This document shows, in pieces, positions 1 to 64,000 of a stretch of 64,000 nucleotides of DNA. The DNA comes from an uncultured Clostridia bacterium (GTDB taxonomy: Bacteria > Bacillota > Clostridia > Oscillospirales > Acutalibacteraceae): NCBI GenBank assembly GCA_944384845.1, contig CALWUZ010000212.1, forward strand, positions 567-64,566, given 5' to 3'. A program made the translations under genes and the position numbers. Numbering within the stretch: position 1 is the first letter of the stretch; every line of letters begins with the position of its first letter. The notes beneath the pieces are model-generated. The model did no database searches and was not told where the DNA came from. It worked only from the letters and a program-made list of their open reading frames with translations.

Positions 1-123
1 CGGCGTTCTTGAATCAACATAGCAGGTACTGCCGATTGCCGGGGCTGCACGAAATGTCAAGTTTGTACTGAATACCGCTGTGAAAATCAAAAGCAATGCC
101 ATAAACTTTTTAACAATTTTCAT
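1..123 (-). CDS. 5' end of a secreted-protein gene (first 41 codons; remainder lies left of the window)
   Basis: ATG at 123-121 on the minus strand, with AAGGAG (132-137) 8 nt upstream. Translation MKIVKKFMALLLIFTAVFSTNLTFRAAPAIG... has a basic N-terminus and hydrophobic core, so it looks like a signal peptide. The frame stays open to the window edge. Confidence 0.5.
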   Translation of the reverse strand, partial: MKIVKKFMALLLIFTAVFSTNLTFRAAPAIGSTCYVDSRTP

Positions 124-183
124 TTTCTCTGCTCCTTATAAATTATTTATATATAAACACCTGAACGGTGGAATTTTGGGTAT

Positions 184-220
184 AAAAAAAGCTATCTGCA
201 CTTTTTGAGTGCAAATAGCT
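184..220 (-). terminator. Rho-independent terminator downstream of the CAP/SCP lipoprotein gene
   Basis: 12-bp stem (190-201 agctatctgcac / 209-220 gtgcaaatagct, one mismatch), 7-nt loop. On the minus strand it is followed by a T-run (A-run 184-190 on plus), about 20 nt after the stop at 241. Confidence 0.55.
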
Positions 221-240
221 TGATTTAATTATATTAAATT

Positions 241-1152
241 TTATCCGTAATTTTCCGCCGATGAGTTAATACTGCAATAAATCATTCCGTTACACAAAGT
301 AATGCCGATACCGTCATAAAACATAGAACTGCTCATTAAGGAACTCCAATGGCTTTGGCTGTCTTTAAATGAATTAACTATTGATTCTGCTATTTCCGAC
401 TTAGGCCTAACAGCGGTCCCGCCGTAATAGCAGTTCTCTGTACCTCCATAATCGTAATAATATTCGTCTATGGGAGTAACAGTTCCGGTATCAGGGTCAT
501 ATATGCTGCTTTGCTCTTTCTTTCCGTACTTTAACACCGTAGAAACATACTGAGCACCCGACCATTCGTTACCGTACTCATCAATCCACTTATGGCTGAA
601 CTGGGTAACAAGCTGTTCTGACCTTAAAACTGCAACCTTATTTAATCCTGATAGCATTTCTCTTGTATGAACTCCGGCAGCTTTGCGCTCCTCGTTCAGA
701 ATTTCAAAAACTCTGTTTGCTATCCATTCTTCATCAGTGACGTCCGCAATTCGGTTATTGTCTTCAAGCTCTTTAGCCGCCTGATTACCGCTTACATTTT
801 CAGAGTTGTTTTTAGCTATGTTGTTATCCGTTTTTAATCCCTGCTGATTTTGAGCCTCAGCGGTATTATCCATTGCGTCCTCTGTCGGTTCGGTATTCTT
901 TTTCAACCCCTCTTCCGCCGGGGCAGCTTCAAAATCCTGAGCGGCCGTTGCGTCAAGCTCCGAAGAGCTTTTTTCATCTGAATCGTCTTCGGCTTCCTTT
1001 ATACCCGAAACATTACTCTCACTCGTAAAGAGCGCGGCGTCTAAAGCTGTATTTACGGTTTCTGAATTACAGCCTGTCATAATAAGAAATAAAAATAATA
1101 AAGCAATATATTTCTGTTTCACTCTTGTCACTTTTCCTTTCCGTCTGATCAT
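241..1152 (-). CDS. Lipoprotein with acidic low-complexity linker and C-terminal CAP/SCP (YkwD-like) domain
   Basis: Internal ATG at 1152 gives MIRRKGKVTRVKQKYIALLFLFLIMTGC with lipobox L-I-M-T-G-C. A D/E/N-rich linker follows. The C-terminal part (EWIANRVFEILNEERKAAGV...LNKVAVLRSEQL...SHW) fits the CAP/SCP-PR1 pattern from memory. The TTG start at 1212 in the ORF track is less likely. Confidence 0.65.
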   Translation of the reverse strand: MIRRKGKVTRVKQKYIALLFLFLIMTGCNSETVNTALDAALFTSESNVSGIKEAEDDSDEKSSSELDATAAQDFEAAPAEEGLKKNTEPTEDAMDNTAEAQNQQGLKTDNNIAKNNSENVSGNQAAKELEDNNRIADVTDEEWIANRVFEILNEERKAAGVHTREMLSGLNKVAVLRSEQLVTQFSHKWIDEYGNEWSGAQYVSTVLKYGKKEQSSIYDPDTGTVTPIDEYYYDYGGTENCYYGGTAVRPKSEIAESIVNSFKDSQSHWSSLMSSSMFYDGIGITLCNGMIYCSINSSAENYG

Positions 1153-1434
1153 AATCTGATTAAATATCACTCTGATTTTACCCCGAATAAACGGTATAAA
1201 ATTTACGCGCAAAGCTCAAAAATGAGTATTGCTCAGAAAACGAAATAGGATTACGGACTGTTTTTGACTGCTGAAAACCTTTATTTACGCGGGTTTGGAG
1301 CTATGATCCTATAAGAACATCTGCTCCAGTCGGGAGCCTCGACACGCAGACGCGTAGTTGAGGTTCTTCTTTTTTGCATTTTTTCTCTCGTATTTAAGCA
1401 ACATCTTTATTGCTGCCTGTTGACAGTCTCAAAA

Positions 1435-1463
1435 ACGCTTGAGCAAAAAGCTCAAGCGTTTTT
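1435..1463. terminator. Perfect 10-bp hairpin flanked by an A-run and a T-run (bidirectional terminator-like)
   Basis: acgcttgagc (1435-1444), loop aaaaa, gctcaagcgt (1450-1459), followed by tttt (1460-1463) and preceded by aaaa (1431-1434). It lies in a 600-bp non-coding stretch. Confidence 0.5.
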
Positions 1464-1554
1464 ATATCCTCTTTTTCACCTTTTTTTCTAGCACCTCTAC
1501 TATGAAATTGCGCGGATTATTCCCTTAGCAACAGCTTTTTCTGCCGAAATCTTA

Positions 1555-1662
1555 AGCAAAACCAACACTATCCCATTTAAGTCCCATCTCCTTGCTGCGC
1601 CTGAGTTGATAATAAGCGTACAGCGGCTCGTCTTTTACCCCCTCAAGAAAGTTTTCCGTTTG
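1555..1662 (-). pseudogene. Possible short remnant of a tyrosine recombinase/integrase (36 codons)
   Basis: My hand translation of the minus strand gives QTENFLEGVKDEPLYAYYQLRRSKEMGLKWDSVGFA-stop. The ...RRS.E..GLKW.DV.F stretch resembles the conserved (T)GLRRSE(LL)GLKW(S)DVDF segment of phage-type integrases. It has no start codon or RBS and is flanked by stops. Confidence 0.25.
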
Positions 1663-1814
1663 TTAAATAGGCACAGAACAGCAGCTGCAATTATTTCAAA
1701 ATTGAGATGCCCGTATTTCCAGCACGCAAGCATCTTGGCTGCCAAGTTAGTTATATGCCAGAGGATACAGGTATCGCCTTGGTTGCATAAAAAGGCAAAA
1801 ATAATCTAATATTT

Positions 1815-3659
1815 TCATAAATTAGATGCCGAAACTATACCGCTCCAGTTTGCAGACAAAACAGCTTTTTCCGTATGACTGTCAAAAGGAAGTCTCTCCT
1901 GTTCAAGCTCAGGTAACGAAAAAGCCTCTCCGTTGAGATATGCCTCTATTCTCTCCTTGGCAGTCATCAGCCTTCTTATCAGACCTCCGAAGCGTATATC
2001 CATTACTTCAAAACCAAATATTTTGTTTTCTTTATTCCACTGCTTTTCAAACAAATCACGGAATTTTCCGACATTTAATATTACTTTGGGTATTATCGTT
2101 TCGGCAATTTTTTTAAGCTGAATATCATCTTTGAGGTCATAAGCGTTTTTAATTTTTACTCCCAGCTCCGCTTTATCTGCCAAAATATCACACAATGCCG
2201 CCGTTGTTTCAAATATATAAGCATATTCCTCAGAAAGGCGGGCGCATTCCTTAAGCTTTTCGGCACATTTTAAATAATATGTGTTATAACCGTCCTTCAC
2301 ATAATAATCGTAAAGACCCATAAGTATGTCTTGATAAAAAAGATATTTTGGCGGATTTTCAGCCATAATTTCTTCCTGCAATCCGTCCGGACGGTTGAGA
2401 TCGTCCAAACAAAAGAAGTCCTCAAAAATACCACCCGTGCAGGTCTTAAAACGATTTGCAAGTTCATCGTCATTTACCGAATCATTAAATCCATATTCAG
2501 CGTAAAGCTGAACCGTCGGCCAGCACGAAAAATAACTCTGCTCATTACCGTTATCTCCCCAAAGTGTAACAAAAACTTCTTTAATGCCGTTTTCAATACA
2601 TTTACTTAACGCCATTTGTGAAATTTTAAGACTGTAACGCAAATTCGGAGCAAAATTATGCCATCTCCTCGCGCCTCCTGCAAAAATAACATTATTGAAT
2701 ATTTCTTTATGTTTTTTTATAAATTCATCATAACGTTCAGGTGTTTTAGAATAATAATCCCAGTAAATTGAATCAACACAATCCGGTATATTAATCGGAA
2801 ATATATCTCGTAAGGATAAATCAGAGTCCGTATACCCTGAACACCCTGCATTGCGCAGCGGCATATCTCCCCAAATCATCGGACGGAAACCGTACTTATC
2901 GCATATATTGCTAACCATATTTAGGTGCCTTGAAAAAAGTGTTTGCTGTTCGGCAGCTCCATGCTTATCAAAATATTTTCCCCGTCCCATAAAGTGTGCT
3001 TCGTCCATACCTATATGTATTCTCTTGCTGCGAAACGCCCTTCGGCAGGCTTTTACCATATTTTCAATAAAAATATATGTATTTTCCTCATCAATCAAAA
3101 GTATACCGGGCAAATCGGTAATAGTCCCGTATGTGTTAGAATATTTCGTCACATTACCTAAATGTCCCAGAGTTTGGATGCAGGGAACCAATTCTACACC
3201 AAACGCGAAAGCATAATCATCAAGTTCTTTGAGTTCAGCTTCGGTATATCTGCCGCGGAAATAGCCGAAATAAGGATTTTCCGATACTTCATATGTGTCC
3301 TCAGTGTAAAGCATAAGAGTATTAAGTCCCATTAAGGCTAATTGCCGTATAATCTTTTTTACCGTTTCACAATTGGCAACAGCATTTCTGGAGCAATCAA
3401 GCATAATCCCGTTCATTGTAAAATTTGACTTTTGAATTAAAGTAAAACTCTCTTCTTCCGCTCTTTCCTTTAAAAGACCTAAAGCTCTGAATAAATATGC
3501 CTTCTCTGAAAAGCATATTACAACACTGCTGCCTCTTTTTGTGATTTTAAGCCCTCCGAGAGCATCATCATATTTAAATTCAAAAATAAAGCCGTAATCG
3601 TTTAGCTTTAAATATTCCTGTATTTCGCCGAGCGCCGCTTTTGCTATTAATGTTTCCAT
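1815..3659 (-). CDS. GH20-family beta-N-acetylhexosaminidase-like protein, no signal peptide (cytoplasmic)
   Basis: GH20-type motifs GIMLDCSRN (R-G-x-MLD-x-SR pattern) and IHIGMDEA (H-x-G-x-D-E catalytic pair). I chose the ATG at 3659 (METLIAKAAL...) because the longer track ORF would overlap the upstream gene. This is the last gene of the minus-strand train. Confidence 0.7.
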   Translation of the reverse strand: METLIAKAALGEIQEYLKLNDYGFIFEFKYDDALGGLKITKRGSSVVICFSEKAYLFRALGLLKERAEEESFTLIQKSNFTMNGIMLDCSRNAVANCETVKKIIRQLALMGLNTLMLYTEDTYEVSENPYFGYFRGRYTEAELKELDDYAFAFGVELVPCIQTLGHLGNVTKYSNTYGTITDLPGILLIDEENTYIFIENMVKACRRAFRSKRIHIGMDEAHFMGRGKYFDKHGAAEQQTLFSRHLNMVSNICDKYGFRPMIWGDMPLRNAGCSGYTDSDLSLRDIFPINIPDCVDSIYWDYYSKTPERYDEFIKKHKEIFNNVIFAGGARRWHNFAPNLRYSLKISQMALSKCIENGIKEVFVTLWGDNGNEQSYFSCWPTVQLYAEYGFNDSVNDDELANRFKTCTGGIFEDFFCLDDLNRPDGLQEEIMAENPPKYLFYQDILMGLYDYYVKDGYNTYYLKCAEKLKECARLSEEYAYIFETTAALCDILADKAELGVKIKNAYDLKDDIQLKKIAETIIPKVILNVGKFRDLFEKQWNKENKIFGFEVMDIRFGGLIRRLMTAKERIEAYLNGEAFSLPELEQERLPFDSHTEKAVLSANWSGIVSASNL

Positions 3660-3675
3660 AAATCTCGCCTCAGTA

Positions 3676-6210
3676 TTAATTATTTTCTCTGTAATATCCC
3701 ACAGCGGGAACTGTAAAACCGTCTGAAATATAATCGGAATCACCGTAATTCACATAGATAACAGCACCGTTTTCATATTTGACGCGTACAACCTCGTCAG
3801 TCAGATAAACATGCTCGGTAATTGCCCTGTTGTTGAGACCGTTTAACGCTTCCCGTATCATTTTATAATTTAGTTGTATATCTTCTTTCAAATAGTCATA
3901 ATTAGTATTATAAATATAAGAATAATCAGTTTCAAAAAGTCTGTCAAAGGCATTCGCCGTCAGTATGTAATGCAGTCCGCTTCCGGTTTCAATAAGCTTA
4001 AGTACCGTTCTCTGAATATTGCCTGAACTGTTTACACATTCGGTGACATAATCTACATATCCGTGAAGCACAATCTGTACAAAAGGAATATCTCTGTAAT
4101 ATGCGTTGATCTCCGAAGAGTATGCCGGAAGGTTATTTATCAGATCCATATAAGGCAGTGCGTAGAGATTGCCGGCATCGCCCAATACCGGTATGTCTTC
4201 TTTAGCAATAGAATTGAGAATACCGGTTATTTCATTTAATGAGTAGCTTCTTCCGAAAAAATCACCGTCTGAATAATCGCCGTAAAGCATAGACGTAAGA
4301 CCCGAAACACCGATTCCGCTCTCAGACAATTCTTCATTTGAAATATAGGACTTATAAAGCTTACTGTAAGACTTAGGTGATACAAGACTGAACTTTGATT
4401 CTGTGTAGCTGTTTGTCTGAGCATCTGGCAGCATCAGCTTTACTATGGAATTATTTATGTTTCTCACTGCCTGCGAGGTTATGGAAAAACCATCACCGAA
4501 AAAGTTTTCGGTTACGGTAAAATTAATATCTAAATATGATTTTATATTATTTTCTTTTAATGTCCCAAGGAGTGTCCTGTAAGCTTTTTCTCCTCCGGCT
4601 GCTTCGCTGAAATTCAAAGCGCCCAGCTTTTGTCGGTTAATGCCCTTTTTATTCCAGCCGGTAAGCAATACGCTGATATTTTCTCCCCCGGCAAGCTTAC
4701 ACAACTCTTCGGAAATTTTTCCTGCCTCATTGAAGGTGGTAACTGCGTATTCACGGTTGACAGGTATAAAGCCCAAAGCTGTTGTATCATAATTAATAAC
4801 ATTTACAAACTCTGCCAACAGCAAAGCTTCCTCTCCATGAACTTTTTTGCTCAGAACCCCCTCTTCAATAAGGCGGTTTCTGTAATACACCGCCATCTCA
4901 GAATAAGCGCTGCTCTCCTGCAAATCACTGAAAAGCACATACTCTGCACAGAATATTTCATCCGCCACGTCTGCGGCAAACAGCTGAACCGGGTTTGAAG
5001 AGCTCATGGCATAGCTGTAAGTATCAATAAGATTAAAAGAGGGTGAAACAGCAGACGCAGCCGCATTTCGGTCAACACTTATTTCCGCCTGCTGATTTCC
5101 TGCTCCTAAAATGCAAAGATAGCCTCCGTAATTTTTGTACTGTCCGAATACCGGCAATGTACATTGCTCCGACATCTCCTCAAGACGTTCGGTTAAAGAA
5201 GCATTGCTGCCGTAAACAGGAAGACGCAGCTCAAGCTCATCCTCCTCATTTCCGGCTTTTATCAAGGCTCCGCATCCCGACGGGATAACAAAATATCCTT
5301 CGTCCTGACCCGCAATGCTGTCAAAATAAGGCAAAATATTAATTTCAGTCAACGGATAATCGCTGTAATATTGACAGTCCGCAGAGTTCACCTGCGCCTT
5401 AAAGCCATTATCTGTCAGAGTATAGCTTACCGAGACCCTGAAAGTCTGCGGATTTTCCCTTTCGGTTGTTGTATTCCCGTTGTCAAGGTTTCTGTCCTCT
5501 GATGTATATCCTGCGCTTCTGAATATTTCATCAGTACGTTTTTTCATAAGATTGGTAGACATATTGGTGAGAATGTAAAGATCTTCATTTCTGAGTCTTG
5601 GATATGTATTCAAAAGATACGTGCGTTCCTCGTCTTCATACTCATTCAATACATACAATCTGTATCTGCGCAATATATATTCTGCGTCTTCCTCATTCAT
5701 TCGGGCAAGAAATTTTTCCAATCTCTCTCTGGAAATAACATCAGGATAAACATAATCTGCCGACATTTCTCCGAAGCCGTATTCAACTTTTACTCCGTCC
5801 TTCAAAGTGAAAACCCTTACCTGGTTTTTATCAACGCTGCTTTCACTGCTGTAAAGAGTTACCTTAGTGGAATTATCGCTGAAATAACTGATAATCAATG
5901 CCGACGAGTACTTACTGTTTCCTGTATTATTGTCCGGTACGGATTTCCACACCCTTCCGGTGGGCTTATGTAAAATAATCGGATTTGCCTGTCCGTCCAG
6001 CAATAAAGAAAAATTTTCATTTTCCGCAGCTATATAACTGTCACTGCCTATAACAAGCTCCGTAATGTCTGTATCTGCCTGTGTGAAAGCAATATCCCCG
6101 CTGCTCATTCCGTAATTTACCGCCTCATCTCCGGAAAGAATAAAGGTCAAACCTGTAAACCCCAAGACAACTGCCAGAACGGTACACCAAGCTATTATTT
6201 TTCTTTTCAT
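3676..6210 (-). CDS. Exported ~840-aa protein of unknown function, N-terminal membrane anchor/signal (DUF5696-like); cassette copy A
   Basis: GGAGGG RBS at 6216-6221. N-terminus MKRKIIAWCTVLAVVLGFTGLTFIL is hydrophobic. It is a clear paralog of ORF 46694-49198, with shared blocks such as LPV(F/Y)G, (L/V)(L/R)L(T/S)GW, (I/V)PF(V/L)..VL(H/K)GYV(D/N)Y and G(S/A)GL(H/Y)(Y/F)ILTA. The DUF5696 label is from memory of database annotations of genes next to YIP1-family genes. Confidence 0.6.
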   Translation of the reverse strand: MKRKIIAWCTVLAVVLGFTGLTFILSGDEAVNYGMSSGDIAFTQADTDITELVIGSDSYIAAENENFSLLLDGQANPIILHKPTGRVWKSVPDNNTGNSKYSSALIISYFSDNSTKVTLYSSESSVDKNQVRVFTLKDGVKVEYGFGEMSADYVYPDVISRERLEKFLARMNEEDAEYILRRYRLYVLNEYEDEERTYLLNTYPRLRNEDLYILTNMSTNLMKKRTDEIFRSAGYTSEDRNLDNGNTTTERENPQTFRVSVSYTLTDNGFKAQVNSADCQYYSDYPLTEINILPYFDSIAGQDEGYFVIPSGCGALIKAGNEEDELELRLPVYGSNASLTERLEEMSEQCTLPVFGQYKNYGGYLCILGAGNQQAEISVDRNAAASAVSPSFNLIDTYSYAMSSSNPVQLFAADVADEIFCAEYVLFSDLQESSAYSEMAVYYRNRLIEEGVLSKKVHGEEALLLAEFVNVINYDTTALGFIPVNREYAVTTFNEAGKISEELCKLAGGENISVLLTGWNKKGINRQKLGALNFSEAAGGEKAYRTLLGTLKENNIKSYLDINFTVTENFFGDGFSITSQAVRNINNSIVKLMLPDAQTNSYTESKFSLVSPKSYSKLYKSYISNEELSESGIGVSGLTSMLYGDYSDGDFFGRSYSLNEITGILNSIAKEDIPVLGDAGNLYALPYMDLINNLPAYSSEINAYYRDIPFVQIVLHGYVDYVTECVNSSGNIQRTVLKLIETGSGLHYILTANAFDRLFETDYSYIYNTNYDYLKEDIQLNYKMIREALNGLNNRAITEHVYLTDEVVRVKYENGAVIYVNYGDSDYISDGFTVPAVGYYRENN

Positions 6211-6227
6211 TTGATACCCTCCTTTTC

Positions 6228-8339
6228 TTAAAGTCTTAGGGTTATTTCTTCAATCAGCAATCCTATAAAGTCTGTCATTTGCTGAACAATCGTGATGCAA
6301 AGCAAAAACAAAAAAACTATAATGCCGATTGCAACTATAATAGCTATGATTGTGGCCAATGTTCTTAACGCCAAATACTGATGTACAACCAGTGTGCCGA
6401 CAAACAGCAAGAAGCCTATCCAGATATAAAAAATCATTCTGATTATGGTATATAGCGCTGCTTCGTCAAGTGAAAGACAATTACTGAGAATTATAAGAAG
6501 CGGAGTGCCTATTATAAACGGAGTAAGCGCATAACAGGAATACATATAAATATATTTGAACGTGCCCGAACCGTTCATAAGCGATGTTACCGACCAATTC
6601 GCAGCACACCACAGTCCAAAAGGCAAAAGAACAGTTAGAACGCCCTGTATCATTATATTAAAGCCCGCATCATTACTTCCTGCAAAAAGATAGCCTGTGG
6701 AAAACGTGCTTATAAGGTTAAGAAGAGTCACCGTTACAAGAATCGCCGTAGCAGACGAGAGCCTGCCTTTGCCCTCGAACTGCATATCCCAAAATCCATC
6801 AAACGGATGGCGCATTATGTAAAAACCGTATTTTATTCCTTCCCACAACGGCTTTTTCTTTTTAAATCCTTTGTTAAGTCTTTTACTATATATTTTTTTA
6901 GCGATAATCAGTACCAAAGCTGTAATAACAATCACACAAATAACAATTCCTGTTATTTCAGTCCCTATTATCTGCCTGTATTCTTTCAGGGCCTTTGAAT
7001 AGTTTTCAGTATCATCAGCCATTTTGAACCAATTCATAGCTTCGATATAGTTGCCGCTGCGAAGCTCGTTTTTACCCAGACCGACAAACGCAAGATTATT
7101 GCCGGAATGCATTTCAAGAAGATTTCTCCAGCACTGGCTTGAAGAAGTATAATCACCCGAAATCTGAGCGTCTATCGCCTTATTGATCAGCATTGTATAT
7201 TCTGTAGGACTGAATATTTTTACAGCTGCGTTACCGTAATCTGAAACCACAATGTTGTCTCTCCACCAACAAACAGCAGTCGGTTTCAGGAACTCATCCT
7301 TTTTATTTCCTAAATTTCCGAAAATATAAAGTAATTCTCCGGATTTATCATATGTAAACACTCTGCCTCTTGTACTGTCAAGAACACAATAAATACCGTT
7401 TTCCTTTACATCCACATCAATAAATCTTGATGCGTTTCCAGAATCTGCTATCCAGGAAACGGTTTCAATAAGATCACCTGCAGGCGGCATGCTGCCGGTA
7501 CGTTTGAGAACGTCAATATTTTTAGGATTAAGTCTTCGCACCGGAGCAAGCGTATTGTCGCTTCCGCCGCTCTTAATGTAACTCAGCATTTCAGAATCAG
7601 TATTTGTAGCAACAGTTGTATAAATAAATCCCTCTGAGTCGATGTCCAAAGCACTGTATTCGGTAGGAACAAACAAAAGCATTCGCGATAACTGCGCTTT
7701 AGTGGAAATTGACCGCCAAAAAAGCTCCGAAAGACTTGGTACAACCGGCACCGAACCGAAAAAGCCCAGAAAATTGCCTTCCATATCCATTTGATAGATA
7801 CCGTTTGTTTCATTATTTACAATTATATACAGACGCTCCGCATCGTCTACCACCAATTTATGCGGAAAAAACTCCACCGTAGAAAGCGTCTTTTCCGCAG
7901 GCGGAGCTCCTGTTTCATTAATATATTCTCCGCTGGCGTCAAGCTTTACTATTCTTTTGTTTCCTGTATCCGCAACATAAATAAAACCATCATCGCTTAT
8001 AAAAAAGCCTTCAGGCATATTAAATCCCAGGCTTTCCCCCAAAACGGAAACAAGCTTATATTCTTTATCTACAACAAAAATTTTACCCTGGGTTTTCTCA
8101 AGAATATACAGCATATCCCCATACACATTTATATCCGCAATATCATTTAAACTTTCGATTCCAAGAGATTGACTATCAACAGAAGCAATCATTTCATAAG
8201 AAGCAGGAGCCATTATCGGCTCTTGTTGATTATTATATGTGTAATTTTTATCAAAGGAAATGCTTGCCGCAGACGCATTTAAAACAGCTACGGCAGCAAT
8301 GACGCTGACAGAGGTAAACAGCTTTATGATTTTTTTCAT
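6228..8339 (-). CDS. Signal peptide + NHL-repeat beta-propeller + single TM + C-terminal Yip1-type 5-TM domain; cassette copy A
   Basis: Signal peptide ...VLNASAAS. NHL-type repeats, e.g. FNMPEGFFISDDGFIYVADTGNKRIVKLDASGEY. TM at aa 461-481, then basic loop KKIYSKRLNKGFKKKK, then HPFDGFWDMQFEGKG and five hydrophobic spans (Yip1 pattern). The GGAGG RBS overlaps the stop of the upstream permease. Confidence 0.75.
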   Translation of the reverse strand: MKKIIKLFTSVSVIAAVAVLNASAASISFDKNYTYNNQQEPIMAPASYEMIASVDSQSLGIESLNDIADINVYGDMLYILEKTQGKIFVVDKEYKLVSVLGESLGFNMPEGFFISDDGFIYVADTGNKRIVKLDASGEYINETGAPPAEKTLSTVEFFPHKLVVDDAERLYIIVNNETNGIYQMDMEGNFLGFFGSVPVVPSLSELFWRSISTKAQLSRMLLFVPTEYSALDIDSEGFIYTTVATNTDSEMLSYIKSGGSDNTLAPVRRLNPKNIDVLKRTGSMPPAGDLIETVSWIADSGNASRFIDVDVKENGIYCVLDSTRGRVFTYDKSGELLYIFGNLGNKKDEFLKPTAVCWWRDNIVVSDYGNAAVKIFSPTEYTMLINKAIDAQISGDYTSSSQCWRNLLEMHSGNNLAFVGLGKNELRSGNYIEAMNWFKMADDTENYSKALKEYRQIIGTEITGIVICVIVITALVLIIAKKIYSKRLNKGFKKKKPLWEGIKYGFYIMRHPFDGFWDMQFEGKGRLSSATAILVTVTLLNLISTFSTGYLFAGSNDAGFNIMIQGVLTVLLPFGLWCAANWSVTSLMNGSGTFKYIYMYSCYALTPFIIGTPLLIILSNCLSLDEAALYTIIRMIFYIWIGFLLFVGTLVVHQYLALRTLATIIAIIVAIGIIVFLFLLCITIVQQMTDFIGLLIEEITLRL

Positions 8340-8354
8340 ACCGACCTGTACCTC

Positions 8355-9212
8355 CTAATCCTTAATGCCCGAAGAGGACATTGTCTGCATTACATTTGAC
8401 TGTGAAAAAAGAAATACAGTAATCGGGGGCAGTATCATAATAAGTGAAACTGCCGCCGAAACACCGGTTCTTGCAATACCGCCGGACACTATATTTGACA
8501 GGGCCGTCGGAAGAGTCTTAAGATTTTCATCAAAAATAAACACGCCGCCTGTGGTCCCCCATATTCCCTGAAATGAAAATATAAGCAGCGTAAGCCATGC
8601 GGGCTTGACCATAGGCATTACTATCTGCATAAAAATACGGTTTTCTCCCGCCCCGTCTAAAGCTGCCGCTTCAAGCAAAGTATCCGGAACCATCTGATCC
8701 ATAAACTGTTTCATCAGAAAAAGCCCTATCGATGAAGGCAGCAGCGGCAGTATAATTGCCCAAAGAGTATTTATAAGGTGGAGTTTGGTCATAATTATAT
8801 AGTTCGGAATAGCTGTGACAACAGAAGAAAAAAGCAATGACAATACAACTAACTGAAATAATAAATTTCTTCCTTTAAAGTTCTTTTTTGAAAGTATGTA
8901 CGCCGCCATTGATGAAATAATAATATTCCCCGCCGTACCTATAACAGTTATAAATACGGAATTCAGCACATAGCGCGAAAAAGGAAGCCAGGAATCTCCC
9001 AAAAGCGATGACAAATTAATAAAATTATCAAAAGTGGGATTCTGCGGAAACAACTTAGGAGGAAATATAAACAGCTCGCTTAAAGGCTTAAATGCGTTTG
9101 AAAAAATAAATACCATAGGAAGAACCATAAACAGAGCTATTAAAAGCAAAAACAGAAATACTACAATATTACCGGCAACACTTCTGTATGACTTAGAGCC
9201 GATTTTACTCAT
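8355..9212 (-). CDS. Carbohydrate ABC transporter permease (MalG/LplC-type); cassette copy A
   Basis: Six hydrophobic spans and the EAA-loop motif LLEAAALDGAGENRIFMQIVMP. By eye it is about half identical to ORF 51290-52159. Confidence 0.85.
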   Translation of the reverse strand: MSKIGSKSYRSVAGNIVVFLFLLLIALFMVLPMVFIFSNAFKPLSELFIFPPKLFPQNPTFDNFINLSSLLGDSWLPFSRYVLNSVFITVIGTAGNIIISSMAAYILSKKNFKGRNLLFQLVVLSLLFSSVVTAIPNYIIMTKLHLINTLWAIILPLLPSSIGLFLMKQFMDQMVPDTLLEAAALDGAGENRIFMQIVMPMVKPAWLTLLIFSFQGIWGTTGGVFIFDENLKTLPTALSNIVSGGIARTGVSAAVSLIMILPPITVFLFSQSNVMQTMSSSGIKD

Positions 9213-9229
9213 TTCTTAAATTATCCTCC

Positions 9230-10123
9230 TTATGTTCCCACATTTTTAAGCAAACGCTTTATCATTTGATTGCAAAGCAGCATCGCCGCAAAAAGAATTG
9301 TAGCTACCGCGCAGGCATCTCCGAACTCGAATTTAATATCGGCAAAATCGGTCATATGATTTACAAGCGTATGCACTGCATAATCAGTACTGGGATTTCC
9401 GCATAAAGCCGCACCTACAGCGCCCACGGTAAACGCCCCTGTTATTGACATCACCGAGCCAAACAGCAGCTGCGGTTTCATCTGCGGTATCGTTATATAC
9501 CATAACTCCTGCCAGCGATTACGCACGCCGTCAATAGCTCCCGCTTCATAAAGCGACTGATCAACACCCTGTAAGCCTGCAACGAAGGATAAAAACTGTG
9601 TTCCCATACTGGTCCACATCGTAACTATTATTACGGCAGTCATCATATATTCGGTATCGGTAAGAAACTGTATCGGCGAACTGATAATACCGGTATTAAG
9701 AAGAAAAGCGTTTATATAGCCGAGCTGATCGCCGCTGAAGAGAAGCTGCCATATCATGTATGCATTGCCCGATATCGACGGTGCATAAATCAAAAATACC
9801 ATTGCCGTGCGAAGTCCGCGGTTAAGCTCATTAAGTACCCATGCGAGCATAAGAGCGCCTATATAGCTGAACGGACCGACCACCAAAGCCATCGTGACGG
9901 TATTTACGACTGCCTGTGTAAAAATTTCATCGTTAAAAAATAAATCGCTATAATTTTCAAACCCCACAAACTGCGGCGACTGCAGAAGATTATAATCCGT
10001 AAAGCTTAAAAACATCGCCATTAATACGGGTAAAATTACAAATAAAGCGAACAGAGAAAAAAACGGCAGCAGATAAATAATACAAATTTTATTTTTCCTC
10101 AGATTTTTTGAAATTCTATTCAT
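9230..10123 (-). CDS. Carbohydrate ABC transporter permease (MalF/LplB-type); cassette copy A
   Basis: Polytopic, with EAA loop LYEAGAIDGVRNRWQELWYITIPQM. Its ATG (10121-10123) shares one base with the TGA (10123-10125) of the upstream SBP gene. Confidence 0.85.
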   Translation of the reverse strand: MNRISKNLRKNKICIIYLLPFFSLFALFVILPVLMAMFLSFTDYNLLQSPQFVGFENYSDLFFNDEIFTQAVVNTVTMALVVGPFSYIGALMLAWVLNELNRGLRTAMVFLIYAPSISGNAYMIWQLLFSGDQLGYINAFLLNTGIISSPIQFLTDTEYMMTAVIIVTMWTSMGTQFLSFVAGLQGVDQSLYEAGAIDGVRNRWQELWYITIPQMKPQLLFGSVMSITGAFTVGAVGAALCGNPSTDYAVHTLVNHMTDFADIKFEFGDACAVATILFAAMLLCNQMIKRLLKNVGT

Positions 10124-12930
10124 CAGCTATCTGTCTCCAATCCGAATTCCCTTCGTTTCTTGGTAAGCTCTGCATTTATTGTCTGTGTATATTCATTTAC
10201 GGTCTCCCGAACATCGGCATCCTCATTGATAATTTTACGGAAAATATTGTTTATATGACGATTAAGAAAATAACCGCCGGGGACCTGTTCGATAGACATA
10301 GCATTTTCCCGCTGAACATTAAGCGTGCTAAGCGCCGCCGCAGACCAGGAGAGTCTGCCGAAAGCCTCTATATTGGCAGTTGCATATCTTCCGGGAATAC
10401 CCTGCTTATTCTCAATTGCCGCAGCATAGGCGTACTGAGCATCCGCGCCGGTAAACCATTTTACAAAGCTCCATGCCTGTTCCGGATTTTCGGTGGTATT
10501 CATTATCATTGCAGCAGTAGTAGTGCTCAGGGAAATATGTCTCACGCTTCCGTCCTCACGCCTTGTTCCCGGAACCGGATACATACTCCACAGTCCGCTT
10601 ATTTCAGGCGCCGACACCTCAAGTGTGTTAAATGTACTGAAATCCGCGATTCCTATCGGCATATCACCGCTTCGGAAGCGGTTAACAAAATTATAAGACA
10701 TAAGCAGTGAATAGTCAGAATATAGCTCTGTCCATTTTGTAAACGCTTCTATTGCCTCCTCCGTATTAATATCAACCGATCTTCCGTTATCCTTATAGAT
10801 GTTGCTTTGATTTTGAAACAGCAGTAACGCAAAACCATTGACCGTACCGCTGTCCGGATAGGCAAATTCCATATTATTCTGTTGCAAAACCGTAAGGCAG
10901 TTATATACGTCTTCCCAAGTTTCCGGAACTTCAAGTCCGATTTCGGTCAAGATATCATCTCTCACAAACATTACGTCGCATACCTGAGTGAGAGGTATAC
11001 CATATACGCCGCCGTCATACGTATACGGAATCATAGCCTGCGGATAAAATCTTGCGGCGACCTCGCTGTAATCCGGAAATTCCGAAAGGTCAAGAAGCGC
11101 TCCGCGGGCGGCAAAGTTCATAGGCATCCCCTCGTCGGCAAACAAGTATACATCCGGCTCTATACCGGCAACAGTTGCCTGCAAAATTCCTCCTGAAACC
11201 AATTTAAGGCTGACGCCTATATTACTTTCCGGAGTAAAATCATTGTCTGTCAGTTCTTTTATTATCTGATACTGGTCCCTGCCCAGAGTCAGCCAAACCT
11301 CTATCGCCTCACCGTCTCCGTAAACACTGCCTATCATTCCGTAATCCTCGGCAAATGATTTAAAGAAAAGCTGCGTTCCAAATAAAATGTTTTTAAAAAA
11401 GCCGGCTTCCTCTTTTACTGTATCAGCGTTTTTGGGCAGCACCTGAATGCAGTCAACGGTGAGCGGCTGCGAGGTACAGCTTTGAATCCAGTCGCTTAGT
11501 CCGGTCAGGTTACTGTTGAAAGTACTCAGATACTGCGGCAATGTTTCGGGGTACTCCAAAAACTCATTTAACTGTCTGATTATTTCATCAAGCTTTGCAG
11601 TTCCCTCACCGCTGCCGCCGTTTTGTATAAGAAGCCAATCGAAAAGCTCCTGCAAAACTTGTTTCTGCTCTTTAAAAATTTCTAATACATCAGGAAGATT
11701 TTTTTCTATCTGATAATCCCTGTATTTATCAGGAGTAGCACCTGTCACCATAATAATTCTGCGGTATGCCTCGTTAAGTCTGAATAAGGATTTCTGTGCA
11801 ACATTAAGCGCTTTCGCCTGCTCTCCAAGAGTCACCTCAAGCGTAATAGTATGATCGCCTTCCTCTAAAAAATAGAGATACGGATTTCCGTCCGCATCTG
11901 CAAGGCGAATCACCTGCCATCCGCTGCCGTACGGAAATTTAACTGATTCCATTTCACTGAAAGGCACTTCGCCGTCAATTAAAAGCCTGCGGTAGCTTGA
12001 AAGTCCGCTTGTAAAATTGTTTTTGAATCTGAACGCCAATGTATAATAACCGCTTTTTTCAGCGTGGAATTTCCACGAAACAGATTGTCCTTCAGCACTC
12101 CATCCGGAGCCGCCTAAACTGTTCCAAACCTGCAGGCCTTCAAAAACAGGATTGGTTATAGCTGAAGTTCGGTCGCAAAGCTCCGTAATCGAAGCGTTGG
12201 TGCGTATATATGGCTTTTCGGCCTCAATGGTAATAGCTTCAGCGTTATTTTCCGAACCTTCTGTATAATTTTTGCTTATCTCATTATAAGAAGCTTTCGG
12301 TTTATAGCAATAAAGCATTACCGATTTGAGTTCTATGCTCCCCTTTGCAGCGGTAATAGTTATATTATTTTCACCCTCGGCAAAATAAAAGCACAGCGGC
12401 TCTGTATGCAAACCCGAATTATCAGTAAGTACGGCTGACTGCCATTCATCGCTTTCATTCAGAGAAACAGTATACTCATTGCCGCGTTTGTCCTTTTCGG
12501 TATCTGCAGAAAGCCATGAACGCTTTAAAGTAAACTCCGCCGCCTCTCTGAAAGGACGCTCCCCGTTAATATCTATAGAGCAGGTACCGTCCCCGTCATT
12601 ATCTGACACTATCTTATATATCATTTTAACAGATGCCAGGCACTCATTTATATTTACGGCAAACGTAAAACTATCACCTTCGCTGATGACAACATTTTGC
12701 TCCGCAGTTATATCATCGCTTATATAAGCAACATCCTTATATCTTTCTATATAAGCGTCATATTCTACAGCAGAAGACGTACCTGCCATACGCTCGATTG
12801 CATCATTCAAATCCGGAAAAGCATCATAAGCTTCTTTATTTTTCTGAAAAACAGCAAAAACGGTTATTGCTATAACTGCAGCCAATACGGCGGCTGTCAC
12901 CGCTATAATTCTCTTTTTGTAATTAGCCAT
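10123..12930 (-). CDS. Giant (935 aa) membrane-anchored extracellular solute-binding protein with two N-terminal beta-sandwich (CBM-like) domains; cassette copy A
   Basis: GGAGG RBS and N-terminal TM IIAVTAAVLAAVIAITVFAVF. Two ~150-aa beta-rich segments (e.g. ITIEAEKPY...GWSAEGQSVSWKFHAEKSGYYTLAFRF...GDHTITLEV). The C-terminal ~420 aa has a family-1 SBP pattern (EVWLTLGRDQYQ..., ...GIPLTQ..., ...PVPG...). Paralog of 53200-55992. Confidence 0.75.
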   Translation of the reverse strand: MANYKKRIIAVTAAVLAAVIAITVFAVFQKNKEAYDAFPDLNDAIERMAGTSSAVEYDAYIERYKDVAYISDDITAEQNVVISEGDSFTFAVNINECLASVKMIYKIVSDNDGDGTCSIDINGERPFREAAEFTLKRSWLSADTEKDKRGNEYTVSLNESDEWQSAVLTDNSGLHTEPLCFYFAEGENNITITAAKGSIELKSVMLYCYKPKASYNEISKNYTEGSENNAEAITIEAEKPYIRTNASITELCDRTSAITNPVFEGLQVWNSLGGSGWSAEGQSVSWKFHAEKSGYYTLAFRFKNNFTSGLSSYRRLLIDGEVPFSEMESVKFPYGSGWQVIRLADADGNPYLYFLEEGDHTITLEVTLGEQAKALNVAQKSLFRLNEAYRRIIMVTGATPDKYRDYQIEKNLPDVLEIFKEQKQVLQELFDWLLIQNGGSGEGTAKLDEIIRQLNEFLEYPETLPQYLSTFNSNLTGLSDWIQSCTSQPLTVDCIQVLPKNADTVKEEAGFFKNILFGTQLFFKSFAEDYGMIGSVYGDGEAIEVWLTLGRDQYQIIKELTDNDFTPESNIGVSLKLVSGGILQATVAGIEPDVYLFADEGMPMNFAARGALLDLSEFPDYSEVAARFYPQAMIPYTYDGGVYGIPLTQVCDVMFVRDDILTEIGLEVPETWEDVYNCLTVLQQNNMEFAYPDSGTVNGFALLLFQNQSNIYKDNGRSVDINTEEAIEAFTKWTELYSDYSLLMSYNFVNRFRSGDMPIGIADFSTFNTLEVSAPEISGLWSMYPVPGTRREDGSVRHISLSTTTAAMIMNTTENPEQAWSFVKWFTGADAQYAYAAAIENKQGIPGRYATANIEAFGRLSWSAAALSTLNVQRENAMSIEQVPGGYFLNRHINNIFRKIINEDADVRETVNEYTQTINAELTKKRREFGLETDS

Positions 12931-12939
12931 ACTTCCTCC

Positions 12940-13836
12940 TTATCCCACAAGTCCTGTCGTTTCTATGCTTTCAACAAGAAAACGTTTTGTAAACATAAAA
13001 AGAAGGAGCAAAGGCAGTATATACATTACAACACTTGTGTTTTTAAGAATCGCCCGGTAATAATAATCATTTTTGAGGTCTGTCAATTCAAACTGCATAT
13101 CTATAGTCGAAAGCTTTGTCCAGATAAACTCCGTATTAGGAAAAAATATTTCGGAATATGTAGGGTCTGTCCATTTCCATACAAATGCGAACATAAAGCA
13201 TGTAAAGAATACCGCCACCGCTCCCGGCAGCATTATTTTTGCGAAAACCTTAAACGTACCTGCTCCGTCGACCGCCGCAGCTTCCTCAAGCTCTTTCGGA
13301 TATCCTTTGAAAGACTGCCGCATAATATATATGATAAGTCCGTCCTTTAAACCCACTGCGGTAGCTGACAGTAAAAACATAGGAAGCGGGGTGGTAAGCA
13401 AATTCCAGTCAAACGGTCCGTAGCTTTGAAACTGAAAATACAGCGGAGCGAAATATATGCTGTACGGTACAAGCAGCGTAAGAATCACACAGCCGAACAA
13501 CAAATTACGAAAAGGAAATTTAAAACGCGCAAAGCCGTAGGCAACAAGAAGGCAGGATATCATTTCTATTAAACAAAGCGAAATATTAAGAGCAAGCGAT
13601 ATACCGATTGTTTTCCAATAATCAAGAAATATTGAAGCATCAACATAATTTTGAAGCGTAGGACTTTTCGGGATAAAACGTACAGCAGTATCATATATAT
13701 CTGAGCTTTGCATAAAGGATATAAGCAAGGTAATTATTAAAGGATAAATAATAATAAAGCTCAGACCGACCAATATCAAATAACGGAAAAAACCGCCTAA
13801 TATCCATATTGTTTTCTTTTTTGTTTCTAATTTCAT
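12940..13836 (-). CDS. Carbohydrate ABC transporter permease (MalG-type)
   Basis: Polytopic, with EAA loop LEEAAAVDGAGTFKVFAKIMLP. Paralog of 44840-45778. Confidence 0.85.
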   Translation of the reverse strand: MKLETKKKTIWILGGFFRYLILVGLSFIIIYPLIITLLISFMQSSDIYDTAVRFIPKSPTLQNYVDASIFLDYWKTIGISLALNISLCLIEMISCLLVAYGFARFKFPFRNLLFGCVILTLLVPYSIYFAPLYFQFQSYGPFDWNLLTTPLPMFLLSATAVGLKDGLIIYIMRQSFKGYPKELEEAAAVDGAGTFKVFAKIMLPGAVAVFFTCFMFAFVWKWTDPTYSEIFFPNTEFIWTKLSTIDMQFELTDLKNDYYYRAILKNTSVVMYILPLLLLFMFTKRFLVESIETTGLVG

Positions 13837-13849
13837 CTGTATTCCCTCT

Positions 13850-14764
13850 TTAGTTGTAATGCTTCATCAGTTGTTTTATTAATAATACGAAAAAGCATAA
13901 AACAGCAATTATTATAAAAAAGTATGTCCAAGCAAGAGATGCGGCATATCCGAACTGAAAGCTGGAAAAGTTATAGTCAGTGATAGTTTGCATAACGGGA
14001 TTTACATTATTGGAAAAAGCGTCTATCACAGTGTAAACAACATTTACAAGCGTTTGCGGCAGCACCATCGGAAAAGTTATTTTCCAAAAGCTTTCCCAGG
14101 CGGTTGCCCCCTCGATTTGCGAAGCCTCATAAAGAGACCTCGGTATTGCTTTTAAAGCAATTAAAAAAACAAGTATCTGTATCCCGGAAGAATTTATAAC
14201 CTCTAATATATTTGTAATAGCATATATTATGTACTCTATAAAACCGTTTGGCAGACCCATTCGCATGAAGAGGTCACCAACCAGTGAAGCATTGAAAAGA
14301 GAAGTGTCCTCGCCTGTCGCGGAAGCGGCATTAATTATTGTCCGCCGGATTATATCGTCGCTGATCAAATTCGGCATAATACCTGCGGAAACAATAACAG
14401 GAATAAAAAAAATAATCTGAAATACCGGCTGTCCCGGAAATTTACCGTTTAAAAAAACAGCCACAAGCATGCTGAAAATAAGAATTATAGGAACATTGAC
14501 CGTCATACTTGAAAGCGAATCCAGCAAAAGCTTACGGAAATCAGTATCAACCGTAAAAGCACGCTTATAATTTTCAATTCCCATAAATTCAAGCGAGACT
14601 TTTCCGTCAAATTTTAAATCATTGAAGCTGTAAATAAAAGACTGCATCATAGGGAAGAAAATAAATGCAAAAAAGCCGATTATGAAGGGCAGCACAAAAA
14701 TAAGACCCTTCAGTTCCCTTTTTCTTACAAGCCGACTTTGTTTCCAAAAATCAAAAAAATTCAT
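13850..14764 (-). CDS. Carbohydrate ABC transporter permease (MalF-type)
   Basis: Polytopic, with EAA loop LYEASQIEGATAWESFWKITFPM. Paralog of 45796-46689. Confidence 0.85.
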   Translation of the reverse strand: MNFFDFWKQSRLVRKRELKGLIFVLPFIIGFFAFIFFPMMQSFIYSFNDLKFDGKVSLEFMGIENYKRAFTVDTDFRKLLLDSLSSMTVNVPIILIFSMLVAVFLNGKFPGQPVFQIIFFIPVIVSAGIMPNLISDDIIRRTIINAASATGEDTSLFNASLVGDLFMRMGLPNGFIEYIIYAITNILEVINSSGIQILVFLIALKAIPRSLYEASQIEGATAWESFWKITFPMVLPQTLVNVVYTVIDAFSNNVNPVMQTITDYNFSSFQFGYAASLAWTYFFIIIAVLCFFVLLIKQLMKHYN

Positions 14765-14787
14765 TCATTTCTTCCTTTCCGTCATAT

Positions 14788-14815
14788 CTTCCCGCCGAAT
14801 TTTATCGGCGGGAAG
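14788..14815 (-). promoter_or_regulatory. Intercistronic 11-bp perfect stem-loop between the GH16 gene and the permease genes
   Basis: cttcccgccga (14788-14798), loop atttta, tcggcgggaag (14805-14815). No T-run follows on the coding (minus) strand. It sits between the stop at 14825 and the RBS/start at 14764. Confidence 0.5.
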
Positions 14816-14824
14816 ATTAAACAA

Positions 14825-15868
14825 TCACTTCTTAAGCGCGTGAACCTTTACCCAATCTGTTCTGAATTCCATCGGGAAGTCCTGCATTAAGGTCCTGCCT
14901 ACCCAGCTCTTGTCACCTTTATCCTCTTTTTTGGGGTTCATATGCATACAGGCCTGTAAAAGAACTACCATGTCCCCGCCGCGCTCTTTTCCTGCTCCTA
15001 TTATTCCGTCACCTTTATACACATGGGTAAGTCTGCCGTCATAATACCAATAAAGTGCATCCGGTTCCCACACCAAAGAAACGGTATGGTAACCCTCTCT
15101 TATGCTATGCATAGGAATTTCGCCTTTTCCCCGCTGAATATGATAGCTTCCCCAACCATGATAATGAAAGGTTGCAGTGCCGAAATCACCGAAAGCAGGA
15201 GAATACTCAATTATATCTATTTCACCGGCATGGTCCTTGCCGAACGAAGCATCGGATTCCGGATTACGGTTAAACATAATTTTTTCCGGCGTCAATACAT
15301 TCGAGCACAGCCAGAAAGCGCAGTTGCAGGCGCAGGGCGAATTTTTATATCCGGGAAATTTCATATGTGCCGAGAAGCAGCCGTATGTCTGCTGAAATGA
15401 TTTCGCAGTAGTAACTACATGACGAGGCTCATCAACCGTCATTCTAAGCACCATATCTCCGTTGTCTACAAAGCCTCCCTTATAGCTCCTGTATTCCCAG
15501 CCTTCTTCACCACCGCTCCACTTGTTATGATCAAAAGCTTCAAAATCATCGAAAAAAGACGGCTCGTTTCCGAAAGCTGTATTGAATTTTAAAGTATAGC
15601 TGTCATATCCGTCCCGTGATTTATCCATATAGTCATTAAGCTCAGCATGAACAGTTACCTCTCTGCCCTCCTGACGGACAAAGTAAGGAACTATTACCTC
15701 ATTGCCGTTAATTTTTATATCGCTGTCATCGGTATAAAGATAGAATAGCGGGTTACCGCAGTTTTCGATTACTCTTCCGCCGTACTCACAAAAAAATTCA
15801 TAAACAGCATCCATATCTGCCACTCCGGGATGCATTTCCTTAAGTCTGAGTCTGAAATTTTCTCCCAT
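14825..15868 (-). CDS. GH16-family glycoside hydrolase, no signal peptide (cytoplasmic)
   Basis: GH16 catalytic motif GEIDIIEY (E-x-D-x-x-E). N-terminal Ig-like segment HPGVADMDAVYEFF...VIVPYFVRQEGREVTV is shared with the two other GH16 paralogs. ATG at 15868 with an AGGTGA RBS is preferred over the GTG at 15877. Confidence 0.8.
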   Translation of the reverse strand: MGENFRLRLKEMHPGVADMDAVYEFFCEYGGRVIENCGNPLFYLYTDDSDIKINGNEVIVPYFVRQEGREVTVHAELNDYMDKSRDGYDSYTLKFNTAFGNEPSFFDDFEAFDHNKWSGGEEGWEYRSYKGGFVDNGDMVLRMTVDEPRHVVTTAKSFQQTYGCFSAHMKFPGYKNSPCACNCAFWLCSNVLTPEKIMFNRNPESDASFGKDHAGEIDIIEYSPAFGDFGTATFHYHGWGSYHIQRGKGEIPMHSIREGYHTVSLVWEPDALYWYYDGRLTHVYKGDGIIGAGKERGGDMVVLLQACMHMNPKKEDKGDKSWVGRTLMQDFPMEFRTDWVKVHALKK

Positions 15869-15889
15869 TAATATCACCTTTTAAAATAA

Positions 15890-17128
15890 CTATTCTTTTT
15901 CGAGTCCGTAAACCCTTACATAATCCACACGGGATTCATTAGGAAATTCATCCGGATTATAAGGACCGCCCCAATCACTGTCCTCTTCTGTATTTGTATG
16001 CTGCAGCAGAATCTGCATAGGTCCTGCATTTGGTCCTACTCCTTCGCCTGTGTAGGTCCAAATCAAATCTTCGTCAATATACCAATATATGGCTGTGCTG
16101 GTCCATACACAGGAATAAATATGGTATTCACCCCGAAGTGTTTGTTCAACCAAAGGCTCGCTGCCTTCGCTGGCATGATAGTCAGACCAGCCGTTCCAAT
16201 GAAGCGTACAGGAAGTTTTATGATCGCCCCAGGTCGGAAAATATTCCACTATATCGATTTCGCCGCCGCTTTGCGAAGGACGCTGCGGATTTTTAAGATA
16301 CGTCACGCCTTCCTCTGTGCAAAGCCAAAATGCAACGTTTGAAAGTCCGCTTGAAGGCATTTTAATCCTTGCGGAAAAAGAACCGTAAGCCTGATTAAAC
16401 GTACCGGTAGTAGAAAGCTCTATGCTTTTTGTACCATGATCGGCGTACATTACAAGCTCGCCGTCCTCACAGTAAAGTTCCTCTATCGGCATCCTGTTAT
16501 CATACCACTCGTCTGACCAGACAGAAGCGTCAAGCGTATCAAAGTTATCAAGAAATGTCGGCTGTTCGGTAAACTGAACGTCAAAATCAAAAGTAAAGCT
16601 GCCGGTACGGTTTGGATGTTCTCTGTTATACATAGAAACCGTCACCGTTTTACCCGAGGAACGTACCGAATACGGTATTGTAACTGTATTGCCGTCTATT
16701 TTAACATTGCTGTTATCACAGGAAAGAACCATATTTTCTTTGTCAAGTGAAATATTTCTTCTGTCCATAGCTATCATTTGGTACTTGGCGTCAAGCTCTG
16801 CAACACCGGGATGCTCAACCTCGGGCCGGAAAATATAATAATTTTTGCCTATATCCGCAGCAGTAATTTTATCCAGGACAGTTTCTGTGGCACCGGAGCC
16901 TGATTCACTTGGATCAAAAACATAATCATTTTCATTGGTATTATTTTGAGAGCTGTTATCCTCAGCATTATCCGACGAGGTTTCCTCTTCGGACGAAGGT
17001 TCTCTCTGAATATATACTATTTTTTTCTTTCCGTTTGACTCGGTCTTTTTCTCTTCACCGCAAGCGCAAAGTGTTACCATAAGCAAAGCTAAAAATATGG
17101 CTGAAAACCTCTTTAATTTCTTTTCCAT
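15890..17128 (-). CDS. GH16-family glycoside hydrolase, lipoprotein
   Basis: Lipobox LMVTLCAC, S/E/N-rich linker, the same HPGVAELDAKY Ig-like segment, and catalytic motif GGEIDIVEY. Confidence 0.8.
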   Translation of the reverse strand: MEKKLKRFSAIFLALLMVTLCACGEEKKTESNGKKKIVYIQREPSSEEETSSDNAEDNSSQNNTNENDYVFDPSESGSGATETVLDKITAADIGKNYYIFRPEVEHPGVAELDAKYQMIAMDRRNISLDKENMVLSCDNSNVKIDGNTVTIPYSVRSSGKTVTVSMYNREHPNRTGSFTFDFDVQFTEQPTFLDNFDTLDASVWSDEWYDNRMPIEELYCEDGELVMYADHGTKSIELSTTGTFNQAYGSFSARIKMPSSGLSNVAFWLCTEEGVTYLKNPQRPSQSGGEIDIVEYFPTWGDHKTSCTLHWNGWSDYHASEGSEPLVEQTLRGEYHIYSCVWTSTAIYWYIDEDLIWTYTGEGVGPNAGPMQILLQHTNTEEDSDWGGPYNPDEFPNESRVDYVRVYGLEKE

Positions 17129-17154
17129 TTTTTCAACTCCTTTAAAAACGAAGT

Positions 17155-18648
17155 TTATTTCCAGAAATCCTCTATCTGAGCATTAATCTGCTGACTGATA
17201 CTTGAAAGAGCGGACGCTGCGGTAGTCTCGCCGTAAGCTACTTTCTTTATATTTTCTGTAACGGTACCCATATAATAGCCGTAGTCAAAAACATATTTTC
17301 CGGTCTGAAGATTGGTAAGATACTTTTCAATTGTAGCTTTGACGCTGGGATCAGGCATAGTGTCATAAAGAGTAGCACTGACATTAAGCACACTTTCATT
17401 TCTGTATTCGCCCAAAATATCCCAGAACAGGGCGACATCGTTGGGATTCTCCACGCCTTTTGGAATAGATACTGAAGTCACAAGACTTTCAACCAGGTCG
17501 TTGCTGCTGTCGGGACCGTGAGGAAACAGGCACATACCTATTTCAAAGTCTGCATTGTTACAAACCGTTCCGAACTCAAAGTAATCTATTACGGTCATTG
17601 CAGCCTTTCCCGAATAGAAAACCTGACGGCCGGAATCCCAGCCGGAAACTGAGCTGTCATACAAATATCCTTTATTTGAAACCCAGCTTGCAAGCTGATT
17701 AAGCGCGTTTGTAGCCTTGGAATTGTCAAGGGAATATGTAAAATTAGCTGTATCTCCCTGACGTGTAAGCACTTTTGCACCGTTTGCCCAAAGCATCTGT
17801 CTGCCGAACTGTTCTATAGAATACATCGGTACAAGACCATACCGCGTGATATTATTCCCCTCTACAGCCGCCGCCTTGCTCATAATTTCGGTAAGCTTTG
17901 CCCAGGTAAGCTTACCGTTTTTCTGAAGGGTATAAAGATCCTCCCAGTTATTCCTTTCAAACATAGTTTTGTTATACATCAAAACGCTTCTGATCTGCGA
18001 GCTGCGGGAAATGGCGTAAACATGACCGTCAAGCGTATTCTCCGCCGTACATGCCTTATCCCAGCAATCGTCGGAAAGATCAAAATTAGAAAGCGTGTCA
18101 AGAGCGATAAGATAACCCTTTCTTGCGAGATTGAGCGGCGGCTGTTCCGCTTTTGTAACAAAAAGATCGGCTATTGGCGCACCCGAAAGAATAGAAGTAT
18201 AAAGCGCTTTATAATCGCTCATTTTGCGCTCAACAAATTTACAGTTGAGCATTTGCTCTACTTCTCTTATAATTTTACCGTTCTCACTGTTGCGGTCTGT
18301 CGGATCCCAATATGCAATATAGGTTATTGTCCTGCCCTTTAAATCCTTTATTCTGCCCGGGTCTATTTCATTTGTCTGACCGGTAGTAGTCGAACCGATA
18401 TTTACCGTATCTGAATTTCCGCTCTGACCGCTGCCGCCGGAACTTCCGCCGGAGCCGCCGGAACTCCCGCCCGAACCGCTGTTTGAAGCTCCGTCACCAG
18501 TGTTGTCCGTCGGTGCATCTATATATACATATTCAATATCTTCACTGCTTGAAGATGCGGTATCAGAATTGCTTCTGCAGCCCGAAAACACAGCTGAAAG
18601 TGACAGAGCAAGACACAAACAAATAACTTTGTTTAATTTTTTGTTCAT
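17155..18648 (-). CDS. ABC transporter solute-binding lipoprotein (carbohydrate family)
   Basis: Lipobox AVFSGC, Gly/Ser linker, ~420-aa SBP-like body. Paralog of 43281-44786. The GGAGGAA RBS overlaps the upstream stop. Confidence 0.8.
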   Translation of the reverse strand: MNKKLNKVICLCLALSLSAVFSGCRSNSDTASSSSEDIEYVYIDAPTDNTGDGASNSGSGGSSGGSGGSSGGSGQSGNSDTVNIGSTTTGQTNEIDPGRIKDLKGRTITYIAYWDPTDRNSENGKIIREVEQMLNCKFVERKMSDYKALYTSILSGAPIADLFVTKAEQPPLNLARKGYLIALDTLSNFDLSDDCWDKACTAENTLDGHVYAISRSSQIRSVLMYNKTMFERNNWEDLYTLQKNGKLTWAKLTEIMSKAAAVEGNNITRYGLVPMYSIEQFGRQMLWANGAKVLTRQGDTANFTYSLDNSKATNALNQLASWVSNKGYLYDSSVSGWDSGRQVFYSGKAAMTVIDYFEFGTVCNNADFEIGMCLFPHGPDSSNDLVESLVTSVSIPKGVENPNDVALFWDILGEYRNESVLNVSATLYDTMPDPSVKATIEKYLTNLQTGKYVFDYGYYMGTVTENIKKVAYGETTAASALSSISQQINAQIEDFWK

Positions 18649-18650
18649 TG

Positions 18651-21242
18651 TTAATTCCTCCTATTTATCCTTTTCCGGTTTGCAAGAACTACAAGGACTC
18701 CGAAGCCTGACAGTATTGCCATGAATATATACGTCATCGGCATACTGTCATCACCGGTATCCGGTAGGCTGTTTCCGCTGTCGGCAACGGAATCCTGACC
18801 GCTTTTCTCCTCAGTAAGCTGTCTTATATTAAACTGTGTCAATAAGTAACCCCGCCGGTAAACAACCATACTCATATCTTCGGTCAATACCGTTTCATCG
18901 TCCTCAATAAACTTGCCGTTATAAAAATCAACATTAGTTTCATCGGTATCAAATGTGAGCGCCGCCAATATTTCCCATATCATAGTATTTTCAGGTATAT
19001 AAAGCGTCAGATTTTCCTTGTCAAGCTTCGCGTTGATGATGCTGCTGTCAAGCTCAAGGGGCAAATCTCTTTCCGGCTCGGGTTCGGGCTCTACAATGGG
19101 TTCGGGATCGGGAACATCGGCAAGATTTGAATAAAATCTGAACGACGAGATAAGAAAATAATCACAGAACAAAGAGGTTTGCGTACCTTTGATGGTTACA
19201 CGCAGAATCTGATCCATATTAAGCCCCGCATCAGCAAAATATGTAAACGGTATTCTTACCTGCATATATCCGTCGGGACGTGCCTTTGATTTATCGTATT
19301 TTACCTTAAATGTAGCAAAAGTACGGTTCGCATGCCCTGCGGCCTCTACCGAGAACGGTACCTCTATCCCGTCCGTATCGCAGTAAATATAAAATTCGAG
19401 ATATCCGGTATCTATGTATTCTGCAGCGTCAATTCTATCGCCGTAAAATGTTGTAAAATACAGCTGCCCCATTCTATCCTCCTGCGGGATAAGTATATAC
19501 GGCGCCATATTTTGGAATGAATAATACCATGCCAAGTCCCAGGTAACTGTCGAAATCCAGTCTTCACACCAGGGATCAAGAGTACCCTCTGTATCCCCTA
19601 TAACTCCAAGGAGGGTATTAGTCTCGCTTTTCGTATATCCGCTCATATCGAATATCTGCGACCATGCCTCGTCTACCGTTCCGTCAATCTCCTTGTTGAA
19701 AACAAAAGTTTCACCTACATAAATGGTGTCACCTATCTCACGATTATCAATATATACCCGGAAAAAAACAAAATTCGCCGTTTGGGCAGCAGCAATAGCC
19801 TTGAAAGGAATTTTCACAAGCGTGAACTCTTCGGTATCGGGAATTGTAACCTCGTAGATTTTGCCTTCGCTTATACCGATTTTAACAGTTCTGTCCTCTG
19901 ATTCGGTAACAAGCTTTATGCTTGTGTAAAAGTACGCGGTATCATAATATCTTTCAAGGGTAACATTTACATTTTTGCTGCCGTAAATATTTATTGTACC
20001 GGCGTTATTCGTAATATCAAATTTATATGCCGACTCGTCGCCTCCGTCTGCAAGAGACCAGGAATACGGTCTTGAGGCAGGTCCGTTGTACCACGGATCG
20101 GTTGCCAAAGTCGCCGGATGACATTTCCACAGGAAAGCAAGCTCTCTTTCCTCTTCATAATTTATCTTTGCCGTAACTTTAACGTCCCCCGCCGGCATAT
20201 TGAACTGATACTCGCTGTTTCTTGTGACAACATCTGCGGTAATAACCGTTCCGTCACCGGTGGTTGCGGTAACCGCTTCAATATTATAATTCATTGCCGG
20301 TCTTACCTTTACGGTTACGGAATCTGAAGAATTAATATCTTCCGAGCCCTCAGCCAATGTACGTGAAAGAGCAATATCGCAGTTTTCGGGATAATCAACC
20401 TTCAGCCTATAGGCTCCGGAATAGCTTTTGCCGCTTAATGAAGTAAATTTATCATATGAAGTCAGAAGACTGCAATAATCCTTTCTTCCGGGACTGCCGT
20501 TTACATATATTCCCTGTGTGAAATTAGCTATATCGGCAATTCCGCTGACGGAGTTTAAAGCCATATTTATCTTATTTTTGTCTCCGTTTTTCAAAACAAG
20601 AATCAAATTTTTAATTTCAACCGTTTGTGTGCCGTTAAAGCCGCCGGAAGCACTTGATAAATTATAAGTAATGAAACCGGAATACCATGACGTGTCAAAG
20701 GACGGCGCGCTTATTTTTGTAAGCGGATATTCCGTCCAGTTTTCAGCGTCACTGACATTTACACTTGCCAATTCGGCAATCTTCGGGTCGTAAGCCTGCG
20801 CGGCGCTGATATTAAGCGTAGCATCCTCCGGTAAATCCTCGGCGGCAGTAACTCTGTATTCAAAGCTTATATAAAGATACGGCGCGATCGCATTAAGCAC
20901 GTTCCGGCTGTTTATCCAGCCAAAGCCGGAGGTCTTATCGTTAATCGAGCCTTTAGCCGCGGCATAATTTTCTCCGCCGTTTCCGGTTTCGGAAAATTCC
21001 GAGCCGAAATAAGCTCCGGCGTCATCGCATTTCTTGTAAACATTGTACTTTGCTTCCCCGTAACCACTCGTAAACAGGGCGTCAACCTTGCCTTCATTAT
21101 CAGACAAAACATTATCCGGATTCAGTTCCCAGATAATATTGTCCGTTCCTGTCGCCGCCTCAGTAAACGAGGATATAGGGAGTGCTGAAAATACGATTAC
21201 CGCCGCCGTAAAAGCCGCAGCCAATCCTTTTATTCTTTTCAT
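18651..21242 (-). CDS. Sortase-anchored (LPXTG) multi-module cell-surface protein, function unknown
   Basis: Signal peptide ...SSFTEAAT. One copy of the unassigned ~200-aa module (GFGWINSRNVLNAIAPYLYISFEYRV ... WYSGFITYNLSSASGGFNGTQTVEIKNL). PEPEPE linker. C-terminal LPDTG + hydrophobic span + RKRINRRN. Confidence 0.75.
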   Translation of the reverse strand: MKRIKGLAAAFTAAVIVFSALPISSFTEAATGTDNIIWELNPDNVLSDNEGKVDALFTSGYGEAKYNVYKKCDDAGAYFGSEFSETGNGGENYAAAKGSINDKTSGFGWINSRNVLNAIAPYLYISFEYRVTAAEDLPEDATLNISAAQAYDPKIAELASVNVSDAENWTEYPLTKISAPSFDTSWYSGFITYNLSSASGGFNGTQTVEIKNLILVLKNGDKNKINMALNSVSGIADIANFTQGIYVNGSPGRKDYCSLLTSYDKFTSLSGKSYSGAYRLKVDYPENCDIALSRTLAEGSEDINSSDSVTVKVRPAMNYNIEAVTATTGDGTVITADVVTRNSEYQFNMPAGDVKVTAKINYEEERELAFLWKCHPATLATDPWYNGPASRPYSWSLADGGDESAYKFDITNNAGTINIYGSKNVNVTLERYYDTAYFYTSIKLVTESEDRTVKIGISEGKIYEVTIPDTEEFTLVKIPFKAIAAAQTANFVFFRVYIDNREIGDTIYVGETFVFNKEIDGTVDEAWSQIFDMSGYTKSETNTLLGVIGDTEGTLDPWCEDWISTVTWDLAWYYSFQNMAPYILIPQEDRMGQLYFTTFYGDRIDAAEYIDTGYLEFYIYCDTDGIEVPFSVEAAGHANRTFATFKVKYDKSKARPDGYMQVRIPFTYFADAGLNMDQILRVTIKGTQTSLFCDYFLISSFRFYSNLADVPDPEPIVEPEPEPERDLPLELDSSIINAKLDKENLTLYIPENTMIWEILAALTFDTDETNVDFYNGKFIEDDETVLTEDMSMVVYRRGYLLTQFNIRQLTEEKSGQDSVADSGNSLPDTGDDSMPMTYIFMAILSGFGVLVVLANRKRINRRN
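18753..18767 (-). other. LPDTG sortase recognition motif
   Basis: Reverse complement of 18753-18767 is CTA CCG GAT ACC GGT = L-P-D-T-G. It is followed by 25 largely hydrophobic residues and a basic tail. Confidence 0.75.
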
Positions 21243-21262
21243 AATTTCCTCCTTTTATATCT

Positions 21263-23848
21263 CTATTCAGATAAACCATATACCCTGAGCCAATCGGTTT
21301 TCATCGAATCCGGGAAATCATCTGCGTTGAAGTCACCTCCCCAACTGCTGTCCTCGCTATTACCGTGAAGGCTTAAAATAATCTGCATTCCATCACTGTG
21401 ATCAGAAATTCCCTCTCCGTTATAAATCCAATAAAGCTTGCCGTCAAGATAAAAATATATTGCATCCTTCATCCAGACCGCCGAATAAATATGGTAATCA
21501 TTTCCTAAGTCCGTTCCTGCGTTCAACTGGTCGTTTCCGCTGTAGCGATGATGACCTGCAGCCGAACCGTACCAATGAACCGTAGCCGACCATTTTGCCC
21601 CTCCGGTCCAAGTCGGAAAATACTCAACGATGTCTATTTCTCCTCCCGAAATACTCGGATTCAGAGGATTCCTTCTGTAGATTTTGCCTGTATTTGAATA
21701 AAGCCAGAAGGCTCCGTTCACAAGCGCTTTTTCCGGCATTTTTATTCTTGCCGAGAAGCTGCCGTATGCCTGTTCAAATTTATTTTTGGTTGAAAGTCCC
21801 ACCGTCTGACCTATCTGTGATGTATAAATCAGGCTTCCGTCTTCGATTTTATATTCTCCGTCTCCATAGAAAACCGACCAAATATCGGTATTAAGCGTAT
21901 TAAAATCGTCCTCTAAAGTAGGCTCTTCAGTATATTTTACAAATTCAAAATCATATCTCCCGAAAACGGCGGCGTCGGTCCTGCTCGTAACCGTCACGGT
22001 AAGCGTTTCATCCGAGGCTCGAACCGAATAGGGTACGGTTAAGGTATAGCCGTCCACCGCTACAGCGGTACTGTCCGTTGCGACAATCACATCTTCAGGT
22101 GAAATCTGCGCTCCGTTTGCATCTGTAACCTCAAGCTCATAATAAGCGTCCATTTCCGCAACGCCGGGATGATTCACAGCAACGGAAACCTTAATCGGAT
22201 CATTTTCATAAGGGGAAATCTCCCTGTTTAGAATAGTCTTCTCCGCTGCGGCTAATTCCAGACCTGTTACTTTATCGTCACCGTTAATATCAAGGCGTTT
22301 TATTATAATGTCTGAAAGCCATTGCTTGCCGGAAGTATGCTTTTTTATTCTTATAATGTCAAGAACATCCGCCTTACCGTCATCATTTGCATCATGCGCC
22401 GTGTTGGGGAGGCTGTTAATAAGAATATTACAGTAGCTGTAGCTTCCGCTTTCGTCACGGTCTTTTACTACGTTAAGTGAAAAGTTCTCTAACCCCGAAA
22501 TACCGCTGACCGAGCTGAGTGAGTCGTTTATAGCAAGACGGTCGCAGTCGCGAAGCTCGATTCGGATATTTCTCAAATCCACCGTCTGGCTTCCCGAAAA
22601 TCCTCCTGAATAGCTGTATATATTGAATGTAAAAAAGCCGCTGTACCAGGAGCCGGTAAATTTTCCGTTGATCGGAGAGAGCGTATATTCAGTCCATTCC
22701 GACGCCGCTCCTTTTACCGAGCCGAAGCTGCAAACCTTGCCATACGCCGTAGCGCCTCCGAAATAGATATATGCGTCGTCAGGAAGTTCCTCCGTGCTTG
22801 TGAACCGATACTCAAAGCTTATGTACATATACGGCGCCAAAGCGTTTAACAAAGCCCGGCTCTCAAGCCACCCGTAGCCCTCTGAATTAAAATCAAGTCC
22901 GCTTTTTAATACCGCATTGCACTCATTGCCGCCCTTCCCGTTCACATTCATTACTGTGCGGTAATAGCTGCCTTCAGAGCCGTTTACTGCAACGGTGTCA
23001 TACATGGCGGGGAGATAGCCGTTCAGAACATATCCCGTAACATTTTGACCGTTCTGTGCACCAAGCCTTTCTGGTGATGCATACCATATTGAATTATGAC
23101 TGGTAAATTTCGGGTCGGATTGAACAATATCGTCAAATTTCCAGAGGCTTCCGGCTTCTTCAAGCGCGGAATTTATTGAAGCTTCATCATCAGAATTTAA
23201 TGAAACGCGGAAATTACGCAAATCTATCAGATATATTCCGTTAAGTCCTCCCGAATAACTGTAAATGTTCAGCCCTAAAAAACCGGAATACCAGTTGTTA
23301 AAATCATTCCCGTTTAAATCAGCACTATATGATTTCCATTCAGAAGCATTTGCCATACCTACAGAGCAAAGCGCTGTGGCAGCACCGTTATAGGAATGAG
23401 CCGCTTTCAGATAAATTCTTCCGTCGGGCGGCACGCTCCCCTGCAATACGTTTACCCTGTATTCAAAGCTGACATTCATAAAAGGTTTTATTGCTTTTAA
23501 TACAGTTATATCCTCAAGCCAGCCGTAGCCTCTCATATTATTGTCAAGCCCTGAAATCAAAACCGTGTTGAAATCGTCGCCCCCGCGTCCGGTCACCGTC
23601 ATTTCGGTGCGGTAATAGCTTCCGGAGTCGTTCTTTTTAACTACATCAAATCTGGGGCTGTAAACAGCTTCGGCAGCCATAGGCGCTTTAACGCTCTCTC
23701 CGGGCTCGGCCGACAAATTATCCGGATCCGCCCGCCATATCGTATAGCAAATATTGTTTTCCGATGCCGCGCCGACAGTATGAGCAGCCGGCAGCATACT
23801 AAAAATCAAGACAAAGCTCAAGCATATCGTCAAAAAGCGCATTTTCAT
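21263..23848 (-). CDS. Secreted protein: 2x unassigned ~200-aa module + internal dockerin + Ig-like segment + C-terminal GH16 catalytic domain
   Basis: Signal peptide. Module copies at aa ~32-232 and ~252-452 (GYGWLE...FEYR / WYSGF...YSYSGG). Dockerin at aa 486-541. HPGVAEMDAYY segment. GGEIDIVEY at aa 735-743. Confidence 0.8.
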   Translation of the reverse strand: MKMRFLTICLSFVLIFSMLPAAHTVGAASENNICYTIWRADPDNLSAEPGESVKAPMAAEAVYSPRFDVVKKNDSGSYYRTEMTVTGRGGDDFNTVLISGLDNNMRGYGWLEDITVLKAIKPFMNVSFEYRVNVLQGSVPPDGRIYLKAAHSYNGAATALCSVGMANASEWKSYSADLNGNDFNNWYSGFLGLNIYSYSGGLNGIYLIDLRNFRVSLNSDDEASINSALEEAGSLWKFDDIVQSDPKFTSHNSIWYASPERLGAQNGQNVTGYVLNGYLPAMYDTVAVNGSEGSYYRTVMNVNGKGGNECNAVLKSGLDFNSEGYGWLESRALLNALAPYMYISFEYRFTSTEELPDDAYIYFGGATAYGKVCSFGSVKGAASEWTEYTLSPINGKFTGSWYSGFFTFNIYSYSGGFSGSQTVDLRNIRIELRDCDRLAINDSLSSVSGISGLENFSLNVVKDRDESGSYSYCNILINSLPNTAHDANDDGKADVLDIIRIKKHTSGKQWLSDIIIKRLDINGDDKVTGLELAAAEKTILNREISPYENDPIKVSVAVNHPGVAEMDAYYELEVTDANGAQISPEDVIVATDSTAVAVDGYTLTVPYSVRASDETLTVTVTSRTDAAVFGRYDFEFVKYTEEPTLEDDFNTLNTDIWSVFYGDGEYKIEDGSLIYTSQIGQTVGLSTKNKFEQAYGSFSARIKMPEKALVNGAFWLYSNTGKIYRRNPLNPSISGGEIDIVEYFPTWTGGAKWSATVHWYGSAAGHHRYSGNDQLNAGTDLGNDYHIYSAVWMKDAIYFYLDGKLYWIYNGEGISDHSDGMQIILSLHGNSEDSSWGGDFNADDFPDSMKTDWLRVYGLSE
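22226..22393 (-). other. Dockerin module (two Ca-binding-loop repeats), internal position
   Basis: DANDDGKADVLDIIRIKK ... DINGDDKVTGLELAAAEKTIL fits the duplicated D-x-N/D-x-D-G-x-x-x-x-x-D dockerin pattern. Confidence 0.7.
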
Positions 23849-23946
23849 TTACTTTTCCTCTTCTTAATTTCAGATTCCGGCGTTTTGAAATATTTCATTC
23901 CGCAGCTTCTAATCAACAAAACCGTTGTTATAAGAAAAAATAACCG

Positions 23947-23987
23947 GCGAGGAATCTCGTAGGTCAATCTTTGCTGAGATTCCCCGC
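23947..23987 (-). terminator. Possible terminator between the first and second surface-protein genes
   Basis: 12-bp stem with one mismatch (23976-23987 gagattccccgc / 23947-23958 gcgaggaatctc), 17-nt loop. A T-run on the minus strand begins ~7 nt after the stem (A-run 23935-23940 on plus). The geometry is not ideal. Confidence 0.35.
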
Positions 23988-24017
23988 TTTCTCTGAAACA
24001 TATACTATTATTTATAA

Positions 24018-25715
24018 TTATTTGCTAAGCAAAGCTTTTTTCATTAACACAATGTCAGCGGCGTCCAAAAAGCCGTCGTCATTTGCGTCCGCCCGCTTAA
24101 TCATCATATCCGGCAAATATATCAGCCACGAATCATACTTCTTAACACGAATCAAGTCCTTAACCGTAACTGAGCCGTCATCATCAACATCAAACTCAGC
24201 ACCCGATGCCGCCGATACTAACAATGAATAATAATCTTTAATGCCGTTTACATCGTTTTCAAGCTCCACACCCTTGGTAAAGCCCTCAATATCGTCTATA
24301 CCTTCAATCATAGATAGATCCTTGTTGAGATAAACCCTGTCAGCAGCCTTCAGCTCAAATCTTAAATCTCTTATATCAATTCTTTGTGTTCCGCTGAATG
24401 ACTGCTGCCACACATAAAGATTCAGCGCTATATCTGTATTGTACCAACGATTATTCTGTGTATTCAAAAGCTTAAGCTCGTACACGTTCCACTGCCCCGA
24501 CTGTGTAATTGAAGCACCCGCCTGCCAGCAGCGATTATAACCGTTAATGCCGTTTACATAAAGATAGGGCGTTCCGGACGGAATATTACCGTTAAAACGG
24601 TACTGAAAACCCAAATATATGTACTTTGATACCGCCTCAACAACATCCGCATTGTCAAGCCAGCCAAAGCCGGGAGTTTCTGATGATATTCCGGACTTGA
24701 AAATAGTGCTTGCCTCATCGCCGCCGGAGCCTGTAACTGTCATAGTTGTGCGGTAGTATACACCGTCTGCATCGCAGCACTTAACCGTTCTGTAATCCGT
24801 TTTATACGCAAGCTCCGAATCTGACGGCTTATCAGCAGTAACGTCGTTTCCGTTGGAGGCTTCCGCCCTGTCCGGATTTGCATACCAGACAACACTTGTA
24901 TCGGTACTGTTTTTATCAGGATTTTTAAGATCTTCATACGCTTCGTTCACGAGATAAGGCGCAATCAGCTTGTCAAATGTAAATTCAGTGCCCTCAAGCG
25001 CAGCATTTATAGCGTCACGGCTGCTTTCCTTAACAGTAAGCTTTATATTTCGCAGCTCGGTCACCACGGTAACGTCTCCGAGAGCTTTTCCGGTGTCGTT
25101 CCATCCCAATTCAGCTTTAAATGACAGAAAGCCGTTATAAAAATTTTTTATTGAATCAGGTGTTGCGGCAGCAGTTTTCCAGACGCCAAACTCAGTTACC
25201 GCCGCCCAAAGCCACTGAGAAGCAATGCCGTATTCCATTGCGCCGCTTATATAAAGATCAATCCGATTTACCGCAGCGCCGGTTTGGGTAATACGGTAAT
25301 CGACACTGACATCTATTAACCCTGCCAGCGCATTTAAAACAGCCGCATTTCCTATCCAGCTCATAGTCCACTCTGTGCCGAGATAATTTGTGCCTTTTTT
25401 ATTATTATCCACTCCGCTCTTTGCATTGGAGGCTCCTCCGTACAGACTGTTTCCTTCCTTATAGTTTTGTGTAAAGGAATAGTACCAGTCCCCGTCTTCA
25501 AGTCCTGAATAAACAGTCTGGCGACTGGCAGGCAAGCCTAAAGATGACAAAGCTGTAACATCCGTACCGGGCTCACCGTAAACCGAAGGATCAGCCATAA
25601 AAACAGTATAGACCTTATCGCTGTCCTCCGCCGAAACAAATTCTGATAGCGGAAAACATCCGATCAGCATTATAATACTTAACGCTACAGACAGAGTTGT
25701 TTTCATTTTTTTCAC
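24018..25715 (-). CDS. Secreted protein: 2x unassigned ~200-aa module + C-terminal dockerin
   Basis: Signal peptide. A diverged module copy at aa ~35-245 and a clearer one at aa ~275-470 (PGFGWLDNADVVEAVSKYIYLGFQYRF ... WYNTDIALNLYVWQQSFSGTQRIDIRDL). C-terminal dockerin DVDDDGSVTVKDLIRVKK...DANDDGFLDAADIVLMKKALL (24021-24194). The start could be the GTG at 25715 or the ATG at 25706. Confidence 0.75.
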   Translation of the reverse strand: MKKMKTTLSVALSIIMLIGCFPLSEFVSAEDSDKVYTVFMADPSVYGEPGTDVTALSSLGLPASRQTVYSGLEDGDWYYSFTQNYKEGNSLYGGASNAKSGVDNNKKGTNYLGTEWTMSWIGNAAVLNALAGLIDVSVDYRITQTGAAVNRIDLYISGAMEYGIASQWLWAAVTEFGVWKTAAATPDSIKNFYNGFLSFKAELGWNDTGKALGDVTVVTELRNIKLTVKESSRDAINAALEGTEFTFDKLIAPYLVNEAYEDLKNPDKNSTDTSVVWYANPDRAEASNGNDVTADKPSDSELAYKTDYRTVKCCDADGVYYRTTMTVTGSGGDEASTIFKSGISSETPGFGWLDNADVVEAVSKYIYLGFQYRFNGNIPSGTPYLYVNGINGYNRCWQAGASITQSGQWNVYELKLLNTQNNRWYNTDIALNLYVWQQSFSGTQRIDIRDLRFELKAADRVYLNKDLSMIEGIDDIEGFTKGVELENDVNGIKDYYSLLVSAASGAEFDVDDDGSVTVKDLIRVKKYDSWLIYLPDMMIKRADANDDGFLDAADIVLMKKALLSK

Positions 25716-25809
25716 TTTATATCTTTCCCTTCTTGAATTATTATAAACCGGCTTCAGAAAAAAGAGTTTTCCTCCTTTCGTTTATTTATGCATAAAAATT
25801 TATACTCTG

Positions 25810-25838
25810 TTGACAAATCAATAAGTTCAGCCTATAAT
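25810..25838 (+). promoter_or_regulatory. Consensus sigma-A-type promoter facing the AraC regulator gene
   Basis: TTGACA (25810-25815), 17-nt spacer, TATAAT (25833-25838): a perfect match to both hexamers, ~200 nt upstream of the ATG at 26047. Confidence 0.6.
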
Positions 25839-25915
25839 TAGAATATTGAAAAATAATGATTTTTTGCCGCGCCATTGGTTATTATAACTATTAAAATTTT
25901 CTTTCCTTGTTAATT

Positions 25916-25944
25916 ATTATATTATTTTGTCTATCATATTACAA
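25916..25944 (-). promoter_or_regulatory. Candidate sigma-A-type promoter for the minus-strand GH16 gene train
   Basis: On the minus strand: TTGTAA (25944-25939), 17-nt spacer, TATAAT (25921-25916). The context is AT-rich, so a chance match is possible. Confidence 0.4.
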
Positions 25945-26046
25945 TAGATAAAGCCCGGCAAAATATGGACTATCGCGCATTTTTTAGAAACTATTTCCTT
26001 TGGTATTTTTATTATTTATTAAAACAAGAAAGGAGCAGGGCATTAA

Positions 26047-26880
26047 ATGGCTCTTTACAGCTACGCTTATTCCTACAGCCACGATGAATGTGAATTTGTC
26101 ACGAAAAAATATTTTCAAATAAACAACTGCGGTGCATTAAAAACAGACAAATTTATGACATCGATCCGTCCGCCGCGGAACGATTACATGCTTATATATC
26201 ATTATGCCGGAAAAGGCTGGACAGAGATTAACGGTAAGCAGCTGAATACATATCCCGGTGATGTAGTATACCTCAAACCCGGCGCACCTCTGCATTTTGC
26301 CCTTGAACAAAATGCAATGCATTTTTGGATTCACTTCACCGGCAGTGCAGTAGATGATATGTTCAAAGAGTGCGGCATTGCGGAAACAGGAAAATATTCA
26401 ACTGTTGCCTCCAATGATTTATGGGAAATATTAACTGACATATATATACATCAATCTATTCCGAGCACCTCTATGCAGCTTCAGGCCAAAAGCTTTTTCT
26501 TTCAATTTTTAAGTTTATTAGCAGAATTTCTAACTCCGGATCAAACGGGAAACAACGTCATCCGAGAAAAGAAGATATATCCTGCACTTAAAGAAATGCA
26601 AATTAACTTTGACAAGAATCATAAGATTGAATACTACGCCAATCTGTGTGATATAAGCCTTTCAAGCTTTCAACACATTTTCACTAAAATTACGGGAATT
26701 ACACCGCAAAAATATCTCACTACCATAAGAATGGAAACAGCTAAAAAAATGCTAAGCTCAGGTAATATTTCAATTAAAGACATTGCAGCGCGCGTTGGCT
26801 ATGAGGATCAGCTTTATTTTAGCCGCATCTTCAAAAAAACAGTAGGAGTTTCTCCAAGTGAATACTCAAAAAACAAATAA
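26047..26880 (+). CDS. AraC-family transcriptional regulator (cupin-like sensor + HTH)
   Basis: AAGGAG RBS. The C-terminal ~100 aa shows the AraC HTH pattern (...YYANLCDISLSSFQHIFTKITGITPQKYLTTIRMETAKKML...IKDIAARVGYEDQLYFSRIFKKTVGVSPSEY). Divergent to train 1. Confidence 0.85.
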   Translation: MALYSYAYSYSHDECEFVTKKYFQINNCGALKTDKFMTSIRPPRNDYMLIYHYAGKGWTEINGKQLNTYPGDVVYLKPGAPLHFALEQNAMHFWIHFTGSAVDDMFKECGIAETGKYSTVASNDLWEILTDIYIHQSIPSTSMQLQAKSFFFQFLSLLAEFLTPDQTGNNVIREKKIYPALKEMQINFDKNHKIEYYANLCDISLSSFQHIFTKITGITPQKYLTTIRMETAKKMLSSGNISIKDIAARVGYEDQLYFSRIFKKTVGVSPSEYSKNK

Positions 26881-26980
26881 ACCTTATCAATAATTGCCTG
26901 TTTACCGAAAACAAGCGTTTGCTCCTACAGCATTTTTACAGGCAGCAGTTTTCGTTCAAATAATAATATGATTATAGCAG

Positions 26981-27020
26981 TTAGGCGCTAAGGTCACTTT
27001 CGGTAGACCTTAGCGCCTAA
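26981..27020. repeat. Perfect 15-bp inverted repeat (stem-loop) in the intergenic region
   Basis: ttaggcgctaaggtc (26981-26995), 10-nt loop, gaccttagcgcctaa (27006-27020). No adjacent T-run on either strand. It lies ~100 nt after the AraC stop. Confidence 0.6.
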
Positions 27021-27346
27021 AATATCAATCAAATAAATATTGACCGAACCTTTCTCTGACATCCGACTGAAGACAGCTCCTTTTTATTGTTATATTAAAA
27101 CAAATAAAGTTTAAGCTTTAATATGTCCCGAAAGCAAAAACTCGGCTGCCGAAAATGACAGATTAATTATTACTGCTCTGGCATACATCTACGGCGACTG
27201 CATTAAAAATGTCTTGTATCTCAAATATTTTTTCGGTAAGCAGCCGGAGAAACGCCTGTATACTTTTTAAATTAACGGCTGAAAAATAACGAATCCTCAA
27301 ATCCGACCGCCGCCGGCACTTTTGATTAAATGCTTTGGAGCGTTTT

Positions 27347-28423
27347 TTAAAATTTAATCGATTTGCCTGTTGAAATGCTTTCATAAACCGCATTCATTGC
27401 TTCAATGGTCCTTCTATGCCATCTGAGATTAATGAGCGGAGTCTTATTATTTCTGATATTATCAACAAATTCGTCTATCATTCCAATCCATTCGTCAAAA
27501 TAAGTATATTGAACGGTATATCTGTTTTTGGGAAGACCGCTATGATAAACATTCGGACCGAAGCAATCAGCCATTATTGTACCTTTTTCGCCGTTCAGAG
27601 TAATATTAACCTCCATACGCTTCGGGAAAACTTCCCATCCCGGTCCCGGAATTTTAAGCCGCTCTTCCATTTTGGACCAAGAGGGGTCTAACGAAAAAAC
27701 CGTACCGTCTTTCATCTTTCCGATAACGGAAAGCATGTCTTCTTCCTCAATATCAGGTCGGATATTAGGAGCGGCCTCAGCATAAACTATGTCAAAATCA
27801 CTGCCGGTTATATGTCGGACCATATCAAAAATATGCGGATGGTCACAAAGAGCGCCTCCACGGAAACGGCTGTCTCCTTGCTTCAGCGGAACGCGCTTTC
27901 CATAACTTTTTTCAGGCACTCCCTGCCACGGAAAAGCCCAAACAGGGGAAAGAGTAATATTAGTAGCGTTAAATGACCTTATTTTGCCTATTTCTCCGCT
28001 GCTGACCAGTCGTTTAAGTCTTGCAATAACAGGATTATAATGCATTTCAAGCTCTATCTGGCATACAACATTGTTTTTTTCGGTAATATCTATCATTTTA
28101 TCATATTCTGACATATCAAATGTCGGAATTTTCATTGAAAGAATATGTATACCCCGTTCTGCACAAAGCTTCATCTGACGAAAATGCTCACTGTTTTCGC
28201 TTGCAAGAACCACTGCTTCTATTTCAGGATGTGCGTTAAGCATTTCCATTTCACTATCATAGCAGGGAATGCCGCTGATGCTGTCCAAAAATATTTTTTT
28301 TACCTCATTGTTGGCAGTTGAAACAGCTACCCAATCAAGCTTCGGATTATCAATCAGCGTTTGGTAATATTTTCTCGTATGACCGTGAGTCATACTCATC
28401 ATAGCAATTTTTAACGGTTTCAT
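27347..28423 (-). CDS. Gfo/Idh/MocA-like oxidoreductase with atypical cofactor motifs
   Basis: Overall family pattern (IEAVVLASENSEHFRQMKLCAERGIHILSMKIP; C-terminal alpha/beta domain). However the N-terminal G-x-G-x-x-G loop is replaced by IAMMSMTHGH, and the usual E-K-P reads M-K-I-P. Confidence 0.6.
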   Translation of the reverse strand: MKPLKIAMMSMTHGHTRKYYQTLIDNPKLDWVAVSTANNEVKKIFLDSISGIPCYDSEMEMLNAHPEIEAVVLASENSEHFRQMKLCAERGIHILSMKIPTFDMSEYDKMIDITEKNNVVCQIELEMHYNPVIARLKRLVSSGEIGKIRSFNATNITLSPVWAFPWQGVPEKSYGKRVPLKQGDSRFRGGALCDHPHIFDMVRHITGSDFDIVYAEAAPNIRPDIEEEDMLSVIGKMKDGTVFSLDPSWSKMEERLKIPGPGWEVFPKRMEVNITLNGEKGTIMADCFGPNVYHSGLPKNRYTVQYTYFDEWIGMIDEFVDNIRNNKTPLINLRWHRRTIEAMNAVYESISTGKSIKF

Positions 28424-29118
28424 ACTGCAATAGACTCCTTTTTACCGCTGTATGCAGATTTTTTGGATTTTTCCACAAGCGCACAAAGCCTTTTATCAGT
28501 TGCGATAAGATCGTCAAAATTTTTGTTTTTAGCGGCTGCGAAGGCTGCTCTTACAACAGCCGTTTCCTTTTCGGAAAGACCGAAAAGCTCAAAATCGGTA
28601 TCTGTAAATTTTTGATTTTCCTCTCCGAAAACATAAATTGAATCCGGTTTTAACTGTGCGTCAACAACAATATCGCAGGCAATACCGCTCCGTGAAATTA
28701 CTTCATGCTTATCCTTAGGGGGCTCCCGTTTTTTAAGAGTCGCTGCAATTTCAACCGTACAGACAACGCCGTCATCAGCGACAGCAACAGTGTTCAATAC
28801 ATTTTCGTTTTCCATAGCCATAACCGATTTAATGCTTTTTCCTAAAATAAACTCGCATAAATCAAGCTCTCTGTAAAGTATTTCGTAAATATCTGAGGTT
28901 TTTTCTGCAATTTCCATAGCCCGCATTGCGCTTATTCCGTCAAGAGTACCTTCCTGTACAATCTTTTTAAGTTCAATAAATCTCCGCTCGCTTCTGTGTG
29001 GAAAAATAGGCAATTCTCTGCCGTCAATTATAACCGTTTTCTTGTCTTTTAAAACGGCATTTACTTGTATTGAATATTTTTTCAGAAGAAAATCCAGCTT
29101 TTTCTGCAATATTTCCAT
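28420..29118 (-). CDS. Hypothetical protein (232 aa)
   Basis: AGGTGA RBS, 4-nt overlap with the downstream gene, no signal peptide. I recognise no motif. Confidence 0.55.
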   Translation of the reverse strand: MEILQKKLDFLLKKYSIQVNAVLKDKKTVIIDGRELPIFPHRSERRFIELKKIVQEGTLDGISAMRAMEIAEKTSDIYEILYRELDLCEFILGKSIKSVMAMENENVLNTVAVADDGVVCTVEIAATLKKREPPKDKHEVISRSGIACDIVVDAQLKPDSIYVFGEENQKFTDTDFELFGLSEKETAVVRAAFAAAKNKNFDDLIATDKRLCALVEKSKKSAYSGKKESIAV

Positions 29119-29133
29119 AATTTCACCTGTTCT

Positions 29134-29883
29134 TTACAGCATTTTAATTCTTGACCTGTATTTTTCCAAATACGCAGCATTCTTTTTATCTCCACCGGGT
29201 GTGTTGGCGCTTGACCATACCGGAGGAATTATTCCCATCTCAACGCACTGATTAACCGTTTCGATTTCAAGCAGATGCGCAATATAAAAATCAACTATAT
29301 TTGATGTCGGAGCAACAGGCGTTTCCATACCGGGAACATATGTAACCGCATCTCCTACGGGGTTAAAGTCATCAATACAAACATCGGCATAATCAAAAAG
29401 ATTTGTTTTGCTGGGATGACGTATAAAATGATCGGCAGGCATTTCATTCTGCCAGTATGAACTTGAAACCGCGATTATCTTTACGCCGTTGCCTTTTGCC
29501 TCCATAGCGGCATCTATCGTTGCCGGGTTAATTCCAATATTATGAAATATAATTAAAACATCATCTTTTTTTAAATCATAATATTTTAGTATGGCACTGC
29601 CGTAATTGACCGTTCTCTCAAGTTCAAGATATTTAAGCGCTTGGTTAAAAACCGAAAGACCGGTTTCCATTATCGGATTAATGCAGGCAAGTCCGCCGGC
29701 TCTGAAAAACATTTCGCCCACCGGAAGGGTGGTATGACCGCCTCCGCCGTATACACTGATAAGCCGGTCATTTGCTATGGCATCAGCCATAAGCGAAGCG
29801 GCTTTTTTTATGTTTTCCTCCTGCGTTGCATTTATTTTTTCAAAATTTTCAATTATTGACCTGAAATAACCGAAATCATTCAT
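29134..29883 (-). CDS. SIS (sugar isomerase) domain protein, UPF0309-like
   Basis: N-terminal helix then ISVYGGGGHTTLPVGEMFFRAGGL and a Rossmann-like core with DVLIIFHNIGINP. This pattern matches SIS-domain proteins from memory. GGAGG RBS. Confidence 0.6.
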   Translation of the reverse strand: MNDFGYFRSIIENFEKINATQEENIKKAASLMADAIANDRLISVYGGGGHTTLPVGEMFFRAGGLACINPIMETGLSVFNQALKYLELERTVNYGSAILKYYDLKKDDVLIIFHNIGINPATIDAAMEAKGNGVKIIAVSSSYWQNEMPADHFIRHPSKTNLFDYADVCIDDFNPVGDAVTYVPGMETPVAPTSNIVDFYIAHLLEIETVNQCVEMGIIPPVWSSANTPGGDKKNAAYLEKYRSRIKML

Positions 29884-29886
29884 GCC

Positions 29887-30924
29887 TCAGTCCTCCTTTT
29901 TTAATACCCGTCTGAAATTTCTGCCTATATTCTCCCAAAGCTCAAGCGCATCTCCCGCAGCAACGCTTGTTCCATAACCGCCTCTGTATGTCCAAGCCGC
30001 CAAACGGTCAATTCCTGACTTCTCATACATATCTACAATCTTATCGATTTGTGCGAAATTCTCCGGACGCTTATTGTAACCCATCAGCCAGCGCTCTGAC
30101 TGCTTGCCGTATTTTTTTGCCACCGCAACTGTTCTTTCGGTAATCTCTTTGAAAAAACTTTCAGGCAGCGACCAATTAATAATTGTAGTTGAAAAAACAT
30201 CAAAATACGGACAGGCCGCAACCATTTCCCAATTATCATAACCGCGGAGCTCTGTTACATAATAGGAATTCAGCGTCGCGTGAACGCAGCAGGTGATTTC
30301 AAGCTCATGGTTAATCTCTTTTAATGCTTTTGAAGTCTCCGAAAGTGTGAATAAAGCTTCGCGCCAGCGAAACTGCTTAACGTCGTCATTCATAAATTTC
30401 GGCATTTCATAACCGTAATACTGCTCAAATTTTTTCATACATTCCGGACAGCGGCAAGACCAGTCGTCACCCGCACCGCCCGTAATGGAGGCGTACGATT
30501 TTGGATATGCGTAATGCGGTTCATCCCAGAAAAACCCATCCACCTCGGTTTCGCGGGCAAGTTTCACACAAAGCCGCTTGAAATAATCGCGGAAAGAATT
30601 AGTATTAAAACATGCGGCATTAAGCACTTCTCCGGTATAGGCTGACACTTGACGGTGATAAATATTATTTTGAAGGAACAGGCTAACCGGTTCCCCTCCG
30701 AAAAATTTACCTATACCCCACAGATCAGCAATAACCCTAAGCCCCAAATTATGCGCCGCTTTAATAATATTGTTAATATTCGGAAACCAAAAATCCATAT
30801 CAAATTCCGTAATCGCAAGTATGACTGTATCGCAGCCATGCTCTTTTATTTCCTTGAAATCTTCTAATGCGTGCTCGACATAGTTCAAGCCGTAATAACT
30901 TACAGCCGTATGCCTGATTGACAT
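29887..30924 (-). CDS. Hypothetical protein, possibly a TIM-barrel glycoside-hydrolase-like fold
   Basis: GGAGGT RBS. Alternating beta/alpha pattern, with DGFFWDEPHY resembling the acid/base (N/D)EP strand of clan GH-A enzymes. No signal peptide. The fold call is inference only. Confidence 0.35.
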   Translation of the reverse strand: MSIRHTAVSYYGLNYVEHALEDFKEIKEHGCDTVILAITEFDMDFWFPNINNIIKAAHNLGLRVIADLWGIGKFFGGEPVSLFLQNNIYHRQVSAYTGEVLNAACFNTNSFRDYFKRLCVKLARETEVDGFFWDEPHYAYPKSYASITGGAGDDWSCRCPECMKKFEQYYGYEMPKFMNDDVKQFRWREALFTLSETSKALKEINHELEITCCVHATLNSYYVTELRGYDNWEMVAACPYFDVFSTTIINWSLPESFFKEITERTVAVAKKYGKQSERWLMGYNKRPENFAQIDKIVDMYEKSGIDRLAAWTYRGGYGTSVAAGDALELWENIGRNFRRVLKKED

Positions 30925-30957
30925 ATTTTTACCTCCGCCAACTTATATAACATTAAA

Positions 30958-32370
30958 TTAGGTGTTTACTCCGATTTGATATTTCGCCCAGCCGGATTTT
31001 GCATAATCGCCGTCCGTGAAATATACTTTTCTTGAAAGCTCAGCTGTCTTTATTCCGCACTGTGCGTCAAAAAATTTATCATGGAAGCATTTGCCGAGCT
31101 TCTCACCCCATGACTCAAGCGCAGTAGCCGTTAAATAAGGTGTTCCTGACGACAGCGTGTGCCAGGTAGTATGCATTATACCGTAAAGTCCATAATTCCT
31201 TGCAGTGGATACCGAGCTTTCAATAACCTCTCTGCCGCAATCCCAGGGACATATAAGCACATCAAAGCCGGCATTTTTAAAAACGAGCGAAGTTTCAATC
31301 GGATAAAAGTTACTCCAATACTGCCAGTCGCCTATTATAACTCGCTTATCTAAGCCATCAAGCAATTTTTTTTCGGTTTCCTCATCCGGACAAAAGGTAA
31401 CATAATTATTTTTTGAATTGAAATCCTTGTGCCGGCTAATAAGCATATCCCCCCATACAATCGGTCTTCTACCGTTTGCCGCCAAGTCCTCGGTAATTTC
31501 ATTTATATAGTCCGTAAACGGCTTAATGTCATCCTTGGTCATTTCAATATACGGCTCATCGCAGCCTATGTGGAAATATTCGGAATCGCCGCAAAGCGCT
31601 ATAAGTTCCTCACGAATGTTTTTCAGTAATTGGCGAACCTTTGGTTTTTTAATATTCCAGCGCCAGCCGTCGTCAGAAAAATACGACTGAAGCGAGGGAT
31701 TCTGGTCAAGCACGACATGCTTTCCGTGCATTACTCTTCCGGCACTGGCGTGTCCCCAGTGATTGAACATAGGAATTACTTCAAGTCCCATATCCCTTGC
31801 TTCTTTAATAACCGGAGCAACCTGTTCTTTTAAAAATCCATGCTTCCAGCTCAGATGTTCCAATGCGTCATATTTGAGCATACCCCAGAACTCCAAAATG
31901 ACATGAGAGTATTTAAGCGCCGCACATAATCTGATAAATTTATGTAATTCCCACAGCTCTGTTTCCGGAAAAACACAAAAATGAGCCATTCGATTTTCTA
32001 TAATCGGGTTTTCGCTGATTATACAGCAGGACAGATATATATCATTATTATCCGATACCATTATTCTGTCCATAAGAGCAAAAAGCCCGGTTTTTAATCC
32101 CTTTTCATCATTCGCGGATATGCAGACTCCCGTCTCGGTGACGCTTATAGAATAAAGTGATTTTTTCGCCGAAGGAATTTTTGTATTGCCTATCATAAAA
32201 AACATTTCATTTGTATTTTGAATTTGAAGTGACGAGCAGCGATAAGAAAATCCGTGCCACAATTCTATAAATATTTCCTTATTCAGACAGCTATTTGCTA
32301 ATGCAGTTATATTCCTGCCCAATAAAAAAACACCTTTGCTATCCGTATTTTTATTACAGTTAAATACCAT
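30958..32370 (-). CDS. GH20-like hydrolase, cytoplasmic
   Basis: EVIPMFNHWGHA and YFHIGCDEPY (H-x-G-x-D-E) fit a GH20 catalytic barrel. ATG at 32370 with an AAGGAG RBS is preferred over the longer track ORF. Confidence 0.55.
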   Translation of the reverse strand: MVFNCNKNTDSKGVFLLGRNITALANSCLNKEIFIELWHGFSYRCSSLQIQNTNEMFFMIGNTKIPSAKKSLYSISVTETGVCISANDEKGLKTGLFALMDRIMVSDNNDIYLSCCIISENPIIENRMAHFCVFPETELWELHKFIRLCAALKYSHVILEFWGMLKYDALEHLSWKHGFLKEQVAPVIKEARDMGLEVIPMFNHWGHASAGRVMHGKHVVLDQNPSLQSYFSDDGWRWNIKKPKVRQLLKNIREELIALCGDSEYFHIGCDEPYIEMTKDDIKPFTDYINEITEDLAANGRRPIVWGDMLISRHKDFNSKNNYVTFCPDEETEKKLLDGLDKRVIIGDWQYWSNFYPIETSLVFKNAGFDVLICPWDCGREVIESSVSTARNYGLYGIMHTTWHTLSSGTPYLTATALESWGEKLGKCFHDKFFDAQCGIKTAELSRKVYFTDGDYAKSGWAKYQIGVNT

Positions 32371-32509
32371 ATTTGGTTCACTCCTTTGCAGATATTTAAA
32401 CATATGTACATCCAATTTACAATACAATTTCCATAATGATTTTTATAATTTTCAAAACAATTCTTGACATGCTCAGGAATTAAATATATTATAATTAAAG
32501 GTGCTATAT

Positions 32510-33271
32510 ATGTTTTTAAACACAAATAAAATCTCTGTCGAAATTTTATCATCCCACGAACTCAAATGGAAGAAGAGAGACGCTGTTTCTGATTTCAGAC
32601 CGTTTCATGCGCTCTCCTTTCGGATACTCGGGGATGCAAGGTTTATACATAAGGACGATATCTGTACCGCAAAAAGCGGAGATATCGTCTTTGTTCCGAA
32701 TTTATATCAATATAGTCTGCATACAGGAGATGAATATCTTTTTGTAATACATTTCACTTCAAATCAAAGTTTACCCAATAAAATTAAAACCTTTTCTCCT
32801 GATAACCCTGCTTATTACGAAATGCGGTTTAAAGAGTTCTACAGCAGCTGGAAAAGAAAGCAAACCGGATACGAATATGAATGCAAATCTATTTTTTTCA
32901 GAATTCTTATGCATATAGAAAGAGATATTGAATATCAAAAGTTCCGCGAAAAGCCGGATAAATTGTCTGAAGCTGTGGATTATATACATGAACACTTTAC
33001 AGACAGCGAGCTTTCTGTTCATCATCTGGCAAATTTATGCGGTATGAGCGATACATATTTCAGAAAATTATTTTTAAGCCGCTTTGCCGTTACGCCCCAT
33101 ATTTTTATCAATAATTTAAAGCTTCAATATGCAATGGAGCTTTTGAAATCAAAATACTACACCGTTTCGGAAACGGCTGCCAAATGCGGTTTTGAAAATA
33201 TATATTATTTCAGCTCATTTATAAAAAAAAGAACCGGAAAATCTCCTTCCGAATTAATGAAGAATAATTAA
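32510..33271 (+). CDS. AraC-family transcriptional regulator
   Basis: Cupin-like N-terminus and C-terminal AraC HTH (VDYIHEHFTDSELSVHHLANLCGMSDTYFRKLF...ETAAKCGFENIYYFSSFIKKRTGKSPSE). Divergent to the GH20-like cluster. Confidence 0.85.
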   Translation: MFLNTNKISVEILSSHELKWKKRDAVSDFRPFHALSFRILGDARFIHKDDICTAKSGDIVFVPNLYQYSLHTGDEYLFVIHFTSNQSLPNKIKTFSPDNPAYYEMRFKEFYSSWKRKQTGYEYECKSIFFRILMHIERDIEYQKFREKPDKLSEAVDYIHEHFTDSELSVHHLANLCGMSDTYFRKLFLSRFAVTPHIFINNLKLQYAMELLKSKYYTVSETAAKCGFENIYYFSSFIKKRTGKSPSELMKNN

Positions 33272-33325
33272 GAATTTTCTTTAATATTTTATGCAACGGC
33301 TATTTAAAAGAATTTTTTCTTACAC

Positions 33326-33365
33326 AAAAATGTCCTTGACAGAAATACACTCTCTGTCAAGGACA
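33326..33365 (-). terminator. Rho-independent terminator after the dockerin mini-protein gene
   Basis: Perfect 12-bp stem tgtccttgacag (33331-33342) / ctgtcaaggaca (33354-33365). On the minus strand it is followed by TTTTT (A-run 33326-33330 on plus). Confidence 0.6.
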
Positions 33366-33488
33366 AATAATATAAACACTATACGCAGCGCCGCCCCGAT
33401 TCACGGTACGCCTATGCGCTTAACGGGATATCAACACAGCTCAGGCAAATGACGTATGACGGCAGCATCGCAGAATACTTTGTGAAAA

Positions 33489-33794
33489 TCAATTATAAAT
33501 CAAAAGAAGAGTAAGCATCGCCAAATCGTCTGAAGTAATTGTATCCGAGTCTGTTTTTCCAATTGCCTGCATATTTATTTCCGTATCTAACCCTGCGGCA
33601 GCTTTTTTGATTCTTACAACGTCCCTAATGTCAAGCCGGCCGTCAGAATTTACATCACCAAAAATCAAATCGGCGTAATAATGATCGGAAACAATATTAT
33701 CGCCGTATTCCATTGCTCCTGCAAAAATCGATAAGGATGTTAAAAAAAACACCATAGTTACCGAAACAACCATAATTTTAATTGCTTTTTTCAT
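33489..33794 (-). CDS. Secreted 101-aa protein consisting essentially of signal peptide + one dockerin
   Basis: Signal peptide MKKAIKIMVVSVTMVFFLTSLSIFAGA. Then GDVNSDGRLDIRDVVRIKKAAAG and a second loop KTDSDTITSDDLAMLTLLL. Confidence 0.65.
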   Translation of the reverse strand: MKKAIKIMVVSVTMVFFLTSLSIFAGAMEYGDNIVSDHYYADLIFGDVNSDGRLDIRDVVRIKKAAAGLDTEINMQAIGKTDSDTITSDDLAMLTLLLIYN

Positions 33795-33912
33795 TACTGT
33801 TCAAACCTTTCTGCGGAAAATTCTTTAAAATGTTTACGCAATAAATTTTATTTTAAATAATCGGATAATCATTCTGTCTGAAAATGCAATTAAAAGAAAA
33901 ATGATACATTTT

Positions 33913-36900
33913 TTATCTGAAGTTCAAGCCTGCCGCAGCAAAATCCTTCATATTATCATCTGCATCAAATATCCCGAAGCCTACATTATACTCCCACACG
34001 CACCAGCCTACTCCGGATTCATTGCATAATGATGTGAAATAATCAAGATATTCTGTAACGTCACTTTCATCAAACCCATCGTCCGGCGAACTGTTCAGCC
34101 CGCCCATATATACTCCAAATTCCGAAATCCATACGGGAATATTGCCGTGCGCGGCAGAAAAATCACTCGCATCCCTTATTCCGGCTTCTATTTCGGCGGG
34201 AGATCCGGATATTTGAAAATCTGCTCCCACCGGATATCCCATTCCCTGATGCGTAAAGCTCATTGCACCGTAGTTATGAAGCGAAACAATAAGATTTGAG
34301 GTATCCTCAGGTAAAACAATGCTGTCAGCCGCGTAGGTTCCCCCATACGGACAGGCGGTAAGCGCGATAATGCGGTCGGAATCAATCGCGCGTATTTTAG
34401 CAACCGCGGTGTTCTGCAATTCGTTAAGCTTTTCCGAAGACATCAAATCAGGACCTTCGCCTGCCGGAGTAGGCTCATTGATAAGCTCAAAGATTACAGA
34501 ATCGGGATAATTCTTATAACGCTCCGCCACCTGTTCCCAGATGCTGTAAAAAAGATCGGAATTTCCGTTTACATCCTCCATAAGCTCATTAAAGGAATGA
34601 AAATCGAGAACTACGGTTAAACCGTTATTTAAAGCCATAATAACCGCATCATCAACATAACTCATAAAGGTTTCATCAAGAATGCCGCTTTCGTCCGTAA
34701 CATACGCCAGCTTAAGCGGAAGACGGACATGGTCAAAGCCGGCAGAGGCTGCCGAGCTGTAAGTGCTTTCGGAAAGCGATGTTGAGCCCGGTAACTCTTC
34801 AATGCTTTTTTTAAGATTGTCGAAATCTCCGGAGATGTTTATTCCGCACTTTAAACTCGGAGCTTTATTATATGATTCAAATTCGATGTCACTGTAAACG
34901 GCAAATTGAATATCATCGTAAAAATATTCGGTTCCGCCTCCGGAAAGCTCATACTCGACATACGCACAAACCGCAAATTCCGTATTCTGACGTTCCGGTG
35001 CTATCTCGTCAATAATTACATTATATTCAAACGACTGATTGCTGCGGTCATATACAAATCCCTTGCTTTCATTGATAACCACATTATCCACATAGAGCGA
35101 CGCACCGGCAGATTCAATACCTTCAATCGTATAACTGTCCCACATATCGTATTTATCGATAACCTCGGCAGAGGTGACAAGCGCTCCGTAAGTCACCGCC
35201 TTATATTTTTCACCGTAAATATTGATATCACCGTTATATAAAGGAACAGTGTAATCAAATTTTACAGCATTACGCAGCGGTATGGCAGAAATTTGACTGT
35301 AAACTGTCATTAAATCATCTGAAAATTCAGCGTACACACTTACATCCGATGCGGGCATTGCAAAAGTATATGTGCTGCCGCTGTTGGTTTCACGGAAGCC
35401 GTCTCTTGCAACCGGGATTTCATTACCCGAATCATCGGTAACCTTCAGAGTACCCGGAACAAGTCTGTATCCGGCGTCCGGAGCAACGGTAAAGACCGCC
35501 GTTTCATCCGGGAAGACCATTCCGCTGTCCTGAATAATTATACCGCCGTTTGTCACGCTGCTGTCAGCGCTTACTATATTTCCTCCGTAAAGCAGCTTTA
35601 CATTTAAAATTTCAAGCGTATCGCCCGCAGAGGCTCCCTCCGGCACCCACACGTATATTTCAAGCTGCCTTATTCTGCTGTTTTCCTCCGCGCTCGGATA
35701 GCTCGGTGCAGGTTTGTACCAGTTATGTACGCCGTAATCCGAATTATTATATAAGTTGCTTCTGTAATTCAGCGCCTTTGTCACCGTCTCACCCGGCTTA
35801 ACCACCACGGAATTCGGATCTTCGTTCCAGCGCCATACATTATCCTCGCCGTTATTATCTGTATCTCCTCTGAGCATTACACCGAGGGTCGCCTGCACCG
35901 AAGAATTGTTTTCAGCAGTCAGCATAATTCCGTTAGCGTTAAGCATTTGCTCCGGAGATAGCGGAAATACCGTTTTATATCCCTGCCATCTTGCGTTTCC
36001 GGTCAACGGACCGTTGCGCGAACCGTCCAGCGAATAAGTTATTCCATCGTCTGTCACAACCGGCTGTTCATCGTCCTCATATCCGTTGTCGAGAACTGTT
36101 TCTGTGTTTTCCAGTGAAAGGGATGCCTCTCGGTCAAACTCATTATTATACTTTTCATAACGGAAATCATCGAAATAAAAGACCGAGCCTTCCGCGGCCT
36201 GCGGCAGGCGGAAATCGATTTCCGTAACGGTATTTTTTATATCGGAGATTGAATATCCGTTGCTTTCACTGTGGTACCATTGGTTATTCGGATTGTAGGT
36301 TCCGACATCATCGAACCAAATAGTATATTTTATATAATCTCCCACCGGACTGACCGTAAACAGCTTTTGAGCTATCGGAGTGCCGTCCGATTTTATCCAG
36401 CAGCGAAGAGTGGCGCTCACATTGCCCGGATTATATACATAAAAGCTTACACCGTCATACCTGCGTATTTCAGAATTGAGCTGAAGATTGAAATTGCCGT
36501 CATACATGCTGCTGGGACGGGTATGTGAAATCATATATCTGCCCTGCGCGGCAAAAACCCCTTCTGTAGCTTCGGAATCTATCAGCACGGCGCTGTGTTT
36601 CACATTTGTAAGTGTTCCGTTTTCAAAATCGGCTATAACCGCGCTTTTTTCAAGCAATTCGTCATAATCGGCATCCGCTTTTTCAAGCTCGCCGGCAGTT
36701 CCCTTTACTACTATGCCGATCGACTCAATCAGAAGATATGCGCTTGTTATATCGGCCGCATACGGCACGGTCACCGCCAGAACAATGTCGGAAATACCGG
36801 ATTTGTCCTCCTCTGTCCACTTAACGCTGTTATAGTTTCCGTAATAATCCAAAAACTGCCACTCGGACACCTTTCCCATATCCGCAATGTTTTTGGTTAT

Positions 36901-37428
36901 AGTGTCCTTTCCGAGATTCTTCACACGAATAGTTTTGTCGCTGTCCTTTGCATAGTTCGTTCCGTCGGTAAAGCTCAAAAGATAATTCAGATTATTATTG
37001 CCCCAGCTTCCGTCAGACGCCACAGAGCAATTATCCCATTCCATCACCACCGAATCAATATACCGACGGTACGGCGCGGGAACAGACAATGTAAAAGCAT
37101 AGTTCTGAACCTTACTTATTGTTCTGTCATCGTTAGAGGCTGTCTGCTCGTTAAACCAAAGCTTTAGTCCCTTGCTGCCGTCTTCAAGCCCTACTACCTC
37201 GCGCTTTCCGCCGTAATCATCTGATGAATGCCATTTCATATTGACCGGCAAATCGTTGGGACTGTCCTTTGAAAGAATATAACCGTCTTCAAAATCGCTG
37301 AAATCAAGAAGAGGTATTGTTTTTGTGACCTCTTCGTCCGATGCGGCTGCCGGCGCCGGCATAAACGCCGACGCTGCCAACAGAAAAGTGCTTAGAAAAA
37401 CTGCAAGTGATTTTATACATTTTTTCAT
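33913..37428 (-). CDS. Secreted 1171-aa multi-module protein with C-terminal GH5 catalytic domain
   Basis: Signal peptide ...PAPAAAS. N-terminal modules are shared with ORF 40829-43270 (e.g. ...VFYFDDFRYE). The C-terminal ~325 aa (33916-34890) has GH5 motifs FDHVRLP, FELINEP (acid/base) and WISEFG (nucleophile). Confidence 0.8.
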   Translation of the reverse strand: MKKCIKSLAVFLSTFLLAASAFMPAPAAASDEEVTKTIPLLDFSDFEDGYILSKDSPNDLPVNMKWHSSDDYGGKREVVGLEDGSKGLKLWFNEQTASNDDRTISKVQNYAFTLSVPAPYRRYIDSVVMEWDNCSVASDGSWGNNNLNYLLSFTDGTNYAKDSDKTIRVKNLGKDTITKNIADMGKVSEWQFLDYYGNYNSVKWTEEDKSGISDIVLAVTVPYAADITSAYLLIESIGIVVKGTAGELEKADADYDELLEKSAVIADFENGTLTNVKHSAVLIDSEATEGVFAAQGRYMISHTRPSSMYDGNFNLQLNSEIRRYDGVSFYVYNPGNVSATLRCWIKSDGTPIAQKLFTVSPVGDYIKYTIWFDDVGTYNPNNQWYHSESNGYSISDIKNTVTEIDFRLPQAAEGSVFYFDDFRYEKYNNEFDREASLSLENTETVLDNGYEDDEQPVVTDDGITYSLDGSRNGPLTGNARWQGYKTVFPLSPEQMLNANGIMLTAENNSSVQATLGVMLRGDTDNNGEDNVWRWNEDPNSVVVKPGETVTKALNYRSNLYNNSDYGVHNWYKPAPSYPSAEENSRIRQLEIYVWVPEGASAGDTLEILNVKLLYGGNIVSADSSVTNGGIIIQDSGMVFPDETAVFTVAPDAGYRLVPGTLKVTDDSGNEIPVARDGFRETNSGSTYTFAMPASDVSVYAEFSDDLMTVYSQISAIPLRNAVKFDYTVPLYNGDINIYGEKYKAVTYGALVTSAEVIDKYDMWDSYTIEGIESAGASLYVDNVVINESKGFVYDRSNQSFEYNVIIDEIAPERQNTEFAVCAYVEYELSGGGTEYFYDDIQFAVYSDIEFESYNKAPSLKCGINISGDFDNLKKSIEELPGSTSLSESTYSSAASAGFDHVRLPLKLAYVTDESGILDETFMSYVDDAVIMALNNGLTVVLDFHSFNELMEDVNGNSDLFYSIWEQVAERYKNYPDSVIFELINEPTPAGEGPDLMSSEKLNELQNTAVAKIRAIDSDRIIALTACPYGGTYAADSIVLPEDTSNLIVSLHNYGAMSFTHQGMGYPVGADFQISGSPAEIEAGIRDASDFSAAHGNIPVWISEFGVYMGGLNSSPDDGFDESDVTEYLDYFTSLCNESGVGWCVWEYNVGFGIFDADDNMKDFAAAGLNFR

Positions 37429-38378
37429 AAAACTACACCCTCCGATATATTATTTAATACTGCGCTTATATTATAGGTTTGTTTATAAATAAGTGCATCC
37501 AAAACCGGCTTTATCCATTTATCTGTCTTTATATCATAACATCTAAAGCCGTAGCAAAATTCCCAGTACGCCCATCCAAATCCACGTTCCTCGCAAAGCT
37601 TCACCATAAAAGCCGTCCATTCGGCACGCATATTTAAATCCGCCACGCACATAACGCCGAATTCGCCTAAATGAACATACCTTCCGTAAAAATCCGACCA
37701 CCGTTTTGCCATGTCAAAACGGTATTCAAGAAGCCTTCTCTCCTTATCACTGCCCCATACAACGCCGGTCGGCCAGTCTCCGGACATCCAGTCGGCTCCC
37801 TGATGAGTAAATTTCATCGGTGTGTATTCATGCAGCGTTACAAAAATATTTTTATCGTCCGCAGGAAGCTCAAGGTGCATAAGATTTTCAATTGTATTGC
37901 AATGTGCGCTTGCCGCGGCAATCCATCGCGTCGGATTGCTCTTTCTGATTTCTTTGATTGCTTCATTCTGAATTTCATTAAGCAAAACATAATCATACTT
38001 ATTGTCCGGCTCGTTCATCACCTCAAAAATCACTCGCTCATCCATATCCTTCATATAATCCGCCAGCTCGCTCCAGAATTTTAAGAAAGCGTTTTTATTT
38101 CCGAGAGGATTTTCGTTCATGCCGGCAAAGGGATGAATATCAACCATAACATAAAATCCGCTGTCAAGCGCCATCTGGGTAATATCGCGCATTTCCTTGT
38201 AAAAGGAGGTCTCCGGCCGGCACGCCGGATTGTCAGGATTTACCGTAAACGGCAGCCGTACATGATCAAAACCCGCTTTTTTCAAAATATCCATATACCT
38301 GCGGGCTTCTGCTTTTCTTTCGTCTGTCCACGGCTTCAAATCAATATTCATTCCGCGCTTTAATTTTGTTATATCCAT
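37425..38378 (-). CDS. GH5-family glycoside hydrolase, no signal peptide (cytoplasmic)
   Basis: FDHVRLPF, FEVMNEP, YTPMKFTHQGADW, HLGEFG. 4-nt overlap with the downstream gene. Confidence 0.8.
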   Translation of the reverse strand: MDITKLKRGMNIDLKPWTDERKAEARRYMDILKKAGFDHVRLPFTVNPDNPACRPETSFYKEMRDITQMALDSGFYVMVDIHPFAGMNENPLGNKNAFLKFWSELADYMKDMDERVIFEVMNEPDNKYDYVLLNEIQNEAIKEIRKSNPTRWIAAASAHCNTIENLMHLELPADDKNIFVTLHEYTPMKFTHQGADWMSGDWPTGVVWGSDKERRLLEYRFDMAKRWSDFYGRYVHLGEFGVMCVADLNMRAEWTAFMVKLCEERGFGWAYWEFCYGFRCYDIKTDKWIKPVLDALIYKQTYNISAVLNNISEGVVL

Positions 38379-38390
38379 TTCCTTTACCCC

Positions 38391-39611
38391 TTAATGAAGA
38401 TTATTTATAATAAAATCTTTCCACTGTCCGGTGTTCATATCATACGCTCCGTATCCCGCATTGAACTCCCAATAGGAATAAGAAAGATTCTTCTCTTTGC
38501 AAGCCGACGAAAAAAAGCTGTCATACTCCGCCACATCGTTTTGATCTGCTATCCCGAGATATACGCCCCATTCACTAATCCATACGTTTCTGCCGGTGCG
38601 TTCCTCATAAATACGGCACTGTTCAAGCGCGGATTCGACCGATTTTTTAATTTCATCGCTCATATGAACCTTTTCGCTGTAAGGGTTCCCTGCCAGCCAG
38701 TTGGCGCCCTGATGCGTAAAATTCATGGTATTGTAATTATGTATTGATATTATCAGATTTTCGTCATTAGGAGGAACCTGCGTATTCCAGAGATTCCATG
38801 TGCCGTTGTTCTCGTTTGTCGCAAGCGCGATTGTACGCGTAGGATTTGTACGTCGTATACGCCTTACAGCCTCAAGCTGAAGCTCATTTAGCTGCCCGTT
38901 GCTTATCGGTTTGTTCGGCTCATTGATAAGCTCGAACATAAGCTCTTCGGGATAGCTCTGATACCGCTCCGCAAGCTGTTCCCAGATTTTATAAAAGCAC
39001 TCCTTATTACCTTCAAAATCAGAAGCCAGCCTTCCTGCCCAGCCGTGAAAATCGATTACCGCTATAAGCCCTGCGTCAAGCGCGTTATTTACCGAAAGAT
39101 CGACTGCGCGCAGAAACTCGGTATCGATATAATATTCGGGCGCTTCTCCGATATGGTGAGCAAAATTCACCGGAATGCGGACATGGTCAAAGCCGGCGTC
39201 GGCGATTGTCTCATAGTAGCTAATGTCAAATATCCAAGAGCTGTAATTTACTTCTCCCGCAGCTTCAAGCGGACCTGAAATATTTATACCCCGCCGCATT
39301 CTGTCGGATATATGCTCTTTCGCTTCCGCGGTATTATCCTCGTCAGGCTCACTGCCTGTCTCAGCGTCGCTGACATTCTGAGGCCTCTGAGAACTTGGAG
39401 CGTTATTTGCGGACGATATATTATCTTCCTTTTCTGAAACAGTTTCGGATTGAATGCTGCTGCCGGTATTTTCGGAAACCCCGGCACTGTCGGATATGGT
39501 TACGCCGGGGTCCGGGGTCTCCTTTTTTGACTCAGTCTGCGTTTTGCCGCCGCAGGCGGAAAAAACCGTCAGTTGGATAAGAGCAAGCACAAGGGCAATC
39601 ATTTTTTTCAT
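38391..39611 (-). CDS. GH5-family glycoside hydrolase, lipoprotein
   Basis: Lipobox LTVFSAC, S/E-rich linker, FDHVRIPV, FELINEP, FTHQGANW, WISEWG. Confidence 0.8.
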   Translation of the reverse strand: MKKMIALVLALIQLTVFSACGGKTQTESKKETPDPGVTISDSAGVSENTGSSIQSETVSEKEDNISSANNAPSSQRPQNVSDAETGSEPDEDNTAEAKEHISDRMRRGINISGPLEAAGEVNYSSWIFDISYYETIADAGFDHVRIPVNFAHHIGEAPEYYIDTEFLRAVDLSVNNALDAGLIAVIDFHGWAGRLASDFEGNKECFYKIWEQLAERYQSYPEELMFELINEPNKPISNGQLNELQLEAVRRIRRTNPTRTIALATNENNGTWNLWNTQVPPNDENLIISIHNYNTMNFTHQGANWLAGNPYSEKVHMSDEIKKSVESALEQCRIYEERTGRNVWISEWGVYLGIADQNDVAEYDSFFSSACKEKNLSYSYWEFNAGYGAYDMNTGQWKDFIINNLH

Positions 39612-40828
39612 TTTGTTCCCCTCCTCCTTTTACTGCGCCTTACAAGTATGACCGCAGTCACGGCTCCGCCAGCTGCCAGCACTGATCCGGTGGCTATCAG
39701 AACTATCTGCCAAGCCTGAAGTCCGGAAGTGGATTTTTTCTTTCTGCGCACAATTTCCTCTATTATCTGCCGCTTAATTACTCTCTGCGGCTCGCCCGAA
39801 TCGCCGTTTTCCTGCTCTGCGCCGTTCGTCTGCTGAGTGTAAATATTATCAGTATTTACGACAAAGGAATTGCCGCCGCTATTTTCTATTGCTTCTTCGG
39901 GTTCCTCTGCGCCTCCCTTTACAACAGCAAAAGTTCCTGTCATAAATGTATTCAGTGAAATATAACCGTCCTCAACAACGTAACGCTCCTTTATAAAAGA
40001 ACCGTCGAAATAAACGCGGTATAAAAATATTTCGCTGAAATCCAGCGCCGGGTCAACCTTGAAGCTCAGCCATATTTTTCCGTTAGGCTCTATGACGTCT
40101 CCCGCAGCTGAATAAAAGGTGATTGTTTTAAAAGCCAGCGGCTGTGCTTCCGCGCCGAAATCAATACCCCAGCTCTTTACGGCTGACAGCGGATCCTCTG
40201 ACTCTATTACGGTAACTGTACTCATATCAAGAGCATCGTTATAGGCGTCCACAGCCACATCCTTATCCTCGTAATGATAGCCCGAATAGATTACGGCGCT
40301 GCCTACTTCTTTACTCCAAACCGACAGTCCGCTCAGCATTATTTCTCCGACCGACTGACCGTCGTGTGATACAGGCAGCACGGATATCGAACGTATATCC
40401 GAATAATCGAAAACAGCGTCAGGATTATTTTCCAAAAACCCGCTGTATATATCGGCAAAAGACAGCTGATATACACCATAAGAGCCATCCTCAGGCGGCT
40501 CGGTTTCTACAGATACCGGAAGACTGTTTCCTGTGCTGTCGGTAAGCGTCAGTTCGACCAAAAGCGGTTTATCCGACTTCAGATAAAAGCCTAAAGTCGC
40601 AGTATCAATAAACGGAGTTAAATCGCTGCAGTAATTCGTAAAGACATTTTCAAAAACCGCAGGAGATACTTCAGCCGAAGCGTCTGTCTCAAGCCTCCAG
40701 GCAGTTGTAAACAGCTTATAATTGGGATCGTTTCTGTTTATCTTGGTCTCCTGCGCCGTAATATAACCGCCGCCGGGCTTAAAGCGGTTGGCTTTTACTA
40801 TCTGGCGTGTCTGCGTTTCATAATTTTG
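39608..40828 (-). CDS. C-terminal, membrane-anchored continuation of the upstream surface-protein frame (separated from it only by TAG 40829-40831)
   Basis: The track ORF begins at TTG 40561, but the 89 codons upstream (40562-40828) are open, in frame with ORF 40829-43270, lack any ATG/GTG/TTG and read like protein (…GFYLKSDKPLLVELTLTDSTGNSLPV). The C-terminus has a TM span (IVLIATGSVLAAGGAVTAVILV) plus RRSKRRRGTK. Confidence 0.55.
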   Translation of the reverse strand, partial: QNYETQTRQIVKANRFKPGGGYITAQETKINRNDPNYKLFTTAWRLETDASAEVSPAVFENVFTNYCSDLTPFIDTATLGFYLKSDKPLLVELTLTDSTGNSLPVSVETEPPEDGSYGVYQLSFADIYSGFLENNPDAVFDYSDIRSISVLPVSHDGQSVGEIMLSGLSVWSKEVGSAVIYSGYHYEDKDVAVDAYNDALDMSTVTVIESEDPLSAVKSWGIDFGAEAQPLAFKTITFYSAAGDVIEPNGKIWLSFKVDPALDFSEIFLYRVYFDGSFIKERYVVEDGYISLNTFMTGTFAVVKGGAEEPEEAIENSGGNSFVVNTDNIYTQQTNGAEQENGDSGEPQRVIKRQIIEEIVRRKKKSTSGLQAWQIVLIATGSVLAAGGAVTAVILVRRSKRRRGTK

Positions 40829-40837
40829 CTAATTTTG
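40820..40837 (-). repeat. Imperfect 9-bp tandem duplication containing the in-frame TAG
   Basis: The minus strand reads CAAAATTAG CAAAATTAT (Q-N-stop Q-N-Y). The two 9-mers differ only at the last base (G vs T). Confidence 0.9.
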
Positions 40838-43270
40838 CGGAACATCGCTGTAATAGACGTCTATATAATTTATCTGAACATTCCATCCCTCATTGCCCTC
40901 ACAGGTCGGAGCGGTTATGTATATCATAATCGTGTTAATCATACCGAGCTGCTCTTCGTCCCATCTTGCCGCCGTACCGCTCCATCCCAGAATTGCGGAC
41001 TGAGATGTCAAAAGCCTCATCTCTTTAAACTGCTGCCTGACCTCAACAGTTTGACCGACGTCCGGAAATTTAGTCGTGTCTTCATCTTTCTTTCCGTAAT
41101 AGCCTCCGCCGCCGATCGCAATGCTGTGATATATGTTTTCAGCATTACTCCAGCTATTGTCACAGGAAACTGCGTTATTGGTCAATCCGACCCGCAGCTC
41201 GACAGCGCCGGTCATCACGCTTTCCGGCAGGGAAAGCTTAAGCAAAAAATACTTGCGCCCGCTTATCCGATTTGAGGTAGAAAAATCGGTGGCGGCATCA
41301 AAGTTTATCTGATATGCCTTTGAATTATCCGCGTTTTGAACAACGCCCGAGCTGCCTTTGTAAGTTCCTTCGATTTCAACGTTTTCAGGCAGCTGACCGC
41401 CCGGCTCGCAATCTTCAAAGTCGAGCATTCTAACAAGCATTTTATCTCTGTCGTCCGTTACAATAAGCTCAAACGAGTCAAATAAAACGCCGCCGCTGCC
41501 TTTATATACATTTGGTATTCTGATACGCAGATAAGCAATGTCGCTGATTTCATCCTCCGTCATAACGCTGCCCATGGTTGTGCCGCCCCAGAATTCATCT
41601 CCGGTTTTAAGACCGATGTCATCAAAGAAAATGCGTACTCTCGTATAACCTTCCTTTCCGGGGTCTATTGTTGTAATATACTGATATTTTACGCTTCCGG
41701 AGGACTGCACCATAAAGCAGCGCAGCTGCGCGCCTGCAGCAGCGTCAAGATTTTTAGCATAAAACTGTATTCCTGCGCTTTCCGATACGCGTTCGTCCAA
41801 ATTGATTCGAATAGACGCGCTATAATCGTTGCCGCTGTCTTTGCCTCCCTTAAACAGAAGCGCGTTAGGACTGCTCACTGAGTCAGAAGAAATTTCAAAG
41901 CTGCCGGCGCCGGCGTCTGTCTTAAAAGTATTAAGGGATAAAAGCCGATCAAGGTCATCATATTCATCAAAAGAAACAAGGTAGGGATCGACCGCATCTA
42001 TTGCCTCAAGAACGCTGCGGTCGCCCTTTAAGGTGACGCTTATATCCCCTATGCTCACACTCCAGCCCTCGGTGCCGTCACAAGTCGGTATAGTAATGTA
42101 TATAAGTAATTTCGTTGCCTCTGCCATATGACGGTAGGTCCATTTATCAGCCGAGGAGCTGCTTTTTCCCAAAAACGCGGATCTTGCAACTCTTAACATT
42201 CCGACGGTATTTTCCGAAATAACGCCCTCGGCGTCATACTCAAGCTCATTGGCGCCTGTAACTGTTTTTCCGTATTTTGTACCGTCGGTAATGCCGATTA
42301 GGTAATACATTCTTTCCCTTACGTTTGCAGGCGGGCTTTTATCGCTCTTTATCTCAACGTTTACGGCGTCAAGATATTTAGCATATTTTTTCGGAATATC
42401 TACAGAAAGCGCAATATATTTAGGTCTGCCGGATACGGTGGAGGCGGTTGAGCTGCCAACCGCTTTGTCAAACGCCACGTTATACATTTTTGAGCCGTCA
42501 GAGCTTTCTGTAATTGAGACTGTCCCGTCATATACTTTTGCGTCGTCCAACACCGTAAAGCCGTCAGGCGCCGTAAATTCGGTACCTGTTTGACATTCAT
42601 CAAAGGTCACCAGCGTTTTTTCAAGCGTTGTAATATCTTCCGCCTCTTCCTCCGTTATGTAACGAAAATCATCAAAATAAACGCCGGCGTGTTCACTGCC
42701 GATAGACGGAATACGTATCATAAGCCTATCAAGCGTTAAAATTTCATCATAGGGAATAGCTGCTCCCTCAGATGAGCTTCCGTTAAAGTAATCTCCGGTA
42801 CGCAGCCCTATATTACTGAAATCAATGGTTACGGTGTGCCAGCTGCCGTCAGCCGCGGCAGATACGATATACTGATAATTCCCGTTCGCCGAATCTAAAA
42901 AGCATCTGATGGAAGCGGACTTCTCCGCGTCACGGTTGAGTACCTTAAACGTAATGCCGTAAGCCTCTGAGATTCCGCTGTCAAATTTTACCGAGATATA
43001 GGTATCATAATCCATCTGAACCGTACTCTTTGGCAAATAGCAGAGTGAATTTTTTCCGTCTGAAACATACCGGGCATCGGTATTAACCGAAATATTTCCG
43101 GAATATCCTATAACGTCCTGAGCTGACAGTTCATTCGCCGTATCGGCCTCTTCAAATGATGTAATAACCTTGTAACCGGCGGCAGCCGTCCTTCCCGCAA
43201 GCGGAAAAAACGGTCCGGCGGCTATTGCCGCGCACAACACAAAAAGAAGATATTTTTTAAATTTTTTCAT
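40829..43270 (-). CDS. Secreted 813-aa multi-module surface protein, function unknown (N-terminal part of the interrupted 1220-codon frame)
   Basis: Signal peptide MKKFKKYLLFVLCAAIAAGPFFPLAG. Two module types alternate, each present twice (type A ends ...VYFDDFRYI / ...VLFDSFELI; type B ends ...IYITIPTCDGTEGWSV / ...IYITAPTCEGNEGWNV). Confidence 0.75.
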   Translation of the reverse strand: MKKFKKYLLFVLCAAIAAGPFFPLAGRTAAAGYKVITSFEEADTANELSAQDVIGYSGNISVNTDARYVSDGKNSLCYLPKSTVQMDYDTYISVKFDSGISEAYGITFKVLNRDAEKSASIRCFLDSANGNYQYIVSAAADGSWHTVTIDFSNIGLRTGDYFNGSSSEGAAIPYDEILTLDRLMIRIPSIGSEHAGVYFDDFRYITEEEAEDITTLEKTLVTFDECQTGTEFTAPDGFTVLDDAKVYDGTVSITESSDGSKMYNVAFDKAVGSSTASTVSGRPKYIALSVDIPKKYAKYLDAVNVEIKSDKSPPANVRERMYYLIGITDGTKYGKTVTGANELEYDAEGVISENTVGMLRVARSAFLGKSSSSADKWTYRHMAEATKLLIYITIPTCDGTEGWSVSIGDISVTLKGDRSVLEAIDAVDPYLVSFDEYDDLDRLLSLNTFKTDAGAGSFEISSDSVSSPNALLFKGGKDSGNDYSASIRINLDERVSESAGIQFYAKNLDAAAGAQLRCFMVQSSGSVKYQYITTIDPGKEGYTRVRIFFDDIGLKTGDEFWGGTTMGSVMTEDEISDIAYLRIRIPNVYKGSGGVLFDSFELIVTDDRDKMLVRMLDFEDCEPGGQLPENVEIEGTYKGSSGVVQNADNSKAYQINFDAATDFSTSNRISGRKYFLLKLSLPESVMTGAVELRVGLTNNAVSCDNSWSNAENIYHSIAIGGGGYYGKKDEDTTKFPDVGQTVEVRQQFKEMRLLTSQSAILGWSGTAARWDEEQLGMINTIMIYITAPTCEGNEGWNVQINYIDVYYSDVPQN

Positions 43271-43280
43271 AGGCGTCTCC

Positions 43281-44786
43281 CTATTTTATCGAACCGGTAT
43301 ACTTAATATCCTTTGTCCTGTCGTTTACATTTGTTTGGAAAGTGTTTTGATATGTGTCCACAAAAGTTCCCGGCGTCATTATGCCTTCAAAAAGCTGTCC
43401 GATAGCCGCGGCATACGACGTTGTATTATTGCCTAACTCAACTTTTGTAGTGCCGTCCCACACCTGTTTGACAGTTCCGTCATGCAAGGTTTTAAACATA
43501 TTGTAAGCTTCTTTATCTTTAAAAAATCTTATCCATTCATCTCTGAACTGATCGTCTCTGCTGTAACCGTCCGGCATTTTATAAAGCTCGTCAAGCAAAA
43601 GCAGAAGATCGGAAGTCATATTGGCATAAGCGGAAGGTACCACATAGCTGTATTCGTCAGTAAGCATTGAAACATATTCTTTGGCGTTCGGGCCCATCGG
43701 AATATACGCTATTCCCCACTCATCCTTCAAAGAGGTGTAGGCACGGCTGATGCCGTCGTGACCAGTAAAATACATTGCTATTTTCTTTGCCGCAAAATCC
43801 TGAGCAAGCTGTGTCCAGGTCATTTGCCCGTAATTAAAGGAAGCCACTTTATTTACATTTACCCAATCATAAATTTGCTGCAAAGCCGCGCGCGTACCCT
43901 CTGAGGAAAGCTGTACCTTATATTTTCCGTCGGAGCCGGGTATACAGATATTACTGTTGTTGCTCAGCGCAAGCGCTGCTGCCGAAGAGGTCTCAAGTCC
44001 AATACCGTATTGCGTCACCTCACCGGAAGAACTGCGGACAGTCAGCTTTTCAGCTATTTCGGTCATTTTGTCCCAGGTCCATTGCTTCTTTGAAATCAGG
44101 TCATATATATCGTAGCCCGCCCTGTCGGTCATTGTCTTATTAAAAATGATAACCGCTGGTACGCGGGCAAATCCATACCCCGCTGTATATTGCTTTCCGT
44201 TAATATTGTTAAGCTGAACATTAAATTTGTTGAATATATCAGAGGTCATATCAATTCCGGTTTTTTTCATAGCGGAATTAAAGTCCGCAATATAACCGTT
44301 GGAGGCGTAATTATAAACCGTAGCCGAACTTATCTGATAAAGCTGTCCCTCCGGTTTTACGCCCGCCAGAACTTCCTGTGCGAGGGTAGTGTTCCATTTC
44401 TTTTCAACAATTTTTACGTTAAATTCTTTTTCGACGCGGTCTACATTGTCATTCCAATTATCCCACGCGGTATACTGACCGCTGGGATATGCTCCCCATT
44501 CTCTCAGGATTGTTATCGTTTTACCGCCGAAATCAAGCTTTTGTTTCGCTTCAGAGGTGGTCTTATTGTCCGAATCCGAGCCGGCGGAAGTGTTTTGACT
44601 GCCGGCTTGCCCGTTCCCGTTTGAAGAGCTGCCGCTGCTTCCGTCGCCGCCCACTATTTCCTCTGTTTCAATCACACGCTGTATAACAGAATAATCTGAG
44701 CTGTCGTCGCCGCTGCTCTGGCAGCCCGAAAAGCATATGACAATAATACCGGAAATTATAAAGCTTATGATACGTTTGAAATTCAA
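43281..44786 (-). CDS. ABC transporter solute-binding lipoprotein (carbohydrate family)
   Basis: TTG start with AAGGAG 9 nt upstream. Lipobox VICFSGC, Gly/Ser linker. Paralog of 17155-18648. Confidence 0.8.
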   Translation of the reverse strand: MNFKRIISFIISGIIVICFSGCQSSGDDSSDYSVIQRVIETEEIVGGDGSSGSSSNGNGQAGSQNTSAGSDSDNKTTSEAKQKLDFGGKTITILREWGAYPSGQYTAWDNWNDNVDRVEKEFNVKIVEKKWNTTLAQEVLAGVKPEGQLYQISSATVYNYASNGYIADFNSAMKKTGIDMTSDIFNKFNVQLNNINGKQYTAGYGFARVPAVIIFNKTMTDRAGYDIYDLISKKQWTWDKMTEIAEKLTVRSSSGEVTQYGIGLETSSAAALALSNNSNICIPGSDGKYKVQLSSEGTRAALQQIYDWVNVNKVASFNYGQMTWTQLAQDFAAKKIAMYFTGHDGISRAYTSLKDEWGIAYIPMGPNAKEYVSMLTDEYSYVVPSAYANMTSDLLLLLDELYKMPDGYSRDDQFRDEWIRFFKDKEAYNMFKTLHDGTVKQVWDGTTKVELGNNTTSYAAAIGQLFEGIMTPGTFVDTYQNTFQTNVNDRTKDIKYTGSIK

Positions 44787-44839
44787 GTTTATGCACTCCT
44801 TTATTTAAATATATTTTATATTACCGTCCAACCCGGACA

Positions 44840-45778
44840 TCAGCCTACAAGACCGCTGCGCTCGACGCTTTGAACAAAAAAGCGCTGCGTAAAAAGGTAA
44901 AGCACCAGCAGAGGAACTATCAAAAAAAGTATGCCCGCGTATGCTATCAGGTTGCGGGTGACCTCATCAGCCGCTCCGCCCGAATGAAGACCGTTCAGAG
45001 AGGCCGCTAAATTTGACAGCATTTCCGTATCGCCCATAAAAATAGGAACAAAATCAGAGTCAAGCCAGGTCCATACAAAAGCAAACAAAAATACAGTAAT
45101 CATCATTGTCAGCGAGCCGGGTACCATTATCCGAATAAACGCGCCGACAGGACCGGCGCCGTCAATATAGGCCGCTTCCTCAAGTGCCGGAGGCATTGTT
45201 CGGAAATACTGACGCATTATCAGGATATAGAGCCCGCACCTGAAGCCGCTGGCGGTAACTGCCAAAAAGATTGACGGAAGCTGCGTATTGATAAAAGAAA
45301 TTCCCTGACCGTTATTTAAAAGCGGAATCAATCCGAAGAGTCTGAAATTCCGGAAAAAGGTATAAAGCGGAATTTGAAGTATAACAGGCGGAAGAACCAG
45401 TCCCACAACAGCAAGTATCAAAAGCGGTTTATTAAGAAAGAACTTGAATCTTGCCAGCCCGTAGCCTGCCATAGTACAGCTGACGGTCTGTAAAAAAGCT
45501 ACGGTAAATACAAATTGAAAAGAATAAAGATAGGAATTTCCGATGTCAAGAAGCTCTGCCGCCTTTTTAATATTATCAAGCGTAAAATGCTTGGGTATAT
45601 ATGAAACCGATAGATCATAAACATCCTCAGAGGTCATAAACATCGATGTGATTTGGGTAAAAAAAGGATATATTACAACAAAGGCAAGCAAAATAAAGAG
45701 TATTGCCCGCGCGGCGTTTATAAGTATACCGACTGTATGTTTTCTTAAAAAAGCAGAAGCGTTCAACATTTTTTTCAT
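44840..45778 (-). CDS. Carbohydrate ABC transporter permease (MalG-type)
   Basis: Polytopic, with EAA loop LEEAAYIDGAGPVGAFIRIMVP. Confidence 0.85.
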   Translation of the reverse strand: MKKMLNASAFLRKHTVGILINAARAILFILLAFVVIYPFFTQITSMFMTSEDVYDLSVSYIPKHFTLDNIKKAAELLDIGNSYLYSFQFVFTVAFLQTVSCTMAGYGLARFKFFLNKPLLILAVVGLVLPPVILQIPLYTFFRNFRLFGLIPLLNNGQGISFINTQLPSIFLAVTASGFRCGLYILIMRQYFRTMPPALEEAAYIDGAGPVGAFIRIMVPGSLTMMITVFLFAFVWTWLDSDFVPIFMGDTEMLSNLAASLNGLHSGGAADEVTRNLIAYAGILFLIVPLLVLYLFTQRFFVQSVERSGLVG

Positions 45779-45795
45779 GCTCTGTCACCTCTTTT

Positions 45796-46689
45796 CTAAT
45801 CAGAATAAGAAACATACCGGTTTATAATTAAATAAACAAATGCGACTATTAAAATAACAATCAGCAAATATGCCCAGGCCATTGCGCTGCCGATTCCGAA
45901 ATCAAGGTTTGTAAAGCATTCTTCCTTCACTCTTGAAATAAGAGAGTTTGAAACGCTGGTAAACGAATCTATGATGCAGTAAATCGCCGAAACCAGTATC
46001 ATCGGGCTTACAATCGGCAGGCTTATTTTCCAAAACACTTCCCAACCTGTAGCCCCCTCTACATATGAGGCCTCATAGACCGATTTAGGCACCGACTGAA
46101 GCCCTGCCAGCATAATAATTATCGGTATAACAGACATTGCAAGAATATTATCAATGTTATCTACGGAGGAAGTAAGCAAATTGGTTAAGCCCTCGCTGAT
46201 GTTAAGCTGTTCAAGAAAGCCGGCAAATACTCCGGAAAACACAGCTGTATTTGCAGAGCCTTTCTGCTCTATATTGTCTCTTACAGCGTCGCTGTTTAAA
46301 ATCTGCATAACAATATTTGAATTCATTATCAAAGGAAGAAACAATATTGTTCTTGCAGCGCCTCTGCCCTTGAAATCACTGTTTAAAACGCTTGCCAGAA
46401 AAAAACTGAAAATGATTACAACCGGTACATTCAGCGCCGTATCCTTCAATGTGGAGACAAGAGTTCTGTTAAACGAAGCGTCAACCGTAAAAATCCATTT
46501 ATAGTTTTCTATGCCGACAAATGATATATCGTAACCTGCCGACGTGGCCTTGACATCGCCGAAACTGTAAACCAATGACAGTATTATGGGATAAACTATC
46601 GCGACAAGAGCGCCGAGAATAAACGGCGCTGTAAACAGATAGCCGTATTTCCGGCGCCTCGCCTGAAGCGAGGCTCTTTCTTTTTTCAC
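45796..46689 (-). CDS. Carbohydrate ABC transporter permease (MalF-type)
   Basis: GTG start with an AAGGGGTGA RBS. EAA loop VYEASYVEGATGWEVFWKISLP. Confidence 0.85.
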   Translation of the reverse strand: MKKERASLQARRRKYGYLFTAPFILGALVAIVYPIILSLVYSFGDVKATSAGYDISFVGIENYKWIFTVDASFNRTLVSTLKDTALNVPVVIIFSFFLASVLNSDFKGRGAARTILFLPLIMNSNIVMQILNSDAVRDNIEQKGSANTAVFSGVFAGFLEQLNISEGLTNLLTSSVDNIDNILAMSVIPIIIMLAGLQSVPKSVYEASYVEGATGWEVFWKISLPIVSPMILVSAIYCIIDSFTSVSNSLISRVKEECFTNLDFGIGSAMAWAYLLIVILIVAFVYLIINRYVSYSD

Positions 46690-46693
46690 ACTG

Positions 46694-49198
46694 TCACCCC
46701 TTTACAACAAGATAATCTCCTGCTGCTATCGTTATTTCTTCAATAATAGCCGGATTTTCTCCGAAATTAACAAAAACCTTAGCGCCGTTTTCAAAAACAG
46801 TTTCGCTTACTTCTCTTTCAATCCATCGAAAACCGCTTATCCGCTGGTCCGCAACACACGCAAAATCGTCACAGTATTGTTTTACGCTGTCGGCAATGGT
46901 ATTCTCCCACACATTGAATCCGGTGGAATAGAAGCTGTCATAGTCGCTTTTTATAACCTTTTCCGAATTTTCGGCGGTCAGTATAAAATAAAGTCCAGCA
47001 CCTGTCTGTGCAGAATTTAAAACTGCCCTTTGAATATCTCCCGACAGATTTACCGGTTTGCCTGAATAATTCACATAGCCTTTAAGCACCATCATCAGGA
47101 AAGGAACGGAATAATCAGTACAGTCATAGCCGTTTGAATCAAGAGGCAAATTCACGGCGCTCTTTATATACGGAAGAACATAAGCGTTTGCGCCGTTAGT
47201 CATAAGATCAGCTTTTCCCGAAAGCTTTTTTACTATATCGATAATTTCATTTTTCGCCTCGCACGCATCCACCGGTGAGTTCTCATTATAATCGGCATTC
47301 AGATCCGAACCGATATTCCGCAGTGAAAGTGAGCTCAGCTGATTCGACTCCGCATATTCTAAATAAGCATTTGCTTCTTTCCTCAAAGCGCCGGAATTAT
47401 TGACAATGCGTGTCACCTGAAATTGTTTTTGTACAAAAGACGCAGGATCAAAAGTAAATACCGTACCTACCGCCTTATTTATCATTCTTATTGCTGAAGA
47501 ATTGCCTGCAGACGCCGTGTACTGTATATCGGCATCGGGATAAAACGCAATATTGCTATCTTTAAAGCTTTCGGTTAATTCGTTGAAACCCTTGCTTCCT
47601 CCAAGCTTGCCTTCAGGTCTTAGTCCGGTAATCGAGCTGTGCGACAATCCTCCGCCAAACCATCCGCTCAGCCGTACATTTATATTGCTTATGCCTTTCT
47701 CCGTAATACATTTTGAAAGGTTATAAACCTGTTCAAAATCAGTCATTGCTATTGATTCGGTATACTGAACACCGAGCTTTTGTCCCTGCTTGCCTATCAT
47801 GCCGATAAATTCTATATTAAGCGGAACGGCTTCAGTTTTTTCTTTATCCTCAAAAATACGCTGCCGATAGAGCTCTGCCATCGCGTTATAATCCGAGTTT
47901 CCTTCCTGAAGAAAAGAATACCTTACAGAAAGGTCTCCGGAATAACGCCGCTTCTGCACCACAGTAGAAGCTTCTTTCCTTCCCGACGCAAGAACAGAGG
48001 TATATGTTTCTCTGAAATTAAAGTTAACGCCCGCATAAGGAACATCGGAGAAATCGCCCGGATAAGCTATTACCTCTGCAATACTGTCGCCTCCGGTTAT
48101 TTCCGCGAACATCGCCGCCCCGGAACGGTGCACCCCGTATACCGGAAGAGAGGCGTTCATAAAATTTGAGGTTTTCTCTCCGTTTGCAAGAGAATATCCG
48201 GTTCCGTATACCCGCACCTGATATTGATGACCGTTGCTCTTATTGTTATAAAAGTTCATTACCGAACCGCTTCCGTCCGGAAGAAGAAAATAACCGCTTT
48301 CTTCAGAAGCCGGCGACCCGAAATATTTCATAAGTGTCAGGTCAATGAGCGGAAAATCGGAATACATTTCAATTTTATCGTTCGGGATACTGACGATAAG
48401 GTCACTGCCGTCGAGAATGTATTCGACCGTAATATTAAATCCGGGTTCCGTAACCGTCGAATCATCGCCGTTAAAGCTTGATTTGTCTTGCTCATACATT
48501 TCCGGAGTATATCCGGCTAAGGTTAGTATTTCAGAAAATTCACTTCTGACATTATAGGATGTAAGCACCGAGTCATTTATTACATACATCGCCTTTTCTT
48601 TCAAAATCGGATACCGTTTGGTATAACCGCTTTCATCATCAGACGAATTTTCCTTTTTAGGATCATAAAAATAATAATAGTTCTGAAATTTCATCAAATC
48701 AAATTCATCGTCAAGATTCGAGCAAAGCTCTTCATAGCGTTCAGCCGAAATCACTTCAGGAATCAATATTTGCTCCGTAAAATTTCCTATGCTGTAATGA
48801 ACACTTAAAATGCTGTCTTCGCTTTCAACTCTGTACTGACCGTTCGCAACAGAATTTTGGAATGAATCGTATTTGCCTATCGTACCTGTAGACTCAAGAT
48901 AAGACAGTTCTATAACCGCTCTTGATGATTCATTTTTGCTCTCGCCGTTTGAAGAATTCCAAACGGAGCCGTCCTTTTTATTGACAACACGTATTTCTGT
49001 CGTGTCGGGATTCATATATAAATACAAATCATCATTTTCAAGATAAAGTTCGTAATCTTCCGATCCTATATCATTCCCGGCAGTGTTCTGACCGCATATG
49101 CTTGCCTGATTGATATTTTCTGATATTTCAGCGCCGCAGCCTGATAAAAAAACCGCCGCGCAAACAACAGAAGCCGTAATACAAACAGCCTTTTTCAT
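46694..49198 (-). CDS. Exported ~834-aa lipoprotein of unknown function (DUF5696-like); cassette copy B
   Basis: ATG at 49198 with a GGAGGG RBS gives MKKAVCITASVVCAAVFLSGC (lipobox). The longer track ORF would overlap the upstream gene. Paralog of 3676-6210. Confidence 0.6.
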   Translation of the reverse strand: MKKAVCITASVVCAAVFLSGCGAEISENINQASICGQNTAGNDIGSEDYELYLENDDLYLYMNPDTTEIRVVNKKDGSVWNSSNGESKNESSRAVIELSYLESTGTIGKYDSFQNSVANGQYRVESEDSILSVHYSIGNFTEQILIPEVISAERYEELCSNLDDEFDLMKFQNYYYFYDPKKENSSDDESGYTKRYPILKEKAMYVINDSVLTSYNVRSEFSEILTLAGYTPEMYEQDKSSFNGDDSTVTEPGFNITVEYILDGSDLIVSIPNDKIEMYSDFPLIDLTLMKYFGSPASEESGYFLLPDGSGSVMNFYNNKSNGHQYQVRVYGTGYSLANGEKTSNFMNASLPVYGVHRSGAAMFAEITGGDSIAEVIAYPGDFSDVPYAGVNFNFRETYTSVLASGRKEASTVVQKRRYSGDLSVRYSFLQEGNSDYNAMAELYRQRIFEDKEKTEAVPLNIEFIGMIGKQGQKLGVQYTESIAMTDFEQVYNLSKCITEKGISNINVRLSGWFGGGLSHSSITGLRPEGKLGGSKGFNELTESFKDSNIAFYPDADIQYTASAGNSSAIRMINKAVGTVFTFDPASFVQKQFQVTRIVNNSGALRKEANAYLEYAESNQLSSLSLRNIGSDLNADYNENSPVDACEAKNEIIDIVKKLSGKADLMTNGANAYVLPYIKSAVNLPLDSNGYDCTDYSVPFLMMVLKGYVNYSGKPVNLSGDIQRAVLNSAQTGAGLYFILTAENSEKVIKSDYDSFYSTGFNVWENTIADSVKQYCDDFACVADQRISGFRWIEREVSETVFENGAKVFVNFGENPAIIEEITIAAGDYLVVKG

Positions 49199-49209
49199 TT
49201 TTGCCCTCC

Positions 49210-51273
49210 TTATACGCGCAAGGTCACTTCGTTTACAAGGTCTTTTATAAAGGCAACAAGCTGTTGACACAGCGCAAATGCCAGCATACCGATAAAAACT
49301 ATCAAAAGAATGACGACCGCAATTACAATAATAACCAAAAAGGTTTTGCTAAGGGTATAATTATGCGTCTGCATAAGTCCTAAAATTATCAGCGCCGCGC
49401 TCCATATAAGCGCAAAAGCCGCCAGAATAAAATAAAAATCCCCTTCATCTATAAGCAGAACATTGCTTAAAAGCACGGCTATTATGTTTATGACAACATA
49501 CGGCCGTAAAGCATAGCAGGTAGCCACAAATATATCCGCAAATTTACCCTCACCGTTCATCAGAGAAGTAACAGACCACTGTGCGATGCACCATATCATT
49601 ACAGCCGCCGCCACAAAGACAATATTGCCGAGCATATTATAACTGTCAATATCGGTATAGTTGAATATAAATCCGGTGAAGAGACTTTTTGATACAAACA
49701 CTGCCGCGGCTGCCGCAAACCAAAAAGCAGCCATTTTCACCGAACCGCGCTTTTCACGCTTTAAATCCCAGAATCCGTCCAAAGGATGAAAGCATACATA
49801 AGATGAAAAATTGATTTTGCGCAGCAGAGAATTTTTGTCTGCCGCAGCAAGTCTTTTACGGTAAAGTCTTAAAAGCACCGCTGTGCCGGCACACAAAATC
49901 ACAGCGCCCGACAAAATAACAACCACATTGCTCTCAATCCATTCGCGCCTGACATATGAATACGCATTTGAATATTCCTCACGCGCCCCTGCCCGTTTAT
50001 AATAATTCATAGCAAGGCTCATATCCCGGTTTTTGTAAGCCGCGTCGCCCAGTCCGCACATTGCAAGAGTACAGTTCACGTTGCGCTCAATAACTTCATT
50101 CCAAAGCTCTGACTCCCGCTCAAAATCTATATCGGCTTTAGCCTCGGCTATTTCACTGAAAAGTCTGCCGTAATCACTGAGCGTAAAAACGCACACGGCA
50201 TTCTTACCGGTATCGCATATGTAAAACCTTCCGTCACTGTATGCCATCGCAGCGGCAACAGACATGCTTCCGCCGTATGTTCCGGGTCCCGAAAATGCGT
50301 AAAGCATCTCACTTTCATTATTGTAAACAAATACACGTGAGCGCTTCCGATCCAGTATGGCATAATTTCCGCCTTCCATTTCGCACAGATCCACTATTGC
50401 GGATGCACCGGTATATGTAATTCCGCCGCTTGTATTATCGCCGAAAAATTCGTTTTCATCATTAAGCACATCTGTTCCGTTGGCATTTAGCTTCCGCACC
50501 GCCTTTATATCCTTAGAGGTAGACTCGTTCGTGACATAAATAAAGCCTTCCCCGTCAATACAGAGATTTGAATATTCGGTAGGAACAACCGACTGAGTGC
50601 GCTCCTGCTGTTCCTTTGTTGAGAATTTGCGCCATATCTGCTCTGCAATAGAAAGATTTACCTTAGGCGCACCCACAGATTTTAAATATACGTTATTTTC
50701 GTCGAACTGCATCAGTCCCATATTATAGCCATCGGAAATCACAAAAATTCGTCCGTATGAATCTGCCGCAAGCTTTACAGGCTTGAAAGTAAAATCTTCG
50801 GGCAGCGACTCATCCTCCGGCGCAGTTATTTCCAGCAGAAATTCTCCTTCAAGAGATAGCTTTACAATCCTTGAGTTGCCTGTATCCGCAATGTACAGTG
50901 CGTCATTTGCGACACATATACCTGACGGTTCCAAAAAGGTTTCAAGCTTTCCCGCGCGCTCAAATGAATCTATTGCTTCGGCGGACCTGAACTCAGGATC
51001 TGTCACTACAATACGATTGTTTTTTGTATCGGCTATATAAATTCTGTCTCCGCTGATAAAAATATCGCTCGGCGAAGAAAAATTACCGATTGCAAATTCA
51101 CTTCCGTAAAAAGTTCCGGAAGGAAGCGCACCCTCAGGAGACGGCGCCGTTTCACCCTCGGCATTGTAACTGTAGCTGTAAAAAACAGCCGCATCAGCCG
51201 AAATGCCGAATAAAGACAACAGCAGAAGCATCAAAGCTGCCGAACGTCTGATCTTTTTTAGAAAACCAAGCAT
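49210..51273 (-). CDS. Signal peptide + NHL-repeat propeller + TM + C-terminal Yip1-type domain; cassette copy B
   Basis: NHL repeats (FSSPSDIFISGDRIYIADTKNNRIVVTD; FLEPSGICVANDALYIADTGNSRIVKLS). TM VVVILSGAVILCAGTAVLL. Then HPLDGFWDLKREKRG and five hydrophobic spans. The C-terminus ...QQLVAFIKDLVNEVTLRV parallels copy A. Confidence 0.75.
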   Translation of the reverse strand: MLGFLKKIRRSAALMLLLLSLFGISADAAVFYSYSYNAEGETAPSPEGALPSGTFYGSEFAIGNFSSPSDIFISGDRIYIADTKNNRIVVTDPEFRSAEAIDSFERAGKLETFLEPSGICVANDALYIADTGNSRIVKLSLEGEFLLEITAPEDESLPEDFTFKPVKLAADSYGRIFVISDGYNMGLMQFDENNVYLKSVGAPKVNLSIAEQIWRKFSTKEQQERTQSVVPTEYSNLCIDGEGFIYVTNESTSKDIKAVRKLNANGTDVLNDENEFFGDNTSGGITYTGASAIVDLCEMEGGNYAILDRKRSRVFVYNNESEMLYAFSGPGTYGGSMSVAAAMAYSDGRFYICDTGKNAVCVFTLSDYGRLFSEIAEAKADIDFERESELWNEVIERNVNCTLAMCGLGDAAYKNRDMSLAMNYYKRAGAREEYSNAYSYVRREWIESNVVVILSGAVILCAGTAVLLRLYRKRLAAADKNSLLRKINFSSYVCFHPLDGFWDLKREKRGSVKMAAFWFAAAAAVFVSKSLFTGFIFNYTDIDSYNMLGNIVFVAAAVMIWCIAQWSVTSLMNGEGKFADIFVATCYALRPYVVINIIAVLLSNVLLIDEGDFYFILAAFALIWSAALIILGLMQTHNYTLSKTFLVIIVIAVVILLIVFIGMLAFALCQQLVAFIKDLVNEVTLRV

Positions 51274-51289
51274 TGCCCTTCCCCCGACA

Positions 51290-52159
51290 TTATTCTTTGA
51301 TGCCAGACGACATCATAGTTTCCATTACATTACTTTGTGTTATGATAAATATTATAATTGGCACAATCATCATAAGCATTGATATAGCCGCGCTTTCACC
51401 GGTTCTTGAAATACCTGCCGATACCGCCTGCGACATCGCGTAAGGAAGAGTTTTTAGCTGTTCGCTGTAAATCGTTCCGCTTGCCGTTGTACCCCAGAGG
51501 CTTTGAAAAGAAAAAATTATAAGCGTAAGCCATGCGGATTTTACCGAAGGCATTACAATAGTCCAGAAAATTCGCTGCTCCCCCGCACCGTCAACGCGCG
51601 CCGCTTCAAGTATTGTATCGGGCACGTTGACCATAAACTGCTTCATAAGAAAAACATTAAAAGACGAGCCGAATGTAGGCAAAAAAATTGACCAATATGT
51701 GTCAATAACTCCTATTCTTGACATAATCAGATAATTAGGAATGGCCGTAACCGCCGTTGTAAACATCATAGCTGTAACAACCATATTAAACATAAAGTTT
51801 TTTCCCTTGAACTTTTTCTTTTCAAGCACGTAACCCGCCGCCGAGGCGACAAATATCGAGCCGGCAGTGCCCACAACAGTTATAAGAATTGTATTTGACA
51901 CATAACGGGTAAAAGGAACCATCGTCTCGCTGAACAAAGCTGAAATTCCCTTAAAATTATTTAAAGTAGGGTTACGTACAAAAAAGCGAGGCGGGAATAC
52001 GAAAAGCTCGTCAAGCGGTTTAAACGCGTTGCTTATCACATAAACCATCGGCAATATCATAACCGAAGCAAGCAAACATAAAAACACAAAATTTGCTGTC
52101 CGGCCAGCAAAGGATCTCCCCGCGCGCGGTTTAATTACCCGCAGTTTTATATGCTTCAT
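51290..52159 (-). CDS. Carbohydrate ABC transporter permease (MalG/LplC-type); cassette copy B
   Basis: EAA loop ILEAARVDGAGEQRIFWTIVMP. The C-terminal QSNVMETMMSSGIKE matches the copy A tail QSNVMQTMSSSGIKD. Confidence 0.85.
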   Translation of the reverse strand: MKHIKLRVIKPRAGRSFAGRTANFVFLCLLASVMILPMVYVISNAFKPLDELFVFPPRFFVRNPTLNNFKGISALFSETMVPFTRYVSNTILITVVGTAGSIFVASAAGYVLEKKKFKGKNFMFNMVVTAMMFTTAVTAIPNYLIMSRIGVIDTYWSIFLPTFGSSFNVFLMKQFMVNVPDTILEAARVDGAGEQRIFWTIVMPSVKSAWLTLIIFSFQSLWGTTASGTIYSEQLKTLPYAMSQAVSAGISRTGESAAISMLMMIVPIIIFIITQSNVMETMMSSGIKE

Positions 52160-52180
52160 CTGCTCTGCACCCTAATCTTT

Positions 52181-53092
52181 CTATTTTCCTACTCCCGAAA
52201 TTACGGACTGAACCAGCTTATTCGTACCGACCATAACTATAAAAAGAATTGTCGCAATCGCGCTGGCGTAGCCCATTTCAAATTTAGTGCTGCCGTAGTC
52301 GTTAAGATGGTTTATTATTGTGTGCGCGGCATAATCCGTGCTCGGAAAACCGCACAGCGCGGTTGTTACATCTCCGACGCCGAACGACGAGGTAATGCTC
52401 ATTACCGCTCCGAACATCAGCTGCGGCTTCATCGACGGAAGCGTAACATACCAAAGCTCCTGCCATCGGTTGCGTATCCCCTCAATATATCCGACCTCAT
52501 AATATGTGCGGTCAATATTTCTCAGCCCGGCAACAAATGAAAGAAATCCCGCTCCGAGACTCATCCAGATAACAACCGCAATAACAAGCGGCAGCATATA
52601 CTTTGGATCGGTAAACCACTGTATCGGCTGATCTATAATATTGAGATACATCAGCAGTGAATTGGCATAACCGTGAGCATCACCGCTGAACATTATCTGC
52701 CATATCATATAAACTCCGCCCGAAATTGACGGAGCGTAAAAAAACAGCACCATTACCGGTCTTATTTTCGGGTTAAGATCATTAATGAACCAGGCTATAA
52801 AAAGCGAGGCAAAATATCCGACAGGTCCTGTGATGACCGCGATAATAAACGTATTTTTTACAGCCATCAAAAATTCATCGTCACCGAACAGCAAATCAAG
52901 ATAATTCTGAAAAAAAACAATTTTGGGCATTTGGAAAACATTATAATCCGTAAAAGAAAGAATCATTGAAATAAGGACCGGAAGAATTGTAAATACGAAA
53001 AAAAGTATGATAAACGGCGCAAGATAGCACACAGAAAAAATACGGTCTTTAGTGCGCCATCCGGCATTAGAATATTTTTTGAATAATTTCAT
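52181..53092 (-). CDS. Carbohydrate ABC transporter permease (MalF/LplB-type); cassette copy B
   Basis: ATG at 53092 with a GGAG RBS. EAA loop YYEVGYIEGIRNRWQELWYVTLPSM. Paralog of 9230-10123. Confidence 0.85.
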   Translation of the reverse strand: MKLFKKYSNAGWRTKDRIFSVCYLAPFIILFFVFTILPVLISMILSFTDYNVFQMPKIVFFQNYLDLLFGDDEFLMAVKNTFIIAVITGPVGYFASLFIAWFINDLNPKIRPVMVLFFYAPSISGGVYMIWQIMFSGDAHGYANSLLMYLNIIDQPIQWFTDPKYMLPLVIAVVIWMSLGAGFLSFVAGLRNIDRTYYEVGYIEGIRNRWQELWYVTLPSMKPQLMFGAVMSITSSFGVGDVTTALCGFPSTDYAAHTIINHLNDYGSTKFEMGYASAIATILFIVMVGTNKLVQSVISGVGK

Positions 53093-53199
53093 AAATAATC
53101 TCCATTCTGCCGCTGAAAAAAGCAGCATAAACAGGTACGGAAAAACATATAAAGCGCAATTTATAATAAAAATTTATATTATTGCTAATCCGGAGCTTT

Positions 53200-55992
53200 T
53201 TATTCTCTTGTTTCAAGCCCGAATTCCAGGCGCTTTTTGGTAAGCTCGCTGTTGATTTCATATGTATATTCATACATAGCGTCAGTCGGGGACATTCCGT
53301 GGTAGACTACGTTTCTGAAAGCGTTATCCAAATTTCTTGAAAGATAATATCCTCCCGGTACCGGCTCTACTGCCGAGAGCTGGCGCTTCTGCTCAATAAT
53401 CACGTCTTTCTGGTCAGAGGTCCAGTTACTGTTTTCAAAAGCTTCCTTATTTGCGGAATTATAGCGCGAGGACTTGCCGAGAATACTTTCTATTTCATCC
53501 GCAAAAGAAATCTGGGCTTCAGCTCCCGTCCACCATTTCAAAAATTCCCATGCCTCAGCAGGATATTTCGTATCTGCAAGTATCATTGCGGCGCCTACTG
53601 CTGCAAGTGACGTTCTGTCAACCGTACCGTCTTCCCTTTCCATACCGGGTACGGGCGCCATACTCCAAAGCCCGTTAATTTCCGGAGCCGCAACCTGTAT
53701 GTTATTAAACATACCATAGTTAGCTATTCCTATAGGCATTTCACCGCTCCGGAAACGGTTAAGAAAATCAAACGAAATCGGAAAACCGTAGTTTACAAAT
53801 AGATTTGTAAATTTTGTAAATACGGAAATAGCCTTAACGGTGTCGAGAAGGCTGTATTTGCCTCCCTCGGCATATATTTCACCGCCCGACTGTTTTAACA
53901 TCATCAGATATGTATTGGAATCCGAAGGAACGCCTATCTGCATATTATTGTTTGCGAGCACTGTGGAAATTTCTATAAGCTCATCCCACGTTTGCGGCAC
54001 TTTTATTCCTAATTCTTCAAAAATATCGGTGCGGTAAAACATCATATTAAAGCTTACCGTTTCAGGTAATCCGTACAAATTCCCGAGATACCGCATAGTA
54101 ATAAGCGAAGCTTCGTCAAATCTTGCAGCAACCTCCTCCGCATCGTCAAATTCGGAAAGAGGATATGCCGCTCCGCGCATTGCAAAATTAAATACATCCG
54201 GGCTTGATTGTACAACAAGATCCGGTCCTATTCCCGCAACAGTTGCCGGAAGCAAGGAGTTAGTGACATTTTTAACAGAAACTGATATACCGCTTTGCGG
54301 CGTGAAGGACTTCGCCGCAAGGTCTCTGACAATCTGAGCCTGCTCCCTGCCGGCGCTTACCCATACCGTAAGAGTTTTTTTCTCACCGGCTGTCTTCGAC
54401 CCGATAAGCTCATAATCCGTAACATAAGACGCAAGGTACTCCTTTACGGAAAACAGAAGCTGCTTGAAAAAACCCGTTCCCGCCTTTGGAAGCTTCTCTT
54501 TGTCATTCCCGAAAGTAAAGCTGTCAATTTCAAGGGGCTGCTCTCCCGCGTCTGAAATCCAGGTGCTTAAGGAGCCTATATTCGTTTTAAAATAAGAAAA
54601 CTCTTTCGGTATTTCGTCCGGATTAGAATACATATTGTTAAGCTGTCTTATAAAACTGCGTATAAGAGCCGCTCCGGAATTACCCCTTCCGCAGTATTCC
54701 TCAATATAATCTGCGCAGACCTCAAGCCGCTCGGCATAGGTTTTCAATGCTGCTATCTGCTCCGGATGCAACACATCAAGCCTGTAATCACGAAACAAGT
54801 CCGGCGATGAGCCGAGTACGGTCAAAAACTCCCGATAAATGAGATTAAAGCCGTCAATACAATCCAAAAGCACTCGCAGCACTCTGTCCATTTTTCCGTA
54901 AGTATTCTGAAGCTTGATCTGATTCCTGCCCTCTGTAAAATAGAAGAGGAAATCAGTCTCACCGCCTAAGGTTGCCGCCTGCCATGAGCTGTCATAGCCG
55001 AATGAAAGCTCTGCCGCTTCTTTAAAAGGTATGTTGTTGTTAATATACAGCACTCTTGCCGACGACTGTCCGGGAGCCGTGTTCTGACGAAAACGCAGGC
55101 TTATCCTGTAAAGCCCCGATTTCTTTATATCCACCTCCCAGACAAAATACTGACCTGCACTGCTCCAGCGGCTGCCTCCGACAGTATTAAGCCTTATTTT
55201 GCCCGCCTTGGAGGGACTTGTCGCTGCAGAGGTACGATCCGCAACGGGGAAAAGAGTTGTCGAGGATTTCAATTCATAATCTTCCGCTTCGAGAACCAAG
55301 GTTTCAGCACCTTCTGAAATCCCTTCGCTTTTATAAAGCTCAAGCTGTTCGGAATAACTCCGCACATTCCCCGCCGGCTGTAAAATTATACTTTCAACTT
55401 CAGCCGTTCCGCCCAGCGCTGTCAGCGTCAGTGTATTTACTCCTTTATTCAAATTCACCGAAAGCGGTTCGCTGTAGCTGTAAGTATAATCATATGCATA
55501 ATTTGTTGCGGGCTTTGTGCTTACCGCATGCTCCGGACGTATTTCATTGCCGTATATATCAAGTTCCGGCTTACTCAGGTCATAATACTCACATTCAAGA
55601 ACAAACGAAGACAGCTCAATATACTGTGTTTCACCGTTTACAAGCAGTCCGAACTCGGCCTGCTCACGATTGCCTGAGGTGTTCACATAAGTGAACTTAA
55701 GATAATATCTGCCGTCCTGAGGCGATAAAACCTCCCAGTCGGTGCGAGGCAAGCCGTCGCTTCCCTTGTATTGAGAAAGATTTACCGCGTTCAATTCCGG
55801 ACCTTCGGCAGGCGGATATGCTTTATGGTCCAGAAAATAAGCGTAACTGTCCGGAGAGGCACTGACCCGCTCTATTTCATAAAGTTCTTCAGATATATTC
55901 TGAGCAGTATATGAATCGGCAGCGGCGGTCTGCATAATTACCGCCGACGCAATAATACAAAAACTCATAAAAAAAGATATGAACTTACACAT
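53200..55992 (-). CDS. Giant (930 aa) secreted solute-binding protein with two N-terminal beta-sandwich (CBM-like) domains; cassette copy B
   Basis: GGGAGG RBS and signal peptide ...IMQTAAAD. It is colinear with 10123-12930 (e.g. LEAEDYELKSS...RWSSAGQYFVWEVDIKKSGLYRISLRF; the C-terminal SBP body ends ...ELTKKRLEFGLETRE vs ...ELTKKRREFGLETDS). Confidence 0.75.
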   Translation of the reverse strand: MCKFISFFMSFCIIASAVIMQTAAADSYTAQNISEELYEIERVSASPDSYAYFLDHKAYPPAEGPELNAVNLSQYKGSDGLPRTDWEVLSPQDGRYYLKFTYVNTSGNREQAEFGLLVNGETQYIELSSFVLECEYYDLSKPELDIYGNEIRPEHAVSTKPATNYAYDYTYSYSEPLSVNLNKGVNTLTLTALGGTAEVESIILQPAGNVRSYSEQLELYKSEGISEGAETLVLEAEDYELKSSTTLFPVADRTSAATSPSKAGKIRLNTVGGSRWSSAGQYFVWEVDIKKSGLYRISLRFRQNTAPGQSSARVLYINNNIPFKEAAELSFGYDSSWQAATLGGETDFLFYFTEGRNQIKLQNTYGKMDRVLRVLLDCIDGFNLIYREFLTVLGSSPDLFRDYRLDVLHPEQIAALKTYAERLEVCADYIEEYCGRGNSGAALIRSFIRQLNNMYSNPDEIPKEFSYFKTNIGSLSTWISDAGEQPLEIDSFTFGNDKEKLPKAGTGFFKQLLFSVKEYLASYVTDYELIGSKTAGEKKTLTVWVSAGREQAQIVRDLAAKSFTPQSGISVSVKNVTNSLLPATVAGIGPDLVVQSSPDVFNFAMRGAAYPLSEFDDAEEVAARFDEASLITMRYLGNLYGLPETVSFNMMFYRTDIFEELGIKVPQTWDELIEISTVLANNNMQIGVPSDSNTYLMMLKQSGGEIYAEGGKYSLLDTVKAISVFTKFTNLFVNYGFPISFDFLNRFRSGEMPIGIANYGMFNNIQVAAPEINGLWSMAPVPGMEREDGTVDRTSLAAVGAAMILADTKYPAEAWEFLKWWTGAEAQISFADEIESILGKSSRYNSANKEAFENSNWTSDQKDVIIEQKRQLSAVEPVPGGYYLSRNLDNAFRNVVYHGMSPTDAMYEYTYEINSELTKKRLEFGLETRE

Positions 55993-56266
55993 ATCCGTCC
56001 TCCCGCATTATTGCTTTTTATACATATATTCTTAACTTTTTGCGGTTATTATTATATCATTTCAGTCGCTGTATAAATCGTATATTTGTATAAGATTTTG
56101 GTAAAATACAACTTTTATTAATTTTTCTTTCATTTTTATACATTTTAAAAAATCCATGACTTCAACAAAACTCAGCAATGTTTTTTTCGTGTATTAGGAC
56201 AATAATATAGAATTTTTTATGCAATTAAGGCAAAATACAGAAAAAATTTAAAGTATAAAACTCATA

Positions 56267-56295
56267 TTGTCTTTTTTACTGCACCGTGATATAAT
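56267..56295 (+). promoter_or_regulatory. Candidate extended -10 promoter for the 450-aa AraC-type regulator
   Basis: TTGTCT (56267-56272), 17-nt spacer, TG-a-TATAAT (56287-56295), ~55 nt upstream of the TTG start at 56350. Confidence 0.45.
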
Positions 56296-56349
56296 CAATG
56301 CGGTAAAGCCTTATTTGAAAGCGAAAGGCAAAACGGAGGTTAAAACACC

Positions 56350-57702
56350 TTGAAAACTCTTTTTAATTTTGACAATGTTCCCGATATATATCTTAAAATA
56401 TACAGTGCCCAAATAATCACTTTGACAGACAGAACTGTTTTTACGCCTCGCAAGCATCATCATTTTATAATTTTACTTTCCGGAAATTTATCATTCGAGA
56501 TTTTATATAATGAAGCGTTTTCCTCTAAGCATACCTGCCACAACAGCTATTTGATTTCACTTGAAAATACTTACGATTATTGCTTATCCGCAATTTCTCA
56601 GCAATGCCGGCTTATTTATCTTGAGCTTGACTTTTTTGCGGCTTCGTACGGTAAAGACCCCGACAAATCAAATCTTCCGGAATTTGAATGCAGGTTTGTA
56701 CCGTTTACGGCAATGCTCGGTCAAAACCCTCTTTCATATTACACAGACCGTTTTCCTACCATTGTATCGGATATTCTTCTTATTGAATCCCTGATTGAAC
56801 AGAACGCCTGTACATCAGATATACTGCGCAAAGCACTTGAAAAGATTTTCCTGATGTTTTTAAGCGTTCATCATTCTATAATTAAAAATACGATGAGCTC
56901 CCTTTCCGCTGTCGCCCTGACCAATATATTTAAAATTACTTCCCACCCTTTCAGTCTTTCTTTGAGCGATATTTCCATTTGGTCTGACAATCCCAAGGTA
57001 AATCACGGCGCAGTTCTGCTGATGAAAAACTCTTCGCTGCATAAATATATTGAGCTGCCGCAAAAATCAGATTGCTACAAATACAGCTATATTGATAAAG
57101 ACAGTAAAATGCCGGGCGGATACTGCAATTTTATTCTTTTAGACAAAGAAAATTTCAAGCTGTGGTGTTTCCCGCAGACAAACACCATTTCACTTGAAGA
57201 ATATAAGGAAAAAGCAACCATTACAATGCGCATCAAATGCAGCCAACCCTGCCAGCTGTATCTGCTGATATACTCAATACCCAGTTATCTGAGCTTTTCA
57301 TACACACTGGATATTTCTAAAACGGACACATGGTGCGATATTTCAATACCGGTCATCAGCAACAGCCATTCCAAAACGCTTCCTGCCTTCACAACTAACG
57401 CAATAAATTATATACAAAAGCATTTTGCAGAAAAAATAACCGTAAAAGATATAGCAGAGCATCTTCATATACATCCTTCATATCTCTCCTATATATTTAA
57501 AAAAAGTACAGGGCAGTCAGTTAACAAATATATCAATTTTTACCGCATAACCCTTGCAAAGCAACTGCTTGACAACACTAACGACAGCATTACTTCCATT
57601 GCACTGAAAACCGGTTTTTACGACAGCCAGCATTTTTTAAAAACATTTAAGAAGATTTCAGACATGACACCAAGCGAATACAGAAATCAACGGTCCGACT
57701 GA
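56350..57702 (+). CDS. AraC-family regulator with an enlarged (~340 aa) N-terminal region
   Basis: TTG start with GGAGG ~10 nt upstream. C-terminal AraC HTH (INYIQKHFAEKITVKDIAEHLHIHPSYLSYIFKK...ALKTGFYDSQHFLKTFKKISDMTPSEY). A cupin-like start (HHHFIILLSGNLSFEI) is followed by ~230 aa that I cannot assign. Confidence 0.8.
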   Translation: MKTLFNFDNVPDIYLKIYSAQIITLTDRTVFTPRKHHHFIILLSGNLSFEILYNEAFSSKHTCHNSYLISLENTYDYCLSAISQQCRLIYLELDFFAASYGKDPDKSNLPEFECRFVPFTAMLGQNPLSYYTDRFPTIVSDILLIESLIEQNACTSDILRKALEKIFLMFLSVHHSIIKNTMSSLSAVALTNIFKITSHPFSLSLSDISIWSDNPKVNHGAVLLMKNSSLHKYIELPQKSDCYKYSYIDKDSKMPGGYCNFILLDKENFKLWCFPQTNTISLEEYKEKATITMRIKCSQPCQLYLLIYSIPSYLSFSYTLDISKTDTWCDISIPVISNSHSKTLPAFTTNAINYIQKHFAEKITVKDIAEHLHIHPSYLSYIFKKSTGQSVNKYINFYRITLAKQLLDNTNDSITSIALKTGFYDSQHFLKTFKKISDMTPSEYRNQRSD

Positions 57703-57891
57703 CCGCAGGATTTATTTTGCATACGGCTAAGCTCCGAATATAAACGGAACAGAAAATGGAAATTAGTCGAGGTAAAAAGTGCAGACGGCGAACATATTGA
57801 AATAACGCTTTAAGCAAAATATCCGCCTTTACGTCTTAAAACGCCGAAAACAGGCATAATAATATAAACAAACCGAAAAGCAGAGGCAAAT

Positions 57892-58410
57892 ATGAAACTC
57901 ATTTTAAGTGACAGACCCCTTAAGCTCAGCGCCGCAGAAGCAGACGGCGTAAAATATTTTGATTTGTCGGAGCTGAAAATAGCCGGCTGCACCGGCTGCT
58001 TCGGCTGCTGGACAAAAACGCCCGGACGCTGCGTTATCCGCGACGATGCCGTAAACGTATATCCCGCTATAGCCGAAAGCAGCTGCGTGCTTTACATCAG
58101 CCGGATAAAATACGGCGGATACGATACGGTTATGAAAACCCTGCTTGAGCGCGCAATTCCCATTCAGACGGCGTTTATACGCCTGCTTGACGGCGAAACG
58201 CACCACTATCAGCGCGCGGTCGCTCCCAAAAAAGCGCACGTCATCGCTTACGGTGATAATATATGCGCTGATGAAAAAGCGGTTTTCAGCCGTCTGGTCG
58301 CACGCAACGCTAAAAATATGAATTTTGAAAGCTATAGGATAATATTCACAGAGGAAAGCGGAATTGAATCCGCAGCGGAGGAAGTGCTGAAAAAATGGCG
58401 GAAATACTGA
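57892..58410 (+). CDS. Flavodoxin-fold protein with compact C-x2-C-x2-C-x7-C motif
   Basis: IAGCTGCFGCWTKTPGRCV resembles the iron-sulfur flavoprotein-type cysteine cluster. The N-terminal loop reads LSDRP instead of the usual G/A-S-P-R. Confidence 0.55.
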   Translation: MKLILSDRPLKLSAAEADGVKYFDLSELKIAGCTGCFGCWTKTPGRCVIRDDAVNVYPAIAESSCVLYISRIKYGGYDTVMKTLLERAIPIQTAFIRLLDGETHHYQRAVAPKKAHVIAYGDNICADEKAVFSRLVARNAKNMNFESYRIIFTEESGIESAAEEVLKKWRKY

Positions 58411-59003
58411 TATTTAACGCAAGCCCCAGGGCACCGAGGTCAAATTCAAGGCTCTATGCCGAGATTTTCACTAAGGTCTGCCGGATTAAAACCGAATACT
58501 TTAACATCACAAAAACCAACCATATAGAACTCTGCGGCAAGGTAAACGGTTTTTCGGATCTTCTGTTCGTTTTTCCGCTTTATGCCGACGGCATACCGGC
58601 AACGCTGCTTAACTTTCTTAAATCGCTTGAGACAAATCCTCCCGGCGAAAAACCGGTAATTTCGGTTTTGGTGAACTGCGGCTTTCTTGAGCCCTCACAG
58701 AATGACACGGCGGTGGAAATGATCCGTCTTTTCTGCCGTCAAAACGGATACCGATTCGGCTCGGCACTTGAAATAGGCGGCGGCGAAGCTCTGCCGGCGA
58801 CACCGTTCATGCGTCTGACCGCACGGAAAATTAAAAAGCTTGCCGAATGTATCACCGCCGGAAAGCACCGCATATTGCATACAACAATGCCGCTGCCGAA
58901 AAGGCTTTTTGTAAAAGCGTCGGTATCTTACTGGGTAAATTACGGCAAAAAATCCGGCATTTCCGAGGAGGAAATGCGCACCCTCCGCATAGAGGGAAAA
59001 TAA
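58395..59003 (+). CDS. Flavodoxin-like / NAD(P)H-dependent FMN reductase-like protein
   Basis: N-terminal ILIFNASPRAPRSNS (phosphate-binding loop pattern) and LFVFPLYADGIP. Overlaps the upstream gene by 16 nt. Confidence 0.55.
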   Translation: MAEILIFNASPRAPRSNSRLYAEIFTKVCRIKTEYFNITKTNHIELCGKVNGFSDLLFVFPLYADGIPATLLNFLKSLETNPPGEKPVISVLVNCGFLEPSQNDTAVEMIRLFCRQNGYRFGSALEIGGGEALPATPFMRLTARKIKKLAECITAGKHRILHTTMPLPKRLFVKASVSYWVNYGKKSGISEEEMRTLRIEGK

Positions 59004-59092
59004 CCCCTCTGCAAGAGGATACCGTCTTGTAAACAGCGGAAGGATATGATATTATCAGACTGCCGGCAGGCTTGCTTTAGGGGGAATAAAAT

Positions 59093-60463
59093 ATGCGGAT
59101 AGTAAGAAGAGCTTTAAACTGTATTCTGACTGTTTTGTGCGCCAATGCGGCGGCGCTGTGCGTTCTGATATGGAACGGCTCCGCTTTTTTTCCCGCTGCG
59201 GCGGGAATTTTGCTTATTATATTTTTTATTGCTATGCTGTGCCGTCCGCAGCGTAAACAGACGTCACCAAAAGGGCTTCAAATATTATCGGACGGGTATG
59301 AGCTGCTGCTTGTTTTTCTTATCAGCGTAACGGTAACTGCCGTGTTTCAGCTTTACTTTACATATACAGAGCTGGGTATGATGCTTCCGTGGAACGGAGC
59401 AGATTCGGCGGTAATCCTTGGGCTGCTCGCGTGCTCAATCGCTGCGGCGGTGATTTTTGAGGCTCTGGTTTTCTGGTGCGGCATAATCAGGCTATATATC
59501 ACTTCGGTACAGCTCGGCATAAAGCATCGCGTGCTCGGTATCCTTTTCGGCTGGATACCGGTGCTTAATATTTATTATCTTATAAAAATAATGCGCACAG
59601 TCAAAAGGGAAATCGATACCGAAAGCGAAAAAATCTGCCTGAACGCGGTACGCAAAGAAAATTTTGACTGTGCTACGCGCTATCCTATTTTACTGGTGCA
59701 CGGCGTTTTTTTCAGAGACTGCCGTTATTTTAACTACTGGGGCAGAATAAGCGCCGAGCTGAAGCGGAACGGCGCCGAAATATATTACGGCAATCAGCAA
59801 TCGGCAGCGTCGGTGGAGGAATGCGGCAGGGAGCTCGCCGATCGTATTTCGGAAATAATAAAGGAAACGGGATGTAAAAAGGTAAATATAATCGCTCACT
59901 CAAAGGGCGGTCTTGACAGCCGTGCGGCGATATCTCATTTTGGAGCGGCGCCCTTTGCCGCAAGCCTTACAACCGTCAACACTCCCCATCGCGGCTGTAT
60001 TTTTGCTGACTATCTGCTTGAAAAAATACCCGAAAAAATCAAGCTGAGCGTTTCCCGAACCTATAACGCCGCGCTCAGAAGGCTCGGAGATAAAAATCCG
60101 GATTTTCTTGCCGCAGTCTCGGATCTTACCGCCTCGGTCTGCGCGGAGCGGAACAAGGATACGCCCGACGCAGCCGGTGTGTTTTATCAAAGCGTTATGT
60201 CCTGCTGCAAAAAAGCGAGGAGCGGTAAATTTCCTCTTAATCTAAGCTATCCGCTCGTACAGCACTTCGACGGAGAAAACGACGGTCTTGTCTCGGTCGA
60301 TTCCGCCGAATGGGGTGAGAAATTTACTCTTATAAGACCTTCCGGCAAAAGAGGAGTTTCTCACGGCGATATGATAGATCTTAACAGAGAAAATATACCC
60401 GGTTTTGACGTGCGGGAATTTTACGTATCGCTGGTCAGGGACCTTAAAGACCGCGGTTTTTAA
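59093..60463 (+). CDS. Membrane-anchored alpha/beta-hydrolase (lipase/esterase-like)
   Basis: The N-terminal ~170 aa has 4-5 hydrophobic spans. The C-terminal domain has ILLVHGVFF (oxyanion region) and IIAHSKGGLD (G/A-x-S-x-G nucleophile elbow). Confidence 0.65.
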   Translation: MRIVRRALNCILTVLCANAAALCVLIWNGSAFFPAAAGILLIIFFIAMLCRPQRKQTSPKGLQILSDGYELLLVFLISVTVTAVFQLYFTYTELGMMLPWNGADSAVILGLLACSIAAAVIFEALVFWCGIIRLYITSVQLGIKHRVLGILFGWIPVLNIYYLIKIMRTVKREIDTESEKICLNAVRKENFDCATRYPILLVHGVFFRDCRYFNYWGRISAELKRNGAEIYYGNQQSAASVEECGRELADRISEIIKETGCKKVNIIAHSKGGLDSRAAISHFGAAPFAASLTTVNTPHRGCIFADYLLEKIPEKIKLSVSRTYNAALRRLGDKNPDFLAAVSDLTASVCAERNKDTPDAAGVFYQSVMSCCKKARSGKFPLNLSYPLVQHFDGENDGLVSVDSAEWGEKFTLIRPSGKRGVSHGDMIDLNRENIPGFDVREFYVSLVRDLKDRGF

Positions 60464-60530
60464 ACGCCTGCCCGCATAGCTATACAAAACCGCCGCTTAT
60501 GATACTCCGCGGTTTTGAAACGGGAATATA

Positions 60531-60558
60531 TTGACAATTTTTTTCTTTATATTATAAT
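60531..60558 (+). promoter_or_regulatory. Sigma-A-type promoter upstream of the ABC exporter pair
   Basis: TTGACA (60531-60536), 16-nt spacer, TATAAT (60553-60558), ~100 nt upstream of the start at 60658. Confidence 0.55.
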
Positions 60559-60657
60559 TGATAGTGCCGCAGTTCTGATCTTTTTCCCGTAATAAAGACG
60601 GTTTTGCGGTATTCTTTTATGTTATTAAATTTTTCCGGGGCAAAGGGAGGATAAAAA

Positions 60658-62409
60658 TTGCACAACCTTAAACGTCTGCTGAAATATCTGGGACCGTATC
60701 GGAAAGACCTGATTATCGGCGCGCTGATGGTGATGATAGAAACCGGCTTTGAGCTGGTTATCCCGATACTTATGGCGGACCTTATAGACACAGGCGTAAA
60801 AAATCACGATATGACATATATACTTCATAAGGGCGTGCAGATGGGAATATGCGCACTGCTGGCGCTGGTTACCGGTCTTTTGTACGCAAGGTTTGCCGCG
60901 CGGGCGGCATACGGCTGGGGCGCGCGTATAAGAGAGGCGCAGTATGAAAGGGTTCAGGATTACGCCTTTTCAAATTTAGACCGCTTTGAAACCTCCTCGC
61001 TTATAACCCGCATGACCACCGACGTCACCGTTCTGCAAAACGCCGTCAGCGGCGGCTTCCGCCCGATGGTGCGCGGACCGTTCATGCTGATTCTGGGCAT
61101 CGCTCTGTCCTTTGTGATGAATCCGGCGCTTGCGCTGATTTTTCTGTTCTGCGCTCCGGTTCTGGGGGCAGTGCTTTTCTTTATCGTGCGCAAAACCGCG
61201 CCGATGTACGGCAGGCTGCAAGGAGCGGTCGACCGTCTCAACGGCACCGTGCAGGAGGGACTTGCCGCGATAAGGGCGGTAAAAGCGTTCGTGCGCGGTG
61301 AATATGAGGAGGAAAAATTCGATAAGGTAAACCGCGAGCTTACCGACGCCGGCCGCAGAACCTTCCGCTACTCGGTGCTGAACCTGCCCGCGTTTCAGTT
61401 TATTCTTTACGCGGCGGTCATATTTATTATGTGGTTCGGCGGAGGCATGATTATCGATTCCGCGCTTGAGGTGGGGGATCTTACAGGCTTTTTAAGCTAT
61501 GTTTTTCAGATTATGAACTCTATGATGATGATTTCAAACGTTTTTCTGCTGCTGACCCGCTCCCTTGCCAGCGCCGGGCGCATTTCGGAGGTGCTGGATG
61601 AGGAAATCGCCCTTTCCCCGCCCGAAAGCGGGATAAAGGAGATTTCAGACGGCAGCATATCCTTTAAAAATGTTTCCTTCAAATATAACTCATCGGCGGA
61701 GGAATACGCCCTGTCTGACGTTACGCTTGATATTAAGGCGGGTCAGACCGTGGGGATTCTCGGCGGCACCGGCTCCGCCAAAAGCTCGCTTGTGCAGCTT
61801 ATTCCCCGGCTTTACGACGTTACCGAAGGCTCTGTTGAGGTCGGCGGCGTCGATGTGCGGAAATACGACCTTGCCGCTTTGCGCGACGCCGTCGGAATAG
61901 TGCTTCAGAAGAATGTGCTCTTTTCGGGCACGGTCAGGGAAAACCTGCTTTGGGGCAATCCAGCGGCTGACGACGATACGCTGTGGGAGGTCTGCCGCGC
62001 GGTCTGCGCCGACGAGTTTTTAAAGCGTATGCCGGGCGGGCTGGACACCGCTCTCGGTCAGGGAGGGGTAAATCTCTCGGGAGGTCAGAAGCAGCGGCTC
62101 TGCATTGCAAGAGCGCTTCTCAAGCGCCCGAAGATCCTGATTTTTGACGATTCCACCAGCGCGGTTGACACCGCGACCGAGCGGGAAATCCGCAAATCAC
62201 TGGCGGCGCTGAGCGGAGTCACCAAAATCATCATCGCCCAAAGAATTGCCTCGGTAATTGAGACCGACCGGATCGTAATAATGGAGGACGGCAGGGTTCA
62301 CGCCGCCGGAACCCACGCGCAGTTGCTTGAAAGCGATCCCATCTATCAGGAAATTTACGACTCTCAGATGAAAAGGGGGGATTCCGATGGCGGGTCAGCC
62401 GAGCTCTAA
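60658..62409 (+). CDS. ABC exporter, fused permease/ATP-binding protein (multidrug/lipid-type)
   Basis: TTG start after GGGAGG. Six-TM N-terminal domain. Walker A GGTGSAKSS, signature LSGGQKQRL, Walker B ILIFDDSTSAVD. Confidence 0.85.
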   Translation: MHNLKRLLKYLGPYRKDLIIGALMVMIETGFELVIPILMADLIDTGVKNHDMTYILHKGVQMGICALLALVTGLLYARFAARAAYGWGARIREAQYERVQDYAFSNLDRFETSSLITRMTTDVTVLQNAVSGGFRPMVRGPFMLILGIALSFVMNPALALIFLFCAPVLGAVLFFIVRKTAPMYGRLQGAVDRLNGTVQEGLAAIRAVKAFVRGEYEEEKFDKVNRELTDAGRRTFRYSVLNLPAFQFILYAAVIFIMWFGGGMIIDSALEVGDLTGFLSYVFQIMNSMMMISNVFLLLTRSLASAGRISEVLDEEIALSPPESGIKEISDGSISFKNVSFKYNSSAEEYALSDVTLDIKAGQTVGILGGTGSAKSSLVQLIPRLYDVTEGSVEVGGVDVRKYDLAALRDAVGIVLQKNVLFSGTVRENLLWGNPAADDDTLWEVCRAVCADEFLKRMPGGLDTALGQGGVNLSGGQKQRLCIARALLKRPKILIFDDSTSAVDTATEREIRKSLAALSGVTKIIIAQRIASVIETDRIVIMEDGRVHAAGTHAQLLESDPIYQEIYDSQMKRGDSDGGSAEL

Positions 62410-64000
62410 CAAGCCTAAAAATCTCCTTCACACCCTGCGGCGCCTTATGTCGTATCTGGGACGTCACCGGACTCTTCTTCTGACCGCGGCGGTTCTGGTC
62501 GCCGTAAGCTCGGCGGCAAGCCTTGCAGGCAACTATATGATACGCCCGGTTGTAAACGACCTTACCTCCGGCAGAGAAGAAAGGCTCATATACGGCGTTG
62601 CTTTAACTGCTCTTATATACCTTTTGGGAGTAATCACCGCCTTCGGCTACACTCAGATAACGGTCAACGCGGCGCAGAAGGTGCTGTTTGACATACGGCG
62701 GGATCTTTTTTCACATATTCAGACCCTTCCCCTGCGCTTTTTTGACAGCCGCCGCCACGGCGACATTATGAGCTATTTTACAAACGACACAGATACCATC
62801 TCGGACGCTCTCAACAACAGCTTCGCTATGGTAATACAAAGCTTTATTCAAATGGCGGGGACGCTTGTTATTCTGTTCATACTCAACTGGCGGCTTTCGC
62901 TTATAGTTACGGTCTGCTATGCCGCTATGTTTCTTTACATCCGCTTCAGCGGAAAGAAAAGCAAGGCATACTACACCCAGCAGCAGGCAAGCCTCGGCGA
63001 GCTTGACGGCTATATTGAGGAAATGGTAAACGGTCAGAAGGTAGTCAAGGTTTTCAATCACGAGGGCGCCAGCCTTGACGCCTTCCGTGCGAAAAACGAA
63101 GATTTGCGGCGCGCCGGAACGGGAGCGCAGGCGTTTGCGGCAACTATGATTCCTGCGGTGGTCAGCATCTCATATGTAAATTATGCGATAGTCGCTGTGC
63201 TCGGCGGAATTATGGCGATGAACGGGAGCACCGATATCGGCAGCCTTGCCAGCTATCTTGTGTTTGTCCGTCAGGCGGCGGCGCCCATAAATCAGTTTAC
63301 ACAGCAGAGCAATTTCCTGCTTTCGGCGCTTGCCGGCGCCGAGAGGGTCTTCGAGGTCATGGATCTGCCGCCCGAAACTGACGAGGGAAAAGTGAGCCTT
63401 GCCGAAAAGCCTGCGGCGGACGGGGCTAGGCAGTGGGTGTGGCAGAAGCCTGACGGTAGCTGTGTTCCTCTGCGCGGCGACGTAAGATTCAAGAGCGTGG
63501 ACTTCGGCTATGACCAAGACCGCCCTATTCTTAAAAACATCAGCCTTTACGCTAAGCCGGGGCAGAAAATCGCGTTTGTCGGCTCAACCGGAGCAGGCAA
63601 AACCACCGTTACAAATCTTATCAACCGTTTTTACGAGGTGCAGGGCGGAAGCGTTGTTTACGACGGCTTTGACGTAAGGGACATAAAAAAGGAGTCCCTT
63701 CGCCGTTCGCTCGGAATCGTGCTTCAGGACACTCATCTGTTCACCGGCACAATAGCCGAAAACATCCGCTTCGGAAAGCTTGACGCCACCTTTGAAGAAA
63801 TCAGAGCCGCCGCGCGTATAGCCAACGCGGATTCCTTTATACGGCGGCTTCCCAAGTGCTATGACACGGTTATAACCTCCGACGGAGCCAGTCTTTCTCA
63901 GGGACAGCGGCAGCTGCTTGCCATAGCGCGCGCCGCCGTCGCGGATCCGCCGGTGCTGATTCTCGACGAAGCGACCTCCTCCATCGATACCCGCACCGAA
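62387..64000 (+). CDS. Second ABC exporter permease/ATP-binding fusion, 3' end beyond the window
   Basis: Not in the ORF track because it has no stop in the window. ATG at 62387 after GGGGGG overlaps the upstream gene. MAGQPSSNKPKNLLHTLRRLMSYLGRH... then a TM domain. Walker A GSTGAGKTT (~63585), LSQGQRQLLA and LILDEATS near the window end. Confidence 0.8.
   Translation, partial: MAGQPSSNKPKNLLHTLRRLMSYLGRHRTLLLTAAVLVAVSSAASLAGNYMIRPVVNDLTSGREERLIYGVALTALIYLLGVITAFGYTQITVNAAQKVLFDIRRDLFSHIQTLPLRFFDSRRHGDIMSYFTNDTDTISDALNNSFAMVIQSFIQMAGTLVILFILNWRLSLIVTVCYAAMFLYIRFSGKKSKAYYTQQQASLGELDGYIEEMVNGQKVVKVFNHEGASLDAFRAKNEDLRRAGTGAQAFAATMIPAVVSISYVNYAIVAVLGGIMAMNGSTDIGSLASYLVFVRQAAAPINQFTQQSNFLLSALAGAERVFEVMDLPPETDEGKVSLAEKPAADGARQWVWQKPDGSCVPLRGDVRFKSVDFGYDQDRPILKNISLYAKPGQKIAFVGSTGAGKTTVTNLINRFYEVQGGSVVYDGFDVRDIKKESLRRSLGIVLQDTHLFTGTIAENIRFGKLDATFEEIRAAARIANADSFIRRLPKCYDTVITSDGASLSQGQRQLLAIARAAVADPPVLILDEATSSIDTRTE

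Follow-up and report, generated by a model that had tools for sequence, protein, structure and literature searches.

Sugar ABC importers are the main route of glycan-fragment uptake in Gram-positive gut and soil bacteria and are thought to require just a binding protein, two permeases and an ATPase. In Bacteroidota, SusCD utilisomes are outer-membrane complexes of a transporter, surface glycan-binding proteins and a surface glycosidase, and in the SLC3-SLC7 heteromeric amino-acid transporters a single-pass protein, 4F2hc or rBAT, carries a GH13-like ectodomain. Two further systems bear on single components of the locus described here: the GH129 glycosidases, represented by the 3,6-anhydro-D-galactosidase ZgGH129 (PDB 5OPQ/8RZK) and the alpha-N-acetylgalactosaminidase NagBb (PDB 5WZN) and related to GH101, and YknW, a Bacillus membrane protein of the Yip1 family reported to modulate assembly of the YknXYZ ABC transporter (PMC4887032).

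The locus lies in a 64,000-nucleotide stretch (the window) of contig CALWUZ010000212.1 from an uncultured Clostridia bacterium. It resembles CUT1 importers (MalEFG and MsmEFG, with their shared MsmX/MsmK ATPase) in its two MalF/MalG-type permeases, with the EAA motif confirmed in the PB members, in a binding-protein (SBP) domain of the oligosaccharide-binding class and, like those of Gram-positive polysaccharide-utilisation loci, in operons mostly without an ATPase gene and with glycosidase and AraC or two-component genes nearby. Unlike CUT1 importers, (i) its giant binding protein (gSBP) is twice the normal size, with two beta-sandwiches, a helical stalk and a membrane-helix rather than lipid anchor, (ii) it brings two permease pairs together, and (iii) its NHL/Yip1 and DUF5696 proteins are conserved membrane proteins without counterpart in described importers. 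An earlier sequence-only reading knew of no function shown for this gene combination, and our full-text literature searches agree: they found no functional work on the module, and DUF5696 and PF18952 returned no match at all.

A seven-gene module present twice in the window

The sequence-only reading described a tightly packed five-gene cassette that recurs at 46.7-56.0 kb. Five minus-strand ORFs indeed lie at exactly 3676-12930, with the Pfam domains that had been called; they are separated by gaps of -1, 17, 15 and 17 nt (the PA start overlaps the gSBP stop), with GGAGG-type ribosome-binding sites at the junctions, and a paralogous set, 27-57% identical to the first part by part, is found at 46694-55992. 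The five genes are conserved together, but the unit they belong to comprises seven: gSBP, the inner permeases PA and PB, the NHL/Yip1 protein, the DUF5696 protein and a co-inherited second, outer permease pair, PA' and PB', located at 12940-14764 in copy 1 and 44840-46689 in copy 2. The gap is 9 nt between PB' and gSBP in unit 1 and 4 nt between DUF5696 and PA' in unit 2. A small lipoprotein SBP frequently accompanies the module. The features of the two units are as follows.

3676..6210, minus strand: DUF5696 protein, unit 1, 844 aa (Pfam DUF5696)
6228..8339, minus strand: NHL-TPR-Yip1 membrane protein, unit 1, 703 aa (Pfam NHL and Yip1)
8355..9212, minus strand: inner permease PB (MalG/UgpE type), unit 1 (Pfam BPD_transp_1)
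9230..10123, minus strand: inner permease PA (MalF/UgpA type), unit 1 (Pfam BPD_transp_1)
10123..12930, minus strand: gSBP, unit 1, 935 aa (Pfam SBP_bac_1/8)
12940..13836, minus strand: outer permease PB' (MalG type), unit 1 (Pfam BPD_transp_1; beyond the span first described)
13850..14764, minus strand: outer permease PA' (MalF/UgpA type), unit 1 (Pfam BPD_transp_1; beyond the span first described)
17155..18648, minus strand: small lipoprotein SBP, unit 1, 497 aa (Pfam SBP_bac_1; lipobox FSGC)
43281..44786, minus strand: small lipoprotein SBP, unit 2, 501 aa (homology to the 497-aa SBP of unit 1; lipobox FSGC)
44840..45778, minus strand: outer permease PB', unit 2 (Pfam BPD_transp_1)
45796..46689, minus strand: outer permease PA', unit 2 (Pfam BPD_transp_1)
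46694..49198, minus strand: DUF5696 lipoprotein, unit 2 (Pfam DUF5696; likely start at Met25 of ORF 46694-49270)
49210..51273, minus strand: NHL-TPR-Yip1 protein, unit 2, 687 aa (Pfam NHL and Yip1)
51290..52159, minus strand: inner permease PB, unit 2 (Pfam)
52181..53128, minus strand: inner permease PA, unit 2 (Pfam)
53200..55992, minus strand: gSBP, unit 2, 930 aa (Pfam SBP_bac_1/8)

The copies differ most in DUF5696 (27% identity by BLASTP, 29% by local alignment) and NHL/Yip1 (31% over the full length), followed by gSBP (38% across 836 residues) and the inner permeases (55% for PA, 57% for PB); judged from these identities, their divergence is ancient. By their predicted topology, the accessory proteins all face outward from the cytoplasmic membrane and are tethered to it. 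In copy 2, the DUF5696 protein has a lipobox (LSGC) after Met25, and its start is most likely at 49198, which leaves a gap of 11 nt instead of a 61-nt overlap. Within positions 1-20000 of the window, which hold unit 1, promoter- and terminator-like sites did not rise above shuffled sequence.

Components of the module

All eight permeases of the two units score above the BPD_transp_1 cutoff, and the EAA motif (EAA..DGA) is present in all four MalG-type members, as EAAALDGAG at residue 181 in PB and EAAAVDGAG at residue 185 in PB' of unit 1, and at residue 201 in PB' of unit 2. Together with the sugar-class binding protein, they bear out the sugar ABC importer core of the sequence-only reading, with transport as a predicted function; the NCBIfam matches of PA of unit 1 (GlcT, PotB and UgpA) are each below cutoff. 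By sequence comparison, the inner and outer pairs form separate orthologous groups, the outer one co-inherited with the cassette. PA' of unit 1 finds its best cross-class matches in the permeases encoded after DUF5696 at other loci (221 bits, versus 94 bits for the inner class), PB' of unit 1 is likewise orthologous to the downstream class (226 versus 87 bits), and PA' of unit 2 is a member of that class. The outer pair follows DUF5696 in 55 of 66 loci and instead precedes gSBP in eight cassette-1-type loci and in unit 1 of the window. The inner transporter is the most conserved part of the module: the median identity of inner PA across loci is 50%, and in the same loci the inner permeases share 47-57% and the SBP domain of gSBP 45%, versus 34-38% for the outer permeases, 27-29% for DUF5696 and 27% for the small SBPs. 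Such conservation (47-57% against 27% for DUF5696) is odd for the importer of a variable glycan.

The Pfam SBP_bac_1/8 match in gSBP of unit 1 is confined to residues ~540-850, and the AF2 model (pLDDT 88, pTM 0.84) accounts for the remainder. In the model, an N-terminal membrane helix is followed by two CBM-like beta-sandwiches (74-207 and 233-367), which agree with the extra domains that had been read from the sequence, by a helical bundle forming a stalk (371-486) and by an oligosaccharide-type SBP domain (542-935). The closest PDB relatives, by sequence and by fold, are oligosaccharide-binding proteins, with 9xf5, 5ysf and MalE as best Foldseek matches. Among the homologues, 117 of 119 have the N-terminal hydrophobic segment and just 3 a lipobox, some carry a CBM_35, and the SBP domain contains many invariant Trp, Arg and Asp residues. 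The 497-aa lipoprotein SBP of unit 1, separated from the outer permease pair by two GH16 genes, is probably the binding protein of that pair; in unit 2, the outer pair is followed by a 501-aa protein without any Pfam match that shares 25% identity (E 5e-14) with the 497-aa SBP.

The NHL-TPR-Yip1 protein matches both of its Pfam families above cutoff in unit 1 (NHL, E 2.5e-12 and 46.6 bits; Yip1, E 3.2e-12 and 47.1 bits) and in unit 2 (E 1.6e-20 and 72.5 bits; E 2e-15 and 57.5 bits), the cutoffs being 20 bits for NHL and 28.6 bits (gathering) for Yip1 (PF04893). The 703-aa protein is predicted to consist of a signal peptide, an extracellular six-bladed NHL propeller (~60-380), a TPR stretch (~394-450, from PDB sequence matches to consensus TPRs), a membrane helix (462-480) and a five-helix Yip1 domain (507-690); it contains seven hydrophobic segments, five of them within residues 527-682 of the Yip1 part. 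The fusion of propeller and Yip1 domain that had been described holds for both window copies and for 34 of 67 loci, but in the other 33 the two are separate genes. In locus L085 the inner PB is fused in frame to the NHL protein at the proper position of the cassette (P0276/P0277), an arrangement restricted to one lineage. PDB sequence matches of the NHL domain include the PknD sensor, TRIM2/3/71 and the designed Pizza propellers, and conservation across 42 homologues falls on the D-x-x-N-x-R motifs that are structural in NHL repeats. Some databases name the split NHL protein SMP-30/gluconolactonase; we rejected this identity, as no window protein matches SGL at E <=0.01 and the SGL matches of homologues are faint or weak only. 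By domain and gene context the module recalls YknWXYZ, in that a Firmicute encodes a polytopic Yip1-domain protein together with an ABC transporter. However, YknW has neither NHL propeller nor TPR, and YknYZ, a MacB-type exporter, works with a membrane-fusion protein, whereas the module has type I importers with binding proteins. A four-component exporter of the YknWXYZ type was also rejected here, since the neighbours are BPD_transp_1 permeases and SBPs and no MacB or membrane-fusion domains were seen.

The sequence-only reading found no assignable motif in the 844-aa protein while giving it a DUF5696-like label. The label proved right, with Pfam DUF5696 (PF18952) matches of E 2e-129 and 433 bits in copy 1 and E 3e-153 and 512 bits in copy 2 against a gathering cutoff of 25.6 bits; the lack of a motif did not stand, as both a family and a GH129-like fold were found. 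Copy 1 is built of an N-terminal membrane anchor, a beta-sandwich, a (beta/alpha)8 barrel and a C-terminal beta domain (AF2 model, pLDDT 89, pTM 0.85). Foldseek aligns the model with ZgGH129 (5opq/8rzk) at E 4e-29 and a target-normalised TM of 0.70 and with NagBb at E 2e-22, the range over GH129 structures being 0.70-0.73. The DUF5696 profile retrieves GH129 among PDB sequences at E 3.3e-10, hhalign gives a probability of 99.8% (E 2e-28), and a ZgGH129-like protein scores above the Pfam DUF5696 cutoff. On these structure, profile and profile-profile comparisons, DUF5696 is a distant, membrane-anchored homologue of GH129, which makes the module less mysterious than first thought. The three-domain order of beta-sandwich, barrel and beta domain is that of GH129, but the identity is just 9-13% (Foldseek) or 18% (hhalign alignment), and DUF5696 differs in an insertion of ~100 residues (157-250), in its membrane anchor and in being encoded with ABC permeases and NHL/Yip1 (L069 and L080, where the gene stands alone, excepted). 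The Pfam GH129 model (PF11308) has no match to window proteins even at E <=10.

The catalytic residues of GH129 appear poorly retained. In the hhalign alignment, the column of the nucleophile (the Asp of GLEAD, D486 in ZgGH129) holds Gly in copy 1, Asn in copy 2 and Asp/Glu in 29 of 114 sequences, and the putative acid/base column holds Asp, Asn and Asp/Glu in 55 of 114, respectively. Local confidence is low for both, at 2-5 of 9 across the catalytic half of the barrel, which HMMER does not align at all. D486 was mapped to GLEAD by residue counting in a relative 90% identical over a 200-residue query fragment. As neither column is conserved, DUF5696 may not hydrolyse anything. No carboxylate is invariant in the 114 DUF5696 sequences, the best being D645 (83% Asp) and E741 (82% Glu), which are well conserved together with N681, Y683, Q712 and H716. 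A single N-terminal anchor is present in 164 of 178 homologues, and the gene abuts or overlaps that of PA' in most loci and lies away from the outer pair in the cassette-1-type loci.

Conservation and genomic neighbourhood

Synteny was sampled in the 57 genome loci anchored on DUF5696 that offered 7.3 kb or more of upstream sequence, by an automatic test for gSBP-permease-permease-NHL-Yip1 directly upstream of DUF5696 on the same strand. The test was passed by 51 loci, and two more (L024 and L050) fail solely by an ORF-calling artefact, so that the five genes keep an unchanged order in 53 of 57. Among loci reached through anchors other than DUF5696, all three that were anchored on NHL/Yip1 homologues carry the cassette; four such loci (from Paenibacillus, a Halanaerobiaceae-named protein and uncultured bacteria) have DUF5696, NHL, Yip1 and both permease classes. 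In three of the four gSBP is upstream (truncated at the end of the contig in L085), and in L082, where the order is permuted, it lies downstream. The synteny spans Oscillospirales, Lachnospiraceae, Limnochordaceae, Paenibacillus and the source-labelled Halanaerobiaceae protein. The cassette is one conserved unit, as had been argued from its recurrence, rather than a chance neighbourhood. Altogether, the module is conserved in hundreds of gut and soil Firmicutes, with 315 tblastn-confirmed DUF5696 matches among 185,579 species-representative genomes and about 4,000-7,000 DUF5696 sequence clusters in metagenomes; pairwise-identity correlations between its components are moderate (rho 0.22-0.70).

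Like units of polysaccharide-utilisation loci, the module recurs beside very different glycosidase sets: GH16 with GH20, GH5, GH28 with rhamnosidases, GH130 or GH43, depending on the locus. The window operons themselves hold GH16, GH20 and GH5 genes, and around the seven genes of L083 neither a glycosidase nor a second SBP is encoded. Regulators of the AraC family or histidine kinases flank many loci. No MalK/MsmX-type ATPase gene is present in the window, whose sole ABC_tran domain is in an exporter-type fusion (60658-62409); an ABC_tran gene adjoins gSBP, before it, in 3 of the 25 loci examined. Since it is usual in Firmicutes that one ATPase serves several sugar importers, the missing gene does not bar membership of the CUT1 class.

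A proposed capture-and-import model and its alternatives

In the model that we propose, the module would serve single-membrane bacteria as a machine for capturing and importing glycans, with the Yip1 protein holding its parts together. We infer the complex, the direction of transport and the substrates, and put the probability of the model at about one half. The proposed sequence is the following: (i) at the cell surface, a polymer or large oligosaccharide would be bound by gSBP and the DUF5696 ectodomain, with DUF5696 possibly trimming it as well, (ii) the pieces would be handed to the two ABC translocators, both powered by a common MsmX-type ATPase that is mostly encoded elsewhere, and (iii) the NHL-TPR-Yip1 protein would act as a membrane scaffold or assembly factor joining ectodomains and permeases, by analogy with YknW for YknXYZ. 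DUF5696, the small SBP and the outer permeases, which evolve fastest, would probably carry substrate specificity. In its proposed logic the model resembles SusCD, with glycan-binding and glycosidase-like proteins held on a transporter, coupling capture, processing and import, and with duplication within a genome beside different enzyme sets. However, the proteins and the membrane are unrelated, outer membrane, TonB-dependent transporter and SusD are all absent, and the complex of the module is hypothetical. In a stronger and more tentative form, which we consider less likely than not, the seven proteins would make one stable membrane supercomplex, the Yip1-type scaffold with its NHL/TPR ectodomain docking a GH129-derived ectodomain and a CBM-bearing SBP onto two ABC translocators, and the GH129 part would perhaps be a pseudo-enzyme serving as glycan receptor.

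The poor conservation of the GH129 catalytic columns (Asn at both in copy 2), the lack of an invariant carboxylate, the single anchor and the proximity of the DUF5696 and PA' genes would also suit a pseudo-glycosidase acting as ancillary heavy chain of the outer pair, for stability, gating or substrate hand-over. Like 4F2hc and rBAT, DUF5696 crosses the membrane once, exposes a barrel derived from a glycosidase, possibly without the ancestral catalytic residues, and is genetically tied to a transporter; SLC3-SLC7 proteins are eukaryotic and belong to another glycosidase family and another transporter class, and the likeness is an analogy only. We regard such a role as rather unlikely: the alignment is of low confidence precisely in the catalytic half, the conserved D645, E741, N681, Y683, Q712 and H716 could make a rewired active site, the DUF5696 family has a characterised enzyme, ZgGH129, at its margin, and in cassette-1-type loci the gene is apart from the outer pair. 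Improbable, in our view, is that there is no supercomplex and that the operon encodes co-regulated independent parts, namely two ordinary ABC importers, DUF5696 as an ordinary glycosidase of the cell surface whose catalytic Asp has shifted, and an NHL/Yip1 protein that serves another purpose. Polysaccharide-utilisation operons commonly mix transporters and enzymes, as the GH16, GH20 and GH5 genes of the window operons illustrate, and the correlations between components are just moderate; yet the ordinary neighbours, the flanking glycosidases, turn over while the seven genes keep their order across Firmicutes classes, and fusion and fission of NHL and Yip1 as well as the permease-NHL fusion point to physical coupling.

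PknD, a proposed extracellular detector among the closest natural PDB relatives of the NHL domain, and the AraC-family regulators or histidine kinases beside many loci raise the idea of a sensor or regulator, in which the propeller, possibly with DUF5696, would detect extracellular glycan and gate the transporters or signal to those regulators. This is quite improbable, as the protein has no recognisable output domain, its cytoplasmic parts are short loops, and its gene lies within a transporter operon between permease genes, with structural genes as partners. The strong conservation of the inner transporter, the invariant residues of the gSBP SBP domain and the L083 unit without glycosidases could further mean that the inner system of gSBP and PA/PB has the same ligand or partner in every species, be it a shared product, a glycan from the envelope or a protein, and that the variable nutrient is left to the outer system and DUF5696. 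We give this the least credence of all, since many protein contacts could equally cause strong constraint and no candidate ligand fits the beta-glucan, mannan, pectin and amino-sugar contexts alike.

Our study ties a large DUF family to the GH129 glycosidases and raises the possibility that transporters have taken up a glycosidase fold as one of their subunits. The number of genome matches and metagenome clusters suggests that an entire importer class works with three additional components at the surface. If true, the supercomplex would represent a new ABC importer architecture and would give bacterial NHL-Yip1 and DUF5696 proteins their first assigned role. Moreover, as it is duplicated within genomes beside different enzyme sets, the module could mark glycan-utilisation loci in Firmicutes, as SusC/SusD do in Bacteroidota.

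Gene content and surroundings of the two sets

ORF calling recovered the five genes of set 1 exactly where the sequence-only reading had placed them, and Pfam confirmed each domain that had been called there, as follows.

3676-6210, minus strand: DUF5696 protein, 844 aa, membrane-anchored (Pfam E 2e-129)
6228-8339, minus strand: NHL + Yip1 membrane protein (Pfam E 2.5e-12 for NHL and 3.2e-12 for Yip1; TPR at residues 394-450 from PDB sequence matches)
8355-9212 and 9230-10123, minus strand: binding-protein-dependent permeases (Pfam BPD_transp_1), the inner pair
10123-12930, minus strand: giant substrate-binding protein (gSBP), with Pfam SBP domains confined to the C-terminal 400 of 935 residues

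These genes are spaced -1 to 17 nt apart, and their ribosome-binding sites are of the GGAGG type. A scan of window positions 1-20000 found no excess of promoter- or terminator-like sites over shuffled sequence, and thus neither sets nor breaks the operon borders. The recurrence announced at 46.7-56.0 kb was borne out by Pfam, set 2 (46694-55992) holding the identical five families in the identical order, with identities to set 1 of 27-29% for DUF5696, 31% for NHL/Yip1, 38% for gSBP and 55-57% for the permeases. Judged from their sequences, the two sets are old paralogues and not a recent duplication.

Both sets are embedded in long minus-strand glycan-utilisation operons, with AraC-type regulator genes close by. 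Two type I dockerin proteins (21263-25715), one of them with a GH16 domain, head the operon of unit 1, in which set 1 also neighbours a 497-aa lipoprotein SBP, a permease pair and two further laminarinase-like GH16s, one a lipoprotein and the other (14825-15877) without a signal peptide. Downstream lies a cytoplasmic GH20C-like hexosaminidase (1815-3743; likely true start Met29, at 3659), also without a signal peptide. The lack of signal peptides in this enzyme and in the GH16 at 14825-15877 points to a cytoplasmic breakdown of imported oligosaccharides, which would carry beta-glucan-type and HexNAc linkages. Set 2 is followed downstream by a permease pair, then a lipoprotein SBP of 501 aa that is a homologue of the 497-aa SBP, and three GH5 genes similar to TmCel5A and CelH. 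It seems that this organism uses secreted enzymes of the cellulosome type alongside the ABC module.

Next to the small SBP of each unit stands a large secreted protein (863 aa at 18651-21242, with a C-terminal membrane helix as well, and 813 aa at 40829-43270) with no Pfam or NCBIfam match. Both were rejected as members of the module, being without mutual similarity, rare in other loci and not conserved with the unit. Between two AraC-type regulators, at 26047-33271, lies a separate small operon whose products are a GFO/IDH/MocA oxidoreductase, a SIS-domain protein, a GH20-like protein and two proteins without assignment; in L081, a Paenibacillus locus, the unit likewise has GFO/IDH/MocA genes at its flanks. 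No importer-type ATPase gene is encoded within the window, and the ABC protein at 60658-62409 on the plus strand, in which ABC_membrane is fused to ABC_tran, is of exporter type and unrelated to the importer units.

A seven-gene unit conserved in content and order

Relatives of DUF5696 were sought in 185,579 genomes, one per species, which gave 315 tblastn-confirmed matches. An alignment of 30 DUF5696 sequences offered no conserved region for this locus search, and a narrower alignment was used instead. The best 80 loci, from sources including Acutalibacteraceae, Oscillospiraceae, Ruminococcaceae, Lachnospiraceae, Limnochordaceae and Anaerotaenia, were retrieved with flanks of 10 kb, and their ORFs were called, then searched with the window proteins divided by domain. 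A. torta DSM 100431, the source of L042, is a cultivable carrier. Among these best 80, DUF5696 has NHL and Yip1 immediately before it in 67 of 71 loci, as a single gene in 34 and split into two genes (~490 and ~205 aa) in 33, and the whole series gSBP-permease-permease-NHL-Yip1 precedes DUF5696 directly on the same strand in 51 of the 57 loci whose upstream flank measures at least 7.3 kb. Two of the remaining loci (L024 and L050) missed the rule only through an over-long ORF call that masked the adjacency; the real exceptions are L060, with a permuted order, L043, with no recognisable gSBP, and L069 and L080. In these last two, shorter DUF5696 genes of ~750 aa (L069:9416-11707 and L080:9506-11746) stand alone, without NHL/Yip1, gSBP or permeases, and may represent a sub-family working independently.

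The ascertainment bias towards DUF5696 is removed in four further loci reached through other anchors, three of them via NHL/Yip1 homologues and the fourth via a homologue of gSBP.

L081, Paenibacillus, gSBP anchor: SBP-gSBP-perm-perm-NHL-Yip1-DUF5696-perm-perm
L084, P. beijingensis CP011058, a cultivable carrier: order of L081 with NHL and Yip1 fused, then NanE and GH20
L082, from a protein labelled Halanaerobiaceae by its source: permuted version of the unit
L083, uncultured: only the seven genes, surrounded by unrelated ones

The L083 unit (5070-17351) is minimal, gSBP-perm-perm-NHL/TPR/Yip1-DUF5696-perm-perm, with no glycosidase, regulator or second SBP in the 5 kb around it; among the genes next to it are one for a PemK toxin and one for a glycyl-radical enzyme.

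The cassette is thus conserved as a unit in other genomes. The sequence-only reading had counted five genes in it, and their order holds across loci; the full unit comprises seven, including a second, outer permease pair of MalF/MalG type. This pair follows DUF5696 in 55 of the 66 loci with enough downstream sequence (again among the best 80 of 315) and lies instead upstream of gSBP in eight loci of the cassette 1 type. The inner and outer pairs of one locus share only ~24% identity. The first outer permease finds its best match within its own positional class of other loci in 63 of 63 cases and the first inner one in 50 of 55, the remaining five having matched truncated loci of unassignable class. 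The pair at 12940-14764, upstream of the set 1 gSBP, is orthologous to the outer class (205-259 vs 75-101 bits); hence, the window units span 3676-14764 and 44840-55992.

Other components are less constant. A small SBP is not always present; at Pfam thresholds, a third or more of the loci have one adjoining the unit. Most units, both window units included, have no ABC ATPase gene next to the gSBP gene; in three of the 25 loci examined, one immediately precedes it. Elimination identifies these three as L051, L057 and L061 (Oscillospiraceae, Faeciplasma and Ruminococcus MAGs; Pfam ABC_tran), and the ORFs upstream of their gSBPs also match the window ABC protein at 60658-62409.

DUF5696 and the other non-standard parts

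The 844-aa protein had been described from the sequence as having no assignable motif, which did not hold, given its Pfam assignment and its GH129-like fold and profile match. In a confident AlphaFold2 model built from 30 homologues (pLDDT 89, pTM 0.85), a membrane helix at the N-terminus is followed by a beta-sandwich, a (beta/alpha)8 barrel and, at the C-terminus, a beta domain. In Foldseek against the PDB, its top match is the 3,6-anhydro-D-galactosidase ZgGH129 (E 4e-29, target-normalised TM 0.70), with the alpha-N-acetylgalactosaminidase NagBb at E 2e-22 and TM 0.72, and GH101, GH36 and GH31 ranking after the GH129 enzymes. The sequence profile alone reaches ZgGH129 and NagBb (E 3.3e-10 and 6e-6), and hhalign of 114 DUF5696 sequences with seven ZgGH129-like ones, full-length genes taken from marine metagenomes, gave a probability of 99.8% and E 2e-28 over 626 columns. 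One marine metagenome protein (L086:2341-4422), 90% identical to ZgGH129 across a 200-residue query fragment, scores 32.6 bits with Pfam DUF5696 and 21.9 bits with Pfam GH129 (both cutoffs 25.6), so that by Pfam criteria carrageenan-type GH129 enzymes are peripheral DUF5696 members. Together, the fold, profile and hhalign matches argue that DUF5696 is a large sister group of GH129. At 50% identity, it comprises 6,954 clusters with E up to 1e-3, 4,036 of them with E up to 1e-30.

D486 is known as the nucleophile of ZgGH129 from 8RZK, the D486N Michaelis complex, and was assigned by residue counting to the Asp of the invariant GLEAD motif. In the hhalign alignment its column, of low local confidence, holds Gly in copy 1, Asn in copy 2 and Asp/Glu in 29 of 114 sequences; that of the GTEHG Glu, the probable acid/base, in a low-confidence register, holds Asp in copy 1, Asn in copy 2 and Asp/Glu in 55 of 114. 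The best-conserved DUF5696 carboxylates, D645 (LYGDY; 83% Asp) and E741 (IETG; 82% Glu), both fall short of invariant, and HMMER alignment of GH129 sequences onto the DUF5696 profile left the catalytic half of the barrel unaligned. Either the active site is rewired, or many members are glycosidase-derived binding modules.

The extra beta-sandwiches proposed for gSBP are there: its structure model (pLDDT 88, pTM 0.84) starts with a membrane helix and continues through two beta-sandwiches and a long helical bundle to the SBP domain. Foldseek matches of the whole model are confined to the SBP half, the nearest structures being binders of cycloisomalto-, sophoro- and malto-oligosaccharides. We tentatively call the sandwiches CBM35-like on the basis of precomputed Pfam CBM_35 matches in a few homologues and a sub-threshold Golvesin_C match. 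An N-terminal hydrophobic segment is found in 117 of 119 gSBP homologues and a lipobox in only 3 of 119. Anchoring by a membrane helix without a lipobox is unusual among Gram-positive SBPs; the small SBPs of the gSBP-bearing operons are ordinary lipoproteins.

The NHL/Yip1 protein carries a signal peptide, and its propeller and TPR are extracellular; they are accompanied by a single membrane helix, a basic loop on the cytoplasmic side and the five helices of Yip1. Like the other accessory proteins, it faces outward from a membrane tether. The residues conserved in 42 homologues are NHL-repeat structural motifs and several Yip1-domain motifs, with nothing among them suggestive of a catalytic centre. 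A gluconolactonase or other enzymatic reading of the propeller was rejected, with no SGL match and no conserved catalytic-type residues. One lineage shows a single reading frame of 796-799 aa for the inner MalG-type permease and NHL-TPR together, at the normal cassette position (L085:1558-3948), the next gene encoding a separate Yip1 protein. This frame, seen in the P0276 and P0277 protein clusters from two contigs (43,653 and 16,822 bases), may reflect either a genuine fusion or a sequencing error common to both.

Specificity and proposed role of the unit

Median pairwise identity across loci falls from 47-50% for the inner permeases to 36-37% for the outer ones, 35% for gSBP, 33% for Yip1, 31% for NHL and 27% for DUF5696. 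The window copies rank alike, with 45% identity in the gSBP SBP domain and 27% between the small SBPs. The flanking enzymes vary widely (GH16/GH20, GH5, GH28 with rhamnosidases, GH130, GH43, alpha-galactosidase). This gradient and this variety suggest that substrate specificity probably resides in DUF5696, the small SBP and the outer permease pair. Mucin O-glycan, considered as a target from GH129, GH16 and GH20, was dropped, since the GH16s are laminarinase-like and the enzymes differ so widely by locus.

We propose that the seven-gene proteins would act jointly as a machine for glycan capture and import, in which the Yip1 protein would be the scaffold, DUF5696 a substrate-specific receptor or trimming enzyme, and a shared ATPase the source of energy. 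YknW, a Yip1-family protein, modulates the assembly of the YknXYZ ABC transporter (PMC4887032); no other bacterial Yip1 protein whose role is described came up in the literature searched. Alternatively, DUF5696 could be a pseudo-enzyme subunit of the outer transporter, or the inner system, with the best-conserved permeases, could serve a constant ligand. The parts could also be independent and co-regulated; pairwise-identity correlations between components are positive and modest (rho 0.22-0.70), saturated at such divergence, and were discounted as evidence. A sensor role for the NHL-TPR-Yip1 protein is a further candidate.

Full-text searching found no literature on the gene set, and no paper for "DUF5696" or "PF18952". 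Each part falls within a known superfamily, and an ABC sugar importer forms the core. The concrete advances are the link between DUF5696 and GH129 and the definition of the unit as seven genes.

Follow-up and report, generated by a model that had tools for sequence, protein, structure and literature searches.

Among the described systems closest to the one analysed here is YknW of Bacillus subtilis and B. amyloliquefaciens, a Yip1-family protein which is the fourth component of YknWXYZ and modulates the assembly of this ABC complex (PMC4887032, PMC4338810). These reports were overlooked when bacterial Yip1 proteins were called essentially uncharacterised in a sequence-only reading of the present DNA. 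YknW resembles the protein studied here (NHL/Yip1) in being a polytopic bacterial Yip1-family protein encoded in an ABC-transporter operon, an accessory that is neither transporter nor ATPase. The partners differ: for YknW they are a MacB-type exporter together with a membrane-fusion protein (MFP), whereas NHL/Yip1 is accompanied by CUT1 type-I sugar importers and solute-binding proteins (SBPs), and neither of its two cassettes has an MFP or MacB-type gene. The eukaryotic Yip1/Yif1 (YIPF) proteins match the same Pfam model over its full length and also have five predicted transmembrane helices, a cytosolic N-terminus and an exoplasmic C-terminus, but their role is in traffic between ER and Golgi, with Rab GTPases as binding partners, and bacteria lack both. 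To our knowledge, no YIPF protein is fused to a propeller, and YknW has neither a propeller ectodomain nor a DUF5696 partner. The best natural bacterial match to the ectodomain is the NHL sensor of PknD from Mycobacterium tuberculosis (PDB 1rwi; profile E 2.8e-31, TM-score 0.74), which is likewise six-bladed, outside the cell and tethered by one transmembrane helix; yet PknD continues into a cytoplasmic Ser/Thr kinase, whereas NHL/Yip1 has a Yip1 bundle, no signalling domain and a place in a transport operon. Finally, Gram-positive polysaccharide utilisation loci based on CUT1 importers share with this one an SBP, paired BPD_transp_1 permeases, nearby glycoside hydrolases, a soluble LacI or AraC regulator and the lack of a dedicated ATPase gene. 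They differ from the fixed combination found here of two importers, a transmembrane-anchored SBP of ~950 aa, NHL/Yip1 and DUF5696. No description of such a set was found in the literature, nor any work linking bacterial Yip1 with NHL, SBPs or glycoside hydrolases.

The protein encoded at 6228-8339 of the window (the whole stretch of 64,000 nucleotides analysed; Table 1) is confirmed as a real, previously unstudied membrane protein, in which a beta-propeller predicted to face outwards is joined to a membrane domain of five helices of the Yip1 type. A Shine-Dalgarno sequence (GGAGG) lies 10 nt before its ATG at 8339. A second copy in the same window has the same order of parts (a signal peptide, then a propeller of six NHL blades, a pair of TPR-like hairpins, a transmembrane helix, a basic loop and a five-helix Yip1 domain) and aligns with the first over its full length at 31% identity (E 7e-101). 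The Pfam NHL family (PF01436, cut-off 20 bits) scores 46.6 bits in copy A and 72.5 bits in copy B. Yip1 (PF04893, cut-off 28.6 bits) scores 47.1 bits in copy A (aa 507-678) and 57.5 bits in copy B (aa 493-661), covering positions 2-172 of the 173 in the profile, which was also matched by 23 of 23 relatives. The sequence-only reading had proposed this architecture for both copies, and its description is supported: Pfam, AF2 and Foldseek agree on the propeller; a full-length Pfam match, five hydrophobic spans and AF2 helices support the Yip1 domain; profile, hydropathy and AF2 support the TPR-like segment, the single transmembrane helix and the basic loop between them; and the residue and DNA boundaries it gave are correct to within a few residues.

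Table 1 Features of the two cassettes, in window coordinates (aa numbering of copy A where indicated)
Feature	Position	Strand	Details
NHL-TPR-TM-Yip1 protein, copy A	6228..8339	-	703 aa, ATG start; Pfam NHL and Yip1, AF2
N-terminal signal peptide or anchor, aa 1-24 (copy A)	8268..8339	-	KK, hydrophobic core, A-S-A; hydropathy
Six-bladed NHL beta-propeller ectodomain, aa ~31-378 (copy A)	7206..8249	-	Pfam, profile, Foldseek
Two TPR-like helical hairpins, aa 380-443 (copy A)	7011..7202	-	family profile, AF2
Transmembrane helix, aa 462-480 (copy A)	6900..6956	-	hydropathy peak 3.17; AF2 helix 444-487
Basic cytoplasmic loop, aa 481-526 (copy A)	6762..6899	-	13 K/R vs 4 D/E
Yip1 domain, aa 507-703 (copy A)	6231..6821	-	Pfam aa 507-678, hydropathy, AF2
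NHL-TPR-TM-Yip1 protein, copy B	49210..51273	-	687 aa ORF; Pfam, hydropathy
DUF5696 protein A	3676..6210	-	844 aa, N-terminal transmembrane anchor; Pfam DUF5696 433 bits
DUF5696 protein B	46694..49198	-	Pfam 512 bits; true start ATG 49198
Giant transmembrane-anchored SBP A	10123..12930	-	935 aa; SBP_bac_1/8 at aa 555-839
Giant SBP B	53200..55992	-	930 aa
Permease pair 1, cassette A	8355..10123	-	F1 9230-10123, G1 8355-9212; BPD_transp_1
Permease pair 1, cassette B	51290..53128	-	F1 52181-53128, G1 51290-52159
Permease pair 2, cassette A	12940..14764	-	F2 13850-14764, G2 12940-13836
Permease pair 2, cassette B	44840..46689	-	F2 45796-46689, G2 44840-45778
Ordinary-size SBP, cassette A	17155..18648	-	497 aa; Pfam SBP_bac_1
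Ordinary-size lipoprotein SBP, cassette B	43281..44786	-	501 aa; Pfam silent

The AF2 model of copy A (pLDDT 86, pTM 0.74) is mostly at pLDDT 85-95 across the propeller. Its N-terminus is helical over residues 2-19 and disordered from 20 to 30, and cleavage of the signal peptide is predicted from the AXA motif alone. Foldseek aligns the ectodomain with the NHL propellers of TRIM2, TRIM71, Thin and Brat (TM-score 0.72-0.78, depending on the target), and profile searches recover NHL structures (PknD, TRIM) at E 1e-29 to 1e-34. The whole-chain Foldseek list is taken up by propeller matches, the Yip1-domain profile matched no PDB chain even at E 10, and NCBIfam returned ScyF-like NHL hits only, far below threshold. 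The conserved residues of the propeller are those of the repeated structural NHL motif (one D per blade, N.R), together with conserved columns in a helical insertion peculiar to the family (aa ~203-225, ELFWR..STK.Q...P.E); no obvious active site is seen among them. In the following segment, the family profile matches consensus TPR proteins over aa 389-442 and AF2 places four helices at 380-440, Pfam TPR_2 on the single sequence scoring 12.8 bits, under its cut-off of 27. The transmembrane helix runs on from the stalk as one continuous AF2 helix, and the basic loop that follows contains an HPFDGFWD motif that varies little or not at all among 23 relatives. The Yip1 domain has hydrophobic spans at 527-545, 558-580, 601-622, 635-655 and 664-686 and AF2 helices at 527-547, 562-588, 594-621, 624-653 and 657-702, and ends in a conserved E..R tail. 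The ectodomain (aa 30-461) is acidic, and hydropathy and charge predict five Yip1 helices with the N-terminus in the cytoplasm and the C-terminus outside.

Both copies lie in glycan-uptake operons, as had been suggested for this gene. The window holds two copies of an eight-gene module (cassettes A and B) made up of like parts: a small SBP, a giant SBP of ~950 aa, permease pair 1, NHL/Yip1, DUF5696 and permease pair 2. NHL/Yip1 and DUF5696 sit between the giant-SBP ABC importer and a second, ordinary one. The combination that defines CUT1-type importers, SBP_bac_1/8 with two BPD_transp_1 permeases, is present in the window, and both permease pairs are orthologous between the cassettes, pair 1 being 54-57% identical. 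Giant SBP A is composed of a ~530-aa N-terminal region without a family and a CUT1-type SBP domain that matches sugar SBPs in the PDB. Its N-terminal half has no Pfam family and no PDB relative, and that of giant SBP B has sub-threshold Pfam hits only (CBM35/Golvesin_C). As to the ordinary SBP of cassette B, its relatives at related loci carry SBP_bac_1. There is no importer-type ABC ATPase gene within the window; Bacillota importers usually share an ATPase of the MsmX/MsmK type encoded elsewhere. AraC regulators flank both cassettes, and the neighbouring CAZymes are GH16/GH20 and GH5.

The constant neighbour of NHL/Yip1 is DUF5696, on which (or on PF18952) no paper was found in the literature. 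The N-terminus of DUF5696-B has a lipobox (LSGC) and is predicted to be that of a lipoprotein, whereas most relatives have a transmembrane anchor. The AF2 model of DUF5696-A (pLDDT 89.6) has the overall fold of GH129, i.e. an N-terminal beta-sandwich, a (beta/alpha)8 barrel and a C-terminal beta-domain; Foldseek matches it to ZgGH129 (5opq, E 1e-28, TM-score 0.70) and NagBb (0.72), within a range of 0.70-0.74 by target. The sequence also matches GH129 distantly (profile E 9e-10), but this alignment ends before the catalytic strands, and a sub-profile made from the catalytic stretch of DUF5696 matched nothing meaningful. D645, R654, N681 and E741 are conserved, D645 and E741 in more than 90% of relatives; these two are candidates for the nucleophile Asp and the acid/base Glu of GH129. 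DUF5696 differs from GH129/GH101, with which it shares the fold of the whole chain, in being membrane-tethered and always paired with NHL/Yip1.

This pairing is strict. DUF5696 directly follows NHL/Yip1 in all 79 loci with room for it, and the adjacency is kept at the most distant DUF5696 relatives found (23-25% identity) and in the cultured Paenibacillus lautus, whose locus has GH30/GH35. The Shine-Dalgarno sequence of DUF5696-A is AAGGAGGG. Since that of DUF5696-B abuts the stop codon of NHL/Yip1 copy B, and since the two genes overlap by 4 nt in loci L084 and L085, translation of DUF5696 is probably coupled to that of NHL/Yip1. NHL/Yip1 is co-transcribed with, and tightly coupled to, this GH129-like membrane-tethered ectoprotein.

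The module occurs in at least 595 species-level Bacillota genomes. Its core is found in gut, rumen, soil and digester bacteria, is present several times per genome and makes up over 1000 clusters of proteins at 50% identity. All nine segments are present in 62 of 81 related loci, counting segments inside the fetched stretch. The giant SBP and permease pair 1 are downstream instead of upstream in L026, L039 and L041; they are not seen upstream in L031, L036, L051-53 and L060 either, but there the fetched flank ends first. The CAZymes at the related loci outside the window are GH26/GH2, GH130/GH5, GH106, GH13 and GH30/GH35. Because the eight-gene set is constant while the neighbouring glycosidases vary, the module is substrate-independent. 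NHL and Yip1 are often two genes, as in Paenibacillus, the split form consisting of an NHL-TPR-TM protein and a separate 206-aa Yip1 protein, and the best 120 hits of a Yip1-domain profile search are all stand-alone proteins. On two contigs of one lineage, permease G1 is instead fused to NHL. The split and fused forms, together with this permease fusion, link the parts functionally. The sequence-only reading had missed the split form; the fusion is one of several forms of the family, and the split one is very common.

The co-divergence of the parts was computed by the mirror-tree approach over 64 modules. The correlation between the NHL ectodomain and DUF5696 (r = 0.95) exceeds that within permease pairs (0.89-0.90), although such values can arise without contact, from linkage and a common evolutionary rate. 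Partial correlations are 0.71 for the ectodomain and 0.53 for Yip1 with DUF5696, 0.43-0.44 for each of them with the N-terminal region of the giant SBP, and -0.11 to 0.14 with any permease, despite the adjoining position of permease G1. Of all the parts, it is DUF5696 whose divergence the ectodomain follows most closely, and not the permeases.

Since it is invariably beside DUF5696 inside a fixed eight-gene module, NHL/Yip1 probably belongs to the core of a widespread, undescribed machine for harvesting glycans. As to its role, we give a probability of roughly 45% to the reading in which it is a non-catalytic membrane hub that would hold the GH129-like ectoprotein and the giant SBP beside the ABC importers. 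The ectodomain, propeller and TPR together, would bind DUF5696 and probably the N-terminal region of the giant SBP too, and may touch the glycan chain as well. The Yip1 bundle would anchor the assembly in the membrane next to the permeases, a role resembling that of YknW in the assembly of YknXYZ, and its conserved cytoplasmic-face motifs (HPFDGFWD; NWS.TTLMDGEG; H653) might contact a constant partner, for instance the cytoplasmic face of the permeases or the shared ATPase. A conserved intramembrane contact with DUF5696 is unlikely, because DUF5696-B is a lipoprotein and most of its relatives are anchored by a transmembrane helix. Glycan fragments produced at the surface would then pass straight onto the binding proteins and be imported. 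A transporter-accessory or assembly role was among the options of the sequence-only reading and is the one favoured here, but the tightest partner is DUF5696, which it did not mention, and not the permeases. Against a hub, the near-zero co-divergence with the permeases weakens a YknW-like docking to the transporter, and the Yip1 bundle might serve a separate function, for example transport or flipping. A more ambitious version, which seems rather doubtful, unites NHL/Yip1, DUF5696, the giant SBP and the two importers in a single physical surface machine, comparable in Gram-positive bacteria to the SusCD 'utilisome' of the Bacteroidota, in which the Yip1 bundle would be the membrane hub and interchangeable glycosidases would serve many polysaccharides.

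Alternatively, the propeller could itself be a surface glycan-binding protein that binds poly- or oligosaccharides and passes them to the SBPs, in the manner of SusD/SGBP or of BtuG, which hands B12 to BtuB. A predicted exported propeller inside a glycan-uptake operon would suit this role, as would its fast divergence (mean identity 35%), in which the substrate-linked parts go along with it, and Foldseek also matches the ligand-capturing surface propellers BT1954 and BT2095, at low TM-scores. Nevertheless, the propeller shows no signature of a CBM or lectin, its conserved residues belong to the structural NHL repeats and the one helical insertion, and the close tracking of DUF5696 by the ectodomain fits a protein partner; glycan binding would, moreover, leave the Yip1 domain unexplained, and we regard it as unlikely. 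That protein partner could in turn be a client. Lipase-specific foldases, and LnbY for the GH136 enzyme LnbX, are dedicated chaperones, and NHL/Yip1 might similarly fold, export or activate DUF5696, the protein with which its strict adjacency, putative translational coupling and strongest co-divergence are all observed. Yet a foldase would not require a membrane domain of five helices whose cytoplasmic motifs are conserved, and neither the fusion to permease G1 nor the co-divergence with the N-terminal region of the giant SBP would be explained, so that this scenario appears quite improbable.

It is very unlikely that the propeller is an extracellular enzyme that would act on products of the glycans as a lactonase or lyase like SMP-30/gluconolactonase, strictosidine synthase or PAL. 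The split forms are named 'gluconolactonase' in databases, and the lower Foldseek matches include PAL and virginiamycin B lyase, but the Pfam hits are weak: SGL (PF08450, SMP-30/gluconolactonase) reaches 13.4 and 14.8 bits (cut-off 26.3), Str_synth 16.6 (cut-off 25), and DUF5128 is likewise weak. The best relatives in structure and sequence are non-catalytic NHL binding domains, no catalytic or metal-binding constellation was found among the conserved columns besides the repeated NHL Asp, and one chemistry would be ill-suited to modules with alpha-glucan, beta-mannan, beta-glucan, galactan and rhamnoside enzymes. With SGL and Str_synth below threshold, an enzyme was rejected as the main explanation. 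Least probable of all is a transmembrane sensor, a role that was also among the options of the sequence-only reading; here a ligand of the propeller would be signalled through Yip1 to the AraC regulator. A PknD-like propeller on a membrane anchor, AraC regulators flanking both cassettes and conserved cytoplasmic-face motifs are in its favour, but as the main explanation it was rejected: no kinase, HTH, GGDEF or other output domain is present, the cytoplasmic parts being short loops, the regulators are soluble (that of cassette B has no transmembrane helix and that of cassette A a cupin sugar-binding domain) and vary among loci (AraC, LacI or none nearby), and the gene is always inside the transporter operon, by DUF5696 and not by a regulator.

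The Bacillota play a major part in breaking down glycans from the diet, the host and plants, yet descriptions of their uptake systems usually stop at an SBP, two permeases and a shared ATPase. What is new here is a fixed core of NHL/Yip1, DUF5696 and an unusually large SBP that recurs with many sets of glycosidases. If these parts form one complex, they would show how Gram-positive cells couple depolymerisation at the surface to import, DUF5696 would receive a function as a possible new GH129-related glycosidase family, and a tractable bacterial model would become available for the Yip1 membrane fold, the mechanism of which is unclear also in eukaryotes. Were the single machine to prove true, it would be the first case in which a prokaryotic Yip1 domain has a defined molecular role in the uptake of nutrients.

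The sequence-only reading had proposed an extracellular NHL propeller fused to a Yip1 domain, and both assignments stood: the Pfam scores of copies A and B exceed the curated cut-offs for NHL (46.6 and 72.5 bits; cut-off 20) and for Yip1 PF04893 (47.1 and 57.5 bits; cut-off 28.6), the Yip1 model being matched nearly end to end (aa 507-678 and 493-661, respectively). Copy B has the same architecture as copy A, with 31% identity over a full-length alignment. The suggested topology was reproduced in copy A by hydropathy and charge analysis: aa 1-24 are hydrophobic and contain an A-S-A motif, an acidic ectodomain of ~430 residues follows, and a single strong transmembrane (TM) helix (aa 462-480) and a loop with 13 Lys/Arg (aa 481-526) lead to five more hydrophobic spans. 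The AlphaFold2 model of copy A, built from 50 homologues, is confident (pLDDT 86, pTM 0.74). In it, a beta-propeller (aa ~31-378) is followed by four helices (380-440), then by a long helix (444-487) that forms the stalk and TM segment, and last by a helical bundle. In Foldseek, the ectodomain aligns with NHL propellers, one of them the extracellular sensor domain of PknD (TM-score 0.72-0.78 by target); the family profile matches the NHL domains of PknD and TRIM proteins and, at aa 389-442, consensus TPR proteins. Since all these approaches agree, the NHL-Yip1 architecture is confirmed, the topology and the cleavage of the signal peptide being predictions. The family is catalogued solely as 'YIP1 family protein' or 'gluconolactonase'.

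The two copies sit within the same minus-strand gene set, and the solute-binding proteins (SBPs), permease pairs and glycoside hydrolase (GH) genes around both bear out the proposed glycan-uptake context. Each cassette contains permease pair 1, NHL/Yip1 and DUF5696 in this order, together with permease pair 2; in cassette B, the Shine-Dalgarno sequence of DUF5696 directly adjoins the NHL/Yip1 stop codon. Pair 1 is orthologous between cassettes (54-57% identity), as is pair 2 (33-35%), and the two pairs share about 22-27% identity. The giant SBP has its SBP domain confined to the C-terminal half. It is mostly TM-anchored and not a lipoprotein, which sets it apart from the module's ordinary SBP; for the N-terminal ~530 residues there is no matching Pfam family, copy B giving only sub-threshold CBM35/Golvesin_C hits. 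DUF5696 and both SBPs carry N-terminal anchors or lipoboxes and are therefore extracytoplasmic. Despite four permease pairs, no importer-type ABC ATPase is encoded in the 64-kb window; its sole ABC ATPase belongs to a fused TMD-NBD protein of the exporter type, which has no relation to the cassettes.

The enzymes of cassette A are three GH16 (one with a dockerin) and a GH20, and three tandem GH5 genes (1171, 317 and 406 aa, the largest with InlB-B-repeat-like domains) lie downstream of cassette B. The type-I dockerin GH16 and a second dockerin protein, upstream of cassette A, indicate that the organism displays enzymes on its surface in cellulosome fashion as well. The AraC regulators stand in divergent orientation; the 64 kb contain three, and that beside cassette B (450 aa) is soluble, with a 350-residue N-terminal region devoid of recognised domains and TM helices. 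Three large ORFs within the two glycan loci match no Pfam family, and the 813-aa one has a hydrophobic N-terminal anchor.

Coordinates of the cassette genes, their neighbours and a related permease fusion
Feature	Position	Strand	Remarks
NHL/Yip1, copy A	6228-8339	-	703 aa; ATG start; GGAGG ribosome-binding site 5' of ORF
NHL/Yip1, copy B	49210-51273	-	687 aa
DUF5696, cassette A	3676-6210	-	
DUF5696, cassette B	46694-49198	-	
Permease pair 1, cassette A	8355-10123	-	
Permease pair 1, cassette B	51290-53128	-	
Giant SBP, cassette A	10123-12930	-	~930 aa
Giant SBP, cassette B	53200-55992	-	~930 aa
Ordinary SBP, cassette A	17155-18648	-	
Ordinary SBP, cassette B	43281-44786	-	
ORF	18651-21242	-	863 aa
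ORF	39608-40561	-	317 aa
ORF	40829-43270	-	813 aa
Dockerin GH16 and second dockerin protein	21263-23848 / 24018-25715	-	
Tandem GH5 genes	33913-39611	-	
AraC-family regulators	26047-26880, 32501-33271, 56350-57702	+	
Exporter-type ABC protein	60658-62409	+	
Permease G1::NHL-TPR-TM fusion (proteins P0117/P0118)	L082:1558-3948		related locus outside the window; followed by separate Yip1 gene, DUF5696, pair 2

Scanning a single genome of each species revealed relatives of NHL/Yip1 in at least 595 genomes. All loci with a lineage named in the record belong to Bacillota, the carriers including Acutalibacteraceae, Ruminococcaceae, Oscillospiraceae, Lachnospiraceae, Paenibacillus, Cohnella, Halanaerobiales, Mahella and Limnochordia; among the matches listed, the best (60% identity) is from Acutalibacteraceae and has the gene order of cassette A. 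DUF5696 immediately follows NHL/Yip1 in 79 of the 79 loci with room for it (81 loci in total), and every module part lies within the fetched stretch in 62 of the 81, usually in the order [SBP]-giant SBP-F1-G1-NHL/Yip1-DUF5696-F2-G2-[SBP]. Conversely, even at 23-25% identity, the lowest among the DUF5696 relatives found, NHL/Yip1 precedes DUF5696 and the flanking genes are the same. Elsewhere, the module neighbours GH26 and GH2, GH130 and GH5, GH106, GH13, or GH30 and GH35, and either AraC or LacI regulators; because these neighbours vary, the module is substrate-independent hardware. The NHL/Yip1-DUF5696 coupling is invariable, and the module is fixed and independent of the flanking enzymes. 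In some related loci (L082 and L083), a DUF624 (YesL-like) membrane protein gene lies downstream of the module, near LacI and GH130.

The family occurs in two forms, and both copies in the window are of the fused one. In the split form, found in many genomes, an NHL-TPR-TM gene (~485 aa), often annotated 'gluconolactonase', precedes a 206-aa 'Yip1 family protein'. When searched exhaustively on its own, the Yip1 part gave 1544 clusters (50% identity) with E<=1e-3, 1020 of them with E<=1e-10. The best 120 matches of the Yip1-domain profile search are all stand-alone proteins; of the 147 further clusters that the exhaustive search listed, 91 were fused and 31 stand-alone. Two contigs of one metagenomic lineage encode an in-frame fusion of permease G1 with NHL-TPR-TM, in which the former signal peptide serves as a TM link, a topologically consistent arrangement. 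Most of the strongly conserved Yip1 motifs fall on the predicted cytoplasmic face: HPFDGFWDLK.E.RG, N-terminal to the first Yip1 helix, LWC..NWS.TTLMDGEG, past the second, and a His where the fourth ends on the cytoplasmic side. A C-terminal E...R pair, in a tail predicted to be extracellular, is also conserved.

Across 61 modules, mean identity to cassette A is 50-54% for pair 1, 41% for the giant-SBP C-domain, 38% for Yip1, 36-37% for pair 2, 35% for the NHL ectodomain, 31.5% for the giant-SBP N-region and 26% for DUF5696; outside pair 1, module parts are 26-45% identical. Since pair 1 is conserved while the rest diverges and the flanking enzymes differ, these comparisons suggest that it serves a constant function or partner. 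Among the pairwise-distance matrices of 64 modules, whose correlations may be inflated by shared rates, the ectodomain and DUF5696 are the most strongly correlated (r = 0.95), above the members of the permease pairs (0.89-0.90), which contact each other in every type-I ABC importer known. With the common trend removed, partial correlations are 0.71 for ectodomain-DUF5696, 0.53 for Yip1-DUF5696 and 0.43-0.44 for ectodomain or Yip1 with the giant-SBP N-region; those with any permease range from -0.11 to 0.14, though the G1 gene is adjacent. This co-divergence points indirectly to a putative extracytoplasmic unit of NHL/Yip1, DUF5696 and giant SBP.

The AlphaFold2 model of DUF5696 (copy A; pLDDT 89.6, pTM 0.86) is confident, and its whole chain matches GH129 (ZgGH129, E 1e-28, TM-score 0.70; NagBb, 0.72), followed by GH101, GH36 and GH31. 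The family profile also reaches GH129 by sequence, at a distance (E 9e-10); the catalytic strands do not align in sequence, and the catalytic residues could not be mapped. Over 90% of relatives retain residues D645, R654, N681 and E741 (copy A numbering). DUF5696 may represent an unrecognised glycoside hydrolase family; the literature searched contained no mention of DUF5696 or PF18952.

We infer, with a probability of about 45%, that NHL/Yip1 acts in the membrane as a hub without catalytic activity of its own. DUF5696, and probably also the giant SBP, would be held by the propeller and TPR stalk, the Yip1 bundle would fix this assembly beside the importers, and fragments made at the surface would pass straight to the binding proteins. 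A glycan-capturing lectin is a less likely reading and is compatible with such a hub; a foldase dedicated to DUF5696 is rather doubtful. Catalysis by the protein itself is improbable, as its SGL and Str_synth Pfam scores are sub-threshold and its closest relatives are binding domains. A sensor is slightly less plausible again, given that NHL/Yip1 lacks an output domain and that the regulators are variable and soluble.

To our knowledge, YknW is the only characterised bacterial Yip1-family protein. The assembly role proposed for the NHL/Yip1 hub would parallel that of YknW, a modulator of ABC transporter complex assembly (PMC4887032, PMC4338810). YknW, unlike NHL/Yip1, works with a MacB-type exporter and a membrane-fusion protein, and NHL/Yip1 is therefore no member of that system.

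No description of the module was found in the literature searched. The finding is real and widespread, and the function proposed for NHL/Yip1 is inferred. The module belongs to the known Gram-positive ABC-based glycan utilisation loci, with a Yip1-type accessory, and what is new is a protein joining propeller and Yip1, the GH129-like partner with which it is obligately paired, the giant SBP and the two importers in tandem.

Follow-up and report, generated by a model that had tools for sequence, protein, structure and literature searches.

Closest described systems

The multi-enzyme complexes of Ruminococcus include non-catalytic, dockerin-bearing glycan-binding proteins, of which R. bromii Sas6 (CBM26 and CBM74) and R. 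flavefaciens CttA are examples. In gut Oscillospirales, the newly described Limousia mucinolysome comprises dockerin-bearing non-cellulolytic glycoside hydrolases and a sortase-anchored cohesin protein, cSca5 (PMC12997984). Its host comes from a lineage related to the one considered here, of gut Clostridia that are uncultured or have seldom been cultured. Among carbohydrate-binding modules (CBMs), those of families 4, 9, 16 and 22 (CBM_4_9, galactose-binding-domain-like clan) are of the beta-jelly-roll class; glycoside hydrolases and dockerin proteins carry them, often as tandem copies.

The locus described here lies in a window of 64,000 nucleotides of DNA from an uncultured Clostridia bacterium, the window being the whole stretch that was analysed. 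A homologous module of ~200 aa occurs in it five times, spread over three adjoining minus-strand genes that encode proteins of 863, 861 and 565 aa (proteins A, B and C; Table 1). Protein C shares the logic of Sas6 and CttA: it lacks an enzyme, and its two putative binding modules, which differ from each other, stand between a signal peptide and a C-terminal dockerin. Protein A has its parallel in sortase-anchored surface binding proteins. In sequence, the module itself bears no relation to CBM26, CBM74 or the modules of CttA.

Like the Limousia mucinolysome, the present system combines dockerin-tagged glycoside hydrolases for complex non-cellulosic glycans with a sortase-anchored surface protein. 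A further likeness is that relatives of the module are fused to or adjoin sialidase, GH20 and GH35; unlike those of the mucinolysome, however, the enzymes associated with the module are mainly divergent GH16. The module is not described in the mucinolysome paper (PMC12997984). It resembles CBM4/9/16/22 in its jelly-roll class and its tandem attachment to glycoside hydrolases and dockerin proteins, but it has no significant sequence similarity to them, is 30–50 residues longer, and contains a conserved internal helix (residues 80–89; W76...L83.A85..P88-Y89) and a C-terminal helix that are atypical of CBM4 and CBM22.

Module copies and the proteins that carry them

The five copies lie where a sequence-only reading of the window had put them, the envelopes of the profile hidden Markov model (HMM) differing by a few codons only. 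Their alignment spans ~200 columns with 15 invariant positions, which include the G(F/Y)GW, SFEYR and WYSGF motifs singled out in that reading. Pairwise identity is 25–43% (BLASTP, effective database size set at 1e8), with E-values from ~1e-44 (A1/B2 and B1/B2) to 1e-3 (A1/C1). The only pair below the BLASTP reporting level is C1/C2, each member of which matches other modules. Homology among the five copies far exceeds chance. When all six reading frames of the window were searched with an HMM of the five copies, no sixth copy was detected; the best remaining hit had E 0.8. The short I(N)..L segment that the same reading had noticed after each copy turned out to be a conserved C-terminal helix, D-R-x-x-I-N-x-A-L, in which 89% of 64 family members have the N and 84% the L; it is confidently predicted by AlphaFold2 to belong to the module. 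Subfamily clustering separates C1 from A1, B1, B2 and C2, and copies of the divergent C1 type always lie N-terminal of SFEYR-type copies.

Table 1. Positions of the module copies, the proteins that carry them and the neighbouring genes, counted from the first nucleotide of the window
Feature	Position	Strand	Details
Two ABC permeases	13850-14764, 12940-13836	-	Pfam BPD_transp_1
GH16 without signal peptide	14825-15877	-	Pfam Glyco_hydro_16
Lipoprotein GH16	15890-17128	-	Pfam Glyco_hydro_16
Lipoprotein solute-binding protein	17155-18648	-	Pfam SBP_bac_1
Protein A	18651-21242	-	ORF, 863 aa
LPXTG sorting signal of protein A	18669-18770	-	TIGR01167 (NCBIfam), 18.1 bits, cut-off 15.9
Module A1	20541-21140	-	aa 35-234 of protein A; HMM envelope; 42% identity to B2 (BLASTP E 2e-44)
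Protein B	21263-23848	-	ORF, 861 aa
GH16 domain of protein B	21290-21862	-	aa 663-853; PF00722, 48.5 bits, cut-off 22
Type I dockerin of protein B	22238-22396	-	aa 485-537; PF00404, 30.3 bits, cut-off 22.9
Module B2	22502-23095	-	aa 252-449 of protein B; copy used for AlphaFold2 model
Module B1	23153-23746	-	aa 35-232 of protein B; 43% identity to B2 (BLASTP E 8e-44)
Protein C	24018-25715	-	ORF, 565 aa
Type I dockerin of protein C	24027-24194	-	aa 508-563; PF00404, E 2e-7, 31.5 bits, cut-off 22.9
Module C2	24300-24893	-	aa 275-472 of protein C; 34% identity to B2 (E 1e-35); main SFEYR subfamily
Module C1	24981-25610	-	aa 36-245 of protein C; 29% identity to B2 (BLASTP E 1e-9)
AraC-family regulator	26047-26880	+	divergent from the modules' genes; Pfam AraC_binding and HTH_18

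In protein A, the signal peptide is followed by A1, a tail segment, an InlB-B-repeat-like spacer and two unassigned beta-rich regions, one of which is weakly CBM30-like. A small domain and an LPXTG sortase anchor complete its C-terminal part. The C-terminus (LPDTG...RKRINRRN) has the LPDTG motif, hydrophobic stretch and basic tail expected of a sortase substrate. Protein A has no sequence relative in the PDB at E ≤ 1, and its architecture is common to relatives P0014, P0015 and P0021. Protein B consists of a signal peptide, B1, B2, a tail segment, a dockerin, an Ig-like domain and a GH16 catalytic domain. This last domain contains the GH16 catalytic motif (E-x-D-x-x-E) as EIDIVE, and its nearest solved structures are GH16 laminarinases, at E 1e-9 to 1e-13 only. 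In protein C, a conserved tail segment of ~35 aa separates C2 from the type I dockerin, for which weak PDB matches to Clostridium dockerins were found, and no catalytic domain is present. Identical copies of protein C, with unchanged neighbours, occur on 5 metagenome contigs. The dockerins of proteins B and C both give EF-hand-like Pfam sub-hits, in keeping with the duplicated Ca-binding loops of a type I dockerin. The dockerin and sortase display mentioned in the sequence-only reading is borne out: the dockerins of proteins B and C and the LPXTG anchor of protein A score above their cut-offs, as does the GH16 domain of protein B.

Searches against known families and predicted fold

The module had been called unassigned, and this description holds: no Pfam-A or NCBIfam family matches any of the five copies, even at E ≤ 10. 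Neither a 5-sequence nor a 64-sequence profile retrieved anything from the PDB better than E 0.02 (an unrelated cyanophage protein), and proteins A and C, searched whole, gave no PDB match within the module regions. The families with solved structures to which no sequence similarity was found in the PDB include CBM75–80 of R. flavefaciens. The best sub-threshold Pfam match among 64 members was to CBM_4_9 (PF02018), for one member at E 0.005; the gathering threshold was not reached, and the five window copies had no match to this family at E ≤ 10. Judged against Pfam, NCBIfam and the PDB, the module appears to be previously unclassified, although it could belong to a very recent CAZy family for which neither a Pfam model nor a structure exists.

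The AlphaFold2 model of B2 (m266fef4db683), built on a 64-sequence alignment, has a pLDDT of 95.6 and a pTM of 0.90; a first model, of A1, had reached a pLDDT of 83.7. The predicted fold is a compact 10-strand beta-jelly-roll (beta-sandwich) with two helices, one internal and one C-terminal, and the latter leads into the following copy. The module is ~200–215 aa long. Discreteness and independent folding, which CAZy asks of a CBM, are indicated by this prediction and by sharp HMM boundaries in ~100 copies.

The best Foldseek neighbours in the PDB include several CBMs (CBM4-2, the CBM4 modules of CelK and CbhA, CBM22, CBM27, CBM30 and CBM16), with 1k42, 2y6j, 3p6b, 3k4z and 1dyo among the top entries of the CBM4/9/16/22 type. 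They also include the GH51 N-terminal jelly-roll, the Fbs1 sugar-binding domain, PP2 lectin and MAM domains. A search of the viral library ranked phage tail-fibre domains first, CenC-type CBMs among them. All of these matches are weak (TM 0.27–0.47, E ≥ 2e-5, identity < 18%). Against solved CBM4 and CBM22 structures the best TM was 0.38–0.49, with an RMSD of 6–7 Å, and no TM above 0.5 was reached. MAM, Fbs1 and PP2 phloem lectin (8a28 at E 3e-5, 1umi and 7yaq) share the jelly-roll topology class, but they are eukaryotic, reach a TM of at most 0.35–0.42 and have no sequence similarity to the module; Fbs1 and PP2 bind glycans, whereas MAM mediates protein-protein contacts. From its predicted structure, the module can thus be assigned no more closely than to the jelly-roll superfamily at large, whose members also include protein-binding domains such as MAM, the ephrin-receptor ligand-binding domain (LBD) and toxin receptor-binding domains.

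Family distribution, partners and operon context

Searched with a profile of the module, 1.84 billion representative proteins yielded only 45 clusters. In the JGI metagenomes, no match carried the module motif. The sole matching reference genome was an Acutalibacteraceae MAG, and the reference genome collection held no relative of the window protein. From these searches, the family appears to be very rare. It has at least four old subfamilies. Distinct subfamilies hold fixed positions along the proteins, as they do in multi-CBM proteins.

Across 44 relatives, the module is repeated in tandem one to five times per protein, and in 35 of them it begins at residue 26–44, right behind a hydrophobic signal peptide. 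Partners among these relatives are dockerins (18), InlB-B-repeat (Flg_new_2) spacers (15) and GH16 (11); the module also co-occurs with anchors. Single fusions to a BNR sialidase (P0035), a CE2/GDSL esterase (P0011) and, in one protein, a phosphodiesterase/sulfatase-superfamily domain were seen. Location within carbohydrate-active enzymes, a further property of CBMs in CAZy, is observed in the GH16 enzyme protein B and in the GH16, CE2/GDSL esterase and sialidase relatives. At other loci, module genes adjoin genes for GH35, GH20, GH106, GH78, GH16 and GH38-like enzymes.

Only W76 and W134 are conserved in at least 90% of 64 members, while R97 (80%), D173 (75%), R175 and Y44/Y45 are semi-conserved. 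No acidic, His or Tyr residue is invariant across the family alignment. The absence of an invariant acidic residue, together with near-invariance of tryptophans only, is in keeping with a role in binding or structure and not with an enzymatic one.

The co-directional genes downstream of the three module genes are separated by gaps of 2–60 bp and, given this tight packing, belong to the same operon. The divergent AraC-family regulator likely controls this operon; an AraC homologue also adjoins module-bearing genes in loci L003, L005 and L006.

Function of the module

In our opinion, the module is probably a non-catalytic, carbohydrate-binding, substrate-targeting unit. Putative sugar binding is suggested by the CBM-like jelly-roll, the sub-threshold match to CBM_4_9, the variety of carbohydrate-active fusion partners, the tandem arrays and the near-invariant tryptophans, as well as by the tightly packed operon with its solute-binding protein, permeases and two further GH16 enzymes.

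It should be noted that some of these features would also suit an inert structural spacer or X-module, in which rigid beta-sandwiches without a ligand extend the proteins off the wall or stabilise neighbouring domains. The arrays, linked by a conserved helix and linker, often alternate with the InlB-B-repeat spacers, and conservation falls mostly on W, Y, I and L, possible core residues. Spacers, however, usually have a small Ig or FN3 fold and not a jelly-roll of 200 aa, and the copies sit N-terminally at the tip, far from the anchor, rather than between anchor and functional domains. Proteins made of modules and a dockerin only (protein C and P0026) would be functionless, whereas the old position-specific subfamilies, and the orientation of R97, D173 and R175 away from the hydrophobic face of the strands, suggest a functional surface. 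We consider a spacer role unlikely.

Rather less probable still is binding of protein, either by a highly divergent cohesin-like or scaffold unit for dockerins or by an adhesin for a host or microbial surface protein. The layout of protein A, with the module N-terminal and LPXTG C-terminal, is that of sortase-anchored cohesin proteins; the frequency of dockerins among the relatives points the same way, and the structural neighbours MAM, ephrin-receptor LBD and clostridial neurotoxin HC bind proteins. Yet the cohesin family (PF00963) has no Pfam match to the module at E ≤ 10, and no cohesin is among the top 50 Foldseek PDB matches of either model, even though the PDB is rich in cohesins. With ~200 aa and two helices, the module also exceeds a cohesin (~140 aa), and it is fused to a sialidase and a CE2 esterase in which no dockerin was seen. 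A catalytic jelly-roll, i.e., a novel lyase or hydrolase of a fold class like PL7, GH11, GH12 or GH16, seems very improbable. The fold and its size of ~200 aa would permit it, as would the semi-conserved R97, D173, R175 and Y44/Y45, and neither protein C nor P0008 has a recognised catalytic domain. Against it stand the lack of any invariant acidic, His or Tyr residue, with D173 and R97 only partly conserved, and the occurrence of up to five tandem copies, unusual for catalytic domains. Moreover, the Foldseek neighbours are binding modules rather than PL or GH catalytic domains, and most family proteins already have a separate catalytic domain.

Returning to carbohydrate binding, the best reading of the locus is that the three genes stand at the head of a Gram-positive glycan-utilisation operon under AraC control, in an uncultured gut Clostridium of Acutalibacteraceae-like affinity. 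The analysis shows the repeats with their homology, the signal peptides, dockerins, LPXTG anchor and GH16, the predicted fold, the rarity of the family and its fusion partners; carbohydrate binding, its ligand and the way in which the proteins share the work are what we infer. Sortase would fix protein A covalently to the cell wall, with its one module displayed far from the wall. Proteins B and C would be attached by their dockerins to a cohesin scaffold whose gene lies elsewhere; in the window itself, no cohesin was found. Tandem, non-identical modules may grip the target polysaccharide multivalently, and this grip would keep both the cell and protein B's GH16 endo-enzyme on the substrate. 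The lipoprotein GH16 would then trim released oligosaccharides, the lipoprotein solute-binding protein would capture the trimmed products, the ABC permeases would import them, and the GH16 without a signal peptide would finish their breakdown.

Significance

New CBM families are described regularly, and this, together with the rarity of the module, limits the surprise of the finding. Given the cluster count, the single reference genome and the lack of a JGI match, its ecological weight seems small. If the module does bind carbohydrate, it would constitute a new carbohydrate-binding module family, offer a handle on the substrate of a divergent GH16 clade and mark the dockerin-based complexes by which little-known gut Clostridia degrade non-cellulosic glycans. 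New CBMs also serve as glycan probes and enzyme-targeting tags. More tentatively, we propose that the module may found a new CBM family that is restricted to one narrow clade, the Acutalibacteraceae and their relatives among uncultured gut Clostridia. Through its ordered, non-identical subfamilies, proteins assembled by dockerins or anchored by sortase could recognise a complex non-cellulosic glycan, host mucin-type or microbial/fungal, in a multivalent manner. Mucinolysome-type complexes would thereby be extended by a dedicated binding module of their own.

Five module copies in three adjacent proteins

The genes for proteins A, B and C run in the same direction, and each product opens with a typical hydrophobic signal peptide. 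Protein B combines a type I dockerin with a GH16 domain and protein C carries a dockerin, both dockerins scoring above the Pfam gathering cut-off; protein A has an LPXTG sorting signal above the NCBIfam cut-off. The sequence-only reading had described, in these proteins, five copies of an unassigned module. The five segments (A1 in protein A, B1 and B2 in protein B, C1 and C2 in protein C) align across ~200 columns with 15 invariant positions, which include the motifs quoted in that reading, G(F/Y)GW, SFEYR and WYSGF. Pairwise identities are 25-43% (BLASTP E 1e-44 to 1e-3, database size set to 1e8), and every copy has matches to three or more of the others. No sixth copy turns up when a five-copy HMM is run on a six-frame translation of the window (next best E 0.8). 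Taken together, the alignment, the BLASTP E-values and the HMM scan confirm five homologous copies in three proteins, whose coordinates had been read accurately to within a few codons.

Features of the window discussed in the text
Feature	Position	Strand	Description
Protein A	18651-21242	minus	ORF, 863 aa, LPXTG-anchored
Protein B	21263-23848	minus	ORF, 861 aa, dockerin and GH16
Protein C	24018-25715	minus	ORF, 565 aa, dockerin
Tail segment, protein A	20433-20546		A aa 233-270
Tail segment, protein B	22394-22501		B aa 450-485
Tail segment, protein C	24210-24305		C aa 471-502
Beta-rich regions, protein A	19128-20090		A aa 385-705
Small C-terminal domain, protein A	18780-19100		ahead of the LPXTG signal
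Lipobox-like motif, protein C	25656-25667		C aa 17-20
GH16 accessory domain	14825-15877		gene of the signal-less GH16, which has the domain in its N-terminal part
GH16 accessory domain	15890-17128		gene of the lipoprotein GH16, which has the domain in its N-terminal part
GH16 accessory domain	21863-22200		B aa 550-662
Promoter-like site	25944-25916	minus	upstream of protein C
Promoter-like site	25810-25838	plus	upstream of AraC gene
Five-gene cassette	3676-12930	minus	paralogue of 46694-55992
Five-gene cassette	46694-55992	minus	paralogue of 3676-12930
Hexosaminidase	1815-3743		GH20C type
GH5 genes	33913-39611	minus	three adjoining genes
Compositional shift	58000-64000		G+C and GC skew

Behind the last module only, each of the three proteins has a conserved tail segment of ~35 aa with the pattern G-I-x-x-I-x-x-F-T-x-G ... 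G-x-(K/D)-D-Y-(Y/F/C)-S-L-L (family-wide consensus FT..........G..DYF..L in alignment A2 of the family); the inter-module linker differs from it, reading G-(S/T)-x-x-(T/K)-F-(D/E)-x-L-(I/V). Two more beta-rich regions of protein A, one of them weakly CBM30-like (E 0.017), were considered as divergent module copies (aa 385-531 and aa 535-705) and rejected at an hhalign probability below 1%. They and a small conserved C-terminal domain (D-L-P-L-E-L-D-S-S-I-I-N-A-K-L-D-K-E-N...) are common to the module-bearing relatives P0007, P0014, P0015 and P0021. In protein C, a lipobox-like L-I-G-C lies within the signal peptide, with a VSA|ED signal-peptidase-I site downstream of it. The (L/I)-I-G-C motif is also present in relatives P0003 and P0004, and such dockerin proteins may be either lipidated or just secreted.

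Predicted fold and conservation

The module remains unassigned with respect to Pfam (2025 copy), NCBIfam (2026) and the PDB (2026). The five window copies have no Pfam-A match even at E <= 10, and nothing in NCBIfam matched in the module regions. When 64 family members were scanned singly against Pfam, the best of 22 noise-level matches was a sub-threshold one to CBM_4_9 (E 0.005). Sequence searches of the PDB with 5- and 64-sequence profiles gave nothing better than E 0.02, for an unrelated cyanophage protein, and proteins A and C, searched whole, had no PDB match within their module regions. In the literature, we found no paper describing the family.

AlphaFold2, given only the five window copies as alignment, predicts a beta-sandwich (pLDDT 83.7); with the 64-sequence module alignment A3, copy B2 is modeled at pLDDT 95.6 and pTM 0.90. 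The B2 model, which covers the module without tail segment and inter-module linker, has ten beta-strands. Strands 4 and 5 are separated by a short helix and a 10-residue helix (residues 75-89, module numbering), and a further helix lies at the C-terminus (residues 183-194). This last helix is the short I(N)..L segment that had been noticed after each copy; as modeled, the segment is therefore part of the module.

The Foldseek comparison, which the sequence-only reading had proposed along with structure prediction, yielded weak PDB matches only (E >= 3e-5, TM 0.27-0.46, identity 6-18%), in the jelly-roll class and with no close relative. Those of CBM type are CBM4-2, the CBM4 modules of CelK and CbhA, CBM22, CBM27, CBM30, CBM16 and an alginate-binding CBM; others are a MAM domain, the GH51 N-terminal jelly-roll, the Fbs1 sugar-binding domain, PP2 lectin and SGBP-B proteins, as well as the toxin folds of Cry domain III and clostridial neurotoxin HC. 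Cohesins are absent from the top 50 PDB matches. A viral library returned mainly phage tail-fibre domains, including CenC-type CBMs. Because of these PDB and viral-library matches, the modeled fold is placed in the broad galactose-binding-like jelly-roll class, home of most beta-sandwich CBMs, with no close structural relative. The fold class and probable role of the module are familiar; its sequence family is absent from Pfam, NCBIfam and the PDB.

Across 64 copies, only W76 (91%) and W134 (98%) are near-invariant, followed by G153 (88%), R97 (80%), W150 (77%, with F in 14%), D173 (75%, E 11%) and R175 (75%, K 17%). Further conserved positions are Y44/Y45, P8, A85 and Y89 and, in the C-terminal helix, D185, I189, N190 (89%) and L193. 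The S-F-E-Y-R and V-D-I-R-N strands show alternating hydrophobic and conserved polar residues; because of this periodicity, R97, D173 and R175 should lie on one face, directed away from the core. None of the 64 copies' invariant positions is an acidic, His or Tyr residue suggestive of catalysis.

Clustering of 83 copies separates four or more old subfamilies. The main one, SFEYR, contains A1, B1, B2 and C2; C1 falls in a distinct group whose members are always N-terminal to SFEYR-type copies (for example, in P0002, P0004, P0005, P0009, P0017 and P0022). In multi-CBM proteins with complementary specificities, the copies are position-specific and anciently diverged, and the module copies are likewise.

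Distribution of the family

The five-copy profile that the sequence-only reading had suggested building was searched with HMMER against 1.84 billion representative proteins and found 45 clusters at E <= 1e-3, 37 of them at E <= 1e-10. Re-scanning of the relatives gives ~100 module copies at 1-5 per protein: among 44 proteins, 14 have one copy, 14 two, eight three, six four and two five. In 35/44, the first copy begins at residue 26-44, right behind the hydrophobic N-terminus. The commonest Pfam partners in these 44 proteins are Dockerin_1 (18), Flg_new_2 (InlB B-repeat; 15), GH16 (11) and a CBM30-like domain (4, with E down to 1e-5). Single proteins carry a BNR sialidase with Laminin_G (P0035, module at the C-terminus), CE2_N with a GDSL esterase (P0011, modules C-terminal of the enzyme), a phosphodiesterase/sulfatase-superfamily domain behind the dockerin (P0017) and a metallo-beta-lactamase-fold domain (P0005). 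Several have a C-terminal transmembrane or LPXTG anchor in place of the dockerin.

Module-bearing genes at other loci neighbor GH78, GH16, a GH38-like gene and AraC (L003); GH35, two GH20 genes and GH106 (L004); or AraC in a sporulating Firmicute background with DpaA and SpoIID (L005). Complex glycans of host or microbial origin, and not cellulose, are suggested by the partners seen across the wider family, namely sialidase, GH20, GH35, rhamnosidases, esterase and phosphodiesterase.

A few dozen metagenome contigs in ENA, Logan and NCBI carry the window proteins in identical or nearly identical form. Protein B as query found no relative among 185,579 reference genomes. The degenerate DNA pattern W...L.A..PY....[FY][EQD]YR, which recovers 3/5 window copies, has one match in reference genomes, a MAG labeled Acutalibacteraceae bacterium, in which a module-dockerin-GH16 gene again adjoins a homologous AraC gene; the same DNA pattern, which targets the W...PY...FEYR core, had no match in JGI metagenomes. 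A word-indexed protein search, ill suited to this family, gave 0 matches with the 5-sequence profile and two fragments only with the 64-sequence profile. Judged by its sequences, the family is real and under selection, yet rare and phylogenetically narrow, because there are many diverged copies, few clusters and one reference genome.

Genomic context

A divergently transcribed AraC regulator gene precedes the three module genes, which are followed by genes for a lipoprotein solute-binding protein, a lipoprotein GH16, a signal-less GH16 and two ABC permeases, with gaps of 2-60 bp. This cluster is a Gram-positive polysaccharide-utilization operon. Promoter-like sites score 10/12 upstream of protein C and 12/12 upstream of the AraC gene, in a promoter/terminator scan whose overall result is at chance level. 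An E-I-D-I-V-E motif is present in the GH16 domains, whose nearest structures are of the laminarinase-type GH16_3, at only E 1e-9 to 1e-13; those of mucin O-glycanase GH16 are weaker matches. The three GH16 proteins also have in common a beta-rich N-terminal accessory domain of ~100 aa beginning H-P-G-V-A-(E/D)-(M/L)-D-A, without a Pfam family (weak Gmad2 Ig-like match, E 0.028) and found ahead of GH16 in P0002, P0004 and P0012.

The two paralogous cassettes each encode two ABC permeases, an NHL-repeat and Yip1 membrane protein, a DUF5696 protein (27% identity between cassettes, E 1e-70) and a fusion protein of ~930 aa whose solute-binding domain is C-terminal (38% identity between cassettes). 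The hexosaminidase follows one of them, and the pair resembles a duplicated system for glycan uptake. One of the three GH5 (Cellulase, PF00150) genes codes for a 1171-aa protein, and upstream of them are 813-aa and 501-aa proteins with no Pfam match. In the last 6 kb, G+C climbs from ~0.42 to 0.49-0.55 and GC skew changes sign, coinciding with a change to plus-strand genes, among them those for flavodoxin-like proteins, a lipase-like membrane protein and an ABC exporter. The region matched no plasmid, and the window has no Rfam family and no tRNA.

Proposed function

The suggestion that the module binds glycans is plausible from sequence and model, and we consider a substrate-targeting role, as a putative carbohydrate-binding module, moderately probable. 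An inert spacer or X-module is unlikely: the copies are distal and N-terminal, the module is large for such a role, its subfamilies are ordered along the proteins, and proteins of module and dockerin only exist. A protein-binding or cohesin-like module is rather less likely still, there being no cohesin signal in sequence or fold, and the Pfam and Foldseek results led us to discard the idea of a true cohesin. Least probable is a catalytic jelly-roll, disfavored by the multiple tandem copies and by the absence of invariant residues of a catalytic type.

Dockerin-based "mucinolysomes" have recently been described in the related genus Limousia, in a paper that does not describe this module (PMC12997984); by analogy, they offer a plausible biological frame for the module proteins. 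With the module as a putative carbohydrate-binding unit, protein A would show one copy on a sortase-anchored stalk, and proteins B and C would join, through their dockerins, a cohesin scaffold encoded at another locus. By binding the polysaccharide, the tandem modules would let the protein B GH16 cleave it at the surface of the cell, and the downstream gene products would trim, bind, import and finish the products. If binding is shown, the module would qualify as a candidate for a new family of CBMs.
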